The notes under the pieces: generated by a model
What the model was told of the DNA's origin: nothing
Seen by the model: the letters and a program-made list of their open reading frames with translations, nothing else
Database searches by the model: none
Translations under genes and position numbers: made by a program
Shown here: positions 1 to 32,000 of the stretch, one piece after another
Layout of the letters: every line of letters begins with the position of its first letter
Position numbering within the stretch: position 1 is the first letter of the stretch
Origin: Nostoc punctiforme PCC 73102
Lineage (GTDB): Bacteria > Cyanobacteriota > Cyanobacteriia > Cyanobacteriales > Nostocaceae
Assembly: GCF_000020025.1 (NCBI RefSeq)
Contig: NC_010628.1
Coordinates: forward strand, 1,440,001 to 1,472,000
Length of the DNA: 32,000 nucleotides
Reading direction: 5' to 3'

Positions 1-861
<861 letters not shown>

Positions 862-922
862 CATCCTTGTAGGGAAGGGGAGTAAGGCTTTTAGAAGAGA
901 GAATCTAAATAACACGCATTGG

Positions 923-981
923 ACTACAAAATTTGTAGTATCCCCTTGACATTATGTAGAGTTCGTATTACATTTGTAGTA
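923..981 (+). promoter_or_regulatory. Candidate sigma70-type promoter with flanking operator-like repeats, upstream of the RNA/ORF array
   Basis: TTGACA at 946-951, a 17-nt spacer, then TACATT at 969-974. A perfect palindrome actacaaa-a-tttgtagt lies at 923-939. The 9-mer tttgtagta occurs at 932-940 and again at 973-981, bracketing the -35/-10 boxes. Confidence 0.4.
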
Positions 982-1055
982 TGAAAAGAAAAGCCTCCTC
1001 AAAGGCAAAACTAAAACCTCTCACAAGCTAGACAATTGCATAGATGCCACTGTTT

Positions 1056-1139
1056 GGGGCCGCGATTGGTGTTCGACTGCTCCGAAGCCAACAAACGGAC
1101 GGTTGCAGGATTCGGGTTCAATTCCCGACGGCTCCACTA
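1056..1139 (+). ncRNA. Minimal tmRNA tRNA-like-domain (TLD)-like RNA with no mRNA-like domain
   Basis: The 5' GGGGCCG (1056-1062) pairs 7/7 with 3' CGGCUCC (1129-1135), including a G3:U pair (alanine identity element). The T-arm UCGGG-UUCAAUU-CCCGA (1112-1128) abuts the acceptor 3' strand, followed by discriminator A1136. The 5' segment GGGGCCGCGAUUGGUGUUCGAC resembles the tmRNA 5' consensus GGGGCUGAUUCUGGAUUCGAC. The 3' segment ACGGAC...GGGUUCAAUUCCCGACGGCUCCACUA resembles tmRNA 3' ends. The interior is a short closed helix (CUGC/GCAG, CCG/CGG) where pseudoknots and a tag ORF would be. Confidence 0.55.
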
Positions 1140-1172
1140 GACTTGACTGCGGTTGAAGTTGTGTAGAGGCTT

Positions 1173-1382
<210 letters not shown>

Positions 1383-1428
1383 ATACGAATTCGTAATGAC
1401 GCTCCTGCGTCGCTAACGTAATTCGTAA

Positions 1429-1650
<222 letters not shown>

Positions 1651-1659
1651 ATTTCCTAG

Positions 1660-1848
1660 TCATCCGTGCCCTAACAGAAGAAGCATACATACACATTGAT
1701 AACGGCCCTAAGGTAGTAAAGTTCGAGTGATCGGACTAAGCGAAGCATGATTTCTAAGTCTCTTGCAGATTTAGCGTGCGTGCCCACTGCCAATATTTGG
1801 TAAGAGCGGCCGTAGCTGTAAAAAGCTTCTTGAACTTGTACGGAATGA
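1660..1848 (+). ncRNA. Y-RNA-like module Y2 (conserved closing helix, non-tRNA interior)
   Basis: 5' UCAUCCGUGCCCUAACAGAAGAAGCAUACAUA pairs with 3' AGCUUCUUGAACUUGUACGGAAUGA (CCGUGC/GUACGG including G-U, GAAGAAGC/GCUUCUU). The ~130-nt interior holds hairpins such as CCAA-uau-UUGG but no cloverleaf. Confidence 0.5.
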
Positions 1849-1858
1849 TTTAAGACTT

Positions 1859-2021
1859 AATTCCGCGCCCTAACTTGTAAAGTCTACACACTATCCGGCA
1901 ACGGATCGCAGGTACCCTACGGGAACGCTACGCGAACGATTCCTGTCGCTCCCTTTGATGGGAGCGTAGCCAAATTGGTATAGGCAATTGTGAAAACTGC
2001 TTTGCTAACTTGTGCGGAATT
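1859..2021 (+). ncRNA. Y-RNA-like module Y3 (conserved closing helix; interior carries a dispersed-repeat insertion and a D-arm-like hairpin)
   Basis: 5' AAUUCCGCGCCCUAACUUGUAAAGUCUACACA pairs with 3' CUGCUUUGCUAACUUGUGCGGAAUU (AAUUCCGCGC/GUGCGGAAUU). The interior contains ggtaccctacgggaacgctacgcgaacg, the same repeat family seen at 17966-18075 and 28707-28804. It also contains the hairpin CGCUCCC-uuugau-GGGAGCG and GCC-aaauugguaua-GGC. Confidence 0.5.
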
Positions 2022-2077
2022 TCAATTATTTAAATTGTATTTATCTATAACCTTTACTCAATACAGAGGTGAGTTCA

Positions 2078-2867
<790 letters not shown>

Positions 2868-2875
2868 AATTTTCA

Positions 2876-2997
<122 letters not shown>

Positions 2998-3032
2998 CGA
3001 TATTATTTCATTTCAATATGGAGGTGAGTCCG

Positions 3033-3104
3033 ATGAAAAAGATTAATTCTTTCAACATCGAGCCTGAAGATAATTGCCAATACCCCAGCAAAAGAAACTG
3101 GTAG
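3033..3104 (+). CDS. Candidate micro-ORF (23 aa)
   Basis: ATG 3033 is preceded by ggaggtgag (3020-3028). It reads MKKINSFNIEPEDNCQYPSKRNW. Only the strong SD supports it. Confidence 0.25.
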   Translation: MKKINSFNIEPEDNCQYPSKRNW

Positions 3105-3202
3105 TCGCAATAGCGGCAGATATGATGGCAGCTTATGCAGCTACTACTTTTAGGGAGTAGTACCAACGATTTCGATACATTACATCAAAACTGGCAGTTG
3201 TT

Positions 3203-3274
3203 GCCGTGCCCCGATCGCAGAAGCTTACATAACTCTGCACAAGTTATACACAATGCTTCTACAACTTGCGCGGT
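3203..3274 (+). ncRNA. Y-RNA-like module Y5 (minimal: closing helix plus a single stem-loop)
   Basis: 5' GCCGUGCCCCGAUCGCAGAAGCUUACAUA pairs with 3' AUGCUUCUACAACUUGCGCGGU (GCCGUGC/GCGCGGU with G-U pairs, AGAAGC/GCUUCU). The interior is a single hairpin AUAACU-cugcaca-AGUUAU. Confidence 0.5.
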
Positions 3275-3302
3275 GACTTGATCGCCCCGCGTGCAACATC
3301 TG

Positions 3303-4770
<1,468 letters not shown>

Positions 4771-4946
4771 GGTTAGAATATGGCATTGCTTATTGTTAAG
4801 TCCGATGAGCAATGCTAATTCAATAGCTAACACCTAAAATGAAAAGTTTACTTTTATTAGAAATTTTAATAAATTGCTTGAAACAGATGACCAGGCAATT
4901 GAGAATTTCATTGCTATTATTTACTGCTATAGAACCCATTTGGAAT

Positions 4947-5084
4947 CTATAAATGTGCCAGCCGTTTGAGCATTAGCCTGATGAAACAAAGATTGAGGTT
5001 GGCAGTGGCATGGCCTAAAGTTCTCTCAAAGTTTTTCACCAAACTCTTACAACGTTCCATCCAAAACAAGGGTTTCAAGTTGGC
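4947..5084 (-). pseudogene. Transposase C-terminal remnant (IS4/IS5-type)
   Basis: The minus-strand frame reads ANLKPLFWMERCKSLVKNFERTLGHATANLNLCFIRLMLKRLAHL*. This matches the conserved C-terminal block of DDE transposases (…W…RC+SLV.+FE+…A….L.CI.L.L+R). A stop lies immediately upstream, so only ~45 codons remain. Confidence 0.5.
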
Positions 5085-5224
5085 TTATATTTTTAAAAAT
5101 TGTATTATAGTATACGTTACATTTGCTTAAGACAGTAATTCCTATTAGGCGATCTCAATCTTATTGAAGAAGAATTCAGAAGCCATAATTCAGCAATCTT
5201 GACTTTATGTTTGCTTGTTTTGAG

Positions 5225-5290
5225 ATGGCAAGAATAATTAACGCCTTCAGAGACAAGGAATCAAGACGATTTGCCAACCGAATCGCATAA
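5225..5290 (+). pseudogene. Possible HigB/RelE-type toxin N-terminal remnant (21 codons)
   Basis: MARIINAFRDKESRRFANRIA* resembles the N-terminus of HigB-like killer proteins (M I x S F x D K x T E x x F). It is truncated by a stop after 21 codons. The match is short, so this is weak. Confidence 0.3.
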
Positions 5291-5545
5291 TGACTTCCCC
5301 ACTTCCCAGTAGTGTGAAAAACACTGAGTGATCGCTAATTTAATTTGGGTACTGAGTGCTGTGGGACGTGTAGCCAGTGCTGAGTAAAAAATACTAGTCT
5401 ATAATCCCCAATTCCTCTTTCATCTGTTCTGGTGTATATAGTTCATGATGGCTATTTACTTTTCAAGTGGGAGAACTTACACCATTTTGGGATTAATAAA
5501 TGTGAAACCTCTCTGAAGAGAACAGGCTCCAAAAGGATAAAAACC

Positions 5546-6514
5546 ATGCACCAGCAACTTTTTTGTAAAGTTGTAACCAATATTCTTGGTAGAAAGACTG
5601 CTTTTTTTACCTCAGTATTAGCGATCGCCATATTTGGCATGGCCTGTACTCCAACTCGTGAAAGTTCATCTGCAACTCAACCAAACACTGCTCAGTCGCC
5701 TGCTAGCACTAACAGTCAAGCTGGAGAAGAACAAGGAACCATTACAATGGCGGTGATTCCCTGGCAGGTTTCAGCCGAACAAGAAAAGAAACTCCAACCT
5801 TTGGCTGACTATTTGTCTAAGGCACTAAAACGACCCTTTAAATTTGAAATTACTAAGGACTACACAACAGCAGTTGATTTCTTAGTCACAGGAAAAGTTG
5901 ATCTTGCCTACCTTGGGCCCAGTAGCTATATCGAAGCTCATCTTCGCGATCCGAAGATTGAGCCACTCGTTTCACCAATTAATCAAGAGACGAAACGACC
6001 TTGGTACACATCTGTAATTATTGTCAGCAGAAATAGTAGAATCAAAACTCTACAAGACTTAAAGGGCAAGCGATTTGCTTTTGTGAGTAAGTTATCGACT
6101 TCTGGATTTGTGGCACCAATGGCTTACTTTCAGCAAATTGGTATCAATCCAGAAAGAGACTTTGCGAAAGTGGTTTTCTCTGGTAGCCATGATAAATCAA
6201 AGCAAGCTTTAGTGAATGGGGAAGTAGATGCGATCGCGGATGATCGGCGTTCATATACTGAGCAAGTCAAAGAAAAGAAGATTGACTCAACAAAATACAC
6301 AATTATCTGGGAATCTGTTCCACTTCCTAGCGTACCTCTTGCTGCTTCTAGTAAAGTTTCCGTCGAATTGAAAGATGCTTTGAAAAAAGCCCTAATTGAC
6401 GCACCAGTGAATCTTGTAGACCCATCAGGCAGTATTGGAGTTGGCTATACTTTGGTGCAAGACGGAGATTACGACATCGTTAGAGAGTTGCAAAAGCGAG
6501 TTTCCAGCAAATGA
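5546..6514 (+). CDS. Periplasmic substrate-binding protein, PhnD/phosphonate-ABC-type family (probable accessory sensor partner)
   Basis: After an N-terminal signal/lipoprotein-like segment (FFTSVLAIAIFGMAC), the sequence reads ITMAVIPWQVSAEQEKKLQPLADYL...VDLAYLGPSSYIEA...GKRFAFVSKLSTSGFVAPM...SGSHDKS. These are typical PhnD-like type-2 binding-protein motifs. ATG 5546 is preferred over the GTG at 5432. No permease or ATPase genes are adjacent. Confidence 0.8.
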   Translation: MHQQLFCKVVTNILGRKTAFFTSVLAIAIFGMACTPTRESSSATQPNTAQSPASTNSQAGEEQGTITMAVIPWQVSAEQEKKLQPLADYLSKALKRPFKFEITKDYTTAVDFLVTGKVDLAYLGPSSYIEAHLRDPKIEPLVSPINQETKRPWYTSVIIVSRNSRIKTLQDLKGKRFAFVSKLSTSGFVAPMAYFQQIGINPERDFAKVVFSGSHDKSKQALVNGEVDAIADDRRSYTEQVKEKKIDSTKYTIIWESVPLPSVPLAASSKVSVELKDALKKALIDAPVNLVDPSGSIGVGYTLVQDGDYDIVRELQKRVSSK

Positions 6515-6527
6515 GGCTAATCAAGAT

Positions 6528-9257
6528 ATGCGGATAACGACCAAATGTATTGGATCGTCTGCGATCGTTCTGGGATTGGTTGCCTCTACCCAAATTGGAG
6601 GCGACCTTTTTATCAGGCAAGCAGAACAAAAAGCACAGGATACTCAGGCAAAAAATACTCAGGCTTTGACGACTATTCTGCAAATAAACGTCTCTTTGAA
6701 TAACGAAGTAGCCGCGCTGAAAGACATGATCTTGCTCAGACGCGATGCTTCCAATCTGGTGAAATATCAGGAAGCTCTATCTGGATTTACTAAAAATCTG
6801 GCTGAGTTAAAAAATTTAAAGCCAGAGATAAATTCAGAGTTAGTCAAGATCAGCGATCGCCATAGCTTGCTTGCCAATCTAATAATCGAATTAACTAATC
6901 AATCTAACACAGAGAAACCCTTAGAATTAGCTGAATCTCAACAGGATTTTCGAGTCATTAATGCTTTTTCTCGGGATATTGAACTTTACTTAAAGTTATT
7001 AACCCAGAAGCTTCAGCAACAGGATAGCTTCGCAAAGCAAGAGTTTAATAACTTTAAACAGACTACTCAACTTGCCAGACAAATTCTGCTTTTGTCCATT
7101 CTCGTAGTTTTTGTAGGTCAGTTATTGCTGATCCTTTTACCAGTAATTCGCTCGATTCAAAAGCTACAACAGGGAGCAGCAAAAATTGGAGATGGAAATC
7201 TAGAATACCGCCTGAATATTCAAACCGAAGACGAAATTCAAGAACTCGCAGAAGCTTTTAACCGAATGGCAGGCACTCTAGCTGAGTCCTATCGCTCTCT
7301 AGAGTTAAAAAAAGAGCTTGCTGATACAGCAAATCGTGCCAAAAGTGAGTTCTTAGCTAACATGAGCCATGAGTTACGAACTCCTCTTAACGGTATCCTG
7401 GGTTATGCTCAAATTCTCCAACGAGATAAAACTTTAACTGATAAACAGCAAGACGGCTTAAGAATTATTCACCAGTGCGGTTCACACCTATTAACATTAA
7501 TTAACGACATTCTAGATTTATCCAAAATAGAAGCCCAGAGAATGGAACTTTACAAAAGCGACTTTCATTTTCCGGCTTTTCTCCAGAGTGTAGTAGAAAT
7601 TTGTCGCATTCGTGCTGACCAAAAAGGCATTTCATTCATTTACCAACCAACTTCAGAATTACCTATTGGCGTTTGGGCAGATGAAAAGCGATTGCGGCAG
7701 GTCTTAATTAATCTACTAGGTAATGCCATTAAATTTACCGAAAAAGGAGGAGTGAGATTTACTATTAGCTCTGTAGACCAATTGTTAACCAATGAAAGTA
7801 ACCAAAAACCAATTCATAAAATTCGGTTTCAAATCATCGATACAGGAATTGGCATGAGTCAAGAACAGGTAGCGAAAATATTCTTACCATTTGAGCAAGT
7901 CGGAGAAGTTAAAAAGCAATCAGAAGGTACTGGATTAGGTTTAGCTATTAGTCAGCGAATTGTGCAACTAATGGATAGTACAATCCAAGTAAAAAGTGAA
8001 ATAGGTCAGGGCAGCACTTTTTGGATTGACTTGGATTTGCAAGAATCAGTGGATTGGATGCAATCAGCTAGAGTCATTTCTGCTGGCAAAATTGTCGGAA
8101 TCGCCACTGGTAAGCGCAGAATTTTGATTGTAGATGATAGGTGGGAAAACCGTTCTGTTGTGATGAATCTATTAGATGAAATTGGATTTGAAATTATAGA
8201 GGCCAGTGACGGTCAAGAAGGCTTAGATAAAGCTATGCAATTTCTACCGGACTTAATCATTACAGATTTAACAATGCCCGTAATGGATGGCTTTGAATTA
8301 ACGCGTCGCCTCCGCCAGCAACAAGAGTTTCAGGATTTGACCATCATAGTTTCATCTGCCAGCGTATTTGAATCTGACCAACACAAAAGTTTAGGAGTTG
8401 GTGCAGACGATTTTCTACCGAAACCTGTACACGCTGATGATTTACTTCAGAAGTTAGAAAAATATTTACAACTTGAATGGGTTTATGAAACTGTACCGGA
8501 GAAATCTGTAAATGAAACACAAAATACTATCCATAGCCCAAGTAGCTCTGTCGTAACTGCTGAAAGTACAATTGTTGGGATTACTGGCAATAAGCGAAAA
8601 ATCTTGATTGTAGATGATAATTTGGAAAACCGTTCTATTGTTGTCAATTTATTAGGGGATCTTGGTTTTGAAATAACGGAGGCAATTAATGGTCAAGACG
8701 GCTTAGATAAAGCAGTCGAGTTAAAACCTGATTTAATTATCACTGACTTGTCGATGCCAGTCATGAATGGCTTAGAAATGATCCGTCAGTTGCGTGTGTT
8801 GCCATTTGAGAATTTACCAATAATTGTTTCATCTGCCAGTGTATTTGAATCTGACCAGCATGAGAGTTTAGAGGGAGGTGGCAACGATTTTCTGCCTAAA
8901 CCAGTGCAAGCAAATGAATTGTTTCAGAAGTTACAGAAACACTTGCAATTTGAATGGATTTATGATGTTATCCAGAGTCAAGAAGGAGTTAAGGAAAACC
9001 AAAATCTAAAAGTTACTTCTGCTGATTCTCTGGTATCAGACACTTGCTTAATTTCTCCACCACCTGAAGAAATCGAGAAACTATTTGAGTTGGCGATGAG
9101 AGGTAATATCAAAGGCATTCGAGAGCAAGCCCAAAAGTTGAAACTTTTGGATGATAAATTTATACTATTTGCCGAACAATTAGAGCAACTTGCTAAAAGC
9201 TTTCAAATTGAAAAAATTAGGGAATTTATCCAACAATATCGAGGAGAAGAACAATGA
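6528..9257 (+). CDS. Hybrid sensor histidine kinase (2 TM periplasmic sensor, HAMP, HisKA, HATPase_c, two receiver domains, C-terminal HPt-like helical tail)
   Basis: The H-box is [14 protein letters not shown]. The N/G boxes are [12 protein letters not shown] and DTGIGM...GTGLGLAI. There are two REC domains (ILIVDD...[12 protein letters not shown]...KP and ILIVDD...[12 protein letters not shown]...KP). ATG 6528 is preferred because the track start at 6435 overlaps the upstream gene. The C-terminal tail ([20 protein letters not shown]) looks HPt-like but has no His at the expected position. Confidence 0.9.
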
Positions 9258-10681
9258 ATATACCTGTTCTGGAGACAGGGGTAATTTTGATTGTGGATGA
9301 TAATCCCAATAATTTGGAAGTACTATCTGAAACATTAATGGATACAGGTTGGGAGATATTGATTGCTGTAAATGGTGAAGGTGCGATCGCTCAAGCTGAA
9401 TACGCTTGTCCTGATATCATACTTTTAGATGTAATGATGCCTGGAATTGACGGATTTACAGCCTGCCAGCGTTTAAAGTCAAATCCTGTAACCTGTGATA
9501 TCCCCATAATTTTTATGACAGCTCTTTCTGAAACTGTCGATAAAGTAAAGGGTTTGAGTTTGGGAGCAGTGGATTACATTACTAAACCGTTTGAGCATGA
9601 AGAAGTACTAGCTCGTATCAAGACACATCTACAAATCCGTAATCTAACTAAGCAACTGCAAACTCATAATCAGCAACTTCAACAAGAAATAGCCGACCGT
9701 CTTGCAGTCGAAACCAAGTTACAAAAGCTGACTCAGGAGTTAGAGCAAAGGGTAGAAGAACGTACTTTTCAACTATCTCAAGCACTTCATAATTTTCAAC
9801 AAGCTCAGGTTCGTCTGCTACAGCAAGAAAAGATGTCAACCCTTGGTGAGTTAGTTGCTGGAATTGCTCATGAAATTAACAATCCAGTCAACTTCATTTT
9901 AGGAAATCTTAATCACGCCTCTGAATATACCCAAAACTTTATTGATTTGTTTCAACTTTATCAACAATATTATCCTAATCCCGAAGTAGAAATTCAGCAA
10001 AAAATAGATGAAATTGATCTTGATTTCTTAATGCAAGATTCTCCGCAAATTATGTCGTCTATGTACAAAGGAACAAAGCGCCTAGCACAGATGATTCATT
10101 CGCTTAGGCATTTTTCACGTCGGGATGATTCAGTTGTACAACCTATAGATATTCATGAAGGTATTGATAGCACGCTATTAATTTTACAATATCGCTTAAA
10201 AGCGAATTCAGAACGTTCCGAAATTCAGATTATTAAACATTATGGAACTTTGCCACCTGTAGAATGTTTTCCAGGCCCACTGAATCAAGTTTTTATGAAT
10301 CTCCTTGCTAATGCAATAGATGCTATAGAGGAGTCATTTATTACTAACACAAACTTTTCCAAAATTGCATCAAGTAGTGTTCATTTGTTATCGGTAGAAG
10401 ACAACGGAAAAATCACGATTCGCACTGCTCTACATAAACAAGGCTCAGTTGTAGTAATTAAAATTGCTGATAATGGCATCGGCATGACAGAAGAAGTCAA
10501 ACAACGGTTATCTGAACCAATGTTTACTACCAAACCTGTAGGAAAAGGCACAGGGTTAGGTTTATCTATAAGTCGGCAAATTATTGAGGAAAAACATGGT
10601 GGGACTCTCTCTTTTGTATCTGAGCCGGGGAAAGGCACAGAATTTTGTATTGAAATTCCTGTACTAAGTCAAAAAGCATAA
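9254..10681 (+). CDS. Response-regulator receiver fused to a histidine kinase (REC, coiled coil, HisKA-like, HATPase_c)
   Basis: The REC domain reads ILIVDDNPNNLEVL...IILLDVMMPGIDGF...KPF. The H-box is AGIAHEINNPVNF, and the ATP-lid motifs are DNGIGM and GKGTGLGLSI. The start overlaps the upstream stop as ATGA (9254-9257), suggesting translational coupling. Confidence 0.9.
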   Translation: MNIPVLETGVILIVDDNPNNLEVLSETLMDTGWEILIAVNGEGAIAQAEYACPDIILLDVMMPGIDGFTACQRLKSNPVTCDIPIIFMTALSETVDKVKGLSLGAVDYITKPFEHEEVLARIKTHLQIRNLTKQLQTHNQQLQQEIADRLAVETKLQKLTQELEQRVEERTFQLSQALHNFQQAQVRLLQQEKMSTLGELVAGIAHEINNPVNFILGNLNHASEYTQNFIDLFQLYQQYYPNPEVEIQQKIDEIDLDFLMQDSPQIMSSMYKGTKRLAQMIHSLRHFSRRDDSVVQPIDIHEGIDSTLLILQYRLKANSERSEIQIIKHYGTLPPVECFPGPLNQVFMNLLANAIDAIEESFITNTNFSKIASSSVHLLSVEDNGKITIRTALHKQGSVVVIKIADNGIGMTEEVKQRLSEPMFTTKPVGKGTGLGLSISRQIIEEKHGGTLSFVSEPGKGTEFCIEIPVLSQKA

Positions 10682-10741
10682 ATAACTAGGCAGTTACAAA
10701 ACAGTCTAATCAACGTCGAAATGCAGCGCGATCGCTAATAA

Positions 10742-10779
10742 TTATCTTCAGTAAAAAATACATTTTTTACTGAAGATAA
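10742..10779. terminator. Long perfect palindrome, probable (bidirectional) intrinsic terminator after the kinase operon
   Basis: ttatcttcagtaaaaaat-ac-attttttactgaagataa has 18-nt perfect arms containing A/T runs. It lies 60 nt after the stop at 10681. Confidence 0.6.
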
Positions 10780-10967
10780 AGTATAAACATATAAAAAAGT
10801 CCTGCCTACTCTGTACAGATATAGCTATAAACCAGATTTAAATATATGATATGCGATCGCCACATCTCAATGCCCGATCGCCAAAAAATGATAATCTAGC
10901 ATTTTTCCCTAATCAGTTAAGATAATCTTCATCAATCTTCTTTCCTTTTACCCTTCTCCTTGGAATT

Positions 10968-13900
10968 ATGACGCAGAAAGAGTTATTGCAACTGATAGAT
11001 CGTGCCGTGGCTGAGGGTTGGCGAGAGTTAGACTTGTCGGGGCAAGAGTTGACTGAGTTACCTGTGGAAATTGGTAAGTTGCAGCAGCTTGAGTCTTTGA
11101 TTTTGGGAAAGAAGGTTGAAGGTTATGAACGAGTAGGAGACCACTTTCTCGAAAAGGTTTCGGGCAACAATTTAAAAACGCTTCCACTGGAACTATTGGG
11201 TTTGCCTAATTTGCGTAAGTTGGATATTAGTGGCAATCCTTTAGAGAGCATTCCCGATGTGGTAACGCAAATACTGCATTTAGAGGAACTTATCTTAATT
11301 CGAGTAGAGCTAACTGAAATACCTGATGCGATCGCTAATTTAACCAATCTGACGCAGCTTATCCTCAGTTACAACCAAATAACCCAGATTCCAGAGGCGA
11401 TCGCTAAATTAAGCAATCTGACTGTGCTTATCTTCAGTGACAACAAAATAACCCAGATTCCAGAGGCGATCGCTAATTTAACCAATCTGACGCGACTTAA
11501 CCTCAGTTCCAACCAAATAACCCAGATTCCAGAGGTGATCGCTAAATTAACCAATCTGACGCTGCTTTACCTCAGTGGCAATCAAATTACTGAGATACCA
11601 GAGGCGATCGCGCAATTAACCAATCTGACGCTGCTTGACCTCAGTGACAACAAAATAACCGAGATTCCAGAGGCGATCACGCAATCAACCAATCTGACGG
11701 TGCTTGACCTCAGTAGCAACCAAATTACTAAGATACCAGAGGCGATCGCACAATTAACCAATCTGAAGCTGCTTTACCTCAGTGACAACCAAATTACTGA
11801 GATACCAGAGGCGCTCGCTAATTTAACCAATCTGATGCAGCTTCACCTCAGTAGCAACCAAATTACTGAGATACCAGAGGCGCTCGCTAATTTAACCAAT
11901 CTGACGCAGCTTTACCTCAGTGGCAACCAAATTACCGAGATTCCAGAGGCGCTCGCTAATTTACCCAATCTGACGCGGCTTTACCTCTATAGCAACCAAA
12001 TTACTGAGATACCAGAGGCGCTCGCTAATTTAACCAATCTGATCCAACTTGTCCTCTTTTCCAACCAAATTGCCGAGATTCCAGAGACGCTCGCTAATTT
12101 AACCAATCTGATCCAACTTGTCCTCTTTTCCAACCAAATTGCCGAGATTCCAGAGACGCTCGCTAAATTAACCAATCTGACGCGGCTTGACCTCAGATTC
12201 AACCAAATAACCCAGATTCCAAAGGTGATCGCTAATTTAACCAATCTGACAGAACTTCACCTCAGTAGTAACCAAATAACCCAGATTCCAGAGGCGCTCG
12301 CTAATTTAACCAATCTGACACAGCTTTACTTCAGTTCCAACCAAATAACCCAGATTCCAGGGGCGATCGCTAAGTTAACCAATTTGACGCAGCTTGACCT
12401 CAGTGGCAACCAAATTACCGAGATTCCAGAGGCGATTGAAAGTTTGTCGAAATTGGAAAAACTAGATTTACGGGGAAATCCGCTTCCTATTTCACCAGAG
12501 ATTTTAGGATCTTCTGATGATGTTGGTTCAGTTGAAGATATTTTCAATTACTTGCAATTACTCCGTAGCGGTGAAGTGCGTCCACTCAACGAAGCCAAAC
12601 TCTTGCTCATCGGACAAGGCAGCGTCGGCAAAACATCTCTCATCAAGCGACTAATCCGCAATGAATATGATGAGAAACAACCCCAAACCGACGGACTCAA
12701 TGTAGAAACTTGGAACGTGCAGGTCAATAGCAAAGACATCCGCCTGAATGTTTGGGACTTTGGCGGACAGGAAATTTATCATGCCACTCATCAGTTTTTT
12801 CTAACTAAGCGCAGCCTCTATCTCTTAGTCTGTAATTGTCGCACCAGCGAAGAAGAAAACCGCATCGAATATTGGCTGAAACTAATCGAAAGCTTCGGCG
12901 GAGAGTCCCCCGTGATTATCGTTGGCAACAAAAAAGACGAACAACCCTTGGACATAAACCGCAAGGCATTACGCGAAAAATATCCTAACATCCAAGAGAT
13001 TATCGAAACCTCCTGCCAAGATAATATCGGCATTGATGAACTTCGCACCGCCATTTTCCAGCAAGTCGGCAACCTCAAAGAAGTCTACGATCTTCTACCC
13101 CTGACATGGTTTGAGGTTAAACAACAACTCGAATCCATGCCCCAAGACTTCATCAGCTACAACCGCTACATCGGCATCTGCCACGAAAACAAAATTCCTG
13201 AAGAACAAAACCAAGATCAACTCATCGATCTCCTCCATCGGCTTGGCTTAGTTCTCAACTTCCGCGAGCATCCCATCCTCAAAAATACCAACGTCCTCAA
13301 ACCCAACTGGGTGACAGAAGGCATTTACGCGCTCCTGAGCGATGAAACCCTTAAAACTAAAACCAAAGGTATTTTCACCCCTGCCGATCTCACCCGCATC
13401 CTCAATTCAGAGCGCTACCCGACCGAACGTCATGGTTATCTGATCGAACTAATGAAGGAATTCGAGCTTGGCTTTGCACTAGAATGTCAGCCACCACAAT
13501 TTCTGATTGCGGGACTTCTGCCTAAAGACCAACCAGACAAAACAGAACTCCACGGCGAAACCCTGGAATTTCAATACCATTACAAAGTTCTCCCCGAAAG
13601 CATCATCTCCCGCTTCATCGTCAAAACCCACGAAAAAATTCATAACCAAATCTATTGGCGCAGTGGCGTAATGCTGCAATATCAAGAAAACAACGAAATC
13701 TACAACATTGCTCGGATCAAAGCCGATCCCGAAGACAAAAAAATCTTCATCACTATTAGCGAACGCCAAGAAACCCGCCGCTTATTTCTCGGCATCCTCC
13801 GCGATGTCTTCCAAAAAATCCACAAAAGTCTCCCCAATCTCGAAATCACCGAATGGGTTCCCGTCCCCAACCATCCCAAACATCCACCCCTCGACTACCA

Positions 13901-14525
13901 AGAACTCCTCGGACTCGAATCAATGGGTGAAAGTACAGTCATCATCGGCAAACTAAAATTAAAACTCGATTTGCGTCAACTACTTGATGGGTATGAAGAT
14001 ATAAGAACTCGACAAAGACAACAAATAGACAAAGGAATTATTGAACCATTCCCCATTAAGGAAAAAATTATGTCCGAAAGTATCAGAAACCAAATATTTG
14101 TTAGCTACAGTCATCAAGATGCAAAATGGTTAGCAGAACTGCAAAAACAACTAAAACCCTATATTCGTGCAGAAGGTTTGATCGTTTGGGATGACACCAA
14201 AATCAAACCTGGCGCAGAATGGAAAGCCGAGATTGAAAAAGCATTAGCCACGGCTAAGATTGCTATCCTGCTAGTCAGCCCTAACTTTATAGCCTCTGAT
14301 TTCATCGACAGACATGAACTTCCCCCCTTACTCAACGCAGCCGAACAAGAGGGATTAACAATTATCTGGATTCCAATTAGTGCAAGCTCATATAGAAAAA
14401 CCGAGATCGAAAAATACCAAGCTGCTCACCCTTCAAATAAACCCCTCGACAGTCTAAGTAAGGGAGAACGTAACCAAGCTTGGGTGAAAATTTGCGAAGA
14501 AGTCGAAGAGGCAATAAATTCATAA
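10968..14525 (+). CDS. ROCO-family protein with C-terminal TIR domain (LRR x ~20, Roc GTPase, COR, TIR)
   Basis: About 20 units of a 23-aa LRR (LTNLTQLxLSxNQITEIPEAIAx) are followed by a Roc GTPase with P-loop GQGSVGKT (12612-12635), DFGGQE and NKKD. A COR-like region comes next. The TIR domain runs from ~14094 (IFVSYSHQDAKWL...VWDD...ILLVSPNFIASDFIDRHELPPLL) and has a Glu at the position of the TIR catalytic glutamate. Confidence 0.9.
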   Translation: MTQKELLQLIDRAVAEGWRELDLSGQELTELPVEIGKLQQLESLILGKKVEGYERVGDHFLEKVSGNNLKTLPLELLGLPNLRKLDISGNPLESIPDVVTQILHLEELILIRVELTEIPDAIANLTNLTQLILSYNQITQIPEAIAKLSNLTVLIFSDNKITQIPEAIANLTNLTRLNLSSNQITQIPEVIAKLTNLTLLYLSGNQITEIPEAIAQLTNLTLLDLSDNKITEIPEAITQSTNLTVLDLSSNQITKIPEAIAQLTNLKLLYLSDNQITEIPEALANLTNLMQLHLSSNQITEIPEALANLTNLTQLYLSGNQITEIPEALANLPNLTRLYLYSNQITEIPEALANLTNLIQLVLFSNQIAEIPETLANLTNLIQLVLFSNQIAEIPETLAKLTNLTRLDLRFNQITQIPKVIANLTNLTELHLSSNQITQIPEALANLTNLTQLYFSSNQITQIPGAIAKLTNLTQLDLSGNQITEIPEAIESLSKLEKLDLRGNPLPISPEILGSSDDVGSVEDIFNYLQLLRSGEVRPLNEAKLLLIGQGSVGKTSLIKRLIRNEYDEKQPQTDGLNVETWNVQVNSKDIRLNVWDFGGQEIYHATHQFFLTKRSLYLLVCNCRTSEEENRIEYWLKLIESFGGESPVIIVGNKKDEQPLDINRKALREKYPNIQEIIETSCQDNIGIDELRTAIFQQVGNLKEVYDLLPLTWFEVKQQLESMPQDFISYNRYIGICHENKIPEEQNQDQLIDLLHRLGLVLNFREHPILKNTNVLKPNWVTEGIYALLSDETLKTKTKGIFTPADLTRILNSERYPTERHGYLIELMKEFELGFALECQPPQFLIAGLLPKDQPDKTELHGETLEFQYHYKVLPESIISRFIVKTHEKIHNQIYWRSGVMLQYQENNEIYNIARIKADPEDKKIFITISERQETRRLFLGILRDVFQKIHKSLPNLEITEWVPVPNHPKHPPLDYQELLGLESMGESTVIIGKLKLKLDLRQLLDGYEDIRTRQRQQIDKGIIEPFPIKEKIMSESIRNQIFVSYSHQDAKWLAELQKQLKPYIRAEGLIVWDDTKIKPGAEWKAEIEKALATAKIAILLVSPNFIASDFIDRHELPPLLNAAEQEGLTIIWIPISASSYRKTEIEKYQAAHPSNKPLDSLSKGERNQAWVKICEEVEEAINS
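11200..12500 (+). repeat. 69-bp-period coding tandem repeat array (LRR units)
   Basis: About 18 consecutive 69-bp units are highly similar at the DNA level (…aatttaaccaatctgacgcagctt…aaccaaattac[ct]gagat[at]ccagaggcg[ac]tcgct…). Confidence 0.85.
12021..12158 (+). repeat. Perfect 69-bp tandem duplication (2 x 69 bp) inside the LRR array
   Basis: 12021-12089 and 12090-12158 are identical (ctcgctaatttaaccaatctgatccaacttgtcctcttttccaaccaaattgccgagattccagagacg). Together they encode LANLTNLIQLVLFSNQIAEIPET twice. Confidence 0.95.
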
Positions 14526-14738
14526 AATAGAACTTATGTCAACATTAACCAAATTCAACTTAAATGTTATAGAAATAGGGAACAAAGTAGACACAGAACT
14601 AAAGCTTCCCTCTGGTAAATAGACTTTTATAACTTCAGGGGCGATCGCAAATTCAAGCTTCACAGCTATTAAACAACAAACAAGCGATCGCTATTCATCA
14701 ATAAATTTTAGGCATAATATCAAGGATTCAGTGGTCTA

Positions 14739-14779
14739 CAATCAGTGGGGGCTTGTACCCACCACTGATTGCAATTTTT
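14739..14779 (+). terminator. Hairpin plus T-run, candidate intrinsic terminator
   Basis: caatcagtgg (14739-14748) pairs with ccactgattg (14762-14771) and is followed by caattttt. It lies ~215 nt after the ROCO-TIR stop and next to the 3' end of the convergent VOC gene. Confidence 0.45.
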
Positions 14780-14798
14780 AATTAATAATTTTTAATTT

Positions 14799-15191
14799 TT
14801 AATTGGAGCAAAGCGACTTGACGAACTCTGCGATCTCTATACGATTTCCACCAGGATCGCGGATGAAAAACCGCACACATCCTGGTAGTGGTCGTTGATC
14901 GGGAATAATTTCTACTCCATACTCTTTTAGGTGGTTTTCAAAGGTGTTCAAGTCATCGACTTGGAAACAAAAATGTCTTCTAGATAGTTGGTTATTGGCA
15001 TTTTTCTCTCTACTAACGTGCAATTCAATGTTTCCCACCTGATACCAGGCTCCTGAATCGTTTTTGACCGCATCAGGTCTGGGAATTTCAGTTAATCCCA
15101 AAATTCTGCTGTAGAAAGATAGCATTGCATCCTCTACCTCAAGAGAATAAGTTGCCTGAATATGATGAACTGCTTTGAGCGCCATTTTCAC
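14799..15191 (-). CDS. VOC-family (glyoxalase/bleomycin-resistance/dioxygenase fold) protein
   Basis: The 130-aa protein has the typical VOC pattern: HHIQATYSLEVEDAMLSFYSRILGL, HVSRE, HFCFQVDD and FIRDPGGNRIEI. Confidence 0.8.
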   Translation of the reverse strand: MKMALKAVHHIQATYSLEVEDAMLSFYSRILGLTEIPRPDAVKNDSGAWYQVGNIELHVSREKNANNQLSRRHFCFQVDDLNTFENHLKEYGVEIIPDQRPLPGCVRFFIRDPGGNRIEIAEFVKSLCSN

Positions 15192-15250
15192 TCTCCTGTT
15201 GGGATCTCTCAGAATTTAGGGGACAGAAAAAAGTTATTCCTTATTCCCGG

Positions 15251-15394
15251 TCTGACTTTTCACGTTATGTGGAAAAGTCCACCAAAAACCTTACCCCCTA
15301 ATCCCCCGACGTAGGAAGGGGGAAAATTCAAAGTCTCTCTCCTAAAAGGAGAGAGATTTAGAGAGAGGTTTTCCAGATGCCGTGAAAAGTCAGA
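15251..15394. mobile_element. MITE-like element with 14-bp terminal inverted repeats and a 7-bp target-site duplication
   Basis: The TIRs are tctgacttttcacg (15251-15264) and cgtgaaaagtcaga (15381-15394). Direct repeats ttcccgg flank it at 15244-15250 and 15395-15401. The interior has GC hairpins (ccccct…aggggg, tctctctcc…ggagagaga). The 60-aa track ORF 15260-15442(-) lies inside it and is discounted. Confidence 0.65.
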
Positions 15395-15557
15395 TTCCCG
15401 GTAAGCTATTTCCTTCTTAAATAAGGACTTGCCTTTGAACATTGTTTATGAAATACTACTCTATAAACTACGGTAAGTCGGTAAAGTTTAAGTATTTTTG
15501 TACAAAACTTACCACAAACCATTTCGTTCTCAAAGTAATTACAGGCTAATCCCTAAG

Positions 15558-16334
15558 ATGACAAACACAGAAATTCGCACCACTCAAGTTAAAGTCCCTA
15601 ACGGGGATTTGCAAATCGATGCTTACTTAGCGGAACCGGCACAAAAAGGAACCTTCCCAGCCGTTATCGTGATTCAGGAAATTTTTGGGGTTAACATTCA
15701 CATTCGAGAAGTTGCTGAGAAATTTGCCAAAGAAGGCTATGTTGCGATGTCTACGACGGGCTACGCCTACGCACCGACTTTATTTCAACGCACTGCTCCT
15801 GGTTTTGAGGGTGGATACACCCCTGAAGATGTCCAGCAAGGAAGAGGGTATAAGGAACAGACAACAGCCGAGGAAATATTGAGTGATATTAAGGCTGCGA
15901 TCGCTTATTTAAAAAACTTACCAAATGTGCAAGGAGATGCGATCGGCTCTATTGGTTTCTGCTTTGGTGGTCACGTAGTTTATCTAGCTGCCACTTTACC
16001 AGATATTAAAGTTACAGCTTCCTTCTATGGTGGCGGTATTCCCAACTCAACTCCCGGCGGTGGAGAACCAACCATCACCCGCACTCCTGATATCAAGGGT
16101 CCCATTTACGCCTTCTTTGGCCTTGACGATCAAGGAATTCCGTTAGAGCAAACGGAACAGATTGAGGCTGAATTGAAGAAAAATCAGATTACCCATGCTA
16201 TATTTCGCTATTCTGGTGCAGGACATGGCTTTTTCTGCAACCATCGCTCTAGCTACAATGCCGAAGCTGCTGCCGATGCTTGGAAAAACGTTCAAGAACT
16301 TTTCCAAAAGAACCTTCAGCTTCAAAAAGTTTAA
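15558..16334 (+). CDS. Dienelactone hydrolase family protein
   Basis: The sequence shows the DLH pattern: FPAVIVIQEIFGVNIHIREVAEKFAKEGYVA…APTLF, a nucleophile-elbow-like GFCFGG, and GAGHGF near the C-terminus. ATG 15558 is preferred over the TTG at 15498. The gene contains an in-frame 24-bp repeat-like insertion (see findings). Confidence 0.85.
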   Translation: MTNTEIRTTQVKVPNGDLQIDAYLAEPAQKGTFPAVIVIQEIFGVNIHIREVAEKFAKEGYVAMSTTGYAYAPTLFQRTAPGFEGGYTPEDVQQGRGYKEQTTAEEILSDIKAAIAYLKNLPNVQGDAIGSIGFCFGGHVVYLAATLPDIKVTASFYGGGIPNSTPGGGEPTITRTPDIKGPIYAFFGLDDQGIPLEQTEQIEAELKKNQITHAIFRYSGAGHGFFCNHRSSYNAEAAADAWKNVQELFQKNLQLQKV

Positions 16335-16705
16335 ATCTTTGGGTTAAGAGTAATGTATGTTTGACGGCTTTATGTGGTGTTCGCCTAACAATCTGAGTCA
16401 AAAAACTTCTGAGAGATTTTAGCACACAAAACCGTCCCTCTCCGAATCGGAGAGAAACTTGAACTTTAGTTCGAGTCTGGAAAAGTTTCATTGAACTTAC
16501 ATTAAGAGCAATACGCAGTAGAGGCGAACAGATGTCACAGGTGTTCAGTCTCGTTTCAGAATGCCCAATCAATGAGGAATATTTCTAGCCTCTGGCAGGA
16601 AATGAAGTTTTAAAAGGATTGGCGTTTAAGTTGACACCAATATACAGATACGCCTCTACTGAGCATCGGTAACTATTAGCCAAATAAAAACAAAGTATCA
16701 CGTCC

Positions 16706-17752
16706 ATGATTACCGCCTTCAAACAGCCACGAGTTAATATTTTTCAGCGTTTTTCACTATTTCTATTACCTGGATTATTAACAATCTCAACTACCTTAGT
16801 TAGTTGTTCAGTCACAACCCCAAATGCAGGAAATGAAACCACTAGCTTTAAAACTAAAACTGTCCGTATGGGATATCAAAGCTCAGGGGATATAGTCAGA
16901 CTTAAAGGATTGATAGAAAAGCGTTTACAGCCTTTAGGCATTTCTGTCGAATGGGCGCAATTTGCTGCCGGACCGCAACTGATGGAAGCGATGAATGTAG
17001 GTAGGGTTGATATTGGTTCTGTAGGCGAAACTCCACCGATATTTGCCCAAGCTGCTGGTACATCTTTAGTATATATTGCTAGTAATAAACCCAGCACAGG
17101 TAAAGGAAGTGGAATTATCGTCCAAAATAATTCGCCAATTCGCACTTTAGCCGATCTTAAAGGTAAAAAAGTAGTTTTTCAAAAAGGTTCTGCTTCCCAT
17201 TACTTATTAATCAAAGCTTTAGAAGAAGCTGGTTTGAAATATAGTGATATTCAAGCCATTAGCCTCCCTCCTTCAGAAGCCCGTGATGCTTTTATTCAAG
17301 GAAAAATAGATGCCTGGGTAACTTGGGACCCTTATTTAGCTGTGGCACAAAAAAAAGCAAATGCTCGTGTTTTGAGAGATGCTAGCGGCATTTCTACTCA
17401 GGGCGGATATTACATGGCTGCGCGAAAATTTGCCACAGAAAATCCAAAATTAGTACGATTAGTTCTTGAAGAGGTAGATAACACAGGTCAATGGGGTGAA
17501 AAAAACCGAGCAGAAGTTGTAAAGCTGACTATTCCTCATCTCAAAATTGATGAAGATATTTTAGCAACAATGATTGGAAGGCGAACTTATGGCTTAAGAC
17601 CCATTACGCCAGAAATCATGGAAAATCAACAGAAAATTGCAGATTTGTTTGCCACAGAAAAAGTGATTCCTAAACCAATCAATATCAAAGAAGCGATGCT
17701 GAGTAGCGAACAATATGCAGCCATCACACCAGAAACCATTAGTCAGAAGTAG
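16706..17752 (+). CDS. Aliphatic sulfonate/nitrate/taurine (SsuA/NitT/TauT)-type ABC substrate-binding lipoprotein
   Basis: A lipoprotein signal with lipobox (TTLVSC) is followed by VRMGYQSSGDIVRLKGLIEKRL...VEWAQFAAGPQLMEAMNVGRVDIGSVGETPPI...KGKKVVFQKGSASHYLL...DAWVTWDPY, which is typical of SsuA-like proteins. No cognate permease or ATPase is in the window. Confidence 0.85.
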   Translation: MITAFKQPRVNIFQRFSLFLLPGLLTISTTLVSCSVTTPNAGNETTSFKTKTVRMGYQSSGDIVRLKGLIEKRLQPLGISVEWAQFAAGPQLMEAMNVGRVDIGSVGETPPIFAQAAGTSLVYIASNKPSTGKGSGIIVQNNSPIRTLADLKGKKVVFQKGSASHYLLIKALEEAGLKYSDIQAISLPPSEARDAFIQGKIDAWVTWDPYLAVAQKKANARVLRDASGISTQGGYYMAARKFATENPKLVRLVLEEVDNTGQWGEKNRAEVVKLTIPHLKIDEDILATMIGRRTYGLRPITPEIMENQQKIADLFATEKVIPKPINIKEAMLSSEQYAAITPETISQK

Positions 17753-17830
17753 TGCCAAGAACGTCAGGTAAATCAGTTTAGCAAAGTTGCTACTCATGAA
17801 ACCGCGATCGCCTAACTTTGTTTAACTTAC

Positions 17831-17870
17831 AGCAATTGTGCGTTCGAAAGTCTTGCTTCGCACAATTGCT
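17831..17870 (+). other. 12-bp perfect stem hairpin downstream of the binding-protein gene (possible terminator or repeat element)
   Basis: agcaattgtgcg (17831-17842) pairs with cgcacaattgct (17859-17870) across a 16-nt loop. No clear U-run follows. Confidence 0.35.
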
Positions 17871-17965
17871 ACACTGAGCAATCCACTCAGGCTGGATATT
17901 TGAGCATCTCTGCGTTTGTAATTTTGGTAAGCGATCGCAATCATTGCACATATATAATCAATTGC

Positions 17966-18075
17966 CAGGCGTAGCTCGCACTTCTCTACGAGACGCTGCG
18001 CGTAGCTTGCTTCGACGTTCGCGTAGCGTCCCGTAGGGAAGTGGTACGGCTGCGTTCAGTGACCACCGCAGGCAT
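17966..18075. repeat. Cluster of cyanobacterial small dispersed repeats (cgcgtagcgt/ccgtaggg type)
   Basis: gcgtagctcgcacttctctacgagacgctgcgcgtagcttgcttcgacgttcgcgtagcgtcccgtagggaag… shares cores (ttcgcgtagcgtc, acgctacgcgaacg, cgtaggg) with 1910-1945 and 28770-28790 in this window. Confidence 0.5.
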
Positions 18076-18999
18076 TGCTGCGATCGAAAAGCAAAATATG
18101 TATTTATTTTACCAGTACTTAAAGCATATCCAAAGTTGGTGGAACCCAGCCTTCTCCTGTAGTAGCTTGCTTCTCCAAAAGAGTACGCCTCAAAGACCTC
18201 TTTGGCTACTATAGGTCATATTTGATTTTTGAAAAACTCCGTACAACTCAAAAAGCCTTCTTTCCTATTGCCTCTTGCTTATTGCCTGCCTCTTCCCTTC
18301 CCACGCAAGTAAGTATGGCTACATGGCTACGCCACGCCACGCGAACAAAAATCAAAGCGGATTCCTATATAAAATCTCAAAATGTGAAGAACACAATAAG
18401 AGAATCCCTTAGCAAATACATTTTAGGGCAGATAATATAAAGAGTATACAAAGATAGCCATTTAAGTATAGACATCTAAGTAAATATTCAGTATTAAGTT
18501 AATATCAGGTTATTTAAATGTTCCCTATTTTAAGTTAGCCAATCCAAGGGCAATAGCTCAGAATGAGGTGAGGAAAATCTCTTTCCTTATCATAGAGTCA
18601 ACTGTTCCCTACTTTAAAGACACTAGGACTTACGCATTGACAAAACAATTAAGTTACGGAGTTTGAAGTTCAGGCATTTAAGCTTGATTTTGTGACGCTT
18701 TTTGCTCAATTGCTATTCAATCAAGGATGCTTATAAAAACCTGAAACGACCCACCTCAGTTACTTTATGCTGCATTAAAATTATACAGCGTATGAGGCTT
18801 TGCTACTTAGGCAGGCACTAATTGATTGCAAGCTGGTAAAAAGAGGAGATTTTTGAGAAAAATTACTGTCCCTTTTGAGGGACATAAAAGTATGCCGGAA
18901 GTGTCAAGTTTCGGTAAGTTCTTGTGTTCTAAAACAGTATTAACTCAGCGCTGAAAACTTAAACGTTACTGAAAAAATTGATTTAATTAGGTAAAAGTT

Positions 19000-21153
19000 A
19001 TGACAAATATCTTTGGAACCAAGGGTAATGATACTCTCGTGGGCAGCGAATTATCGGATACAATCAATGGTCTTGCAGGCAACGATACCATTACACCTAA
19101 CCAGGGCAACGACACCGTAACTGGTGGTGGCGGCAAGGATCAATTTGTTTACAACTACAGTAACTACGCCGATGACACTGACACCATCACCGATTTCGGT
19201 GGTGTGGGTAAAGGAAGCAACCCAACACTAGGAGTTATTGCCGAAGTAGATACCATCAAATTCCAAGGTGCTAATTTTACTGCCCAAAATCTGCTACTTA
19301 CCCAGAATGGCAGCAATCTGGAAATCACTTTTGAAGGGGAGGCTAATCACAAAGTCATCCTAAAAAACTTTAAGTTAGAAAACTTGGAAAATCTAAAAGC
19401 TTCTGGAAACAGAGCAGCTATTGGTAATATCCTATTTGATGGGCAAACTAGCATCACCGATAGTTTTGATGTCTTTGATGCCAACTCCACTGAAACTAGC
19501 GTGTTCAACAAGAACACGGTGACTTTCCTCAATGACCTCGACAACAACATTACAGGTTTAGATAACTCAAATGATGTCATCAATGGTCAGGGCGGGAATG
19601 ACCGCATCGACGGCAAGAGTGGCAACGACTTGCTGAGGGGTGGTACGGGAAATGATACTCTCATTGGTGGTGCGGGTAGCGACACCCTTGTTGGTGATAC
19701 TGGCAATGACTCTCTCGACGGTGGTGCTGATAATGACTTGCTACGGGGTGGTGCAGGGAACAACATCCTCAACGGTGGTGCTGGTGACGATAACTTGAAT
19801 GTTGACTCTTCACCAGGCAATAATCTCTTGTCTGGTGGCGATGGCAATGATACTCTCTCGGCATTAGGTGACTACGAAGGTAATGTGGTGTCTGGTAATA
19901 ACACCCTCAACGGTGGCGCTGGTAACGATAGCTTGAGTGCTGACGGTTCCGCAGGCGATAACTTACTGGATGGTTCCAATGGCAATGATTATCTCTCTGC
20001 CTCTAGTAGCTACTACGACCCTAGAGTGTCTGGCAATAACACCCTCAAGGGTGGGGTTGGTGACGATACCTTGAGTGCCTTACTTTCAACAGGTAAGAAC
20101 TTCCTGGATGGTGGTGATAATAACGATTATCTCTCTGTCAATCTTTCCTCTGGTAATAACACCCTCAATGGTGGTGCTGGTAACGATTACTTGAGTGCTA
20201 ATATTTCAACAGGCAATAATCTGCTGTCTGGTGGCGATGGCAATGACTCTCTCTTTGCCTCAGAATTTGAGGGCTATAGGTTTGATAACACTTCAGGGAA
20301 TAACACCCTTAACGGTGGCGCTGGTAGCGATTACTTAAATGTTGACTATTCACGAGGCGCTAATCTACTTTCTGGCGGAGATGGCAATGATTCTCTCTCC
20401 GGTTCTAGCTACGGCCGCGGCTTCGGAGGAGCTTTTTATAACACTACTGGAAATAACACCCTTAACGGTGGCGCTGGTGACGATAATTTGAATGTTGATT
20501 ATTCAACGGGCGATAATCTACTCAATGGAGATAATGGCAATGATTATCTTTCAGCCTCTGGCTACAAATACGACAATTCTGGCGACGAACAAGGAGTTTA
20601 TCGCAGGACATCAGGCAATAACACCCTCAATGGTGGCGCTGGTGCTGATAAATTGATTGTTGATTATTCAACAGGCAATAACCTACTCTTGGGGGGTGAT
20701 GATAATGATTACATCTCTGCATTTGGCGCATTAGGCACTAATACCCTTAGTGGTGGCAATGGAAATGACACCCTCAAAGGTGGCAATGGAAATGATATTC
20801 TGACAGGTGGTTTTGGTAATGATAGCCTCTATGGAAATGATGGTATTGATACCTTTGTTTTCAATGGCTTCAATCAAGGTGTCGATCGTCTTTATGACTT
20901 CAACGTAACTAATGACCGGATTCAGGTATCGGCTGCTGATTTTGGTGGCGGGTTATCAATAGGTACACTTCAGCAAAGTCAGTTTATCGTCGGAACATCT
21001 GCAACGACAAGCAATCAACGATTTATCTATGATTTTTCTACAGGTGGACTGTTCTTTGACCAAGATGGCAGTGCATCTGCGTTTACTCAGGTAAAATTTG
21101 CCCAATTATCTGCTGGATTGTCACTAACCAACAACAATTTTGTCGTTGCTTGA
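19000..21153 (+). CDS. RTX-type (hemolysin-type) calcium-binding repeat protein, probable secreted or surface protein
   Basis: Many nonapeptide GGxGxDxL motifs are present (GGTGNDTLIGGAGSDTLVGDTGNDSLDGGADNDLLRGGAGNNILNGGAGDD…). About 11 larger modules end in SGNNTLNGGAGxDxL. The C-terminal non-repeat region (FVFNGFNQGVDRLYDF…FFDQDGS…) is typical of cyanobacterial T1SS-type substrates. There is no N-terminal signal peptide. Confidence 0.85.
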   Translation: MTNIFGTKGNDTLVGSELSDTINGLAGNDTITPNQGNDTVTGGGGKDQFVYNYSNYADDTDTITDFGGVGKGSNPTLGVIAEVDTIKFQGANFTAQNLLLTQNGSNLEITFEGEANHKVILKNFKLENLENLKASGNRAAIGNILFDGQTSITDSFDVFDANSTETSVFNKNTVTFLNDLDNNITGLDNSNDVINGQGGNDRIDGKSGNDLLRGGTGNDTLIGGAGSDTLVGDTGNDSLDGGADNDLLRGGAGNNILNGGAGDDNLNVDSSPGNNLLSGGDGNDTLSALGDYEGNVVSGNNTLNGGAGNDSLSADGSAGDNLLDGSNGNDYLSASSSYYDPRVSGNNTLKGGVGDDTLSALLSTGKNFLDGGDNNDYLSVNLSSGNNTLNGGAGNDYLSANISTGNNLLSGGDGNDSLFASEFEGYRFDNTSGNNTLNGGAGSDYLNVDYSRGANLLSGGDGNDSLSGSSYGRGFGGAFYNTTGNNTLNGGAGDDNLNVDYSTGDNLLNGDNGNDYLSASGYKYDNSGDEQGVYRRTSGNNTLNGGAGADKLIVDYSTGNNLLLGGDDNDYISAFGALGTNTLSGGNGNDTLKGGNGNDILTGGFGNDSLYGNDGIDTFVFNGFNQGVDRLYDFNVTNDRIQVSAADFGGGLSIGTLQQSQFIVGTSATTSNQRFIYDFSTGGLFFDQDGSASAFTQVKFAQLSAGLSLTNNNFVVA

Positions 21154-21196
21154 TGGTGATTGAAACTCTTCCATAACTAAACAGCAAAGATAGATT

Positions 21197-21222
21197 GCGA
21201 GGTACTATTTTCAGCACCTCGC
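21197..21222. terminator. Hairpin between convergent genes (candidate terminator)
   Basis: gcgaggt (21197-21203) pairs with acctcgc (21216-21222) across a 12-nt loop. It lies 44 nt after the RTX stop. Confidence 0.4.
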
Positions 21223-21382
21223 ATTCGTATTCATAAAGACATTAAGCTTAGTTCCTTAGCTTTAGGTATAGTCAGGTTATATCTGCATTCGCTATTTACG
21301 TAAGCGATCGCAATTTTGCCCACGATTCTCAAAATCGGCAGACGAAGGGTAAAAGCGTGAGAGTAGAGTTACTCTTGCCACT

Positions 21383-24300
21383 TTACCAAGGATTACCAAC
21401 CATTGTGAATCCAGACCAATAATAAGGATGGGTAAGTAATTGCTCCCCTTCATCAGCACTGTTAGTAGGTAAAGACAAGTTCCCCACTACTCCTAAACCT
21501 TCTAATTGACCATTTTTAACGTAAATCTGCCCTTTAGCCATAGCTACCTGAGCCTGTCTGAGGGCTTCTGCCTTAATTGGAGCTGTCCTCAAGTTTTGAT
21601 AAAATTTCGTCATCAAGGCTGCTGTACCGGCATCATTAACCGACCAAAGACTAGCAACACTAGTTTTCACGCCTGCCAGCACTGCTAAACCTGCAAATCC
21701 AAGCTCTGACTCTTCATCTCCTAATGCTGTTCTACAAGCACTCAGCACGAGCATTTCAACTTCGGGTTCATTAAAGCGCAACTGTCGTAATTGGTTCAAG
21801 CGTAACTTGTCCTCCCACAGTTGAATATAGGAATTACTCAAAGCGCCGGTAGTAAAATCGGCATGGGTTGCCATGTGAATAATCCCAAAAGGTTGTTGGC
21901 GGCGGATAGTTTTGAGATTTTCTAAGGTAGCTTGCTTGTCTAACAATAATTTGCCCTGCCAAAGTTTAGACACCAGTGTTGATAACTCTAGGGGAACTGC
22001 TGGTAAAGGCTCTTGTCCTTGTGTACTTTGAGAAACTCCCATCGCTAAGACTTGAGATTTTTTAATGTCTTTATAAAGAGTGTTAGTCAAGCTGATACTG
22101 GGCATCAAGCCAATGCTATATTTTTCTACTAGAAACCCCTTGCCATCATGAAGTGCTGCCATTGGAGTTGAACGTAACCCCATATCTGGTAAAAAGACCA
22201 AATTATTGATTTCTCTTGCCTGCAAATCTGCCTCTAATGGTGCAATAATCCAGCGATAAAGTTGTTGAGATGGACGCAAATAACCGGTGCGGCGACGGTT
22301 TTGTGGACTAACTATTTGGTCACGAAATTCCTGAGCTACTTGAATAACTTTGGCTTTGGTCGTTTCTGGAATGCGCTTGCGAATAGGGTTGCCTTTTCCA
22401 GTTACTACGACTATTTCTAGTTGGTCGCTATCCTGCTCTGCTAGAGTATTTAATTGTTTAGTAAATTTTTGAGCTTTGCCCAAATTTCTCTCTGGTATTA
22501 TCTCCACAGGAACAAAACTGATGTAAATAAATGCAGGTTTAACACCAGTCGCTTCTTCAATTTTGCGAGCAATTTCTTTGGCATCATCTAGTGTTTTAAT
22601 TCTAGGAGTCGGGATACCTAAATGGTCGGCAAAATCATCTGTGAATTTATCTTCGGGCGTGGGATCGGTATTAATAACGGGGTTGTCAATCTTAGGATTA
22701 TTGGGGTCAGGGACATTCGGTTTACCTGGAGTGCATTGGAATGAGCAAGGGGGAGGATTCGGGGTAAAAGTCGGAGTAGGAATTGTAGTAGGAATTGTAG
22801 TAGGAGTTGGGGTAGGAATGGTGGGAGGAATTTGGCTGACATTGATTCCGACCTGTACAGGTGCAGAAGACGAAACGCGGTCATTTGCACTAATTACAAA
22901 GGCATTTAGTGAACCATTTACATCAGTCGGAGGGGTATACACCAAAGTATCGTCGCTAGATAAGGTAGTGACACCAGGAATGACGGGAAGGCCATTGACA
23001 GTCAGATTTCCTGTATTCACCACATCAACCTGGATGGAGGTGATGTCATTATTAGCATCGCTGACCAGTGCAGCCAAACTAGAGAATGTCAAGGTCACTG
23101 GTTGATTGGTCTGGGTGTTGGGTAGCGATGAGTTTGCCGTTAATACAGGCGGAGTGTTGACGGAAGTAATGGTGATGCCGGTTGGGGTACCAATCGCATC
23201 TCCACCAGTTGGCAATACTGGAAAGTTACCCGAAGCGATAGTTGTACCGCCTCCCACATCAATTGTTCCAGCTGTGCCATTAGCACTCGTCGCATCACCT
23301 ACAATAAATGGCACGTTACCTGGACCACCATCATGTCGAATTGTGACAGTGCCTCCGGCGATGCTAGTGGTTACTCCTGCTCCAGAATCGAAAATTCCGC
23401 CGGTGGCGATGGTAGTACCTACCCCTATTCCTTGAACTAGTCCGTTTGTCAGCACTTGCACATTGCCACCTTGAACAGTGTTTCCATCAACAAAATCGTC
23501 TGCTACGGACTGTGTGTTGATGTTGGTAAAACTAATATTGCTACCAGCAGTATTGGTAGTCTGTAAAGTAACGTTGCCACCTGTAACATTTCCAGTTCCA
23601 TCGACTCCAATGGCGATCGCTGAGGCATTAATGGCATCATTAACGGTGATATTCTCTGTGGCAGTTAAGGTGACTGCGCCAGCCGTACCAGTAAAATCGC
23701 CACCTCCGGTCTTGAATACAGATGAGTTAATCGCCCCAGTGGTAATACTACCTGCTGTAGTTGTTGCAACTATATCGCCACCACGACCTAAGCTACCAGC
23801 ATCACTGGAAAAGGAATTAATTCTATCTGTGAGGATATTGCCTGCCGCAGTCAAAGTCACTGTCCCTGCGGTGTTGACACCATTATTACCAGTATCACTG
23901 GTGTTAATCTGATTAAGAGTAATTCCACCATTGCTACTTACGACTTGAACATTACCTGCTGAATAGCCTTGTCCACTGGCAATAATGTTACCTGTACTAA
24001 TATTGCCGGTCGTCGCAGACAAAGTTATATCCCCGCTTCTAGCGAAATTACGAGTTGTGTTTAGATTTCCTAGTAATAAGCTGGCTCCTGAAATATTAAT
24101 GGCTCCTCCGGTTGTCTGGATTGTGTTGGTAGGGTCAACAAAGTTCACAGAACCGTTTTGTGAGGTTAGGCTGAAGCTACCACCGCCCAAGTTTAAAGTA
24201 GCAACACCAGCGGTAGTCACTCCGGGTGTAGCTCCGGTGATGTCATTGATTGTAATATTGCCTATAGCCTGTAAATTGATATTTACACCCGAAGCTGCGA

Positions 24301-26497
24301 TCGCACCCCAAGAAACGGTGTTAGCCCCAATATCTGGATCGTTAAAGGCAATGTTGCCTGCTGTGGCATCAAAATCACCTGTCCCTGCTGCGGCATCGAT
24401 AATAGTTAATGTGCTGGGGTCTAGTAATAAAGTGCCAAAGCTGCCATTAGGGGCTGAAGCATCTACTAAACCGTTGAAGGTTAAGAAATTTTTGCCTGAT
24501 ACTTCTACAAAACCACCATTCCCGGCATTTGCTCCTCCACGAGCCGAAATTTTACCAAAATATTGAGTTGTGTCGTTACCCCAAACAATTACCTGTCCGC
24601 CATTTCCATTCAAATGGCTATCGGCATTAATGACTGACTTTGAGTCAACATAAGTCCGATCTGCGTTGGGTACAGTCCCCTTACCTTGGTAATCACCGCC
24701 AATTAGCACAGTACCACCGCCATTCGTTCCAGAGGCGTTAATATTGGCATCAACCAGCGCAACTTTTTTACCCAAAGCAGTTACCGTACCGCCTGTTTGA
24801 CTTGATACATCTACTTTGCCTGAAACAATTGTTGTCCCTGGAGTTGTGGGAATTGTGACGTTAGAGCCTGTCAATTTTACAGTCCCATCAGGATTGGCAG
24901 TTAACCCTGTGTTACCAACTGTGAGCAATTCAGGTATTGAGGCGATGGGAATTGTCCAGTTATTGGGTTGGGTGCTACTAGAGGCGAGGGGCTGAATTTC
25001 CAGACTCAGCAGATTTCCTGGCTGACTGAGACGCACCCAATTTTGTCCTGGTACGGATGTGATAGAAATCTGCCCTCCCGGTGCCGAAAGTTGCCCGGTG
25101 TTGACTACAGTACCACCCAATAAATTTAAATTTTGCCCAACACCTACTGCCAAATTTCCAGCATTGGCGATCGCTCCTGGCTGGTTCATACTAAAGGCAA
25201 ATCCGTTGGGGTTTCCAACTAAAGCAGCGTAGTCATTAACACCAATGGCATTGAACCAACTGCTGCCAAAACCAATGCCATTGGCTGTTGTCACTGTGAA
25301 AGCACCAGGCACATTTAAGGTGGCGTTTGATCCAAAAATAAATCCGGCTGGATTCATCAAGAAAAGGTTAGCATTGCCACCTGTTACCTGAATTAAGCCA
25401 TTGATAACCGAGGCATTCCCGCCTGTAATTCGACCAAGGATATTTTGTAGTGCCGGACTAGCTTGGAAATTGGCGATTTGTTCTGGTGAAATCCCAAACT
25501 GTTGAAAGCTGTGGAAGAGGTTAGCACCATCTCCAGAAGTTATACCCCCGGTGATATCTAGTCGATTACCATTGGGTGTAACAATTGTGTTTGTCCCATC
25601 GGCAGCAGGGACAATTTGTTGTGCCTGAGATAATCCCATGCTCGTGACTGTCACTAAAGGCAAAATAGCTAGGACTGAAGCGGCGATTTTGTGTAGTAGA
25701 GGTTTTTTACGCCGCAAGATGAAGCGACCTGCGGGCAATTCCACATCGATTTGTAACTTTTCTGCTAATCCGCGTCGCCAAAGTGCTTGAGCGATCGCCT
25801 TCTGTGACCAGAGTATTTGTTCTGTTCTTCTGGTGACAGACATGCTTTGAGAGTGAAGCCGATAGAGGTAGAGTGGCTCTTGCACTCGGCGCACCTGGGT
25901 TACTTCTGAAAGTCGCAGACATAGGTCATAATCATAGGCACAACCAGAGAACGATTCGTTAAAACCTCCCACTCGGTCGTAAACCGACCGCCGCATCAGG
26001 CGGAAGTGAAACGTCATGAAGTTTACCAAAAGATTGTCTTGGGAGTAAGCAATATTACAGCGATGACCGTAGCCTATGACAATACCCTTTTCATCAATAT
26101 TTAAGTAGTCGGTGTAAACAAATCCCGTTTCTGGGTGGCGATTCAGTACTGTAGCGGTTTGGGCAAGGGCGGTGGGGGCTAGGATATCATCACTGTCTAC
26201 TATACCGATGTAAATGCCACTAGTTTGGGCGATCGCTGCCTTACAAGCCGCAGAAACTCCTTGATGCTGTGCTTCTACTACCCGCACTCGCCCATCTTGT
26301 TGAGCATAAGCGTTTGCGATCGCCACCGATCCGTCTGTGGAGCCATCATCCCAAATTAGTAGCTCAAAGTCTTGCCATGTTTGTGCTAATACGCTAGCGA
26401 TCGCTACCCCAAGGTAAGACTCCCGGTTGTAATTGACGATGACTATGGAGATCAGTGGTGGCATCGAAGTATTCTCAAGTTTTCTACCTGTTATCAC
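21383..26497 (-). CDS. Giant TpsA-type exoprotein read in frame as glycosyltransferase family 2, internal signal peptide, TPS (hemagglutination-activity) domain, beta-helical repeats, Pro/Thr linker and C-terminal CHAT protease domain
   Basis: The GT2 motifs are ISIVIVNYNRESYL and LLIWDDGSTDGS…IVDSDD. They are followed by RRKKPLLHKIAASVLAILPLVTVTSMGLSQAQQ, a typical signal peptide. The TPS-domain block is NRLDITGG…GANLFHSFQQF…NILGRITGGNASVINGLIQV…ANLFLMNPAGFIFG. Long G/N/T-rich beta-helix repeats and the linker IPPTIPTPTPTTIPTTIPTPT come next. The CHAT region has HMATHA (His) and LVLSACRTA (Cys). An in-frame TTG at 25717 would start a conventional signal-peptide-first TpsA. Confidence 0.85.
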   Translation of the reverse strand: MITGRKLENTSMPPLISIVIVNYNRESYLGVAIASVLAQTWQDFELLIWDDGSTDGSVAIANAYAQQDGRVRVVEAQHQGVSAACKAAIAQTSGIYIGIVDSDDILAPTALAQTATVLNRHPETGFVYTDYLNIDEKGIVIGYGHRCNIAYSQDNLLVNFMTFHFRLMRRSVYDRVGGFNESFSGCAYDYDLCLRLSEVTQVRRVQEPLYLYRLHSQSMSVTRRTEQILWSQKAIAQALWRRGLAEKLQIDVELPAGRFILRRKKPLLHKIAASVLAILPLVTVTSMGLSQAQQIVPAADGTNTIVTPNGNRLDITGGITSGDGANLFHSFQQFGISPEQIANFQASPALQNILGRITGGNASVINGLIQVTGGNANLFLMNPAGFIFGSNATLNVPGAFTVTTANGIGFGSSWFNAIGVNDYAALVGNPNGFAFSMNQPGAIANAGNLAVGVGQNLNLLGGTVVNTGQLSAPGGQISITSVPGQNWVRLSQPGNLLSLEIQPLASSSTQPNNWTIPIASIPELLTVGNTGLTANPDGTVKLTGSNVTIPTTPGTTIVSGKVDVSSQTGGTVTALGKKVALVDANINASGTNGGGTVLIGGDYQGKGTVPNADRTYVDSKSVINADSHLNGNGGQVIVWGNDTTQYFGKISARGGANAGNGGFVEVSGKNFLTFNGLVDASAPNGSFGTLLLDPSTLTIIDAAAGTGDFDATAGNIAFNDPDIGANTVSWGAIAASGVNINLQAIGNITINDITGATPGVTTAGVATLNLGGGSFSLTSQNGSVNFVDPTNTIQTTGGAINISGASLLLGNLNTTRNFARSGDITLSATTGNISTGNIIASGQGYSAGNVQVVSSNGGITLNQINTSDTGNNGVNTAGTVTLTAAGNILTDRINSFSSDAGSLGRGGDIVATTTAGSITTGAINSSVFKTGGGDFTGTAGAVTLTATENITVNDAINASAIAIGVDGTGNVTGGNVTLQTTNTAGSNISFTNINTQSVADDFVDGNTVQGGNVQVLTNGLVQGIGVGTTIATGGIFDSGAGVTTSIAGGTVTIRHDGGPGNVPFIVGDATSANGTAGTIDVGGGTTIASGNFPVLPTGGDAIGTPTGITITSVNTPPVLTANSSLPNTQTNQPVTLTFSSLAALVSDANNDITSIQVDVVNTGNLTVNGLPVIPGVTTLSSDDTLVYTPPTDVNGSLNAFVISANDRVSSSAPVQVGINVSQIPPTIPTPTPTTIPTTIPTPTFTPNPPPCSFQCTPGKPNVPDPNNPKIDNPVINTDPTPEDKFTDDFADHLGIPTPRIKTLDDAKEIARKIEEATGVKPAFIYISFVPVEIIPERNLGKAQKFTKQLNTLAEQDSDQLEIVVVTGKGNPIRKRIPETTKAKVIQVAQEFRDQIVSPQNRRRTGYLRPSQQLYRWIIAPLEADLQAREINNLVFLPDMGLRSTPMAALHDGKGFLVEKYSIGLMPSISLTNTLYKDIKKSQVLAMGVSQSTQGQEPLPAVPLELSTLVSKLWQGKLLLDKQATLENLKTIRRQQPFGIIHMATHADFTTGALSNSYIQLWEDKLRLNQLRQLRFNEPEVEMLVLSACRTALGDEESELGFAGLAVLAGVKTSVASLWSVNDAGTAALMTKFYQNLRTAPIKAEALRQAQVAMAKGQIYVKNGQLEGLGVVGNLSLPTNSADEGEQLLTHPYYWSGFTMVGNPW

Positions 26498-26670
26498 AAT
26501 ATAATGCTAAGGGCTATCACTTAGAAGAAATTGCTGTTAATTATTGTTTTAGTTACAAATCTTCTGAAATGTGAATGTTAAAAATATGATATTGAAATAT
26601 TCATACAGCCATAGCACACTCAAAAATCAAAATTAGCCCAGTCGTAAAATAAGGCACCCACTGAGGAGAA

Positions 26671-28506
26671 ATGAGAAAAGAAACAGAAACTGGCATTAAG
26701 CCGAAAACAATTACTCAGAAAAGCATTGTCTGTTTCTCTCATCAGTTAAATACTTGGCAAAGTCTAGCAATTACTAGATGGAATAAGCACAGCTTCAGTT
26801 TTCAGTGTGGCTTGCTAATTCTGCCTGCGGTCTGGATTGTAACTGCAAATGGACTGAGAGCTACGGCGAATATATTGACACCAGACTCAACCCAAAAGAG
26901 TATTCAGTCAGAGTTACAAATAGTACAGGCATCAGAAACTGCCCCGGAAAATAACCCCAATCAAGCCGAACCAAATCCCCAACCAGAAACACCACAACGA
27001 ATTCGGGTTCGCAAAATCCAGGTTGTAGATAGCACAGTTTTTAATGAAAATGACTTTAATCCAGTTGTCAAACCCTTTGAAGAACGGGACTTAACTTTAG
27101 AAGAAATCAGACAAGCCGCAGATGCTATTACCCAGCTTTACTTAAATAAAGGCTATATAAATTCCAGAGCAGTTCCAGACATTCAGCAACCTAGTACCGC
27201 CGATGGTGTTGTGGTAATTCGGGTAATTGAAGGGCGTTTGACAGACATTGAGATCGAAGGGACGCGACGATTAAATCCATCTTATGTTCGTAGTCGCATC
27301 CAATTAGGTGCCGGTACTCCTCTGAATACTAGTAAGCTCGAAGATCAACTGAAACTGTTGCGACTCGATCCCTTATTTACAAATATAGAAGCACGTCTGC
27401 GTCCAACGGGTAAGGTTGGTCAAAGTGTTCTCATTGTCAGAGTTGAAGAGGCCAACCCTTTAACTGGTAGCTTGGGTGTAGATAATTATTCGCCTCCGAG
27501 TATTGGTGCGGAAAGATTGGGTATTGAACTGCGCGATCGCAATTTAACCGGGATGGGAGATGAGTTAGCCGGCTCCTATTACCACACCCTCTCTGGTGGT
27601 TCCGATGCCTTTGATTTTAGCTATCAAATTCCTGTGAACGCGATGAATGGCAAAGTGCAGATTAGAACCGCATTTAATCGCAACGAAATCACTGAGGCAC
27701 CCTTTGATGCTTTTGGCATTCGCGCCAACCAGGATCTTTATGAAATTAATTATCGTCAACCATTGATGCGATCGCCAAGAGAAGAATTTGCCCTATCTTT
27801 GGGATTTACCTATCAAGATGGTCAAACCTTCCTCTTCGAAAACCTGGCAACCCCCTTTGGCATTGGGACTGATGCCAATGGCGTTAGCCGCACCAGTGTA
27901 ATTAAATTTGGTCAAGACTATACTAAGCGCGAACCTCAAGGAGCTTGGTTTTTGCGATCGCAATTTAATTTTGGTATTGACGTATTAGATGCAACTATCA
28001 ACAATGACCCCATACCCGATGGTCGCTTTTTCAGTTGGTTGGGTCAAATACAGCGCGTGCAGCAACTCAGCGCCGATCATCTGTTACTTATCCAAGCAGA
28101 CTTGCAGCTAACACCAGATAGCCTTTTACCCTCCCAGCAATTCGTTATTGGCGGTGGACAGTCTGTAAGGGGATATCGGCAAAATATCCGCTCAGGGGAT
28201 AATGGATTTCGTGTAGCGATCGAAGATCGGTTCACAGTCCAGCGTAATGAATCTGGATTATCCATAATTCAACTTGCGCCATTTCTGGATATGGGATCTG
28301 TATGGAATCAGTCTAATAATCCCAATCGGCTGCCCGATCAAACTTTTTTGGTGGGTGCAGGCTTAGGATTATTATGGAATCAGGCAATGGGAATTGATAA
28401 TCTGTTTTTACGGCTCGATTATGGATTTCCATTTATCGATCTGAGCGATCGCGGCAATAACGCTCAGGATGATGGCTTTTACTTTAGCCTTCGCTATCAA
28501 CCTTAG
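26671..28506 (+). CDS. TpsB outer-membrane transporter (ShlB/FhaC/HecB family, POTRA plus beta-barrel)
   Basis: A POTRA-like region (IRVRKIQVVDSTVFNENDFNPVVKPFEERDLTLEEIRQAADAITQLYLNKGYINSRAV…VIRVIEGRL) is followed by barrel motifs (FVIGGGQSVRGY), and the protein ends in an aromatic-rich strand …FYFSLRYQP. It is divergent from the TpsA gene. The exact start is uncertain. Confidence 0.85.
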   Translation: MRKETETGIKPKTITQKSIVCFSHQLNTWQSLAITRWNKHSFSFQCGLLILPAVWIVTANGLRATANILTPDSTQKSIQSELQIVQASETAPENNPNQAEPNPQPETPQRIRVRKIQVVDSTVFNENDFNPVVKPFEERDLTLEEIRQAADAITQLYLNKGYINSRAVPDIQQPSTADGVVVIRVIEGRLTDIEIEGTRRLNPSYVRSRIQLGAGTPLNTSKLEDQLKLLRLDPLFTNIEARLRPTGKVGQSVLIVRVEEANPLTGSLGVDNYSPPSIGAERLGIELRDRNLTGMGDELAGSYYHTLSGGSDAFDFSYQIPVNAMNGKVQIRTAFNRNEITEAPFDAFGIRANQDLYEINYRQPLMRSPREEFALSLGFTYQDGQTFLFENLATPFGIGTDANGVSRTSVIKFGQDYTKREPQGAWFLRSQFNFGIDVLDATINNDPIPDGRFFSWLGQIQRVQQLSADHLLLIQADLQLTPDSLLPSQQFVIGGGQSVRGYRQNIRSGDNGFRVAIEDRFTVQRNESGLSIIQLAPFLDMGSVWNQSNNPNRLPDQTFLVGAGLGLLWNQAMGIDNLFLRLDYGFPFIDLSDRGNNAQDDGFYFSLRYQP

Positions 28507-28667
28507 AGGATGTTTGAAAAGTATTTCGCTGTGACTTTAGGCACTTTTAGATCCCCTCTAACCCCCCTTAAAAAGGGTGGAACTGGAGTAAAAGTCCCCC
28601 TTCTTAAGGGGGATTTAGGAGGATCTAGAACATTTTGCTACCGAGAAGAGGACTTTTCAAACATCCT
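28507..28667. mobile_element. MITE-like element with 16-17-bp perfect terminal inverted repeats and CTTAG target duplication, inserted at the TpsB stop codon
   Basis: aggatgtttgaaaagt (28507-28522) and acttttcaaacatcct (28652-28667) are perfect inverted repeats. The flanking direct repeat cttag occurs at 28502-28506 and 28668-28672. The left copy contains the TAG stop of the TpsB gene. The interior carries ccccct…aggggg hairpins. Confidence 0.7.
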
Positions 28668-28706
28668 CTTAGGCAATTTCCGTTAATAAATCTACCGCCA
28701 CCGTTG

Positions 28707-28804
28707 GTTTCGACTACTTCGACTACGCTCAGTACAAGTTCGCTCAACCAACTAAGGGATCGAGAGTTGAGCGTTCGCGTAGCGTCTCGAAGAGAAGTCG
28801 AAAC
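28707..28804. repeat. Imperfect long palindromic dispersed repeat (cgcgtagcgtctcg type)
   Basis: gtttcgactacttcgactacgct… on the left is an imperfect mirror of …agcgtctcgaagagaagtcgaaac on the right. It shares the ttcgcgtagcgtc core with 18017-18030. The track ORF 28635-28844 lies across it and is discounted. Confidence 0.45.
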
Positions 28805-29199
28805 TCGTCAACCTGGGTATATTCTTTGTAAGAAATCACCTTAGTACACCAATATTGACGGGCTTTCTTTCTGTAGCTGAAGATTCCCTTTTTTTAGTAC
28901 TGAGTGCTGTTAGGGGATAGCTAAGGTTTAGCCCGTGCTGAGTGCTGAGTTAGGAGTCAGAAGTTAGTATTTTTCCCCTGTGCCCCCTGCCCCCTGCCTC
29001 TTTTTCAATATTTCCTGACCTATGTCAGCATTTTTTGTTTTAAAAACCACTGAAAAAACGCATTTTCAGGTGATTGGCGATTTTTGGTCAATTTATTTTT
29101 GATTATTTACTGAGCTAATCTGCATTTGGGGTGTACTCTCAATATACGGTAACTATCACACTCGACCTTTGAGATAAATTACACCCAGAGGTGAATACC

Positions 29200-29856
29200 A
29201 TGAAAAATTATGCTGATAAGCAGGAATTTATATTAAGTCAAATCACAAACAAGTATTTTCAACGCCGAGATTTCAGTGGATGTGACTTGAGTGGAATTGA
29301 CCTAAAAGGAATTGATTTAAATGGTGTTAATTTCATCGGAGCAGATTTAAGGGGTGCAAATTTGTGTGGCTGTATTCTTACTCGTGCTAATTTAAGTGGT
29401 GCAAATTTGATGCAAGCTAGCTTACATGAAGCTAATCTGTATGAAGCCTCTTTGTGTGAAGCTAATTTGACTAATGCTGATTTAACACGAGCAAATTTGT
29501 GTGGAACTTTCTTATGGCGGGCGAAATTCACAGGTAGTAATCTTTGGGGTGCTTCTTTATGCGATGTAGATTTGAGAGAAGCAGACTTAAGTGAAGCCAA
29601 ATTAATTGAAGCATCATTGATTGAAGCTAACTTAGTTAGAGCAAATCTCACAGGGGCAAAGTTATGTGGAGCAAAATTACTAGAAGCTAATTTAACTGAG
29701 GCTAACTTAACTGGTGCAGATTTGACATGGGCAAATTTAACTAAGGCAAACTTGAGTCAAGCAAACCTTTGGGAGACAAACCTGATTTATGCGAGGTTCC
29801 GGGATACTATCATGCCTGATGGCACAATTAAACAACCTCAGATAGTTATTTATTAA
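29200..29856 (+). CDS. Pentapeptide-repeat protein
   Basis: About 35 consecutive A(D/N)LxG/A pentapeptides are present (ANLSGANLMQASLHEANLYEASLCEANLTNADLTRANL…). ATG 29200 is preferred over GTG 29191 because an extended SD agaggtga lies 8 nt upstream. Confidence 0.9.
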   Translation: MKNYADKQEFILSQITNKYFQRRDFSGCDLSGIDLKGIDLNGVNFIGADLRGANLCGCILTRANLSGANLMQASLHEANLYEASLCEANLTNADLTRANLCGTFLWRAKFTGSNLWGASLCDVDLREADLSEAKLIEASLIEANLVRANLTGAKLCGAKLLEANLTEANLTGADLTWANLTKANLSQANLWETNLIYARFRDTIMPDGTIKQPQIVIY

Positions 29857-30066
29857 TCAGAAGTAGCCCTGTTAAAGTGAGATAATCTTGTGATTTCGTT
29901 TCCATTCTCTATATGGGGGTTTCCTTTTAGCTGTAACCACAATTTTTTTTCAGCTTGGGTCATGATTTCACTTATGTTTATTTAGATATCGTCTTTTTTG
30001 CTTCACATTCCTGTTTTACATAAGAGTGAGTCTTATATAGCAGTTCTAAATCATTCGTAAAAAATT

Positions 30067-30099
30067 AAATCCCCGACTTCTTAAATAAGTCGGGGATTT
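30067..30099 (-). terminator. 13-bp perfect stem hairpin with a T-run on the minus strand (orphan intrinsic terminator)
   Basis: aaatccccgactt (30067-30079) pairs with aagtcggggattt (30087-30099) across a 7-nt loop. Read on the minus strand, the hairpin is followed by aatttttta (complement of 30058-30066). No U-run follows on the plus strand. Confidence 0.45.
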
Positions 30100-30345
30100 A
30101 GACAACGCAAATTTTCACAACTCATTTAGGATTGCTATAGCGTTTCTCGGTTGAGTCCAATACAGACCTAACCCCTAGCCCAAATGCTACAAGGGTTGGG
30201 GAGAGGTTCATCAAACTCACGTTAATTCAGTTAAAACTTGGTCAAAACTTGGGGTGCGGTACTTTATTTGCGTAACACACCCTATTTTCGTTGTATGTTT
30301 CTTAGGTACATCGAACTGCTCTTGTAAACTTATTGAGAATTAACT

Positions 30346-30750
30346 ATGGAACCTATTTCTCTGATTATTGCTGCTTTAGGTGCTGGTGCGATCGCGGCTG
30401 CTAAAGATACCGCCACAACAGCCGTGAAAGATACCTATCAAGGTTTGAAGGCTTTGATTAAAAAGAAGTTTGAAGGCGATGTTCTAGGAAAAGCGATGGT
30501 AGATGCCAAACCCGAAGAAATTAAGCAAGCTGAAGGTTTATTAAAAGACAAAATTACCAAAGCTGGTGCCGATAAAGATGCAGCAATTATTCAAGCGGCT
30601 CAAGAGTTACTTAATCAAGTCAAAGAACAGCCCGGTGGACAGCAGATTATTACCCAAAATATCAGTAATGTCAAATATGCCGCTACTTCTGGTTCTGGTA
30701 ATGCAAGTATTAGTGACATCAATGAACAAGGCACATCGAAAGAGAACTGA
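30346..30750 (+). CDS. Small helical protein with a hydrophobic Gly/Ala-rich N-terminal helix and a C-terminal Q/N/G-rich motif shared with the downstream STAND NTPase (Bell-domain/BASS-like effector candidate)
   Basis: The N-terminus is MEPISLIIAALGAGAIAAAKDTATTAVKDTYQGLKALIKKKF (a membrane-active-looking helix). The middle is Lys/Ala-rich and helical. The C-terminus QQIITQNISNVKYAATSGSGNASISDIN matches residues 9-31 of the next protein. Confidence 0.7.
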   Translation: MEPISLIIAALGAGAIAAAKDTATTAVKDTYQGLKALIKKKFEGDVLGKAMVDAKPEEIKQAEGLLKDKITKAGADKDAAIIQAAQELLNQVKEQPGGQQIITQNISNVKYAATSGSGNASISDINEQGTSKEN

Positions 30751-30781
30751 GACTGTAACTTAATTAATCAGGGTAGATGTT

Positions 30782-32000
30782 ATGTCTAAGCAAGGCGAGA
30801 TTCAACAAAGTGTTACAGAGAGTGAATACGCTGCTACCTCAGCGACTGGTAATGCAACTATCACTGTTACCAATTACTACTATCGAGAAGAAGCAAGATT
30901 AGTCGCTTCTGATTCTACCGACGCTGCTGATGAATCTCTCCCTTGTCCTTATCGCGGTTTGTTTCATTTTGGCCCCAATGATGCGGATATATTCTTTGGG
31001 CGGGAAATTTTTATCGAAGAACTTTATAGTGCAACTAAAACCCGGAATTTTATACCCGTATTGGGTGCATCGGGAAGCGGTAAATCTTCGGTGGTGTTGG
31101 CGGGGTTAGTCCCGAAGTTGCAAACAGCCGGAAATTGGCAGTTTACTCACTTTCGTCCTGGTGCTGATCCTTTTCATGCGTTGGCTGTAGCTTTAGTGCC
31201 ACTTTATACGCCTAATTTAGATGCAACTGACCAAATTGCCCAAGCCCGCAAGTTAGCTGGTTACTTGCAAGATGGCTCTATGCTGATCTCGGACGTTTTT
31301 GCTAAAATTCGGCAAAATCACCCTAATCAACGGGTGCTATTAATTGCTGACCAATTTGAAGAAATTTATACTCTCTGTCACCATCAGGAAACTCGCCATA
31401 AATTTCTTGATTGCTTATTAGCTAGTTTAGAAACTTCCTCTTCTCTATCTGCATCCGCTACGGTGTGGGTAACGACAATGCGGGCAGATTTTTTGGGAAA
31501 TGCTCTCTCCTATCGTCCCTTTGCGGATATCTTGCAAAATGCTGATGTGAAATTAGGGCCGATGAATCGGGAGGAATTAACACAAGTTATTGAAAAACCT
31601 GCCGAAAAATTAGGGGTGACATTTGCAAGCGGACTGGTAGAACGCATTTTAGAGGATGTGGAAAACCAGCCAGGAAATTTACCTCTGCTAGAGTTTGCTT
31701 TAACAGAGTTGTGGAATAAGCGCACGGGTAAACAATTAACTCACAAAATCTATGAAGAAATTGGTCAAGTAGAAGGTGCGTTAGCTCGTCATGCTGATGA
31801 AAAATATGGCAACTTGACAGAGGAGGAAAAAGAAAAAGTCCGGCGGATTTTTATTCAATTGGTGCGTCCGGGTGAGGGAACAGAAGATACTCGACGAGTG
31901 GCGATGAAGGCGGAATTGGGGGAGCAAAGCTGGGATTTGGTCAAACAATTAGCGGATGCTCGGTTGGTGGTGACAAGTCGCAATGCTACCAGTCAAGAAA
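30782..32000 (+). CDS. STAND (NACHT/NB-ARC-like) P-loop NTPase, N-terminal ~406 aa; continues beyond the window
   Basis: The frame is open from ATG 30782 to the window end and is absent from the track only because it has no stop. It contains PYRGLFHFGPNDADIFFGRE, the motif preceding the P-loop in cyanobacterial STAND/WD40 proteins. Walker A is GASGSGKSS and Walker B is LLIADQFEE. The winged-helix-like region is LPLLEFALTELW. The N-terminal QSVTESEYAATSATGNATITVTNYYY matches the upstream gene's C-terminus. Confidence 0.85.
   Translation, partial: MSKQGEIQQSVTESEYAATSATGNATITVTNYYYREEARLVASDSTDAADESLPCPYRGLFHFGPNDADIFFGREIFIEELYSATKTRNFIPVLGASGSGKSSVVLAGLVPKLQTAGNWQFTHFRPGADPFHALAVALVPLYTPNLDATDQIAQARKLAGYLQDGSMLISDVFAKIRQNHPNQRVLLIADQFEEIYTLCHHQETRHKFLDCLLASLETSSSLSASATVWVTTMRADFLGNALSYRPFADILQNADVKLGPMNREELTQVIEKPAEKLGVTFASGLVERILEDVENQPGNLPLLEFALTELWNKRTGKQLTHKIYEEIGQVEGALARHADEKYGNLTEEEKEKVRRIFIQLVRPGEGTEDTRRVAMKAELGEQSWDLVKQLADARLVVTSRNATSQE

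Follow-up and report, generated by a model that had tools for sequence, protein, structure and literature searches.

A predicted tmRNA reduced to its tRNA-like domain in the long tRNA arrays of cyanobacteria

The RNA gene cluster and its first gene

The window analyzed here is the whole stretch of 32,000 nucleotides from Nostoc punctiforme PCC 73102 (contig NC_010628.1, positions 1,440,001 to 1,472,000 of the forward strand). It carries an RNA gene cluster which starts with a promoter and a leader, continues with a tRNA-sized RNA and a larger composite RNA, and ends with a gene for a putative Ro-like protein. The features of the cluster are as follows.

934 to 982, plus strand: promoter region homologous to the trn-operon promoter, recognized by alignment with the promoter and leader in metagenome arrays and in the Anabaena 7120 trn operon
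983 to 1055, plus strand: leader from the promoter to the first gene, with a conserved end ...UGCCACUGUUU abutting G1056, the presumed RNase P site
1056 to 1136, plus strand: tmRNA of the kind with the tRNA-like domain only (TLD-only, mini-tmRNA), from the mature 5' end to the discriminator A1136, predicted from RF00023 (46.6 bits), R1 (116 bits) and covariation
1056 to 1062, plus strand: 5' strand of the acceptor stem, GGGGCCG, which pairs with CGGCUCC at 1129-1135; G1058:U1133 is the G3:U70 pair
1063 to 1076, plus strand: D-loop analogue without a D stem, CGAUUGGUGUUCGA, with the conserved GG and the tmRNA-type UUCGAC, aligned to the consensus GAu.cuGGa.UUCGAC
1077 to 1108, plus strand: remnant of helix 2a and inner hairpin; P2a is formed by 1077-1080 with 1105-1108 in the RNAalifold consensus
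1112 to 1128, plus strand: T arm with the stem UCGGG/CCCGA and the 7-nt loop UUCAAUU
1137 to 1139, plus strand: 3' trailer CUA; CCA is not encoded in this copy
1172 to 1380, plus strand: composite RNA, the next gene of the cluster, read from the sequence as an outer tRNA-like frame around a Y-RNA-like stem
3337 to 4770, plus strand: gene for a divergent Ro60/Rsr-like protein of 477 aa, which closes the cluster on the 3' side; the N-terminal part is all-helical and a vWA domain lies at the C terminus

The box TGTAGTAT occurs twice in the whole window, at 934-941 and 975-982, and both occurrences lie in the promoter region together with a related box, TGTAGAGT, at 958-965. A consensus scan placed TTGACA-17-TACATT at 946-974, with TTGACA at 946-951. 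The same box was footprinted as the TrcR operator at the trn promoter (PMC10272220), and its occurrences around the -35 and -10 regions point to a trn-type promoter with a predicted TrcR operator. The leader was aligned with the leaders ahead of tRNA-Asp in the full arrays L081, L091, L093, and L099, which end alike (TGCCACyTTTGGG) and abut the first mature 5' end.

The outer frame of the composite RNA consists of an acceptor stem GGGUCUG/CAGAUCC with G3:U70, a D arm, and a T arm AUCGG-UUCAAUC-CCGAU, followed by A-CUA. Its Y-like stem (GUGCCCUAA ... CUCGCAU) bears an inner tRNA-like domain at 1232-1303, which was matched by both ARAGORN and the Rfam tRNA model. The outer ends were paired in the MFE fold (z = -2.8), and the RNA was kept in 8 of the 10 aligned Nostoc loci. 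For the protein at the end of the cluster, the vWA domain was the sole Pfam match. A phmmer search matched the TROVE proteins 9l5y and 9kop in the PDB (E = 4e-4), and the top 10 PDB hits of Foldseek with an AF2 model of pLDDT 64 were all Ro60/Rsr (E ~3e-8). A PDB profile search with 31 Ro-like homologues returned no match, and the putative Ro assignment is based on the phmmer hit of the single sequence together with the Foldseek hits of the low-confidence model. In PADLOC, PHROGs, NCBIfam, and Pfam no match was found for the 69-aa and 240-aa ORFs.

The first gene of the cluster, at 1056-1139 on the plus strand, is 84 nt long and reads GGGGCCGCGAUUGGUGUUCGACUGCUCCGAAGCCAACAAACGGACGGUUGCAGGAUUCGGGUUCAAUUCCCGACGGCUCCACUA. 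A preliminary description had taken it for a tRNA-sized RNA holding the tRNA-like domain of tmRNA and no tag-coding part. The tests at the sequence level all bore this out, and in the search with the tmRNA model RF00023 (Rfam tmRNA) spanned all 84 nt from model position 1 to 374 with 46.6 bits (E = 1e-16 in a 2.6-kb search). In the covariance-model alignment of this copy, 24 nt stand in for 316 of the 374 model positions. The score lies 0.4 bits below the Rfam gathering cut-off of 47 bits, so the default Rfam scan omitted the window copy; the array copies, with 31.9-44.3 bits, missed the cut-off as well. ARAGORN called neither a tRNA nor a tmRNA at 1056-1139, and no tRNA in any of the ~70 cyanobacterial copies over which it was run. 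With our own cyanobacterial covariance model R1 the window copy reached 116 bits. The tmRNA model scored higher than the tRNA model at four independent loci (the window, L091, L099, and Anabaena L081), and RF00023 was the best tRNA-clan model at L091 (44.3 bits), L099 (38.5 bits), and Anabaena L081 (31.9 bits). Taken alone, the fold energy is unremarkable (z = -1.5). Despite this, the match is far beyond chance, because homologues were found in many loci and seven base pairs covary.

The element has a 7-bp acceptor stem with G3:U70, the discriminator A73, a 5-bp T stem, a 7-nt T loop, and a stem-less D region. The proposed identity pair for alanyl-tRNA synthetase (AlaRS) was found at G1058:U1133 and recurred in 35 of the 36 distinct copies. 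The discriminator A is position 81 of the element and is followed by CUA instead of CCA. The tail differs among the copies (CCA, CUA, CUU, CUG, UUU, and UCC), and most array-embedded copies encode ACCA. The UUGG of the D-loop analogue is nearly invariant, and in array-type copies the whole analogue reads GAUUGGCAUCAC. In the window copy, both GAUUGGUGUUCGAC, the 5' motif, and the junction GAC...GGA agree with the tmRNA consensus. The earlier reading of ACGGAC as the 3' motif was mistaken, since positions 1095-1100 belong to the inner hairpin and the equivalent of GGAC is GGAU at 1108-1111.

The inner region of the window copy reads CUGC-UCCGAAGCC-AACAAA-CGGAC-GGUU-GCAG. In the RNAalifold consensus the pairs C1083:G1101 and G1084:C1100 (C28:G46 and G29:C45 of the element) and C1088-C1089 with G1097-G1098 close a 7-nt loop, AACAAAC (1090-1096), which lies inside the invariant motif CGAARCCAACAAAYGGAC. 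A compensatory change was found in L052, where 1083:1101 changes from C:G to U:A. A first model of this hairpin, with a UCCG/CGGA stem and an 11-nt loop, was discarded as it is broken by Anabaena-type copies. Neither a resume codon nor a tag frame with a stop was found with ARAGORN, the covariance model, or RNAalifold, and the 24 nt between the halves of helix 2a form the hairpin. The pseudoknots PK1-PK4 are absent from the window copy, and only the CGAAACC motif of the helix 2/PK1 junction is left. This motif directly follows helix 2 in the ssrA of E. coli and is retained in the cyanobacterial, phage DS6A, and viral mini forms. These results, drawn from sequence and covariation, identify positions 1056-1136 as a predicted tmRNA gene reduced to its tRNA-like domain, which derives from a tmRNA that lost its pseudoknots and its tag template.

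Other identities were also considered. An ssrA fragment left by the integration of an island, which the preliminary description had already judged inadequate, was rejected because both halves of the tRNA-like domain are present and the 84-nt unit recurs in many genomes. A tRNA-Ala pseudogene was rejected because the tmRNA model outscored the tRNA model and the CGAAACC junction motif is retained; the cloverleaf of tRNA-Ala is not matched either, as there is no D stem, no anticodon arm, and no 7-nt anticodon loop. A larger Y RNA containing the element was rejected in view of the ~60% identity in the flanks compared with 95% in the element, and of the variable downstream neighbour.

Conservation and place in the long tRNA arrays

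Homologues were found at 46 of 80 related genomic loci, at 22 metagenome loci, and on 3 plasmids. Across the 36 distinct copies, 98.7% of the paired positions were paired, and seven pairs changed on both sides with pairing kept; the observed covariation score was reached by none of 500 shuffles. The pairs G1:C and G2:C are invariant, while acceptor pairs 4-7 covary (GC/GU/AU; CG/UA/AU; CG/GC/UA; GC/AU). The second T-stem pair is CG in 23, GC in 10, and UA in 3 sequences, and the closing U:A of the T stem becomes A:U in 3 sequences, as does a U:A pair of P2a. A separate RNAalifold run recovered the same helices with covariation in the acceptor, P2a, and T stems. The pairing of acceptor and T arm is thus conserved in related genomes, as the preliminary description had required. 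Essentially no variation was seen in A73 and in an 18-nt core. The mean pairwise identity was 94.7% in the element, compared to 61.6% in the upstream and 56.0% in the downstream flank.

In intact arrays of 20-34 tRNAs the homologues lie on the same strand, in a tRNA-sized slot at a fixed position. The gene sits between tRNA-Arg(CCG/UCG) and tRNA-Cys(GCA) with spacers of 3-5 nt in L078, L083, L085, L091, L092, L093, L099, and L103, and between tRNA-Glu(UUC) and tRNA-Tyr on plasmid delta of Anabaena PCC 7120 (L081:3596-3679) and in L087. On plasmid delta the gene occupies positions 51736-51819 of the minus strand. The window array is reduced and holds tRNA-like elements only, with no ordinary tRNA gene. 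By sequence comparison, the mini-tmRNA is a conserved, unannotated gene of the long tRNA arrays of cyanobacteria (trn operon), Anabaena PCC 7120 included, and has been carried for long as one gene of these mobile arrays. At the Nostoc-type locus most tRNA genes have been lost, which left the mini-tmRNA as the first gene behind a trn-type promoter and ahead of Y-RNA-like genes and the Ro60-like gene. The window mini-tmRNA is a relic member of an array and does not belong to the Ro-like locus in itself. The array origin had been overlooked in the preliminary description, as had the fact that the TLD-only kind is known from phage DS6A, mitochondria, and plastids (PMC4131195, PMC11915505). The trn operon is transcribed as one RNA, which is rapidly processed to RNAs of 70-100 nt, and it is induced 100- to 1000-fold by ribosome-targeting antibiotics (PMC8421152).

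Some copies depart from this pattern. The T loop carries an insertion of 22-44 nt in 12 of the 46 full-length genomic copies and in 7 of the 22 metagenome copies. Such an insertion would be expected to disturb the ribosome-contacting elbow and possibly also the D-loop/SmpB side, and these alleles argue for an off-ribosome role or tolerated decay. The tmRNA-type UUCGAC is changed to AUCACC in array-type copies, and the GGAC adjoining the T arm is changed to GGAU; these departures from the tmRNA consensus mean that the contacts with SmpB may differ. In L005 and L028 the element is cleanly deleted from between the leader and the gene that follows.

Decay could be taken further, and the element could be a functionless relic, that is, a pseudogene of a tmRNA or tRNA-Ala, whether transcribed or silent, in a degenerating array. 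The window array has indeed lost nearly all of its tRNAs, the element is gone from 33 of the 80 related loci, L065 is truncated at the 5' end, the 5' ends of L093 and L103 are damaged, and the T loop is interrupted in about a quarter of the copies. Moreover, no RNA could be detected from three genes of the Anabaena operon, which are considered to be pseudogenes (PMC8421152). Against this stand the contrast in identity between the element (95%) and its flanks (~60%), the compensatory changes in all three main helices across the Nostocales, Leptolyngbya-type, and Anabaena-type lineages, the near invariance of G3:U70, A73, and the 18-nt core, and the fixed slot in the intact arrays. Many phages also keep the same architecture independently. 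We consider a functionless relic unlikely on these grounds.

Relatives in phages, organelles, and Ro loci

The cyanobacterial mini-tmRNA belongs to a kind that is already known from mycobacteriophage DS6A, which, in the accounts that cite Mao et al. (2009), has a TLD-only tmRNA (tmRNA Website ID 11587; PMC4131195, PMC11915505). The DS6A copy is 83 nt long compared with 84 nt in the window, and both align to RF00023 from position 1 to 374 with the middle deleted (43.2 and 46.6 bits, respectively). The cyanobacterial model R1 gave the DS6A copy 50.5 bits. The two share the order of a G3:U70 acceptor, a UCGAC D-analogue, P2a, an AAAACC-hairpin, the T arm, and A-CUA, and even the acceptor sequence GGGGCCG/CGGCUCC is identical. 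The identity of the acceptors is probably convergent, since array-type cyanobacterial copies have other acceptor sequences. Both copies are on mobile DNA, each in a host that presumably has an ssrA of its own. The inner hairpin, however, is CCAACAAACGG in the window and CCGCACGCGG in DS6A, the T arm is preceded in the window by GGAU in place of GCAC/GGAC, and some cyanobacterial copies have the T-loop insertion. Furthermore, the DS6A gene is solitary in the phage genome, whereas the cyanobacterial gene is part of a tRNA array or RNA operon that has a stress promoter of the host type.

In viral contigs, a single pattern scan gave at least 120 further mini-tmRNA loci, and only 18 of 120 viral copies had a tRNA within 1.5 kb. 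The window copy, the DS6A copy, and 9 of 10 viral examples were tRNA-sized (~65-92 nt), had their halves joined by a hairpin, and aligned with the model from end to end. They share an inner motif of P2a, (U/C)(G/A)AAARCC, a hairpin, GGAC, and P2a'. The viral TLD-only copies show (U/G)AAARCC-hairpin-GGAC, with AARRCC in 54 of 96 and GGAC before the T arm in 76 of 96. A scan of the viral contigs with the core motif gave no match, and so the cyanobacterial lineage itself was not seen in viruses. Clustering of the genes next to the viral mini-tmRNAs revealed no link to SmpB or AlaRS, and returned phage structural genes only (capsid protease, portal, and terminase).

Canonical tmRNA (ssrA, RF00023) likewise combines G3:U70 and A73 with a T arm, a D region that has GG and UUCGAC but no stem, the GAC/GGA junction, and CGAAACC. 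In contrast to it, the mini-tmRNA has no resume codon, tag frame, or pseudoknots and cannot tag, and it is a tRNA-array gene whereas canonical ssrA is a solitary chromosomal gene. Cyanobacteria normally carry a full-length tmRNA, standard or permuted. Tag-less tmRNAs are also found in the mitochondria of jakobids and oomycetes, with forms of ~65 bp in the plastids of Mallomonadaceae (PMC11915505). These organellar RNAs are TLD-only as well, lack a tag frame, and are presumed to work with SmpB still (PMC11915505). Each is the sole tmRNA in its compartment, and the gene order is mostly permuted, while the mini-tmRNA is an accessory copy on mobile DNA. The tRNA arrays of Mycobacterium and mycobacteriophages offer a parallel in context, since a tmRNA-family gene lies inside a horizontally spread array with genes for an HNH endonuclease and translation rescue nearby (PMC5966550). 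The mycobacterial tmRNAs were found by standard tools and are presumably full length, whereas the mini-tmRNA is TLD-only, is missed by ARAGORN, and comes from another phylum.

The YrlA RNAs mimic tRNAs and have their genes upstream of a Ro60 orthologue, and the YrlA of M. smegmatis is cut by RNase P and CCA-tailed (PMC4201824; bioRxiv 10.1101/312249). YrlA consists of a D and T arm mimic closed by a Ro-binding stem, and mostly lacks a free end that could be aminoacylated. The mini-tmRNA differs in its free 7-bp acceptor with AlaRS identity, and in the lack of a D stem and of the Ro-binding 5'/3' stem that marks Y RNA and YrlA.

The mini-tmRNA could nevertheless be a component of a Ro RNP, acting as a Y-RNA-like or substrate-like ligand of the downstream Ro60-like protein, for instance as a tRNA mimic that recruits an effector. 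Nostoc-type loci lost the true tRNAs but kept the mini-tmRNA along with the Y-like RNAs and the Ro-like gene, the same T-loop insertion occurs in the mini-tmRNA and in the Y-like RNAs of the cluster, and YrlA mimics adjoin rsr, one of them RNase P-cut and CCA-tailed (PMC4201824). However, the five Y-like elements of the window share the stem GUGCCCUAA...CUUGCAC, which the mini-tmRNA lacks. The gene also occurs in arrays that have no Ro-like gene within reach, such as L081 on Anabaena plasmid delta and L093, a full-length copy is missing from 33 of the 80 loci that carry a Ro-like gene, and in L075 and L059 a small ORF directly follows the mini-tmRNA. Tethering to a Ro-like RNP, as the preliminary description had suggested, is improbable in the light of these data.

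Possible role of the mini-tmRNA

We favor the explanation that the array-borne mini-tmRNA is cut out in the manner of a tRNA, charged with alanine, and bound by SmpB, and that it acts at stalled ribosomes without tagging, which we regard as probable. TrcR would repress the cluster, which would be transcribed when translation is impaired, as was shown for the Anabaena trn operon. The tRNA-processing enzymes would then excise the mini-tmRNA by an RNase P cut at G1056, 3' trimming after A1136, and CCA addition. AlaRS would charge it via G3:U70 and A73, and SmpB and EF-Tu would bind the charged RNA. The AlaRS determinants are present in the sequence, while alanylation and the binding of SmpB and EF-Tu are predicted. 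The mini-tmRNA could thereby compete with full-length tmRNA at stalled ribosomes or replace it, with no tag possible. One net effect, which corresponds to the decoy role raised in the preliminary description, may be the titration of SmpB and the inhibition of trans-translation, for which there is an experimental precedent by analogy: a TLD-only molecule inhibits tmRNA in E. coli, according to Mao et al. (2009) as cited in PMC4131195. The other may be ribosome rescue without tagging, as proposed for the tag-less tmRNA of mitochondria.

The processing handle of the preliminary description is conceivable in the form of a punctuation mark, whose tRNA-like fold would only give RNase P/RNase Z access and thereby release the 5' end of the polycistronic transcript as well as the RNAs downstream, with the element being the first structured one of the window transcript, 75-80 nt past the promoter, and having 3-5 nt spacers in arrays with a rapidly processed transcript (PMC8421152), but it is hardly likely to be the whole role, since any tRNA would suffice and the arrays already hold dozens, and the tmRNA-specific D-analogue, the invariant G3:U70, and the invariant inner hairpin motif shared with stand-alone phage copies would be left unexplained.

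A conserved tag-less tmRNA would be a direct link from the array to ribosome rescue. In Anabaena PCC 7120 the trn operon has been studied experimentally and is stress-induced. The published descriptions that we found give 26 tRNA genes and do not mention a tmRNA-like gene, and none of the 4090 cyanobacterial genomes in the 2025 tmRNA database is listed with a tag-less form. An annotation blind spot exists here, as ARAGORN calls almost no TLD-only copies and the cyanobacterial ones fall just below the Rfam cut-off. The TLD-only tmRNAs in the literature that we found come from one phage and a few organelles, and the at least 120 viral loci indicate that the kind is commoner than the literature suggests.

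More tentatively, the mobile long tRNA arrays might be regarded as translation emergency kits, composed of spare tRNAs, a tag-less tmRNA, a YrlA-like RNA, and often a Ro60-like protein, and switched by TrcR. The mini-tmRNA might then reprogram rescue under stress, either by freeing ribosomes while sparing the nascent protein or by shutting off SmpB-dependent tagging. The T-loop insertion might be a functional extension of the elbow that the mini-tmRNA has in common with the Y-like RNAs, such as a docking site for a partner of both, and the RNA class might be widespread in phages as an unrecognized regulator of trans-translation. The role of the mini-tmRNA can be tested in a tractable organism, for which trn and trcR deletion strains and induction conditions exist.

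Structure and origin of the element

The tRNA-like-domain-only (TLD-only) tmRNA element is the first gene of an RNA cluster that ends with the gene of a divergent Ro60/Rsr-like (Ro-like) protein.

Features of the RNA cluster and its upstream flank in the window
1-861: IS-like element, with terminal inverted repeats of about 30 bp (cagctggcgaatagggggtc...) and a broken or truncated DUF772/DDE transposase ORF
934-941 and 975-982: TGTAGTAT boxes of the promoter-like site
946-951: TTGACA of the promoter-like site
1056-1139, + strand: TLD-only tmRNA element, GGGGCCGCGAUUGGUGUUCGACUGCUCCGAAGCCAACAAACGGACGGUUGCAGGAUUCGGGUUCAAUUCCCGACGGCUCCACUA
~1205-1335, 1660-1849, 1859-2021, 2874-2998 and 3202-3275: five RNAs with a common closing stem
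1441-1650: conserved ORF of 69 aa, between RNA genes
2145-2867: conserved ORF of 240 aa, between RNA genes
3337-4770: Ro-like protein of 477 aa, end of the cluster

The promoter-like site is followed by a 73-nt leader and then by the element, and a series of non-coding RNA genes continues downstream as far as about 3275. The preliminary description took the element for a tmRNA tRNA-like domain with the G3:U70 pair and proposed a tmRNA-model search and an ARAGORN run. At permissive thresholds, RF00023, the tmRNA model of Rfam, matched the element from end to end at 46.6 bits (E = 1e-16), covering model positions 1-374, and 24 nt stood for 316 of these positions. The element was missing from the default Rfam scan list because this score is 0.4 bits below the curated cut-off, and ARAGORN called neither a tRNA nor a tmRNA at 1056-1139. 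The acceptor stem is GGGGCCG/CGGCUCC and contains G3:U70, while position 81 is A and is followed by CUA, not CCA. The fold energy by itself was unremarkable (z = -1.5). The observation is real and its reading right, with one detail adjusted: ACGGAC, which had been taken as the 3' tmRNA motif, sits in an inner hairpin, and the counterpart of "GGAC" beside the T arm is GGAU at 1108-1111.

A genome scan for relatives of the Ro-like protein, which is more than 80% identical over many cyanobacteria, gave 80 loci, mostly from Nostocales. The covariance model R1, trained on 25 distinct copies of the element, found it at full length in 46 of the 80 loci and as a 5'-truncated copy in one more. The copies were on the strand of the Ro-like gene, 1.4-3 kb upstream of it, or 5.4 kb upstream and across a tRNA array in the Leptolyngbya plasmid locus L078. 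In loci that lack the element (e.g., L005 and L028), a shortened leader behind the same promoter ran straight into the next RNA gene. Among 25 Nostocales loci, the mean identity of the element was 94.7%, compared with 61.6% in the 70 nt upstream and 56.0% in the 60 nt downstream.

The acceptor and T-stem pairing, which the preliminary description expected related genomes to keep, was indeed kept. Across 36 distinct copies, which came from Nostocales and from arrays of the Leptolyngbya and Anabaena types, 98.7% of the cells were paired, compared with 39-53% when the partners were slid by one to three columns. Two-sided changes occurred at seven pairs, and none of 500 shuffles matched the observed covariation score. 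Acceptor pairs 4-7 all covaried, G1:C72 and G2:C71 were invariant, and G3:U70 was present in 35 copies, the sole exception being 5'-damaged. The second T-stem pair was CG (n = 23), GC (n = 10) or UA (n = 3). An independent RNAalifold run gave acceptor, P2a and T helices identical to our model and added an inner hairpin (C28:G46, G29:C45, and CC/GG closing AACAAAC), which was backed by one compensatory change (locus L052). The core CGAARCCAACAAAYGGAC was essentially invariant. The tail 3' of the discriminator was variable, with ACCA encoded by most array copies and ACUA in the window.

The best tRNA-clan model at the element was the tmRNA model (window, L081, L091, and L099), and no copy was called a tRNA by ARAGORN. 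Moreover, in E. coli ssrA (sequence checked, 100% identity to annotated ssrA genes), CGAAACC immediately follows the 5' half of helix 2. This motif was also found in the cyanobacterial copies and in phage DS6A, and viral copies carried it as (U/G)AAARCC-hairpin-GGAC. These sequence comparisons point to descent from tmRNA by internal deletion, not from a tRNA.

Membership of long tRNA arrays

In L078, 26 tRNA genes lie ahead of the Ro-like gene, and the element (87 bits with R1) is between tRNA-Arg(CCG) and tRNA-Cys(GCA). A plasmid BLAST search gave a match in plasmid delta of Nostoc/Anabaena sp. PCC 7120. This copy (L081:3596-3679; 79 bits with R1, 31.9 bits with RF00023) is within the published trn operon, between tRNA-Glu(UUC) and tRNA-Tyr(GUA). 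Scanning metagenomes with the invariant core motif yielded 22 loci, all of which were matched by R1, and in 14 of them the element was within arrays of up to 34 tRNAs. The commonest metagenome order was Asp(GUC)-Glu(CUC)-Arg(CCG/UCG)-element-Cys(GCA)-Met-Trp, and the spacers around the element in arrays were 3-5 nt.

The element slot in locus L099
1533-1607: tRNA-Arg
1612-1693: element
1697-1772: tRNA-Cys

The window promoter is homologous to the trn promoter: together with the leader it aligned with its counterparts in the Anabaena trn operon and the metagenome arrays, where the leader runs into tRNA-Asp. From this alignment, the locus in the window is a reduced array which lost its first tRNAs, the element now being its first gene. 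The trn operon is normally almost silent and is induced 100- to 1000-fold by ribosome-targeting antibiotics (PMC8421152). It is repressed by TrcR, whose footprinted site at the trn promoter, TGTAGTAT, overlaps the -10 box (PMC10272220). These two papers and a tRNA-array survey (PMC4758250) make no mention of an additional gene that resembles a tmRNA or tRNA, of TROVE or of vWA, and the element had apparently gone unnoticed in trn-type operons. By our own count of ARAGORN and Rfam calls, the "26 genes" of plasmid delta would be made up without it.

A YrlA-like RNA was also a regular member of long arrays (L099:1927-2052; L081:3416-3510; window 2874-2998). It has a tRNA-like core and a GUGCCCUAA...CUUGCAC closing stem, lies between tRNA-Trp and tRNA-Glu(UUC), and was given varying "anticodons" by ARAGORN (Pyl, Tyr, Ser, Leu, Phe). 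The listed tRNA-Ser(CGA) gene of Anabaena 7120 probably corresponds to this RNA.

An insertion interrupted the T loop in roughly one quarter of the copies (12 of 46 at full length in the genomic loci, 7 of 22 from metagenomes), some of them inside intact arrays. The loop UUCAAUU became U-ACCCUnCGGGAAGGCAAAGCCUA-CAAUU; a 44-nt version was also seen, and the range was 22-44 nt. Both acceptor-sequence lineages included insert-bearing and insert-free alleles. The same insert occupied the same loop position in other tRNA-like elements, for example one in L098 and, in both L069 and L071, the third Y-like RNA; the window has a related insert at about 1907-1950. The insertion might be a mobile one that targets T loops, or it might extend the elbow in a functional way.

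Loci with the T-loop insert ACCCUnCGGGAAGGCAAAGCCUA or a related one
L001:3388-3493
L083:6277-6380
L098:7490-7540
L069:4205-4250
L071:4130-4175

Tag-less tmRNAs of phages and a possible role

Tag-less tmRNAs are a recognised kind, which includes the "TLD only" form of mycobacteriophage DS6A, mitochondrial forms and two plastid forms about 65 bp in length (PMC4131195; PMC11915505). The 2025 tmRNA database has nine "standard, no CDS" sequences overall and none among 4090 cyanobacterial genomes. The DS6A gene was located at JN698994.1 28478-28560 (L104:28478-28560; 83 nt) and scored 43.2 bits in an end-to-end match to RF00023. Its parts follow one another as in the element, and even the acceptor stem is identical. 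Other products of DS6A, the reference phage for a TLD-only tmRNA, include an RtcB-like RNA ligase (gp76) and an HNH protein (gp97), functions that have also been linked to cyanobacterial tRNA arrays (PMC8421152).

A generic TLD-only pattern scan of IMG/VR viral contigs (L106-L225) gave at least 120 loci with at least 99 unique sequences of 65-92 nt. ARAGORN made no call on 116 of the 120 matches listed and called four tmRNA. Nine of ten copies tested matched the tmRNA model from end to end (44-74.5 bits), and seven of the ten reached the Rfam cut-off. Among the matches listed, most TLD-only genes were solitary and near terminase, portal and capsid genes. From these matches, the kind is common in phages. 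Mycobacterial tRNA arrays include tmRNA genes (PMC5966550). Both the class of the element and the type of operon that houses it have thus been described before, and the cyanobacterial array lineage adds to this known kind.

By analogy with tmRNA and tRNA processing, the mini-tmRNA would be excised from the transcript by RNase P and would receive CCA during 3' processing. As in tmRNA, it could then be alanylated via G3:U70 and A73 and be bound by SmpB and EF-Tu. It might rival tmRNA at stalled ribosomes without tagging, and the outcome would be either inhibited trans-translation or tag-less rescue. According to PMC4131195, tmRNA is strongly inhibited in E. coli by a similar TLD-only molecule, which may act by SmpB titration. 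Three findings speak against action on the ribosome: some alleles have the T-loop insertion, many Nostoc lineages have lost the element, and array-type copies depart from the UUCGAC and GGAC consensus.

The Ro-like gene and neighbouring RNAs

The only Pfam domain in the 477-aa protein was vWA, and phmmer matched it to two PDB "TROVE domain-containing" proteins (E = 4e-4). Its AlphaFold model was of low confidence (pLDDT 64); with this model, the ten best Foldseek matches were Ro60/Rsr structures over nearly the full length (E ~3e-8). The label "Ro-like", as a divergent relative, therefore seems reasonable, and the five RNAs with the closing stem (GUGCCCUAA...GAAAAAGCU / AGCUUUUUC...CUUGCAC) are plausible Y-like RNAs. 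Two of them enclose tRNA-like domains, at 1232-1303 and 2900-2972 (ARAGORN and Rfam). The element is connected with the Ro-like protein by gene neighbourhood, not by demonstrated function.

Pfam, NCBIfam, PHROGs and PADLOC gave no match for the 69-aa and 240-aa ORFs. With tblastn, 80 of 103 fetched loci contained the 69-aa ORF, in some cases within a full array or behind one (L078:4165-4371; L092).

Window 1172-1380 is a composite RNA and was conserved in eight of the ten Nostoc loci that were aligned. Its outer frame is tRNA-like, with the acceptor GGGUCUG/CAGAUCC (again G3:U70), a D arm and the T arm AUCGG-UUCAAUC-CCGAU, followed by A-CUA. A Y-RNA-like stem (GUGCCCUAA...) replaces the anticodon arm and bears the inner tRNA-like domain at 1232-1303. 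The IS-like element has inserted about 70 bp ahead of the cluster promoter.

The remaining genes in the window are unrelated and encode two-component sensors, a TIR-LRR-Roc-COR protein, an RTX protein and a CHAT/TPS protein. Downstream of the RNA cluster, at a distance of 6 kb and behind two-component sensor genes, is the LRR-Roc-COR gene (10968-14525; 1185 aa), and its product has a C-terminal TIR domain and an NLR-like architecture, which is suggestive of a defence or signalling protein.

Follow-up and report, generated by a model that had tools for sequence, protein, structure and literature searches.

We identify, in the window (the whole 32,000-nucleotide stretch of DNA that was analysed), a single gene encoding a ROCO protein that ends in a TIR domain, here called ROCO-TIR. 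On balance, we favor the view that ROCO-TIR is a single-polypeptide cytoplasmic conflict sensor of the immune or abortive-infection type, within the LRR-Roc-COR 'AP-GTPase' class. Kaur, Iyer, Burroughs & Aravind (eLife 2021; PMC8195603) described this class as LRRs, an AP-GTPase (Roc) and COR joined to any of at least 24 C-terminal effectors, including TIR, and proposed a counter-invader role on computational grounds only. Their source data list about 570 'AP-GTPase+COR+TIR' strings, including Nostoc punctiforme Npun_F6039 and two Nostoc linckia proteins. ROCO-TIR shares the variable N-terminal LRRs, AP-GTPase, COR and C-terminal effector of these systems, with no difference in kind, and thus joins a predicted, so far uncharacterised class.

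The searched literature contained no experimental study of any bacterial ROCO-TIR. This agrees with the original prediction, which knew of no characterised ROCO-TIR defense protein, but the class itself had already been predicted. Likewise, reading the protein as sensor, switch and effector is compatible with its architecture and GTPase motifs but is not new, and its defense role is one that we infer. New here are the variety of tails on near-identical cores, an intragenic recombination tract, LRR variation on the concave face, and a split gene in N. edaphicum. Kaur et al. do not report the recombination tract, the composition break between core and tail, or this MITE-split variant.

Architecture of ROCO-TIR

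The ROCO-TIR ORF (10968..14525; all features below are likewise on the + strand) is intact, begins with ATG and encodes 1185 aa plus a stop codon. The ORF list, the Pfam matches and the flanking gaps (286 nt upstream and 273 nt downstream, then a convergent gene) together delimit the gene, which is probably monocistronic. It is the only ROCO copy in the 32-kb window and forms a single-gene unit. The domains follow one another as LRR, Roc, COR-A, COR-B, ~30 disordered residues and TIR, each with a Pfam match above its gathering cut-off, which bears out the order originally proposed, an LRR sensor, a Roc-COR switch and a C-terminal TIR. The E-values of the domain matches lie far outside the range expected by chance.

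LRR families span about aa 20–510 (LRR_4, 1.2e-89; LRR_8, 3.5e-83). The sequence and ORF translation place an N-terminal cap with irregular LRRs (aa 1–123; 10968..11336) ahead of a regular array of 16 units of 23 aa, or 69 bp (aa 124–491; 11337..12440), and a divergent terminal unit, SLSKLEKLDLRGNPLPISPEILG (aa 492–514; 12441..12509), closes the array. At the DNA level, the tandem repeat (11328–12436) has a period of 69 bp, 16.1 copies and 86% matches. Units 11 and 12 (12027..12164) agree at 69/69 nucleotides and so were duplicated in tandem very recently. The units vary mainly at positions 6, 7, 9, 11 and 12, the x positions of LxxLxLxxN, which form the concave face. Between repeat units, dN/dS at five loci is 1.3–3.2 for concave-face codons versus 0.25–1.6 for scaffold codons, and the concave-face codons are diversifying. 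The array is thus as repetitive and recently duplicated as had been claimed.

The Roc (Ras-like) G domain (aa 544–700; 12597..13067) is defined by Pfam (Roc, aa 544–657, 1.7e-33; Ras, 3.2e-22), by structure-profile searches and by its motifs. Its nucleotide-binding motifs are intact, with the P-loop GQGSVGKT at aa 549–556 (nt 12612–12635), DFGGQ at aa 597 and NKKD at aa 654. COR-A (aa 711–851; 13098..13520; Pfam 1.8e-41, with matches to 4WNR and 3DPU) and COR-B (aa 864–1008; 13557..13991; Pfam 3.1e-36) follow immediately on the C-terminal side of Roc within one chain, as is characteristic of the ROCO family. The closest solved structures to Roc-COR are prokaryotic Roco proteins: 4WNR (5e-85) and 3DPU, 6HLU and 8R4B (about 1e-75; 2e-75 for 3DPU, deposited as 'Rab family protein'), with an alignment to the 3DPU/6HLU Roc-COR that is contiguous over query residues 16–490. 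LRRK2 Roc-COR matches at about 4e-27. We take 3DPU, 6HLU and 8R4B to be Chlorobium tepidum Roco (CtRoco), in which COR-B is a dimerisation device and GTP binding shifts the monomer/dimer state. CtRoco and the 4WNR Roc-COR fragment are homologous to ROCO-TIR across LRR-Roc-COR and offer the best available switch model, but only in ROCO-TIR does a TIR follow COR-B. To our knowledge, CtRoco lacks an effector domain, no biological role has been assigned to it, and work on it has treated it only as a structural stand-in for the Parkinson's kinase LRRK2.

A linker (about aa 1009–1040; 13992..14087) connects COR-B to the TIR. It is AT-rich, with a GC3 of 0.15 over 13992–14069, and its modelled part, aa 1019–1040, is predicted to be disordered (pLDDT below 50). 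The TIR domain itself (aa 1041–1185; 14088..14522) is matched by Pfam TIR_2 (aa 1043–1138, 8.4e-14), by the PADLOC ThsB-type profile ThsB1 (aa 1042–1184, 5e-17), by PdTIR 3H16 (2.4e-5) and, faintly, by the NCBIfam profile for Thoeris type III ThcB4. An AF2 model (pLDDT 86.4, pTM 0.79) confirms the predicted TIR fold, since the top 50 Foldseek matches are all TIR domains (probability 0.99–1.0), including the NADases SARM1, AbTir, RPP1 and SPARTA as well as RPS4 and L6. The SYSH motif falls at aa 1046, and DRHELPPLL places the putative catalytic glutamate at E1117 (codon 14316..14318), immediately before helix 100–109 of the model, the N-terminal end of helix alpha-C. E1117 is invariant in 62/62 relatives and aligns to the Glu of 3H16 'KEL', 7UXR 'YEL' and residue 84 of the 7QQK TIR-SAVED, which we presume to be the catalytic residues. 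Two points weigh against the favored reading: the usual Trp of the TIR 'W..E' pattern is Phe (F1112), invariant as F94 of the aligned fragment, and the SARM1 profile alignment (hhalign) ended before reaching the Glu region. The SYSH start, originally read from the letters, is present, and the Glu holds its catalytic position in the alignments and in the predicted structure.

Variable tails and an intragenic recombination tract

Roc-COR protein identity is 86–95% across Nostocales and beyond, and dN/dS is 0.11–0.17 for Roc-COR and 0.26–0.55 for the TIR tail. All modules are under purifying selection, and by these values both Roc-COR and the TIR tail are functional. Such conservation of Roc-COR is atypical for fast-evolving defense genes and could reflect a conserved cellular partner.

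LRR-Roc-COR paralogues are near-ubiquitous in Nostocales, mostly without a toxin-like tail, and a TIR is present at 16/80 species-level loci. Near-identical Roc-COR cores across genomes carry at least four different classes of C-terminal tail, with TIR-type and B-type genes at different loci. At least ~25 clusters (50% identity) contain matches to both COR-B and TIR, three of them full LRR-Roc-COR-TIR by Pfam. COR identity to Pseudanabaena is 85%, which suggests horizontal spread. That one genome can hold several paralogues differing in their tails had been described before, with three paralogues listed in Nostoc linckia GCF_002368035.1 (PMC8195603).

Compared with L001, a syntenic strain that is otherwise ~99% identical, a ~2.5-kb tract covering the N-cap, LRR, Roc and COR-A (approximately 11000..13500) is 5–17% diverged, a divergence that COR-B, the TIR and the flanks do not share. 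This confinement, with COR-B, TIR and flanks clonal, points to recombination or gene conversion among ROCO copies. A more speculative reading, to which we give perhaps one chance in a handful, is that the Nostocales ROCO family forms a combinatorial immune repertoire. A conserved sensor-switch cassette (5' leader, LRR, Roc and COR-A) would recombine horizontally or ectopically among paralogous loci, each keeping its own COR-B-linked output: the TIR, a 'DUF4404'-type tail or short Gly/Asp-rich tails. A single recognition specificity could thereby be coupled to one effector or another. Where the output is a TIR, the spacing of two tethered TIRs would be set directly by the GTP-driven monomer/dimer cycle of COR-B, creating a GTPase-timed NADase switch without a STAND oligomer. 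If so, the family would provide a tractable bacterial model for Roc-COR control of an output domain, as in LRRK2.

Genomic setting and known systems

The neighbors of ROCO-TIR in the window encode two-component kinases, a glyoxalase, a dienelactone hydrolase and transporter binding proteins, and no defense island was found in these 32 kb. The genomic contexts of the TIR-type loci differ, and no partner gene recurs across them. Around 19 such loci, most neighbors have housekeeping roles (Rieske, TspO, S6PP, exonuclease VII, RuvA), and R-M, PbeA, MADS-like or HNH matches turn up only here and there, in a tally made without a control set. The association with defense islands raised by the original prediction thus did not emerge from this survey.

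The proposed logic of ROCO-TIR, a repeat sensor, an NTP switch and a proximity-activated TIR NADase, is common to TIR STAND/NLR receptors (plant TNLs RPP1 and ROQ1; bacterial Avs, bNACHT and TIR-STAND). There, however, the switch is a STAND ATPase rather than a Ras-like GTPase with COR, and the TIR of plant TNLs is N-terminal rather than C-terminal. Pfam, PADLOC and NCBIfam returned no NACHT, NB-ARC or AAA-STAND match in the protein. With Roc-COR in place of a central P-loop ATPase module, we reject STAND/NLR membership and regard ROCO-TIR as merely analogous to these receptors.

The TIR is homologous to those of bacterial TIR effectors (Thoeris ThsB, TIR-SAVED 7QQK, SPARTA TIR-APAZ, AbTir and PdTIR), with the Glu aligned, but the window gene lacks a ThsA, SAVED, Argonaute or cyclase partner, and activation would instead come through the fused GTPase switch. 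Thoeris effector genes normally lie next to the TIR gene. No ThsA-type, SIR2, SLOG, Macro or SAVED effector was found in the window or recurring beside homologues at the 19 TIR-type loci, and the ThsB-type TIR occurs here only as a domain of a larger protein, which argues against Thoeris membership. We also reject membership in CBASS TIR-SAVED, as the PADLOC SAVED_TIR profile (5e-14) matches by its TIR part only (profile positions 13–104 of 404). No PADLOC model covers the Roc-COR part of the protein.

Among eukaryotic ROCO proteins (LRRK2, DAPK1), the Roc-COR tandem is homologous, but the output in animals is a kinase or death domain rather than a TIR. A study of brown-alga LRR-ROCO genes (PMC11378527) describes proposed immune receptors whose LRRs diversify by exon shuffling. 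In algae the output domain is absent or different, whereas ROCO-TIR carries a TIR and varies by 69-bp tandem repeat dynamics and recombination.

Proposed function and alternatives

In the favored conflict-sensor model, the 16-unit LRR solenoid would serve as the recognition surface, and Roc-COR would act as a GTP-dependent conformational or oligomerisation switch, as in CtRoco. The C-terminal TIR, tethered to COR-B by the ~30-residue flexible linker, would be an NAD+-consuming effector. When a trigger alters how Roc-COR assembles, the TIRs would be brought together and, because TIR active sites require TIR–TIR contacts, NAD+ cleavage would be switched on, and the infected cell in the filament would stop growing or die. 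For ROCO-TIR we infer that there is such a trigger, which way the nucleotide switch runs, the NADase activity and its product, and a protective phenotype.

We found no demonstrated biological function for any prokaryotic ROCO protein. A ROCO whose output, NAD+ cleavage, is easy to assay would permit a direct test of the 2021 prediction of immune or apoptosis-like sensors in multicellular bacteria, and would give a simple read-out of the control that the Roc-COR GTPase cycle exerts on a fused effector. TIR-activating sensors, which otherwise use STAND ATPases or nucleotide-second-messenger sensors, would also gain a third kind of NTP switch in the form of a Ras-like GTPase. The recombining sensor-switch half, set against the clonal COR-B/TIR, and the diversifying concave-face codons are a testable pointer to the targets of selection.

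Three alternatives concern what the protein is for. An unlikely but serious one is that ROCO-TIR is not antiviral but serves regulation or cell fate in filamentous cyanobacteria (in cell death induced by stress or during development, in recognition of kin or self, or as a scaffold), with a TIR that is mainly an interaction module or an endogenously controlled NADase. Its ordinary chromosomal neighborhoods, the conserved Roc-COR under strong purifying selection (dN/dS about 0.15), and the many paralogues without a toxin-like tail are consistent with this, and Kaur et al. tie AP-GTPase systems to a multicellular habit and apoptosis-like processes (PMC8195603). However, the invariant Glu favors enzymatic use of the TIR, and concave-face diversification, copy-number change and intragenic recombination fit conflict systems better than housekeeping signaling; the patchy TIR version and the Pseudanabaena identity also count against it. 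We consider slightly less probable a Thoeris-like role, in which ROCO-TIR senses the invader and the TIR signals, through a messenger of cADPR type or derived from ADPR, to an effector encoded elsewhere, without itself depleting NAD+. ThsB1 is the best PADLOC match of the TIR, the ThcB4 match points the same way, and many Thoeris types with diverse effectors are now recognized, also in Cyanobacteriota (10.64898/2025.12.03.692087); against this stands the lack of a known signal-binding effector gene in the window or recurring beside the homologues at the 19 TIR-type loci. Very improbable is a role in Nostoc symbiosis as an LRR/TIR effector that is secreted or directed at the host (internalin-like or Tcp-like), despite homologues annotated 'internalin A' in their sources, the many homologues from lichen cyanobionts, and sub-threshold NCBIfam LRR matches to type III effectors and InlA. 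Those matches are far below curated cut-offs and confined to the LRR, the N-terminus (MTQKELLQLIDRAVAEGW...) shows no signal-peptide-like hydrophobic segment, a cytoplasmic GTPase switch sits mid-protein, and the family also occurs in free-living genera.

A final alternative modifies the conflict-sensor model by adding a second product, and we regard it as doubtful. An SD-like AAGGA (14058–14062) and an in-frame ATG (14070–14072, M1035) do precede the TIR (14058..14072), as originally pointed out, and a start at 14070 would yield a free ~150-aa TIR beside full-length ROCO-TIR that could seed or buffer TIR assembly. M1035 is conserved in 19/19 and AAGGA in 15/19 TIR-type loci, but this is uninformative because the sequences are so similar. 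Moreover, AAGGA is explained by Lys-Glu codons (AAG GAA) and is lost through a synonymous change in L012 and, in Anabaena azotica and Nostoc TCL26-01, through amino-acid replacements, leaving its use as a start in the fused gene weakly supported. Promoter-like matches were not above shuffled expectation. Stand-alone TIR proteins of 150–160 aa (55–65% identity) are common in cyanobacteria, but their consensus begins about 8 residues upstream of M1035. In N. edaphicum, a MITE-like 148-nt insertion exactly before the M1035 ATG makes the TIR a separate, intact ORF of 150 aa that retains the Glu, a split that fits two products but may be recent pseudogenisation.

Domain composition and the putative TIR active site

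The gene occupies window positions 10968–14525 on the forward strand as one open reading frame with an ATG start, encoding 1185 residues. Pfam matches, every one above the curated cut-offs, place LRR families at about residues 20–510 (LRR_4, 1.2e-89), followed by Roc at 544–657 (1.7e-33, with a Ras match of 3.2e-22 extending to residue 700), COR-A at 711–851 (1.8e-41), COR-B at 864–1008 (3.1e-36), and TIR_2 at 1043–1138 (8.4e-14). This is the order LRR, Roc-COR, C-terminal TIR claimed in the original prediction, whose named motifs (SYSH, DRHELPPLL, and an ATG at 14070 after AAGGA) all lie where it put them. The G motifs of Roc are intact, with GQGSVGKT at residue 549, DFGGQ at 597, and NKKD at 654. 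By sequence, the solved structures nearest to residues 520–1018 are 4WNR (5e-85) and 3DPU, 6HLU and 8R4B (~1e-75), the latter three deposited under the name 'Rab family protein' and presumably Chlorobium tepidum Roco; LRRK2 ranks behind these prokaryotic Roco structures at ~4e-27. Because its closest structures are prokaryotic Roco, the protein is a bona fide ROCO protein, beyond merely Ras-like.

PADLOC recognized the TIR part alone (ThsB1 profile, 5e-17, residues 1042–1184; TIR part of SAVED_TIR, 5e-14), with no model spanning Roc-COR. NCBIfam returned LRR and small-GTPase matches, all sub-threshold, and the best database matches come from Nostoc spp. GCGATCGC (HIP1) palindromes surround the gene and, together with those matches, mark the source as a Nostoc-type cyanobacterium. 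A promoter and terminator scan of 10600–14900 gave counts not above those of shuffled sequence (6 versus 7.7 and 4 versus 4.5).

A search with the TIR tail on its own returned 762 relatives, many of them stand-alone cyanobacterial TIR proteins of 150–290 residues at 55–65% identity, and some fused to COR-B, WD40 or PF19961 domains. Across an alignment of 62 relatives E1117 (E99 of the fragment) is invariant, as are F1112, W1074, D1076 and G1082. When solved TIRs were aligned with phmmer, E1117 stood opposite the Glu of PdTIR 3H16 ('KEL') and of 7UXR ('YEL'), and opposite the Glu at position 84 in 7QQK, a TIR-SAVED effector; we take all three to be catalytic glutamates. E1117 is the glutamate singled out in the original prediction, and these alignments put it at the catalytic position. 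A profile-profile alignment of the family with the human SARM1 TIR, aimed at matching E1117 to E642, ended at residue 91, short of the Glu, because of an insertion in SARM1.

Structure prediction, which had been proposed as a check on the active-site geometry, gave a confident TIR model. AlphaFold2, run on the 62-sequence alignment, reached a pLDDT of 86.4 and a pTM of 0.79, with the expected alternating order of strands and helices and E1117 at the N-terminal end of helix 100–109, which is alpha-C. Foldseek matches of this model in the PDB were, at the top, all TIR domains (probability 0.99–1.0, TM 0.4–0.57), including TLR1, RPP1, RPS4, L6, C. elegans TIR-1 and SARM1, as well as AbTir, SPARTA TIR-APAZ, BtpA and PdTIR. 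The first ~22 modelled residues (1019–1040) have a pLDDT below 50, suggesting a flexible tether from COR-B to TIR. The tail is thus a TIR carrying the hallmark of the enzymatic class, with putative activity.

By every feature testable in silico, the protein is a member of both the ROCO family and the enzymatic-type TIR superfamily. It also fits the published class of AP-GTPase conflict systems, in whose source-data table the string 'AP-GTPase+COR+TIR' occurs ~570 times (Kaur et al., PMC8195603), or ~280 proteins, as each protein is apparently entered in two columns. Examples are the 1109-residue Npun_F6039 of Nostoc punctiforme, and a Nostoc linckia genome that encodes a TIR-less paralogue beside two proteins of this kind (PMC8195603). 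The architecture and its immune reading are already published predictions (Kaur et al., PMC8195603). The statement in the original prediction that no ROCO-TIR defence protein has been characterized still seems true: we found no experimental study of a bacterial ROCO-TIR in the literature searched, including the 2024 E. coli TIR survey, nor such an experiment in a December 2025 systematic preprint on TIR signalling. The protein is real and was correctly described, and judged from sequence its interpretation is plausible. Its worth lies in offering a clean experimental way into the function of prokaryotic ROCO proteins, and in the apparently recombining cassette of sensor and switch found here.

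A variable LRR array in a sensor-switch half that probably recombines

At the DNA level the LRR region repeats in tandem every 69 bp (16.1 copies, 86% matches); unit 12 agrees with unit 11 at 69/69 nt, bearing out the recent duplication proposed for it. Within the units, amino-acid entropy is highest at positions 7, 9 and 12 (1.9–2.4 bits), reaches 1.2 bits at 6 and 11, and is at most 0.7 bits at most scaffold positions. Positions 6, 7, 9, 11 and 12 are the solvent-exposed x of LxxLxLxxN, on the concave face. In five loci, pooled between-unit dN/dS is 1.3–3.2 at these five concave codons versus 0.25–1.6 at the other eighteen, a crude test because the units are not independent. These patterns fit a diversifying binding surface on the concave face. 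Roc-COR has a dN/dS of 0.11–0.17 and the TIR tail 0.26–0.55; all modules are under purifying selection, and the gene is therefore not decaying.

ROCO genes lie very often at contig ends (many loci, for example L009, L011 and L014–L017), and many database proteins are marked 'partial'. Short-read assemblies probably fail across the 69-bp array, and LRR copy numbers taken from public data are therefore not reliable.

Comparison with L001, the locus of the closest syntenic strain, revealed a divergent tract within the gene. The flanking genes, both intergenic regions, and the linker plus TIR are 97.0–99.9% identical in nucleotides (dS 0–0.036; TIR tail, dS 0.028), against 93.8% for the N-cap, 82.6% for the LRR array, 93.5% for Roc, and 95.0% for COR (Roc-COR dS 0.17). 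The window at ~11000–13500, covering N-cap, LRR, Roc and COR-A, is thus 5–17% diverged in a surrounding syntenic region that is ~99% identical. Mismatches run at ~6–8 per 100 nt from just past the start codon to ~13,500 and at 1.7 per 100 nt thereafter, which places the 3' boundary of the tract near the COR-A/COR-B border. A breakpoint at the COR-B/TIR junction was rejected on the same fall in mismatch density.

The two halves of the gene also differ in their closest relatives. Roc-COR-A of the window is closest to loci of other species, the TIR-type L019 (96.8%) and the TIR-less L020 (96.2%), with L001 outside the top 14; COR-B plus TIR is closest to L001 (98.3%). Directly upstream of the start codon, 68 nt (window 10900–10967) are 100% identical to positions 9933–10000 of L002, which precede a B-type paralogue (with the PCC 7120-type tail) at another locus in another species, whose core is 94–96% identical to the window's. 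The shared cassette seems, from this identity, to include the 5' leader. The tract is most simply read as the product of homologous recombination or gene conversion shifting the sensor-switch half among ROCO copies. Just 3' of the TIR gene, 86 nt (window 14564–14649) are 85% identical to L002 13317–13402, where the B-type paralogue ends and its downstream sequence begins; either a small repeat or a 3' element common to both genes may account for this.

Codon composition breaks between core and tail. GC3 is 0.47–0.53 across LRR-Roc-COR (window 10968–13991), 0.32–0.36 in the C-terminal tail (13992–14522), and 0.15 in the linker; the tail value, for the TIR or the PCC 7120 type, is near that of neighbouring genes. 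The break was seen in the window, three TIR-type orthologues and one B-type paralogue (L001–L004).

Alternative tails and a separable TIR

Near-identical cores carry at least four kinds of tail past the conserved COR-B end 'LLDGYE'. These are the TIR tail (~174 residues), the PCC 7120-type tail of 165–185 residues ('NNFQGANIANFANEVKDNASQQ...' or 'NNFQGANIANFANEVKDNASQQASNF...', as in L002 10001–13375), a short tail of ~58 residues ending '...SDRRSKTFNQHGEGDNFGGDRVEGNKTG' or 'GEGDNFGGDRVEGNKTG', and the shortest tails of 27–46 residues. The non-TIR tails were seen in P0027–P0120, whose Roc-COR cores are 80–95% identical. With residues 520–1185 as query, 26 clusters from Nostoc, Anabaena azotica and Dolichospermum match end to end with the TIR (83–95% identity), and the next ~94 match Roc-COR alone, without TIR (80–95%). 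Kaur et al. give the PCC 7120-type paralogue the label '+DUF4404' in their table (PMC8195603). Among the paralogues seen here, those of Anabaena PCC 7120 are all of non-TIR types.

Genes with the TIR tail and genes with the PCC 7120-type tail are paralogues that lie at separate loci. P0001, in L001, has full synteny with the window; P0029, the B-type protein of Nostoc C052, lies between adenosine deaminase and PIN/XisH/XisI genes. We rejected the alternative of alleles at one locus on this other location in C052, and on the presence of both types within one genome in Kaur's table (PMC8195603).

Among species-representative genomes, 16 of the 80 confirmed loci carry the TIR, all in Nostoc plus A. 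azotica. TIR-less cores at 67–94% identity reach the distant genera Pseudanabaena, Planktothrix and Phormidium, a distribution that suggests horizontal spread. The gene is not evidently plasmid-borne; a search of a plasmid collection found no close copy, the best match being 42% identical in the COR part alone. A COR-B plus TIR query matched 25,282 cluster representatives, mostly via TIR, and at least ~25 among the top 150 matched both domains together at 35–53% identity. Pfam resolved P0242, P0261 and P0335 as LRR-Roc-COR-TIR, and P0284 as TIR-AAA-Roc-COR-PNP. The class of ROCO-TIR proteins is therefore large and diverse. In a Nostoc MAG (L078) the frame is broken into ORFs of 867 and 242 residues (4126–6729 and 6707–7435, the latter P0122), owing either to a frameshift or to misassembly.

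Met1035, encoded by the in-frame ATG at 14070, is kept in 19/19 TIR-type loci and the AAGGA, a Lys-Glu codon pair, in 15/19. A synonymous change removed the AAGGA in L012, and A. azotica and TCL26-01 lost it through changed residues. In N. edaphicum (L085), a 148-nt, MITE-like element with a long hairpin fold (−58 kcal/mol) sits at 9036–9183, exactly between '...AATTAT' and the ATG equivalent to Met1035, and partial copies occur in L010, L043 and L075. The gene is thereby split into a 1018-residue ROCO (6001–9057), ending after COR-B and linker, and an intact 150-residue TIR ORF (9184–9636) that retains the Glu, which shows that ROCO and TIR are separable precisely at Met1035. The SD-like sequence and internal ATG of the original prediction are present; the split is not proof of their use in the fused gene. 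Downstream of the split pair, L085 10330–11790 encodes a Pfam 'GT4-conflict' glycosyltransferase domain, an effector type also fused to AP-GTPase proteins (Kaur et al., PMC8195603).

Genomic context and candidate modes of action

The neighbours in the window are a hybrid histidine kinase, a response-regulator kinase, a glyoxalase-fold protein, a dienelactone hydrolase and ABC binding proteins, with no defence genes among them. The window is not a defence island, because the PADLOC matches among these neighbours are all spurious receiver-domain matches (SduA, PD-T4-6) on two histidine kinases. Outside the closest strain the surroundings of the TIR type vary, with other neighbours in N. edaphicum, A. 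azotica and Nostoc TCL26-01. Across 19 TIR-type loci we found at least four recurring contexts and no recurring partner gene. We rejected the idea that the gene is functionally tied to the two-component genes upstream of it; their synteny holds in the closest strain alone and is absent in A. azotica, TCL26-01, N. edaphicum and the other contexts. In a scan without a control set, the 122 neighbour ORFs of the 19 loci are mostly housekeeping, and a few loci adjoin a type II R-M pair, PbeA, MADS-like, HNH/PtuB-like or Uma2 genes.

CtRoco changes both nucleotide and oligomeric state. We lean, at slightly better than even confidence, towards a model in which the LRR concave face would bind a trigger, or guard a host factor, and so alter Roc-COR in the same two respects. 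The TIRs, flexibly tethered to COR-B as a dimerization device, would then come close enough for catalysis and break down NAD+, which would halt the infected cell. The parts list of this protein, its integrity, selection and modularity are observed; a trigger, a switch sign, a chemistry and a phenotype are what we infer. The protein may work like known systems without being a member of them: it has no STAND ATPase as in STAND/NLR proteins, no adjacent effector as in Thoeris, and no SAVED domain as in CBASS TIR-SAVED.

A non-antiviral role, regulatory or in cell fate, is favoured by how extremely conserved Roc-COR is and by how ordinary the neighbourhoods are; we nonetheless consider it unlikely. 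Rather improbable is a Thoeris-like signalling TIR whose effector is encoded at an unlinked site, a reading that the ThsB1 match would favour. We doubt that the gene yields dual products through an internal start at Met1035, conserved as that codon is, and such products would be compatible with the NAD+-consuming model. A secreted LRR/TIR effector seems highly improbable.

Elsewhere in the window, 21383–26497 (−) encodes a 1704-residue protein with glycosyltransferase-2, a TPS secretion domain and a C-terminal CHAT (caspase-like) protease; since a ShlB/FhaC-type outer-membrane transporter adjoins it at 26671–28506 (+), the two form a two-partner-secretion pair with unusual cargo. ARAGORN made a tRNA-like call with an undetermined two-base anticodon ('ct') at 1232–1303, and a normal tRNA-Phe at 2900–2972. 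The VWA_CoxE-like gene at 3337–4770 (+) is one ORF of 477 residues, and its syntenic counterpart at L001 2371–3804 is annotated as a pair of genes (224 and 245 residues).

Follow-up and report, generated by a model that had tools for sequence, protein, structure and literature searches.

How does an exoprotein of a two-partner secretion system reach its transporter when its signal peptide lies in the interior of the polypeptide, behind a complete glycosyltransferase? TpsA preproteins are exported by Sec through an N-terminal signal peptide, and the signal peptides described in the 2017 review of two-partner secretion (TPS) are all N-terminal, some of them carrying a short extension (PMC5422565). 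Within the window (the whole 32,000-nucleotide stretch of Nostoc punctiforme DNA analysed here), an open reading frame on the minus strand (21383..26497; open over 1704 codons, counted from a GTG at 26497) encodes a precursor with the order GT2 glycosyltransferase domain, basic linker, signal-peptide-like segment (with an AQA|Q end), TPS domain, passenger, Pro/Thr spacer, and CHAT domain. The likely start of the gene (21383..26464, minus strand) is ATG 26464 (MPPLISIVIVNYN...), because every aligned homolog starts at this position and gene callers report a product of 1693 aa; the in-frame GTG upstream would add 11 aa. Thus the frame of the 1704-aa fusion in the original prediction is indeed open, but its length is 1693 aa from the likelier ATG and 1704 aa only from the GTG. 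(Residue ranges of Pfam matches are given in GTG numbering, 1704 aa; all other aa positions are in ATG numbering, 1693 aa.)

The best reading of this locus, to which we assign a probability of roughly 55%, is that one precursor is made, that its internal signal peptide inserts, and that signal peptidase then cuts it into GT2 and an exported TpsA-CHAT protein.

Conservation of the fusion

The same 1693-aa product is called on at least 23 contigs (34 blocks of independent public assemblies), and the fusion is unbroken in ~30 species whose GT2 domains are 52-96% identical, which excludes a missed stop or frameshift at the junction. The idea that the fusion reflects an error of sequencing or assembly, or that this strain has recently lost a stop between two genes, has nothing in its favour beyond the odd architecture; given an identical protein in at least 23 independent assemblies and the same fusion across those species, its probability is close to nil. 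The claim that no stop separates GT2 from the signal peptide and TPS domain therefore holds in the window and in the ~30 other species.

In a genome scan, every locus holding both domains (33 besides the window's own) has GT2 and TPS in one frame without a stop, and at no locus in the scan does a TPS gene stand next to a separate gene for a GT2 of this family. This comparison of homologous loci, proposed beforehand, favours a real, selected fusion, since both domains always share one frame. GT2, signal peptide, and TPS occur in one frame in ~30 species-level cyanobacterial genomes, and 25 complete GT2...CHAT proteins (1519-2150 aa) were collected; this number, like all counts among 25 orthologs given below, includes the window's own gene (L001). 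Among clusters at 50% identity (1.84 billion representatives), ~40 score at the GT2+TPS level (>~390 bits), and in ~25 of these a single stretch covers both domains, with lengths up to 3394 aa. Truncation or decay has hit about 10% of the fused loci (L023, L029, L033, L061), which shows that the gene can be dispensed with. Every domain of the precursor is under purifying selection (dN/dS 0.08 for TPS, 0.09 for CHAT, 0.18 for GT2, and 0.28 for the passenger). The fusion is thus real and selected, and no sequencing artefact. In a tree of GT2 domains (without support values) most, but not all, of the fused GT2s group together; the tree of TPS domains, also without support values, does not discriminate between one and several origins of the fusion. 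The literature searched yielded no description of a GT2-TpsA fusion, and going by that literature the arrangement of GT2, internal signal peptide, TpsA, and CHAT is new for two-partner secretion.

The exoprotein and its transporter

Downstream of the junction the precursor resembles a conventional TpsA. The TPS domain (aa 288-485; 25010..25603, minus strand) matches PF05860 (residues 299-496, E 1.9e-43) and TIGR01901 (E 4.6e-22), and carries motifs of the NPNL/NPNGI type, NPAGF at aa 371 and NPNGF at aa 418. It is followed by a repetitive, G/N/T/S-rich passenger (aa ~486-1209; 22838..25009, minus strand), which is homologous to the passengers of other TPS-CHAT proteins and is presumed to be a beta-helical stalk ending in an Ig-like-looking segment; no Pfam family matches aa ~500-1200 at E<=0.01, and the ~1000-aa beta-helix of the original prediction is kept here as presumed. 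A Thr/Pro/Ile-rich spacer (aa ~1210-1239; 22748..22837, minus strand) comes next, and as predicted it is partly encoded by a degenerate tandem repeat (22775-22832; period 12 bp, 4.8 copies, encoding (TIPT)n). The idea that such a T/P-rich linker is peculiar to GT2-fused proteins was rejected: fused orthologs and GT2-less paralogs alike have spacers that differ in composition and are equally Pro/Thr-rich.

The CHAT domain (aa 1397-1691; 21392..22276, minus strand) matches PF12770 over 288/289 profile positions (residues 1408-1702, E 5.6e-76). The intact His/Cys dyad of this caspase-like protease domain had been anticipated, and His1530 and His1534 (codon 21865-21863) within HMATHA and Cys1577 (codon 21736-21734) within LSACRTA are invariant in all 25 orthologs. 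The match and the invariant dyad are shared with CHAT/clan CD caspase-like proteases such as HetF and Csx29 ('Craspase'). However, HetF is a cytoplasmic regulator and Csx29 a CRISPR-associated protease, whereas the Nostoc CHAT domain is the distal cargo of a predicted secreted TpsA.

A linked TpsB transporter of 611 aa (26671..28506, plus strand) lies 206 bp away in divergent orientation. It comprises a ~45-aa N-terminal extension, a signal peptide, POTRA_2 (PF08479, E 1.7e-19), and a ShlB/Omp85 barrel (ShlB PF03865, E 8e-31), and its start, MRKETETG, is conserved in Nostoc orthologs. The Pfam matches to TPS, POTRA_2 plus ShlB, and CHAT bear out the predicted two-partner secretion pair with CHAT cargo. 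The divergence itself was also called correctly; the spacer (26465..26670), however, is 206 bp from the ATG and reaches the predicted 173 bp only from GTG 26497. A spacing of 206-207 bp recurs in several Nostoc orthologs. This intergenic region holds one weak promoter-like match (minus strand, 26568-26540), and the total of such matches does not exceed that in shuffled sequence. Adjacency of tpsB is kept in Nostoc-type loci only and is unseen in several distant fused loci.

As in type Vb systems (FhaB/FhaC) and the abundant GT2-less cyanobacterial TPS-CHAT proteins, a TPS domain with NPxGF/NPNGF motifs directly follows AxA|Q and leads into a long repetitive passenger with a C-terminal functional domain, in Nostoc with an adjacent POTRA_2 and ShlB transporter. 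In these systems the signal peptide comes first, whereas in Nostoc it follows a folded 245-aa enzyme that is predicted to be cytoplasmic.

The internal signal-peptide-like segment

The linker and the segment occupy aa 246-281 (25622..25729, minus strand). A basic n-region (LRRKK), an h-region of ~14 residues (IAASVLAILPLVTV), and a c-region (TSMGLSQA) precede a predicted signal peptidase I site between Ala281 (25624-25622) and Gln282 (25621-25619); the succession RRKK / IAASVLAILPLVTV / TSMGLSQA|Q thus has the regions, and at -3/-1 the small residues, expected of a signal peptide. Residues 260-281 (IAASVLAILPLVTVTSMGLSQA), which are followed by QQIVPAADGT, are the sole strongly hydrophobic segment of the precursor, and the AF2 pLDDT is below 50 for aa 257-280. 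The segment (aa 250-281) is internal, behind the 245-aa GT2 domain, instead of N-terminal, and nonetheless it lies directly before the TPS domain. Among the orthologs, Ala occupies -3 in 23/25, Ala -1 in 24/25, and Gln +1 in 24/25. GT2-less TPS-CHAT paralogs begin with Met and n/h/c regions and then have the same ...A-x-A|Q-x-I-x-P-A-x-DGT junction; by this alignment the internal segment is homologous to their true N-terminal signal peptides. Likewise in keeping with a signal peptide, the net charge is positive ahead of the segment (median +3) and negative behind it.

The segment might instead be a permanent signal-anchor, leaving an uncleaved bitopic inner-membrane protein with GT2 in the cytoplasm and the rest outside; in a variant, the chain would possibly be threaded through TpsB, tethering a surface protease to the inner membrane. 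The hydrophobic segment is single and has positive charges on its N-terminal side, and there are many bitopic proteins in which a large enzyme domain at the N-terminus lies in the cytoplasm, for example PknB-type kinases and ToxR. Yet AxA|Q is kept as strictly as in the paralogs with a genuine N-terminal signal peptide, and the h-region, which contains Pro, and the polar, in many cases charged, c-region behind it (SPRLAQA is an example) look like those of cleaved signal peptides. In addition, the TPS motif (I-x-P-A-x-DGT) of most complete orthologs starts only a few residues past the AxA site; with no spacer there, an uncut chain could not reach the POTRA domains of a TpsB in the outer membrane. 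We therefore regard a permanent anchor as unlikely, although it deserves some weight.

A further alternative is that two translation products arise from one frame, GT2 from ATG 26464 and TpsA from an internal start (TTG 25717), with the missing stop tolerated. An in-frame TTG (25717-25715; Leu250) does lie ahead of the n-region, as had been noted originally, and for the GT2-less TPS-CHAT paralogs a normal signal peptide at the N-terminus suffices. As an internal start, however, this codon is not conserved: Leu250 is confined to the Nostoc clade, 21/25 linkers contain no Met, and no conserved start codon was found in the linker among the 25 orthologs. The linker evolves quickly (25-246 aa), and across ~30 species its many indels leave the frame intact and without stops, while separate genes are never seen. 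Synonymous divergence at the junction is not lowered as it might be over an embedded ribosome-binding site or promoter (dS 0.69, a weak indication from only 36 codons), and a scan for promoter-like sequences near the junction returned nothing. In Nostoc sp. MG11 (L061), GT2 is destroyed, with ~90 unrelated codons in its place beyond residue ~55, but reading from the original Met still meets no stop, whereas the other two frames are full of stops. The Met-less linkers, the junction dS, and the L061 frame argue that translation of TpsA-CHAT depends on the upstream ATG, and make two separately initiated products distinctly improbable. The original prediction had offered only these two options, signal-anchor or TTG product, and both miss the favoured reading of a precursor cut at the conserved AxA|Q site.

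In that favoured reading, translation from ATG 26464 would give a single 1693-aa precursor, of which residues 1-245 would form, in the cytoplasm, an active GT-A (GT2) enzyme related to the C-terminal domain of K4 chondroitin polymerase (K4CP). Beyond a short basic linker would lie what is, by descent and sequence, apparently an ordinary TpsA Sec signal peptide (RRKK, a ~14-residue h-region, and an A-Q-A end). Because it is internal, it would insert N-in/C-out, and Sec would carry the ~1400-aa C-terminal part to the periplasm, where signal peptidase I would cleave after Ala281. The freed TpsA, with Gln282 as its N-terminus at the very start of the TPS domain, would dock on the neighbouring TpsB and be exported to the cell surface with the CHAT cysteine protease at its distal end. 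GT2 would remain at the cytoplasmic face of the inner membrane, held by the signal-peptide helix. Cut in this way, one precursor would probably supply two proteins, in a fixed 1:1 stoichiometry and at the same translocon. Points against this reading are that the GT2 stub left on its signal-peptide anchor might simply be degraded after cleavage, that tpsB lies beside the fused gene in Nostoc-type loci only, and that some fused loci have decayed. We infer topology, cleavage, TpsB dependence, and secretion, together with GT2 activity and its acceptor, from sequence.

Bacterial polyproteins that are split at an internal signal peptide include Bradyrhizobium FbcH, which yields cytochromes b and c1, and the processed AcsAB/BcsAB cellulose synthase fusion. 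In these, as here, one gene with an internal signal-peptide-like segment specifies two products, the N-terminal one cytoplasmic or in the membrane and the C-terminal one periplasmic. However, they belong to other protein families, none of which is known to feed type V secretion, and their processing is demonstrated, whereas in Nostoc it is predicted.

The GT2 domain

The GT2 domain (aa 1-245; 25730..26464, minus strand) matches Glycos_transf_2 (PF00535; residues 17-176, E 4e-31), and its closest sequence match in the PDB is the C-terminal domain of K4CP (chain residues 374-602, E 1.5e-37), which we take to be the GlcA-transferase. Its AF2 model is a complete GT-A fold (mean pLDDT 78; mostly 80-94 over aa 1-250), for which Foldseek returns K4CP (E 1.6e-20, rmsd 2.0 A over 256 columns), SpsA, TarP, and heparosan synthase as top matches, with a probability of 1.00. 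The model and alignment contain the Rossmann-like fold, the DxD metal/nucleotide-sugar motif, and the N-terminal acidic nucleotide-binding motif of GT-A enzymes. The motifs WDDGS (aa 38-42), DSDD (aa 90-93), and DYDLCLR (aa 178-184) include D40, D90, D92, D93, and D178, which are invariant in 25/25 orthologs, and D39, which is present in 23/25.

Could GT2 be a catalytically irrelevant N-terminal extension whose only role is to slow or time export, comparable to the extended signal peptide region of FhaB and some autotransporters but far larger? Extended TpsA signal peptides do delay export and cleavage (PMC5422565), and the TpsA-CHAT part of L061 persists without an intact GT2. Nevertheless, the nucleotide-sugar/metal residues (DDGS, DSDD) and further motifs show little or no variation among 25 orthologs down to 52% identity, dN/dS is low, and the modelled GT-A fold is retained whole, so that an inert extension seems very unlikely. 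Judged by the kept acidic residues, the dN/dS, and the complete fold, GT2 is predicted to be a functional, active enzyme.

The conserved fusion implies that GT2 activity is tied to the exoprotein: GT2 may glycosylate the passenger before or during export, or it may build or modify a glycan of the envelope to which the exoprotein binds or on which it acts. In the HMW1 system, a cytoplasmic enzyme from the same operon glycosylates HMW1 (PMC5422565). This had been put forward as a precedent for the Nostoc enzyme, but at the family level the precedent is weak, since Pfam assigns the domain to GT2, its modelled fold is GT-A, and its nearest relative, the K4CP C-terminal domain, is of the glycan-elongating type. 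HMW1C and EtpC are GT41-type N-glycosyltransferases; the Pfam, NCBIfam, and PDB hits to the domain include no HMW1C-like match. As in HMW1A/B/C and EtpBAC, the glycosyltransferase is genetically tied to TpsA and (in Nostoc, by prediction) resides in the cytoplasm, where the exoprotein is made; unlike HMW1C and EtpC, which are separate gene products of another family, it is joined covalently to TpsA, ahead of the signal peptide. That its nearest relatives elongate glycans and do not modify proteins counts, by homology, against glycosylation of the passenger. A search for a passenger feature that tracks the presence of GT2 found none (the Pro/Thr spacer was tried and does not correlate), nor are there conserved accessory glycosylation genes beside the fused genes in distant species.

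K4CP (E. coli K4; PDB 2Z86/2Z87) alternately transfers GalNAc and GlcA (PMC13411425). Its C-terminal catalytic domain shares DSDD with the Nostoc enzyme and aligns over the whole domain, but K4CP is a soluble or peripheral two-domain polymerase, whereas the Nostoc protein has a single GT2 domain followed by a signal peptide and exoprotein. Cyanobacterial paralogs of this GT2 are K4CP-like proteins with two or three GT2 domains in tandem, one of them with a sulfotransferase domain.

The precursor gene and its relatives

The minus-strand ORF at 21383..26497 is open over 1704 codons, and its probable start codon, from comparison with homologs, is the ATG at 26464 (MPPLISIVIVNYN...), which is preferred because every aligned homolog begins there and independent gene calls also give a product of 1693 aa. 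On this strand Pfam finds Glycos_transf_2 (GT2) at residues 17-176 (E 4e-31), TPS at 299-496 (E 1.9e-43) and CHAT at 1408-1702 (E 5.6e-76), all numbered from the GTG at 26497, which adds 11 residues. NCBIfam also matches a filamentous-hemagglutinin N-terminal domain, and gives weak matches to GT2 enzymes of the polysaccharide type, among them TuaG, EpsE, WcaA and PglI. (The gene also contains a 12-bp tandem repeat at 22775-22832.) The sole strongly hydrophobic stretch of the precursor, aa 260-281 in ATG numbering, lies in the context ...GRFILRRKKPLLHK-IAASVLAILPLVTV-TSMGLSQA↓QQIVPAADGT..., where the arrow marks the putative cut. The divergent TpsB gene lies at 26671..28506 (+) and has the Pfam domains POTRA_2 and ShlB. 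The original prediction of a GT2-TpsA-CHAT fusion with a TpsB partner is thus confirmed, with small corrections to its start codon (now ATG 26464) and to the shared control region, put at 173 bp, which is 206 bp with the ATG start.

That the fusion is a real gene is borne out by the exact 1693-aa product, which is found on contigs in 34 blocks of independent public assemblies, of which 23 contigs were read; TpsB adjoins the identical precursor gene at all four assembly places shown in detail. When residues 1-520 were used as a protein query, dozens of cyanobacterial matches at 44-86% identity had both GT2 and TPS Pfam domains, from Nostoc, Hassallia, Kovacikia, Stenomitos, Chroococcidiopsis, Dolichospermum, Coleofasciculus and others. 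These matches are mostly fragments, since no entry listed exceeds about 900 aa (none is longer than 897 aa, and the window's own product is absent); because of this bias, a scan of one genome per species was used instead. The scan decides for fused over separate genes: at all 33 GT2+TPS loci besides the window's own, the two domains are in the same frame with no stop between them. Complete GT2-...-CHAT proteins, of 1519-2150 aa, number 25 with the window's own gene included. In the same scan no such GT2 was found within 10 kb of TPS-CHAT-only loci, and no TPS at GT2-only loci; where a GT2 and a TPS domain share a locus, they are always fused. The linker from the GT2 to the hydrophobic segment varies from 25 to 246 aa among orthologs and is in frame and stop-free throughout. 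In a larger set (1.84 billion proteins clustered at 50%), about 40 representative clusters score at the GT2+TPS level; a single aligned stretch covers both domains in about 25 of them, and some reach 3394 aa. The nearest species-level genomes, Nostoc sp. NMS2 and Nostoc sp. P8256, have 91-97% amino-acid identity in GT2, TPS and CHAT.

Purifying selection acts on every domain of the precursor. Median dN/dS among eleven Nostoc-clade orthologs is 0.18 for the GT2, 0.24 for the linker and signal peptide, 0.08 for the TPS domain, 0.28 for the passenger and 0.09 for CHAT. GT2 residues D40, D90, D92, D93 (DSDD motif) and D178 show no variation across the 25 complete orthologs, 23 of which also keep D39. 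The CHAT dyad, predicted to be intact, is likewise invariant in 25/25, at both His residues of HMATHA and the Cys of LSACRTA. Identities of GT2, TPS and CHAT drop in step across loci, which fits one gene evolving as a unit. A single origin of the fusion is not established by neighbour-joining (NJ) trees made without support values: fused and unfused proteins are interleaved and poorly resolved by their TPS domains, and most fused GT2s group together, with two outliers. About one in ten fused loci is decayed or truncated (L023, L029, L033, L061). Two stub-only genes, L033 of Calothrix sp. C42_A2020_038 (351 aa) and P0043 of Kovacikia minuta CCNUW1 (323 aa), consist of GT2, linker and signal peptide and end a few residues into the TPS domain; only fragments of TpsB are present near L033, and both look like decayed loci with a surviving GT2-signal peptide part.

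The GT2-TPS-CHAT architecture is a real, conserved variant of two-partner secretion, and apparently an undescribed one. Neither a GT-TpsA fusion nor TPS-CHAT proteins are described in the full-text literature searched, and a 2017 review of TPS systems (PMC5422565) does not mention such a fusion. In this protein family from filamentous cyanobacteria, a complete cytoplasmic enzyme under selection is conserved ahead of a signal peptide.

Translation and proposed processing of the precursor

The in-frame TTG of the original prediction is present, as Leu250 (25717-25715), and would offer an internal start from which a separate TpsA could be made. This explanation is not supported: no start codon is conserved at the junction (21 of 25 linkers contain no Met), Leu250 is restricted to close Nostoc relatives, and dS at the junction is not lowered. 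An embedded promoter or ribosome-binding site was also rejected; promoter-like sites are no more frequent than in shuffled sequence and none lies near 25717. In a decayed ortholog from Nostoc sp. MG11 (L061, 10001-10430), the GT2 is lost after about residue 55 and replaced by some 90 unrelated Lys/Glu/Gly-rich codons; the frame that starts at the original Met nevertheless still runs open across the signal peptide, TPS and CHAT, with several stops in both other frames, as expected if TpsA can be translated only from the upstream ATG.

Judged from its sequence, the internal hydrophobic segment is, by ancestry, a signal peptide. TPS-CHAT paralogs that lack a GT2 start with Met, followed by a basic n-region, an h-region and the junction seen in the fused proteins (e.g. 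MTANKLHLLGWLFIVGWLSAAAGSANA↓QPIAPAADGT). In the fused orthologs the cut site has Ala at -3 in 23/25, Ala at -1 in 24/25 and Gln at +1 in 24/25, and in most of them the TPS motif begins within a few residues of this AxA↓Q site. The fused c-region is polar and often charged (SPRLAQA), a pattern shared with the GT2-less paralogs (THRAQA, NRVQA), and net charge is positive upstream of the segment and slightly negative downstream. Tat export was rejected, as the RR of LRRKK is not kept outside the Nostoc clade. The segment might instead be left uncleaved as a permanent anchor, and the AlphaFold2 model, with pLDDT <50 here, is uninformative on its conformation. However, an uncleaved chain would keep the TPS domain against the inner membrane, beyond the reach of the outer-membrane TpsB, and it is mainly for this reason that cleavage is favored. 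Signal peptidase processing is the best-supported mechanism, to which we assign a probability of roughly 0.55. A fused ortholog from Scytolyngbya sp. HA4215-MV1 (L036, ~10720-11430) has its hydrophobic segment directly after the GT2, then a Pro/Ser/Glu-rich insertion of ~190 aa and a second site, AQA↓I, before the TPS domain; it is the only case with a long spacer between membrane segment and TPS.

In textbook type V secretion, substrates begin with their signal peptide. In the mechanism proposed here, a single precursor would be translated and its GT2 would fold in the cytoplasm; the internal signal peptide would then insert N-in/C-out, Sec would translocate the C-terminal ~1400 residues, and signal peptidase I would cut after Ala281. 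TpsB would export the TpsA-CHAT part, and the GT2 would be left on the cytoplasmic side, attached to the signal-peptide helix. Among the few bacterial one-gene-two-proteins precursors split at an internal signal peptide are FbcH of Bradyrhizobium and the processed cellulose synthase AcsAB, and the Nostoc precursor resembles them in its proposed split. The route is that of the canonical TpsA preprotein, Sec and then TpsB (PMC5422565); the difference lies in what precedes the signal peptide. If the model is true, it would provide a bacterial case from nature in which signal-peptidase cleavage makes two proteins from one gene, and a new coupling, physical and stoichiometric rather than by operon, of a glycosyltransferase to an exported adhesin or protease; it would also open a way into the biology of cyanobacterial TPS-CHAT surface proteins, which are very numerous.

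The GT2 family and the possible purpose of the coupling

The best solved sequence relative of the GT2 is the C-terminal (second) catalytic domain, the GlcA-transferase, of the E. coli K4 chondroitin polymerase (K4CP); the match covers chain residues 374-602 (E 1.5e-37) with the DSDD motifs aligned. An AlphaFold2 model of residues 1-398 (mean pLDDT 78, GT2 mostly 80-94) superposes on K4CP at an rmsd of 2.0 A over 256 columns. The next structural matches are SpsA, WrtF, heparosan synthase and TarP, which are GT-A enzymes acting on glycans or polymers. The two domains of K4CP alternate in GalNAc and GlcA transfer (PMC13411425). Since its relatives are glycan-acting GT-A enzymes, the GT2 is not an HMW1C-type protein N-glycosyltransferase, and the earlier analogy to such an enzyme is weak at the family level.

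Single-domain relatives occur in Desulfobacterales and Planctomycetota in the genome scan. The closest unfused relatives are soluble proteins of cyanobacteria, built from a K4CP-like module in two or three tandem copies (proteins P0012, P0021, P0022, P0091 and P0100; loci L037-L060), and in P0022 the modules are followed by a C-terminal sulfotransferase domain. Their domain content suggests synthases of glycosaminoglycan-like, possibly sulfated, polymers. Some carry the wrong name 'filamentous hemagglutinin outer membrane protein', which was probably passed on to them with the annotation of the fused family. This kinship with glycosaminoglycan polymerase domains, together with the sulfotransferase-bearing tandem paralogs, hints at GAG-like polymers in cyanobacteria.

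Fusion of the GT2 to TpsA argues that its activity is tied to the exoprotein; what this coupling is for is the weakest step of the model. By analogy with HMW1C, which glycosylates HMW1 (PMC5422565), the GT2 could add sugars to the passenger ahead of export; alternatively, its substrate could be a glycan of the envelope that matters to the exoprotein. No passenger sequence feature that tracks GT2 presence was found, the Pro/Thr spacer being the one compared between fused orthologs and GT2-less paralogs. The Thr/Pro spacer was rejected as a GT2 target, as it does not correlate with the GT2: if a protein counts as Pro/Thr-rich when its best 30-aa window has 50% P+T or more, roughly half of the fused orthologs and the majority of GT2-less paralogs qualify, and the repeat units differ among fused orthologs (PETPN, PIDR, PTD, poly-P). 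It is a rather unlikely idea that the precursor is a self-glycosylating exoprotein, whose N-terminal GT2 would fold first, act in cis on the still unfolded passenger of the same chain while in the cytoplasm, and then be cut away by signal peptidase during the passenger's exit via Sec and TpsB; we know of no secretion pathway with an enzyme-substrate fusion separated by a signal peptide. In a second variant, the retained GT2 stub, produced in a 1:1 ratio with the exported CHAT protein, may modify the envelope glycan of the producer itself, as a built-in immunity or self-marking function.

TpsB and the surroundings of the locus

The 206-bp length of the divergent spacer recurs in several Nostoc orthologs, and TpsB adjoins the fused gene at loci of Nostoc, Mojavia, Aulosira, Plectonema, Anabaena azotica and Scytolyngbya. 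At several distant fused loci TpsB was not found within the flanks available (the full 10 kb on both sides in some, less in others). TpsB has an N-terminal extension of ~45 residues (MRKETETG..., 26671-26810 (+)) before its hydrophobic signal-peptide core CGLLILPAVWIVTANGLRATA, conserved in orthologs at L005-L013, L034 and L061, so that both partners have unusual regions ahead of their signal peptides. Conserved accessory genes were rejected, as the immediate neighbors of nine distant fused loci are mutually unrelated. One Coleofasciculus fused locus has two glycosyltransferase-looking ORFs as neighbors (domain names read from sequence). In Nostoc spongiaeforme (L024, 7989-9749) and Anabaena minutissima (L028, 7987-9789), the divergent neighbor is not a TpsB but a protein of ~590 aa that appears, judging by sequence, to be a secreted TPR protein; directly downstream of its fused gene, L024 carries a further TPS-CHAT gene (15246-18608), one without a GT2.

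Independent Logan contigs share a 7554-bp segment at 100% identity, and every one of them stops or switches to another flank exactly at 21119 and 28672. At 28672 the segment borders a palindromic MITE-like repeat; the other position, 21119, is within an RTX gene that is likely to have paralogs. Mobility of the segment as a cassette was rejected, as the breaks are probably assembly breaks at dispersed repeats. A second genomic context is possible: Logan contig L001 runs on into unrelated genes (NMT1, dCache-GGDEF, desaturase, pyruvate kinase, M61 peptidase). The MITE-like element, ~160 bp at 28508-28670, is directly 3' of tpsB and has arms GAGGATGTTTGAAAAGT ... ACTTTTCAAACATCCTC.

Convergent with the TpsA gene is the RTX calcium-binding repeat protein gene (19000-21153 (+), 717 aa, HemolysinCabind E 3.7e-62), and a terminator-like hairpin (21196-21223) lies between the two. 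Genes for a VWA-domain protein (3337-4770), a phosphonate-type periplasmic binding protein (5432-6514) and two consecutive hybrid histidine kinases (HAMP-HisKA-HATPase-REC, 6435-9257; REC-HisKA-HATPase, 9254-10681), all (+), appear unrelated to the precursor gene. At 10968-14525 (+), a protein of 1185 aa combines LRR, Roc GTPase, COR-A/COR-B and a C-terminal TIR domain, and is a bacterial member of the ROCO proteins whose TIR end is effector-like, an arrangement that recalls NLR/defence architectures.

Follow-up and report, generated by a model that had tools for sequence, protein, structure and literature searches.

A candidate Bell/BASS-type gene pair with a shared YAATS motif and an nSTAND1 receptor in Nostoc punctiforme PCC 73102

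Signalling by amyloid templating from an immune receptor to a pore-forming executioner has precedents in fungi, in mammals, and, since 2020-2024, in bacteria. Near the end of a 32,000-nucleotide stretch of the Nostoc punctiforme PCC 73102 genome (the window), a gene for a 134-residue protein is followed on the same strand by the 5' part of a gene for a STAND NTPase, and a reading made from the sequence alone (the sequence-only reading) had put the two forward as a candidate Bell/BASS-type pair. The question raised by this locus is whether the two products are partners of this kind and what sort of motif connects them. All properties of such a pair that could be tested bioinformatically were found at the locus, and by analogy with tested relatives the two genes probably form a Bell/BASS-NLR module for regulated cell death or immunity, with amyloid-templated signalling and killing. 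This type of system is already known; the version of the motif and the nSTAND1 partner are the additions, and the locus widens the catalogue by a receptor clade and an unlisted motif. Its host is a genetically tractable model cyanobacterium, and the locus could help settle whether the abundant modules of multicellular cyanobacteria act in phage defence, allorecognition, or developmental cell death.

Gene order and the two encoded proteins

The two genes are collinear and lie 31 bp apart (Table 1), a spacing that is 31 bp among the Nostocales loci carrying the same version of the motif (type A) and 22 bp in Microcystis. The receptor reading frame stays open from its ATG to the end of the window, and the gene extends past it. 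A terminator-like hairpin between an upstream pentapeptide-repeat gene and the pair likely marks the upstream limit of the pair's transcription unit. No + strand promoter upstream of the pair was returned by a sigma-70 promoter scan, and Rfam matched no RNA family in positions 28400-32000. PADLOC gave no matches for the window's two proteins; for the full-length receptor homolog of a near-identical locus (L001), its sole match was HEAT-ARM_XIII, covering part of the WD40 region.

Table 1. Features of the locus, with positions counted from the first letter of the window
Feature	Position	Strand	Details
G+C-rich palindromic hairpin, terminator-like	30066..30100	.	14-pair stem, 6 G-C pairs; T-run on the - strand
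Bell-domain (Pfam HetE-N) putative effector gene	30346..30750	+	134 aa, from the ORF list
Bell globular helical bundle, residues 1-106	30346..30663	+	AF2: seven helices
Hydrophobic helix 1, residues 3-19, PISLIIAALGAGAIAAA, after Met-Glu	30352..30402	+	'MEPIS' putative pore-lining helix
Exchangeable two-motif cassette (Bell tail, spacer, and NLR head motif)	30646..30885	+	DNA comparison with type-B loci L014 and L013
Candidate effector-side signalling motif, type A, QNISNVKYAATSGSGNASISDIN, residues 104-126	30655..30723	+	BLASTP match from residue 99 (nt 30640)
Intergenic spacer, 31 bp	30751..30781	+	between effector stop and receptor ATG
nSTAND1-class STAND NTPase (NLR-like receptor), 5' part, 406 codons	30782..32000	+	
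Candidate receptor-side signalling motif, type A, QSVTESEYAATSATGNATITVTN, residues 9-31	30806..30874	+	BLASTP match from residue 4 (nt 30791)
NYYYREE, near-constant aromatic segment	30872..30892	+	88% identity
Conserved element PYRGLFHFGPNDADIFFGRE, residues 56-75, at the start of the nSTAND1 domain	30947..31006	+	invariant P56, Y57, L60, F61, F71, F72, G73, R74
Walker A / P-loop GASGSGKS, residues 95-102	31064..31087	+	invariant G95-S103
Walker B VLLIADQFEE, residues 185-194	31334..31363	+	invariant I188, A189, D190, Q191, F192, E193, E194

The small protein is identical to ACC79945.1 / WP_012407966.1 of Nostoc punctiforme PCC 73102. It matches BAZ82063.1 (the protein of locus L062) in BLASTP with an E-value of 2e-22 and 46% identity over residues 1-95. 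BAZ82063.1 is given as a Bell-side partner in Table S2 of Dyrka et al. 2020 (bioRxiv 10.1101/2020.01.06.895854), and by homology to this published Bell protein the small protein is a Bell-domain protein. Pfam HetE-N (PF20701) is on record for homologs that are 97% and 100% identical to it; this label rests on precomputed annotation, because the local Pfam scan reported no family even at E <= 1. An NCBIfam scan of the small protein gave nothing usable. By the published description, Bell proteins have ~120-140 aa and a helical bundle of ~100 aa, start with a hydrophobic helix, and carry an acidic second or third residue; the protein encoded here fits this description in its length of 134 aa, its hydrophobic helix, and its acidic second residue. 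The protein starts MEPISLIIAALGAGAIAAA, an N-terminus that contains the 'MEPIS' motif named by Ibarlosa et al. 2024 (bioRxiv 10.1101/2024.11.07.622273). Helix 1, described as a hydrophobic Gly/Ala helix in the sequence-only reading, is indeed predicted as a helix by AF2 (residues 3-19, pLDDT ~89), has a Kyte-Doolittle mean of 2.06 over its 17 residues, and carries the small-residue patch AALGAGA, with G14, A10, and L11 invariant or almost so among 76 homologs. The helices of the predicted bundle span residues 3-106 with per-10-residue-block pLDDT means of ~82-95, and the tail is predicted to be disordered (pLDDT < 50 from residue 108); no solved structure resembling the model was found. A profile from the 76 homologs retrieved at least 3398 clusters at 50% identity that are alike in N-terminus and size, and the search for homologs in phage records was negative.

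The receptor matches Pfam nSTAND1 (PF20703), the NTPase clade of Kaur et al. 2021, over residues 56-401 with an E-value of 2.7e-105, and its NACHT score of 17.5 bits is under the cut-off of 26.7. The STAND layout read from the sequence is complete, with the PYRGL-type element and both Walker motifs present (Table 1). The NYYYREE segment or a close variant occurs in nearly all nSTAND1 N-termini examined, directly after whichever type of motif is found there. In the AF2 model, an N-terminal extension (residues 1-48) is disordered at pLDDT < 50 and is followed by a P-loop alpha/beta fold, and Foldseek related the model to Cdc6/Orc1 and plant NRC NB-ARC structures. The part of the gene beyond the window can be judged from close relatives. 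At L001, whose Bell protein is 97% identical, the receptor has 1253 aa with Pfam nSTAND1 followed by 15 WD40 repeats, whose DNA repeats a 126-bp unit 14.7 times at 95% matches, and a hydrophobic segment between the NTPase and the repeats; at L011, whose DNA is ~100% identical to the window, it has 1211 aa. Read from L001, the receptor would be an nSTAND1 NTPase with WD40 sensor repeats, in line with the expectation that sensor repeats lie outside the window.

The shared motif and its exchange between loci

The tail of the small protein and residues 9-31 of the NTPase align without gaps, as had been proposed, with identity at 11 of the 23 positions. BLASTP with composition-based statistics extends the match to 13 of 28 (Bell residues 99-126, NLR residues 4-31; E 4e-5). 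The Smith-Waterman score is 61, a value reached by none of 2000 shuffles of the whole small protein (mean 33, max 57) and none of 5000 shuffles of the tail only (mean 23, max 51). Two parts of the original description hold only partially. The motif, said to form the last ~25 residues, is near the C-terminus but not at its extreme end, as eight residues (EQGTSKEN) follow it; the polar/hydrophobic alternation is clear in the second half (A-S/T-I-S/T-x-I/T-N) but not in the first. On the receptor side, the last motif residues (..ITVTN) lead into NYYYREE. P and L are absent from the two 23-mers and K occurs once; S, T, N, A, and I are abundant, and a G-x-G-N lies at the centre. BASS-type composition is enriched in N, Q, G, V, and I and depleted in P, L, and K; relative to the average BASS, S, T, and A are over-represented in the type-A motif, and Q, G, and V are under-represented. 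AF2 gave no confident structure for either copy.

An extended regular expression for the motif, searched in six frames across 747 kb (the window and 82 cyanobacterial loci), matched only the two expected sites per type-A locus and, within the window, these two sites alone, ruling out a common low-complexity segment. A degenerate DNA pattern for the motif identified 37 loci among 241 million metagenome records, all of which are Bell tails, nSTAND1 heads, or chance matches (about ten) of the 10-residue core in unrelated frames, and the DNA pattern of the motif core had no exact matches in viral contigs. Mean pairwise identity of the Bell-side motif among 59 homologs is 87%, versus 60% for residues 21-95, making it the most conserved part of the small protein though it is predicted to be disordered; the NLR-side motif is conserved at 74%, versus 47-55% in its flanks. 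The motif is found from Nostoc to Microcystis, Trichocoleus, and Oscillatoria. Judging from these alignments, constraint acts on the protein sequence of the motif, and more strongly than on the Bell fold. At the DNA level, the two motif-coding segments are 60% identical and use the same codon at 7 of the 13 identical residues; a recent DNA duplication or gene conversion between them was rejected, because the codons differ at the other six.

Across 66 loci, cognate tails and heads score 66.4 on average, a value that 10,000 permutations never attained, versus 30.8 for non-cognate combinations; the motif is thus co-conserved in homologous pairs, on which the candidacy of the pair depended. Type-A tails score 60 against type-A heads versus a mean of 21.5 (max 36) against other heads. 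Sister loci with Bell domains 55-75% identical carry BASS3/RHIM-like or other motifs, each mirrored on the locus's own NLR, and each motif type matches its own type only. Within type A there is too little variation for residue-by-residue covariation, the only hint being in Microcystis, with S-G-T-G in both partners. Compared with the type-B loci L014 and L013, DNA identity is 77-97% upstream of the segment delimited in Table 1 and ~83-100% in most 30-nt windows downstream of it, and inside the segment it is ~0.43-0.60, the level of the unrelated upstream flank. Since identity is random exactly over this segment and high on both sides, the two motif copies form a single cassette of ~240 bp that is inherited and exchanged as a whole. 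At L036, a single protein fuses Bell, a hybrid motif, nSTAND1, and WD40 (a Rosetta-stone fusion).

The published screen for such pairs covered NACHT/NB-ARC partners only (Dyrka et al. 2020, bioRxiv 10.1101/2020.01.06.895854). A string search of its Table S2, which holds BASS1-10 and 44 unassigned pairs, found none of AATS, YAATS, SGNAS, and GNAS, and the matches to GNAT and TGNA were unrelated sequences; neither ACC79945 nor any other PCC 73102 entry is in the published pair table. The nearest look-alikes, BASS9 (NIEMNVTASGDSKVTQ) and BASS10 (IAMNATAYDNSTVK), share with the type-A motif just a loose x-A-T-A/S-x-x-D/N-x-S/T-x-V pattern and may be remotely related to it, and the features of BASS11 given in the text of its paper (I87-G88-S89-V90, D99-N100) are not matched by it. 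A literature search for the literal motif returned unrelated papers only. The 'YAATS' motif does not seem to be catalogued, being set apart from BASS1-10 by string search and from BASS11 by description, and the pair table is consistent with the suggestion that this variant is unclassified.

Proposed mechanism and alternative explanations

The relatives on which a mechanism can be modelled are BASS1, BASS3 (including an N. punctiforme BASS3 pair), Bab/Agp of E. coli with BASS11, and fungal HET-S/NWD2. By analogy, the WD40 sensor would detect a trigger and the NTPase would oligomerise, whereupon the clustered N-terminal motifs would form a cross-beta nucleus (strand, G-x-G-N turn, strand) that templates its own fold onto the tail of the Bell protein. 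Conversion of the tail would free helix 1 from the bundle, and helix 1 would then enter the membrane, with the cell killed or arrested as a result. The different motif types on near-identical pairs would serve as private wiring from each receptor to its own effector. We propose more tentatively, and just short of an even judgement, that YAATS represents an additional BASS family, so far uncatalogued and specific to nSTAND1-WD40 receptors, and travels as a portable cassette of ~240 bp moved by recombination, giving mutually orthogonal amyloid 'wires'. If so, orthogonal wires would let several paralogous death switches coexist without cross-talk in one filamentous cyanobacterium. The cassettes are swapped jointly on near-identical scaffolds, and the specificity (orthogonality) of amyloid signalling is therefore directly testable by cassette exchange.

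The motif could instead be a stoichiometric docking element, operating by beta-strand augmentation or as a small hetero-dimeric beta-zipper, with activation by induced proximity and no self-propagating templating; the Bell protein would be tethered to its own NLR, much as effector-associated domains do in the account of Kaur et al. Co-variation and cassette exchange demonstrate that the partnership is specific and not what physical form it takes. There is no beta structure in the AF2 predictions, richness in S, T, and A is untypical of the average BASS, and homotypic adaptor coupling is the general logic of such systems according to Kaur et al. However, an element of 23-28 residues that is disordered as a monomer is far below the size of a globular adaptor. 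In addition, the RHIM-like BASS3 occupies the same position in sister loci with the same scaffold, and both fibrils and prions are known for the BASS3 of Nostoc punctiforme. One beta-breaker mutation in Bab/Agp is enough to eliminate foci as well as defence. Simple docking is, in our view, unlikely.

Considerably less probable still is a role of the small protein as a membrane anchor, sensor, or NTPase regulator in the EACC1 sense instead of an executioner, with the glycine-rich helix permanently in the membrane and the motif merely holding the NLR there or in an inactive state. AF2 places helix 1 in a compact, soluble-looking bundle at pLDDT ~90 (a placement at the level of the model, not a demonstration of burial), the solved Babybell structure shows helix 1 cupped by the remaining helices, and Pfam EACC1 is not matched at E <= 1. 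The same N-terminal module is also in effector position in the L036 fusion and in Avast2 and bNACHT proteins, and its mutation is published to abolish defence in the Avast2/bNACHT context. What speaks for an anchor is the AALGAGA patch of the hydrophobic helix, the hydrophobic segment of the L001 NLR itself, the interpretation of EACC1, a 5' gene of comparable type, as a sensor associated with the membrane, and the occurrence of nSTAND1 in EACC1-type systems (both Kaur et al. 2020, PMC7159879). A resemblance that is functionless and due to chance, low complexity, or a leftover of recent local duplication would suit the richness of both segments in S, T, A, G, and N and the roughly ten occurrences of the bare 10-residue core in unrelated frames of the 241 million metagenome records, but is refuted by the present data: the match has an E-value of 4e-5 after composition correction with no shuffle at the observed score, the extended motif is confined to Bell tails and NLR heads, its conservation, which extends from Nostoc to Microcystis, Trichocoleus, and Oscillatoria, exceeds that of the folded domain, and codons differ at 6 of 13 identical residues. 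Amyloid templating between receptor and Bell protein is the reading we retain.

Comparison with known systems

Fungal HET-S/NWD2 (HeLo and HRAM; a NACHT-WD40 NLR) has the same logic and gene arrangement as the window pair, a WD40 sensor of highly similar repeats as in the L001 receptor, and an effector with a helical membrane-targeting domain whose N-terminal hydrophobic helix is comparable to Bell helix 1. No sequence or fold homology to the window proteins was detected, however; the motif is present as two pseudo-repeats in HET-S but only once in the type-A tail, and the NOD class differs from nSTAND1. The EACC1 system (Kaur et al. 2020, PMC7159879), which is enriched in multicellular bacteria, likewise combines a small 5' protein, with a conserved hydrophobic helix and a small-residue patch, and a large multidomain 3' gene in which nSTAND1 sometimes occurs. 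Its partners are usually led by a caspase, whereas the window partner begins with the motif followed by nSTAND1, and its coupling was proposed by the same authors to be proteolytic, not amyloid. Identity with the EACC1 two-gene system was rejected on the lack of a Pfam EACC1 match in the window proteins at E <= 1 and of a leading caspase in the partner.

Among bacterial motif families just three have been tested, and fibril formation, prion behaviour, and cross-seeding are shown in the literature for BASS1, BASS3, and BASS11 alone. Bab/Agp of E. coli ECOR25 causes abortive infection through the BASS11 amyloid and membrane damage, with amyloid-dependent activation, membrane relocalisation, and cell death in vivo, and the system depends on helix 1 of Bab and on G11 in that helix (Ibarlosa et al. 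2024, bioRxiv 10.1101/2024.11.07.622273). As in the window, effector and sensor are adjacent and have a common terminal motif (amyloid in Bab/Agp), and the Bab 'MEPIS' helix is cupped by the other helices; the window protein literally begins MEPIS. Bab is a shorter 'Babybell' with a domain of ~80 aa, whereas the Bell domain encoded here is longer, and the motifs of the two systems differ. Bab/Agp is located in a prophage defence hotspot, whereas no phage link was found for the window pair in phage records and viral contigs.

The closest likeness is to the Bell/BASS pairs of Dyrka et al., in which, as here, a helical Bell protein of ~130 aa with a hydrophobic helix and a C-terminal motif of ~25 residues is encoded next to a collinear NLR-like gene that repeats the motif at its N-terminus across a short gap. 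Those systems belong to multicellular bacteria, and the host of the window is a filamentous cyanobacterium; unlike theirs, its partner NTPase is nSTAND1 and not NACHT/NB-ARC. BASS1 and BASS3 form fibrils and prions, and their NLR-side motifs convert the Bell-side motifs; the BASS3 motifs tested include those of an N. punctiforme pair, for which both fibrils and prions were observed. BASS3/RHIM-like sister loci of the window pair (L032, L055, L074) have a Bell scaffold ~55-65% identical to that of the window and share the nSTAND1-WD40 scaffold and the NY[YF]YREE junction. The cassette alone differs, with a RHIM-like G-E-V-K-G-A-Q-V-G-D-x-N motif in the sister loci and YAATS in the window.

The gene pair and its surroundings

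The small ORF (coordinates are collected in the table) encodes a protein identical to ACC79945.1 / WP_012407966.1 from Nostoc punctiforme PCC 73102, which matched nothing in the Pfam, NCBIfam or PADLOC libraries searched locally. Homologs that are 97–100% identical carry the precomputed label PF20701 (HetE-N), a model that local Pfam-A hmmscan did not return, even at E <= 1, for the small protein, the 97% homolog or a published Bell protein; the discrepancy may reflect a difference in model version or an absent model. The small protein is 46% identical (E 2e-22) to BAZ82063.1 from Sphaerospermopsis kisseleviana (locus L062), which Dyrka et al. 2020 list on the Bell side of a motif pair (Table S2). 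It agrees with the published description of Bell proteins (length 120–140 aa, hydrophobic helix at the N-terminus, position 2 or 3 acidic; Dyrka et al. 2020), and its first residues are MEPIS, the sequence that gave its name to the conserved N-terminal motif shared by Bell, Hell, Babybell and several antiphage NLRs (Ibarlosa et al. 2024). In an AF2 model computed with 76 homologs, residues 3–106 form a confident helical bundle (pLDDT ~90) and residues 108–134 are without structure. A profile search (E <= 1e-3) recovered 3398 representative clusters for this family, nearly all of 120–140 aa with the same N-terminus and very varied tails. We regard the classification of the locus as a Bell/BASS–NLR pair (BASS, bacterial amyloid signalling sequence) as highly probable.

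The downstream gene, whose start is corrected here to 30782, encodes an nSTAND1-class STAND NTPase (Pfam E 2.7e-105) with a NACHT score under the curated threshold. Its PYRGL...FFGRE element, Walker A and Walker B lie where the sequence-only reading had placed them. The AF2 model leaves residues 1–48, including the motif, without structure and builds a P-loop alpha/beta domain from approximately residue 75 that is similar to Cdc6/Orc1 and plant NRC NB-ARC structures. Sensor repeats had been expected past the window end, and WD40 repeats are indeed present in the partner at L001, a Nostoc locus whose Bell protein is 97% identical: this 1253-aa protein consists of nSTAND1, a hydrophobic segment and ~15 WD40 repeats. 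At L011, a locus with ~100% identical DNA, the receptor has 1211 aa. The hydrophobic segment of the L001 receptor (L001:10437-14198, residues ~503–527, RLTFYGLAGGLVLALGLSGLAGIGW; Kyte-Doolittle 1.75 over 19 residues) is preceded by a basic stretch and sits between the NTPase and the WD40 array, and judging from this segment the receptor may be membrane-anchored. The array (residues ~600–1224) repeats a 126-bp unit 14.7 times, with 95% of nucleotides matching; fungal HET-E/NWD2-type NLRs likewise have repeats with high internal conservation.

The hairpin between the upstream pentapeptide-repeat gene and the Bell gene is, from its sequence, likely a bidirectional terminator; no + strand promoter consensus was found for the pair. 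Further conflict-system-like genes in the window encode an LRR-Roc-COR-TIR protein and a glycosyltransferase-TPS-CHAT protein with a ShlB-type transporter, the latter two being an unusual two-partner-secretion pair. No recognised defence island lies in the window, and neither the Bell protein nor the NTPase had a PADLOC match. Bell homologs are present on conjugative cyanobacterial plasmids, and none was found in phage records. One such homolog (L120; Tolypothrix sp. PCC 7601 conjugative plasmid NZ_CP064884.1, 55354-55737) is 74% identical over residues 1–125; its downstream gene has been shortened to 103 aa by an ISH3 transposase, and it adjoins a divergently oriented AAA ATPase and VWA gene set resembling MoxR-vWA conflict systems.

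Features of the window and one related all-in-one gene
Feature	Position	Strand	Description
DUF772 transposase-domain ORF	77-679	+	left window edge
CoxE-like vWA protein	3337-4770	+	
ROCO-type protein, 1185 aa	10968-14525	+	LRR, Roc GTPase, COR-A/COR-B, C-terminal TIR; immune-like signalling
1704-aa protein	21383-26497	-	family-2 glycosyltransferase, TPS secretion domain, C-terminal CHAT (caspase-like)
ShlB/FhaC-type POTRA transporter	26671-28506	+	divergent neighbour of the 1704-aa CHAT protein
Terminator-like hairpin	30066-30100		palindrome; perfect 14-bp stem (AAATCCCCGACTT...AAGTCGGGGATTT), A/T runs on both sides
Small (Bell) ORF	30346-30750	+	134 codons
Cassette	30646-30885	+	tail, spacer and receptor head, ~240 bp
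Downstream (NTPase) ORF	ATG 30782 to past window end		406 codons visible; 31-bp spacer before ATG
NYYYREE	30872-30892	+	directly after NLR-side motif
Shared 23-residue segments	Bell residues 104-126; NTPase residues 9-31		
All-in-one gene, Nostoc sp. CMAA1605	L036:5001-8855		one 1284-aa ORF

Constraint on the shared motif and partner matching

The ungapped alignment that had been proposed between the two 23-residue segments is real (11/23 identities) and grows to 13/28 identities in BLASTP (composition-corrected E 4e-5). The Bell protein and the NTPase have a Smith-Waterman score of 61; no shuffled sequence scored as high, either among 2000 made from the complete small protein or among 5000 made from its tail alone. 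The proposed terminal placement holds in part: the motif is shared, but eight further residues follow the Bell-side copy, which is thus not at the extreme C-terminus. A further correction is that the last residues of the NLR-side motif run together with NYYYREE. This element, as NY[YF]YREE or a close variant, was found on nearly all nSTAND1 N-termini examined, regardless of the preceding motif type, and may serve as a beta-core extension, a spacer or a recombination anchor.

Conservation, protein-level constraint, partner matching and cassette structure, four independent arguments, indicate that the shared motif is functional. The Bell-side motif, which AF2 leaves disordered, has 87% mean identity among 59 homologs with the type-A (YAATS) motif from Nostoc, Microcystis, Dolichospermum, Trichocoleus, Oscillatoria and others, compared with 60% for folded residues 21–95. 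On the receptor side, NYYYREE (88%) is conserved above the motif (74%), and the flanks are at 47–55%. The two motif-coding segments are only 60% identical in DNA and use the same codon at just 7 of 13 identical residues; the constraint is on the protein, and a fresh duplication is rejected.

For partner matching, each Bell gene was extracted together with the next gene, both in the window and in loci that a Bell-domain profile had recovered, giving 66 usable pairs. A tail scored on average 66.4 with the N-terminus encoded next to it and 30.8 with the neighbours of other tails, and the observed mean was reached in 0 of 10,000 permutations, so the motif is co-conserved in homologous gene pairs. 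The many tail types in the family include A, B (...GGNVNFAPVQ), a RHIM-like BASS3 type (GEVKGAQVGDxNxQxNxF), GDVFGVAGTNTGTVNI, GGDIKGIVGDISGGNINQ and VQISGGTVQGLTQQNTGT, and every type is matched by a like motif on its own NLR; a type-A tail scores 60 against type-A heads and at most 36 against any other. The motif is also not a common low-complexity string, since a search of 747 kb in six-frame translation found the extended motif only at the two expected sites per type-A locus. The exact 10-residue core, searched for in 241 million metagenome records, occurred in Bell tails, nSTAND1 heads and ~10 chance matches in unrelated frames without flanking similarity.

The motif cassette, mosaics and fusions

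With L014 and L013, both type-B loci, the window shares 77–97% DNA identity over the Bell globular region (30346-30645) and ~83–100% in most 30-nt windows from 30886 on; between these, across the cassette, identity falls to the level of the unrelated upstream flank. Because the drop is confined to the tail-spacer-head block, both motifs travel as one ~240-bp unit. L003 is the converse mosaic, in which the Bell gene and cassette are identical and the NTPase is only ~75% identical. Three pairs, each with its own motif type (L003, L043 and L082), coexist in a single Nostoc MAG. These data suggest that a jointly swapped cassette provides orthogonal wiring, the most interesting and most testable by-product of the analysis. 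Over 2 kb, L011 and the window are ~97–100% identical, apart from a ~90-bp block inside the Bell globular domain (window 30466-30555; identity ~50–58%), which suggests a small gene-conversion or mosaic patch.

In the all-in-one protein of L036, the Bell domain occupies the receptor's effector position and is followed by a hybrid BASS3 motif, NY[YF]YKEE, nSTAND1 and WD40. The hybrid joins Bell-side FQGEVKDAQVG to NLR-side NNNIIYNYFYYKEE, and it looks as if the fusion arose by deletion through recombination between the two motif copies. Other loci vary in different ways. The entire NTPase domain is deleted in three Microcystis loci (L017, L023 and L027) and in L035 (Nostoc sp. CHAB 5715), where the Bell gene is fused in frame to the region that otherwise lies behind the NTPase: in the Microcystis loci the type-A motif breaks off after QNIS and ...RVFRAWQERLR... 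follows, and in L035 the TM-WD40 part directly follows a BASS3 tail. Decay or re-wiring may account for these variants. In L018:4320-5363 (Microcoleus sp. S13_C5), one open frame leads from part of a CHAT (caspase-like) domain (Pfam E 2.1e-8) directly into a Bell domain that lacks its own Met (..SLVDAISLIIAALGAG..) and has a type-A tail; either a fusion of protease and Bell or read-through from an upstream ORF could explain this frame. In a G+C-rich lineage of metagenome contigs (L089, L090, L097, L102, L103, L107, L109 and L114), a proline/alanine-rich linker comes after the type-A receptor heads (MSEPQEGIRQEISEAQYAATSASGNATIQITNYYYREGPESAAQPAAGPAG...).

Proposed mechanism and known systems

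Architecture, homology, disorder of both motif-bearing ends, motif constraint and partner specificity are established here. The proposed mechanism, whose steps are drawn from experimentally tested relatives (BASS1, BASS3 and Bab/Agp with BASS11), is in our assessment probable as a whole. The WD40 array would sense a ligand and the NTPase would oligomerise; the clustered N-terminal NLR motifs would then adopt a cross-beta fold laid out as strand (Q-x-I/V-S/T-x-x-x-Y-A-A-T-S), turn (G/A-S/T-G-N) and strand (A-S/T-I-S/T-x-I/T-N). This nucleus would template the Bell tail, setting helix 1 free for membrane attack. Among the tested relatives, fibrils and prions are formed by BASS1 and BASS3 peptides, whose Bell-side motif is converted by the NLR-side one, and Nostoc punctiforme is the source of one tested BASS3 pair. 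Bab/Agp with BASS11 is an abortive-infection system in which beta-breaker mutations or G11K in helix 1 abolish function and Bab relocates to the cell periphery (Ibarlosa et al. 2024). The main rival, in which the motif is a non-propagating beta-zipper for docking, appears unlikely. That the small protein is a membrane anchor or regulator in the EACC1 sense is more improbable still. Chance or leftover duplication as the source of the shared motif is excluded.

Dyrka et al. 2020 and Ibarlosa et al. 2024 have already described this kind of system, so the locus does not represent a new category. The suggestion that the motif variant may be unclassified is consistent with the published table: in string searches, YAATS was absent from BASS1-10 and from the unassigned pairs of Table S2 (Dyrka et al. 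2020). That table has no PCC 73102 accession and also lacks the GEVKG string of the sub-family's BASS3-bearing members, and a search of the accessible literature did not find the YAATS motif in print. A distant relation to BASS9 or BASS10 is possible, with which the type-A motif has a loose A-T-A/S...D/N-x-S/T-x-V pattern in common. The screen of Dyrka et al. 2020 covered NACHT/NB-ARC neighbours only, and the whole sub-family to which the window's pair belongs, BASS3-bearing members included, is wired to nSTAND1.
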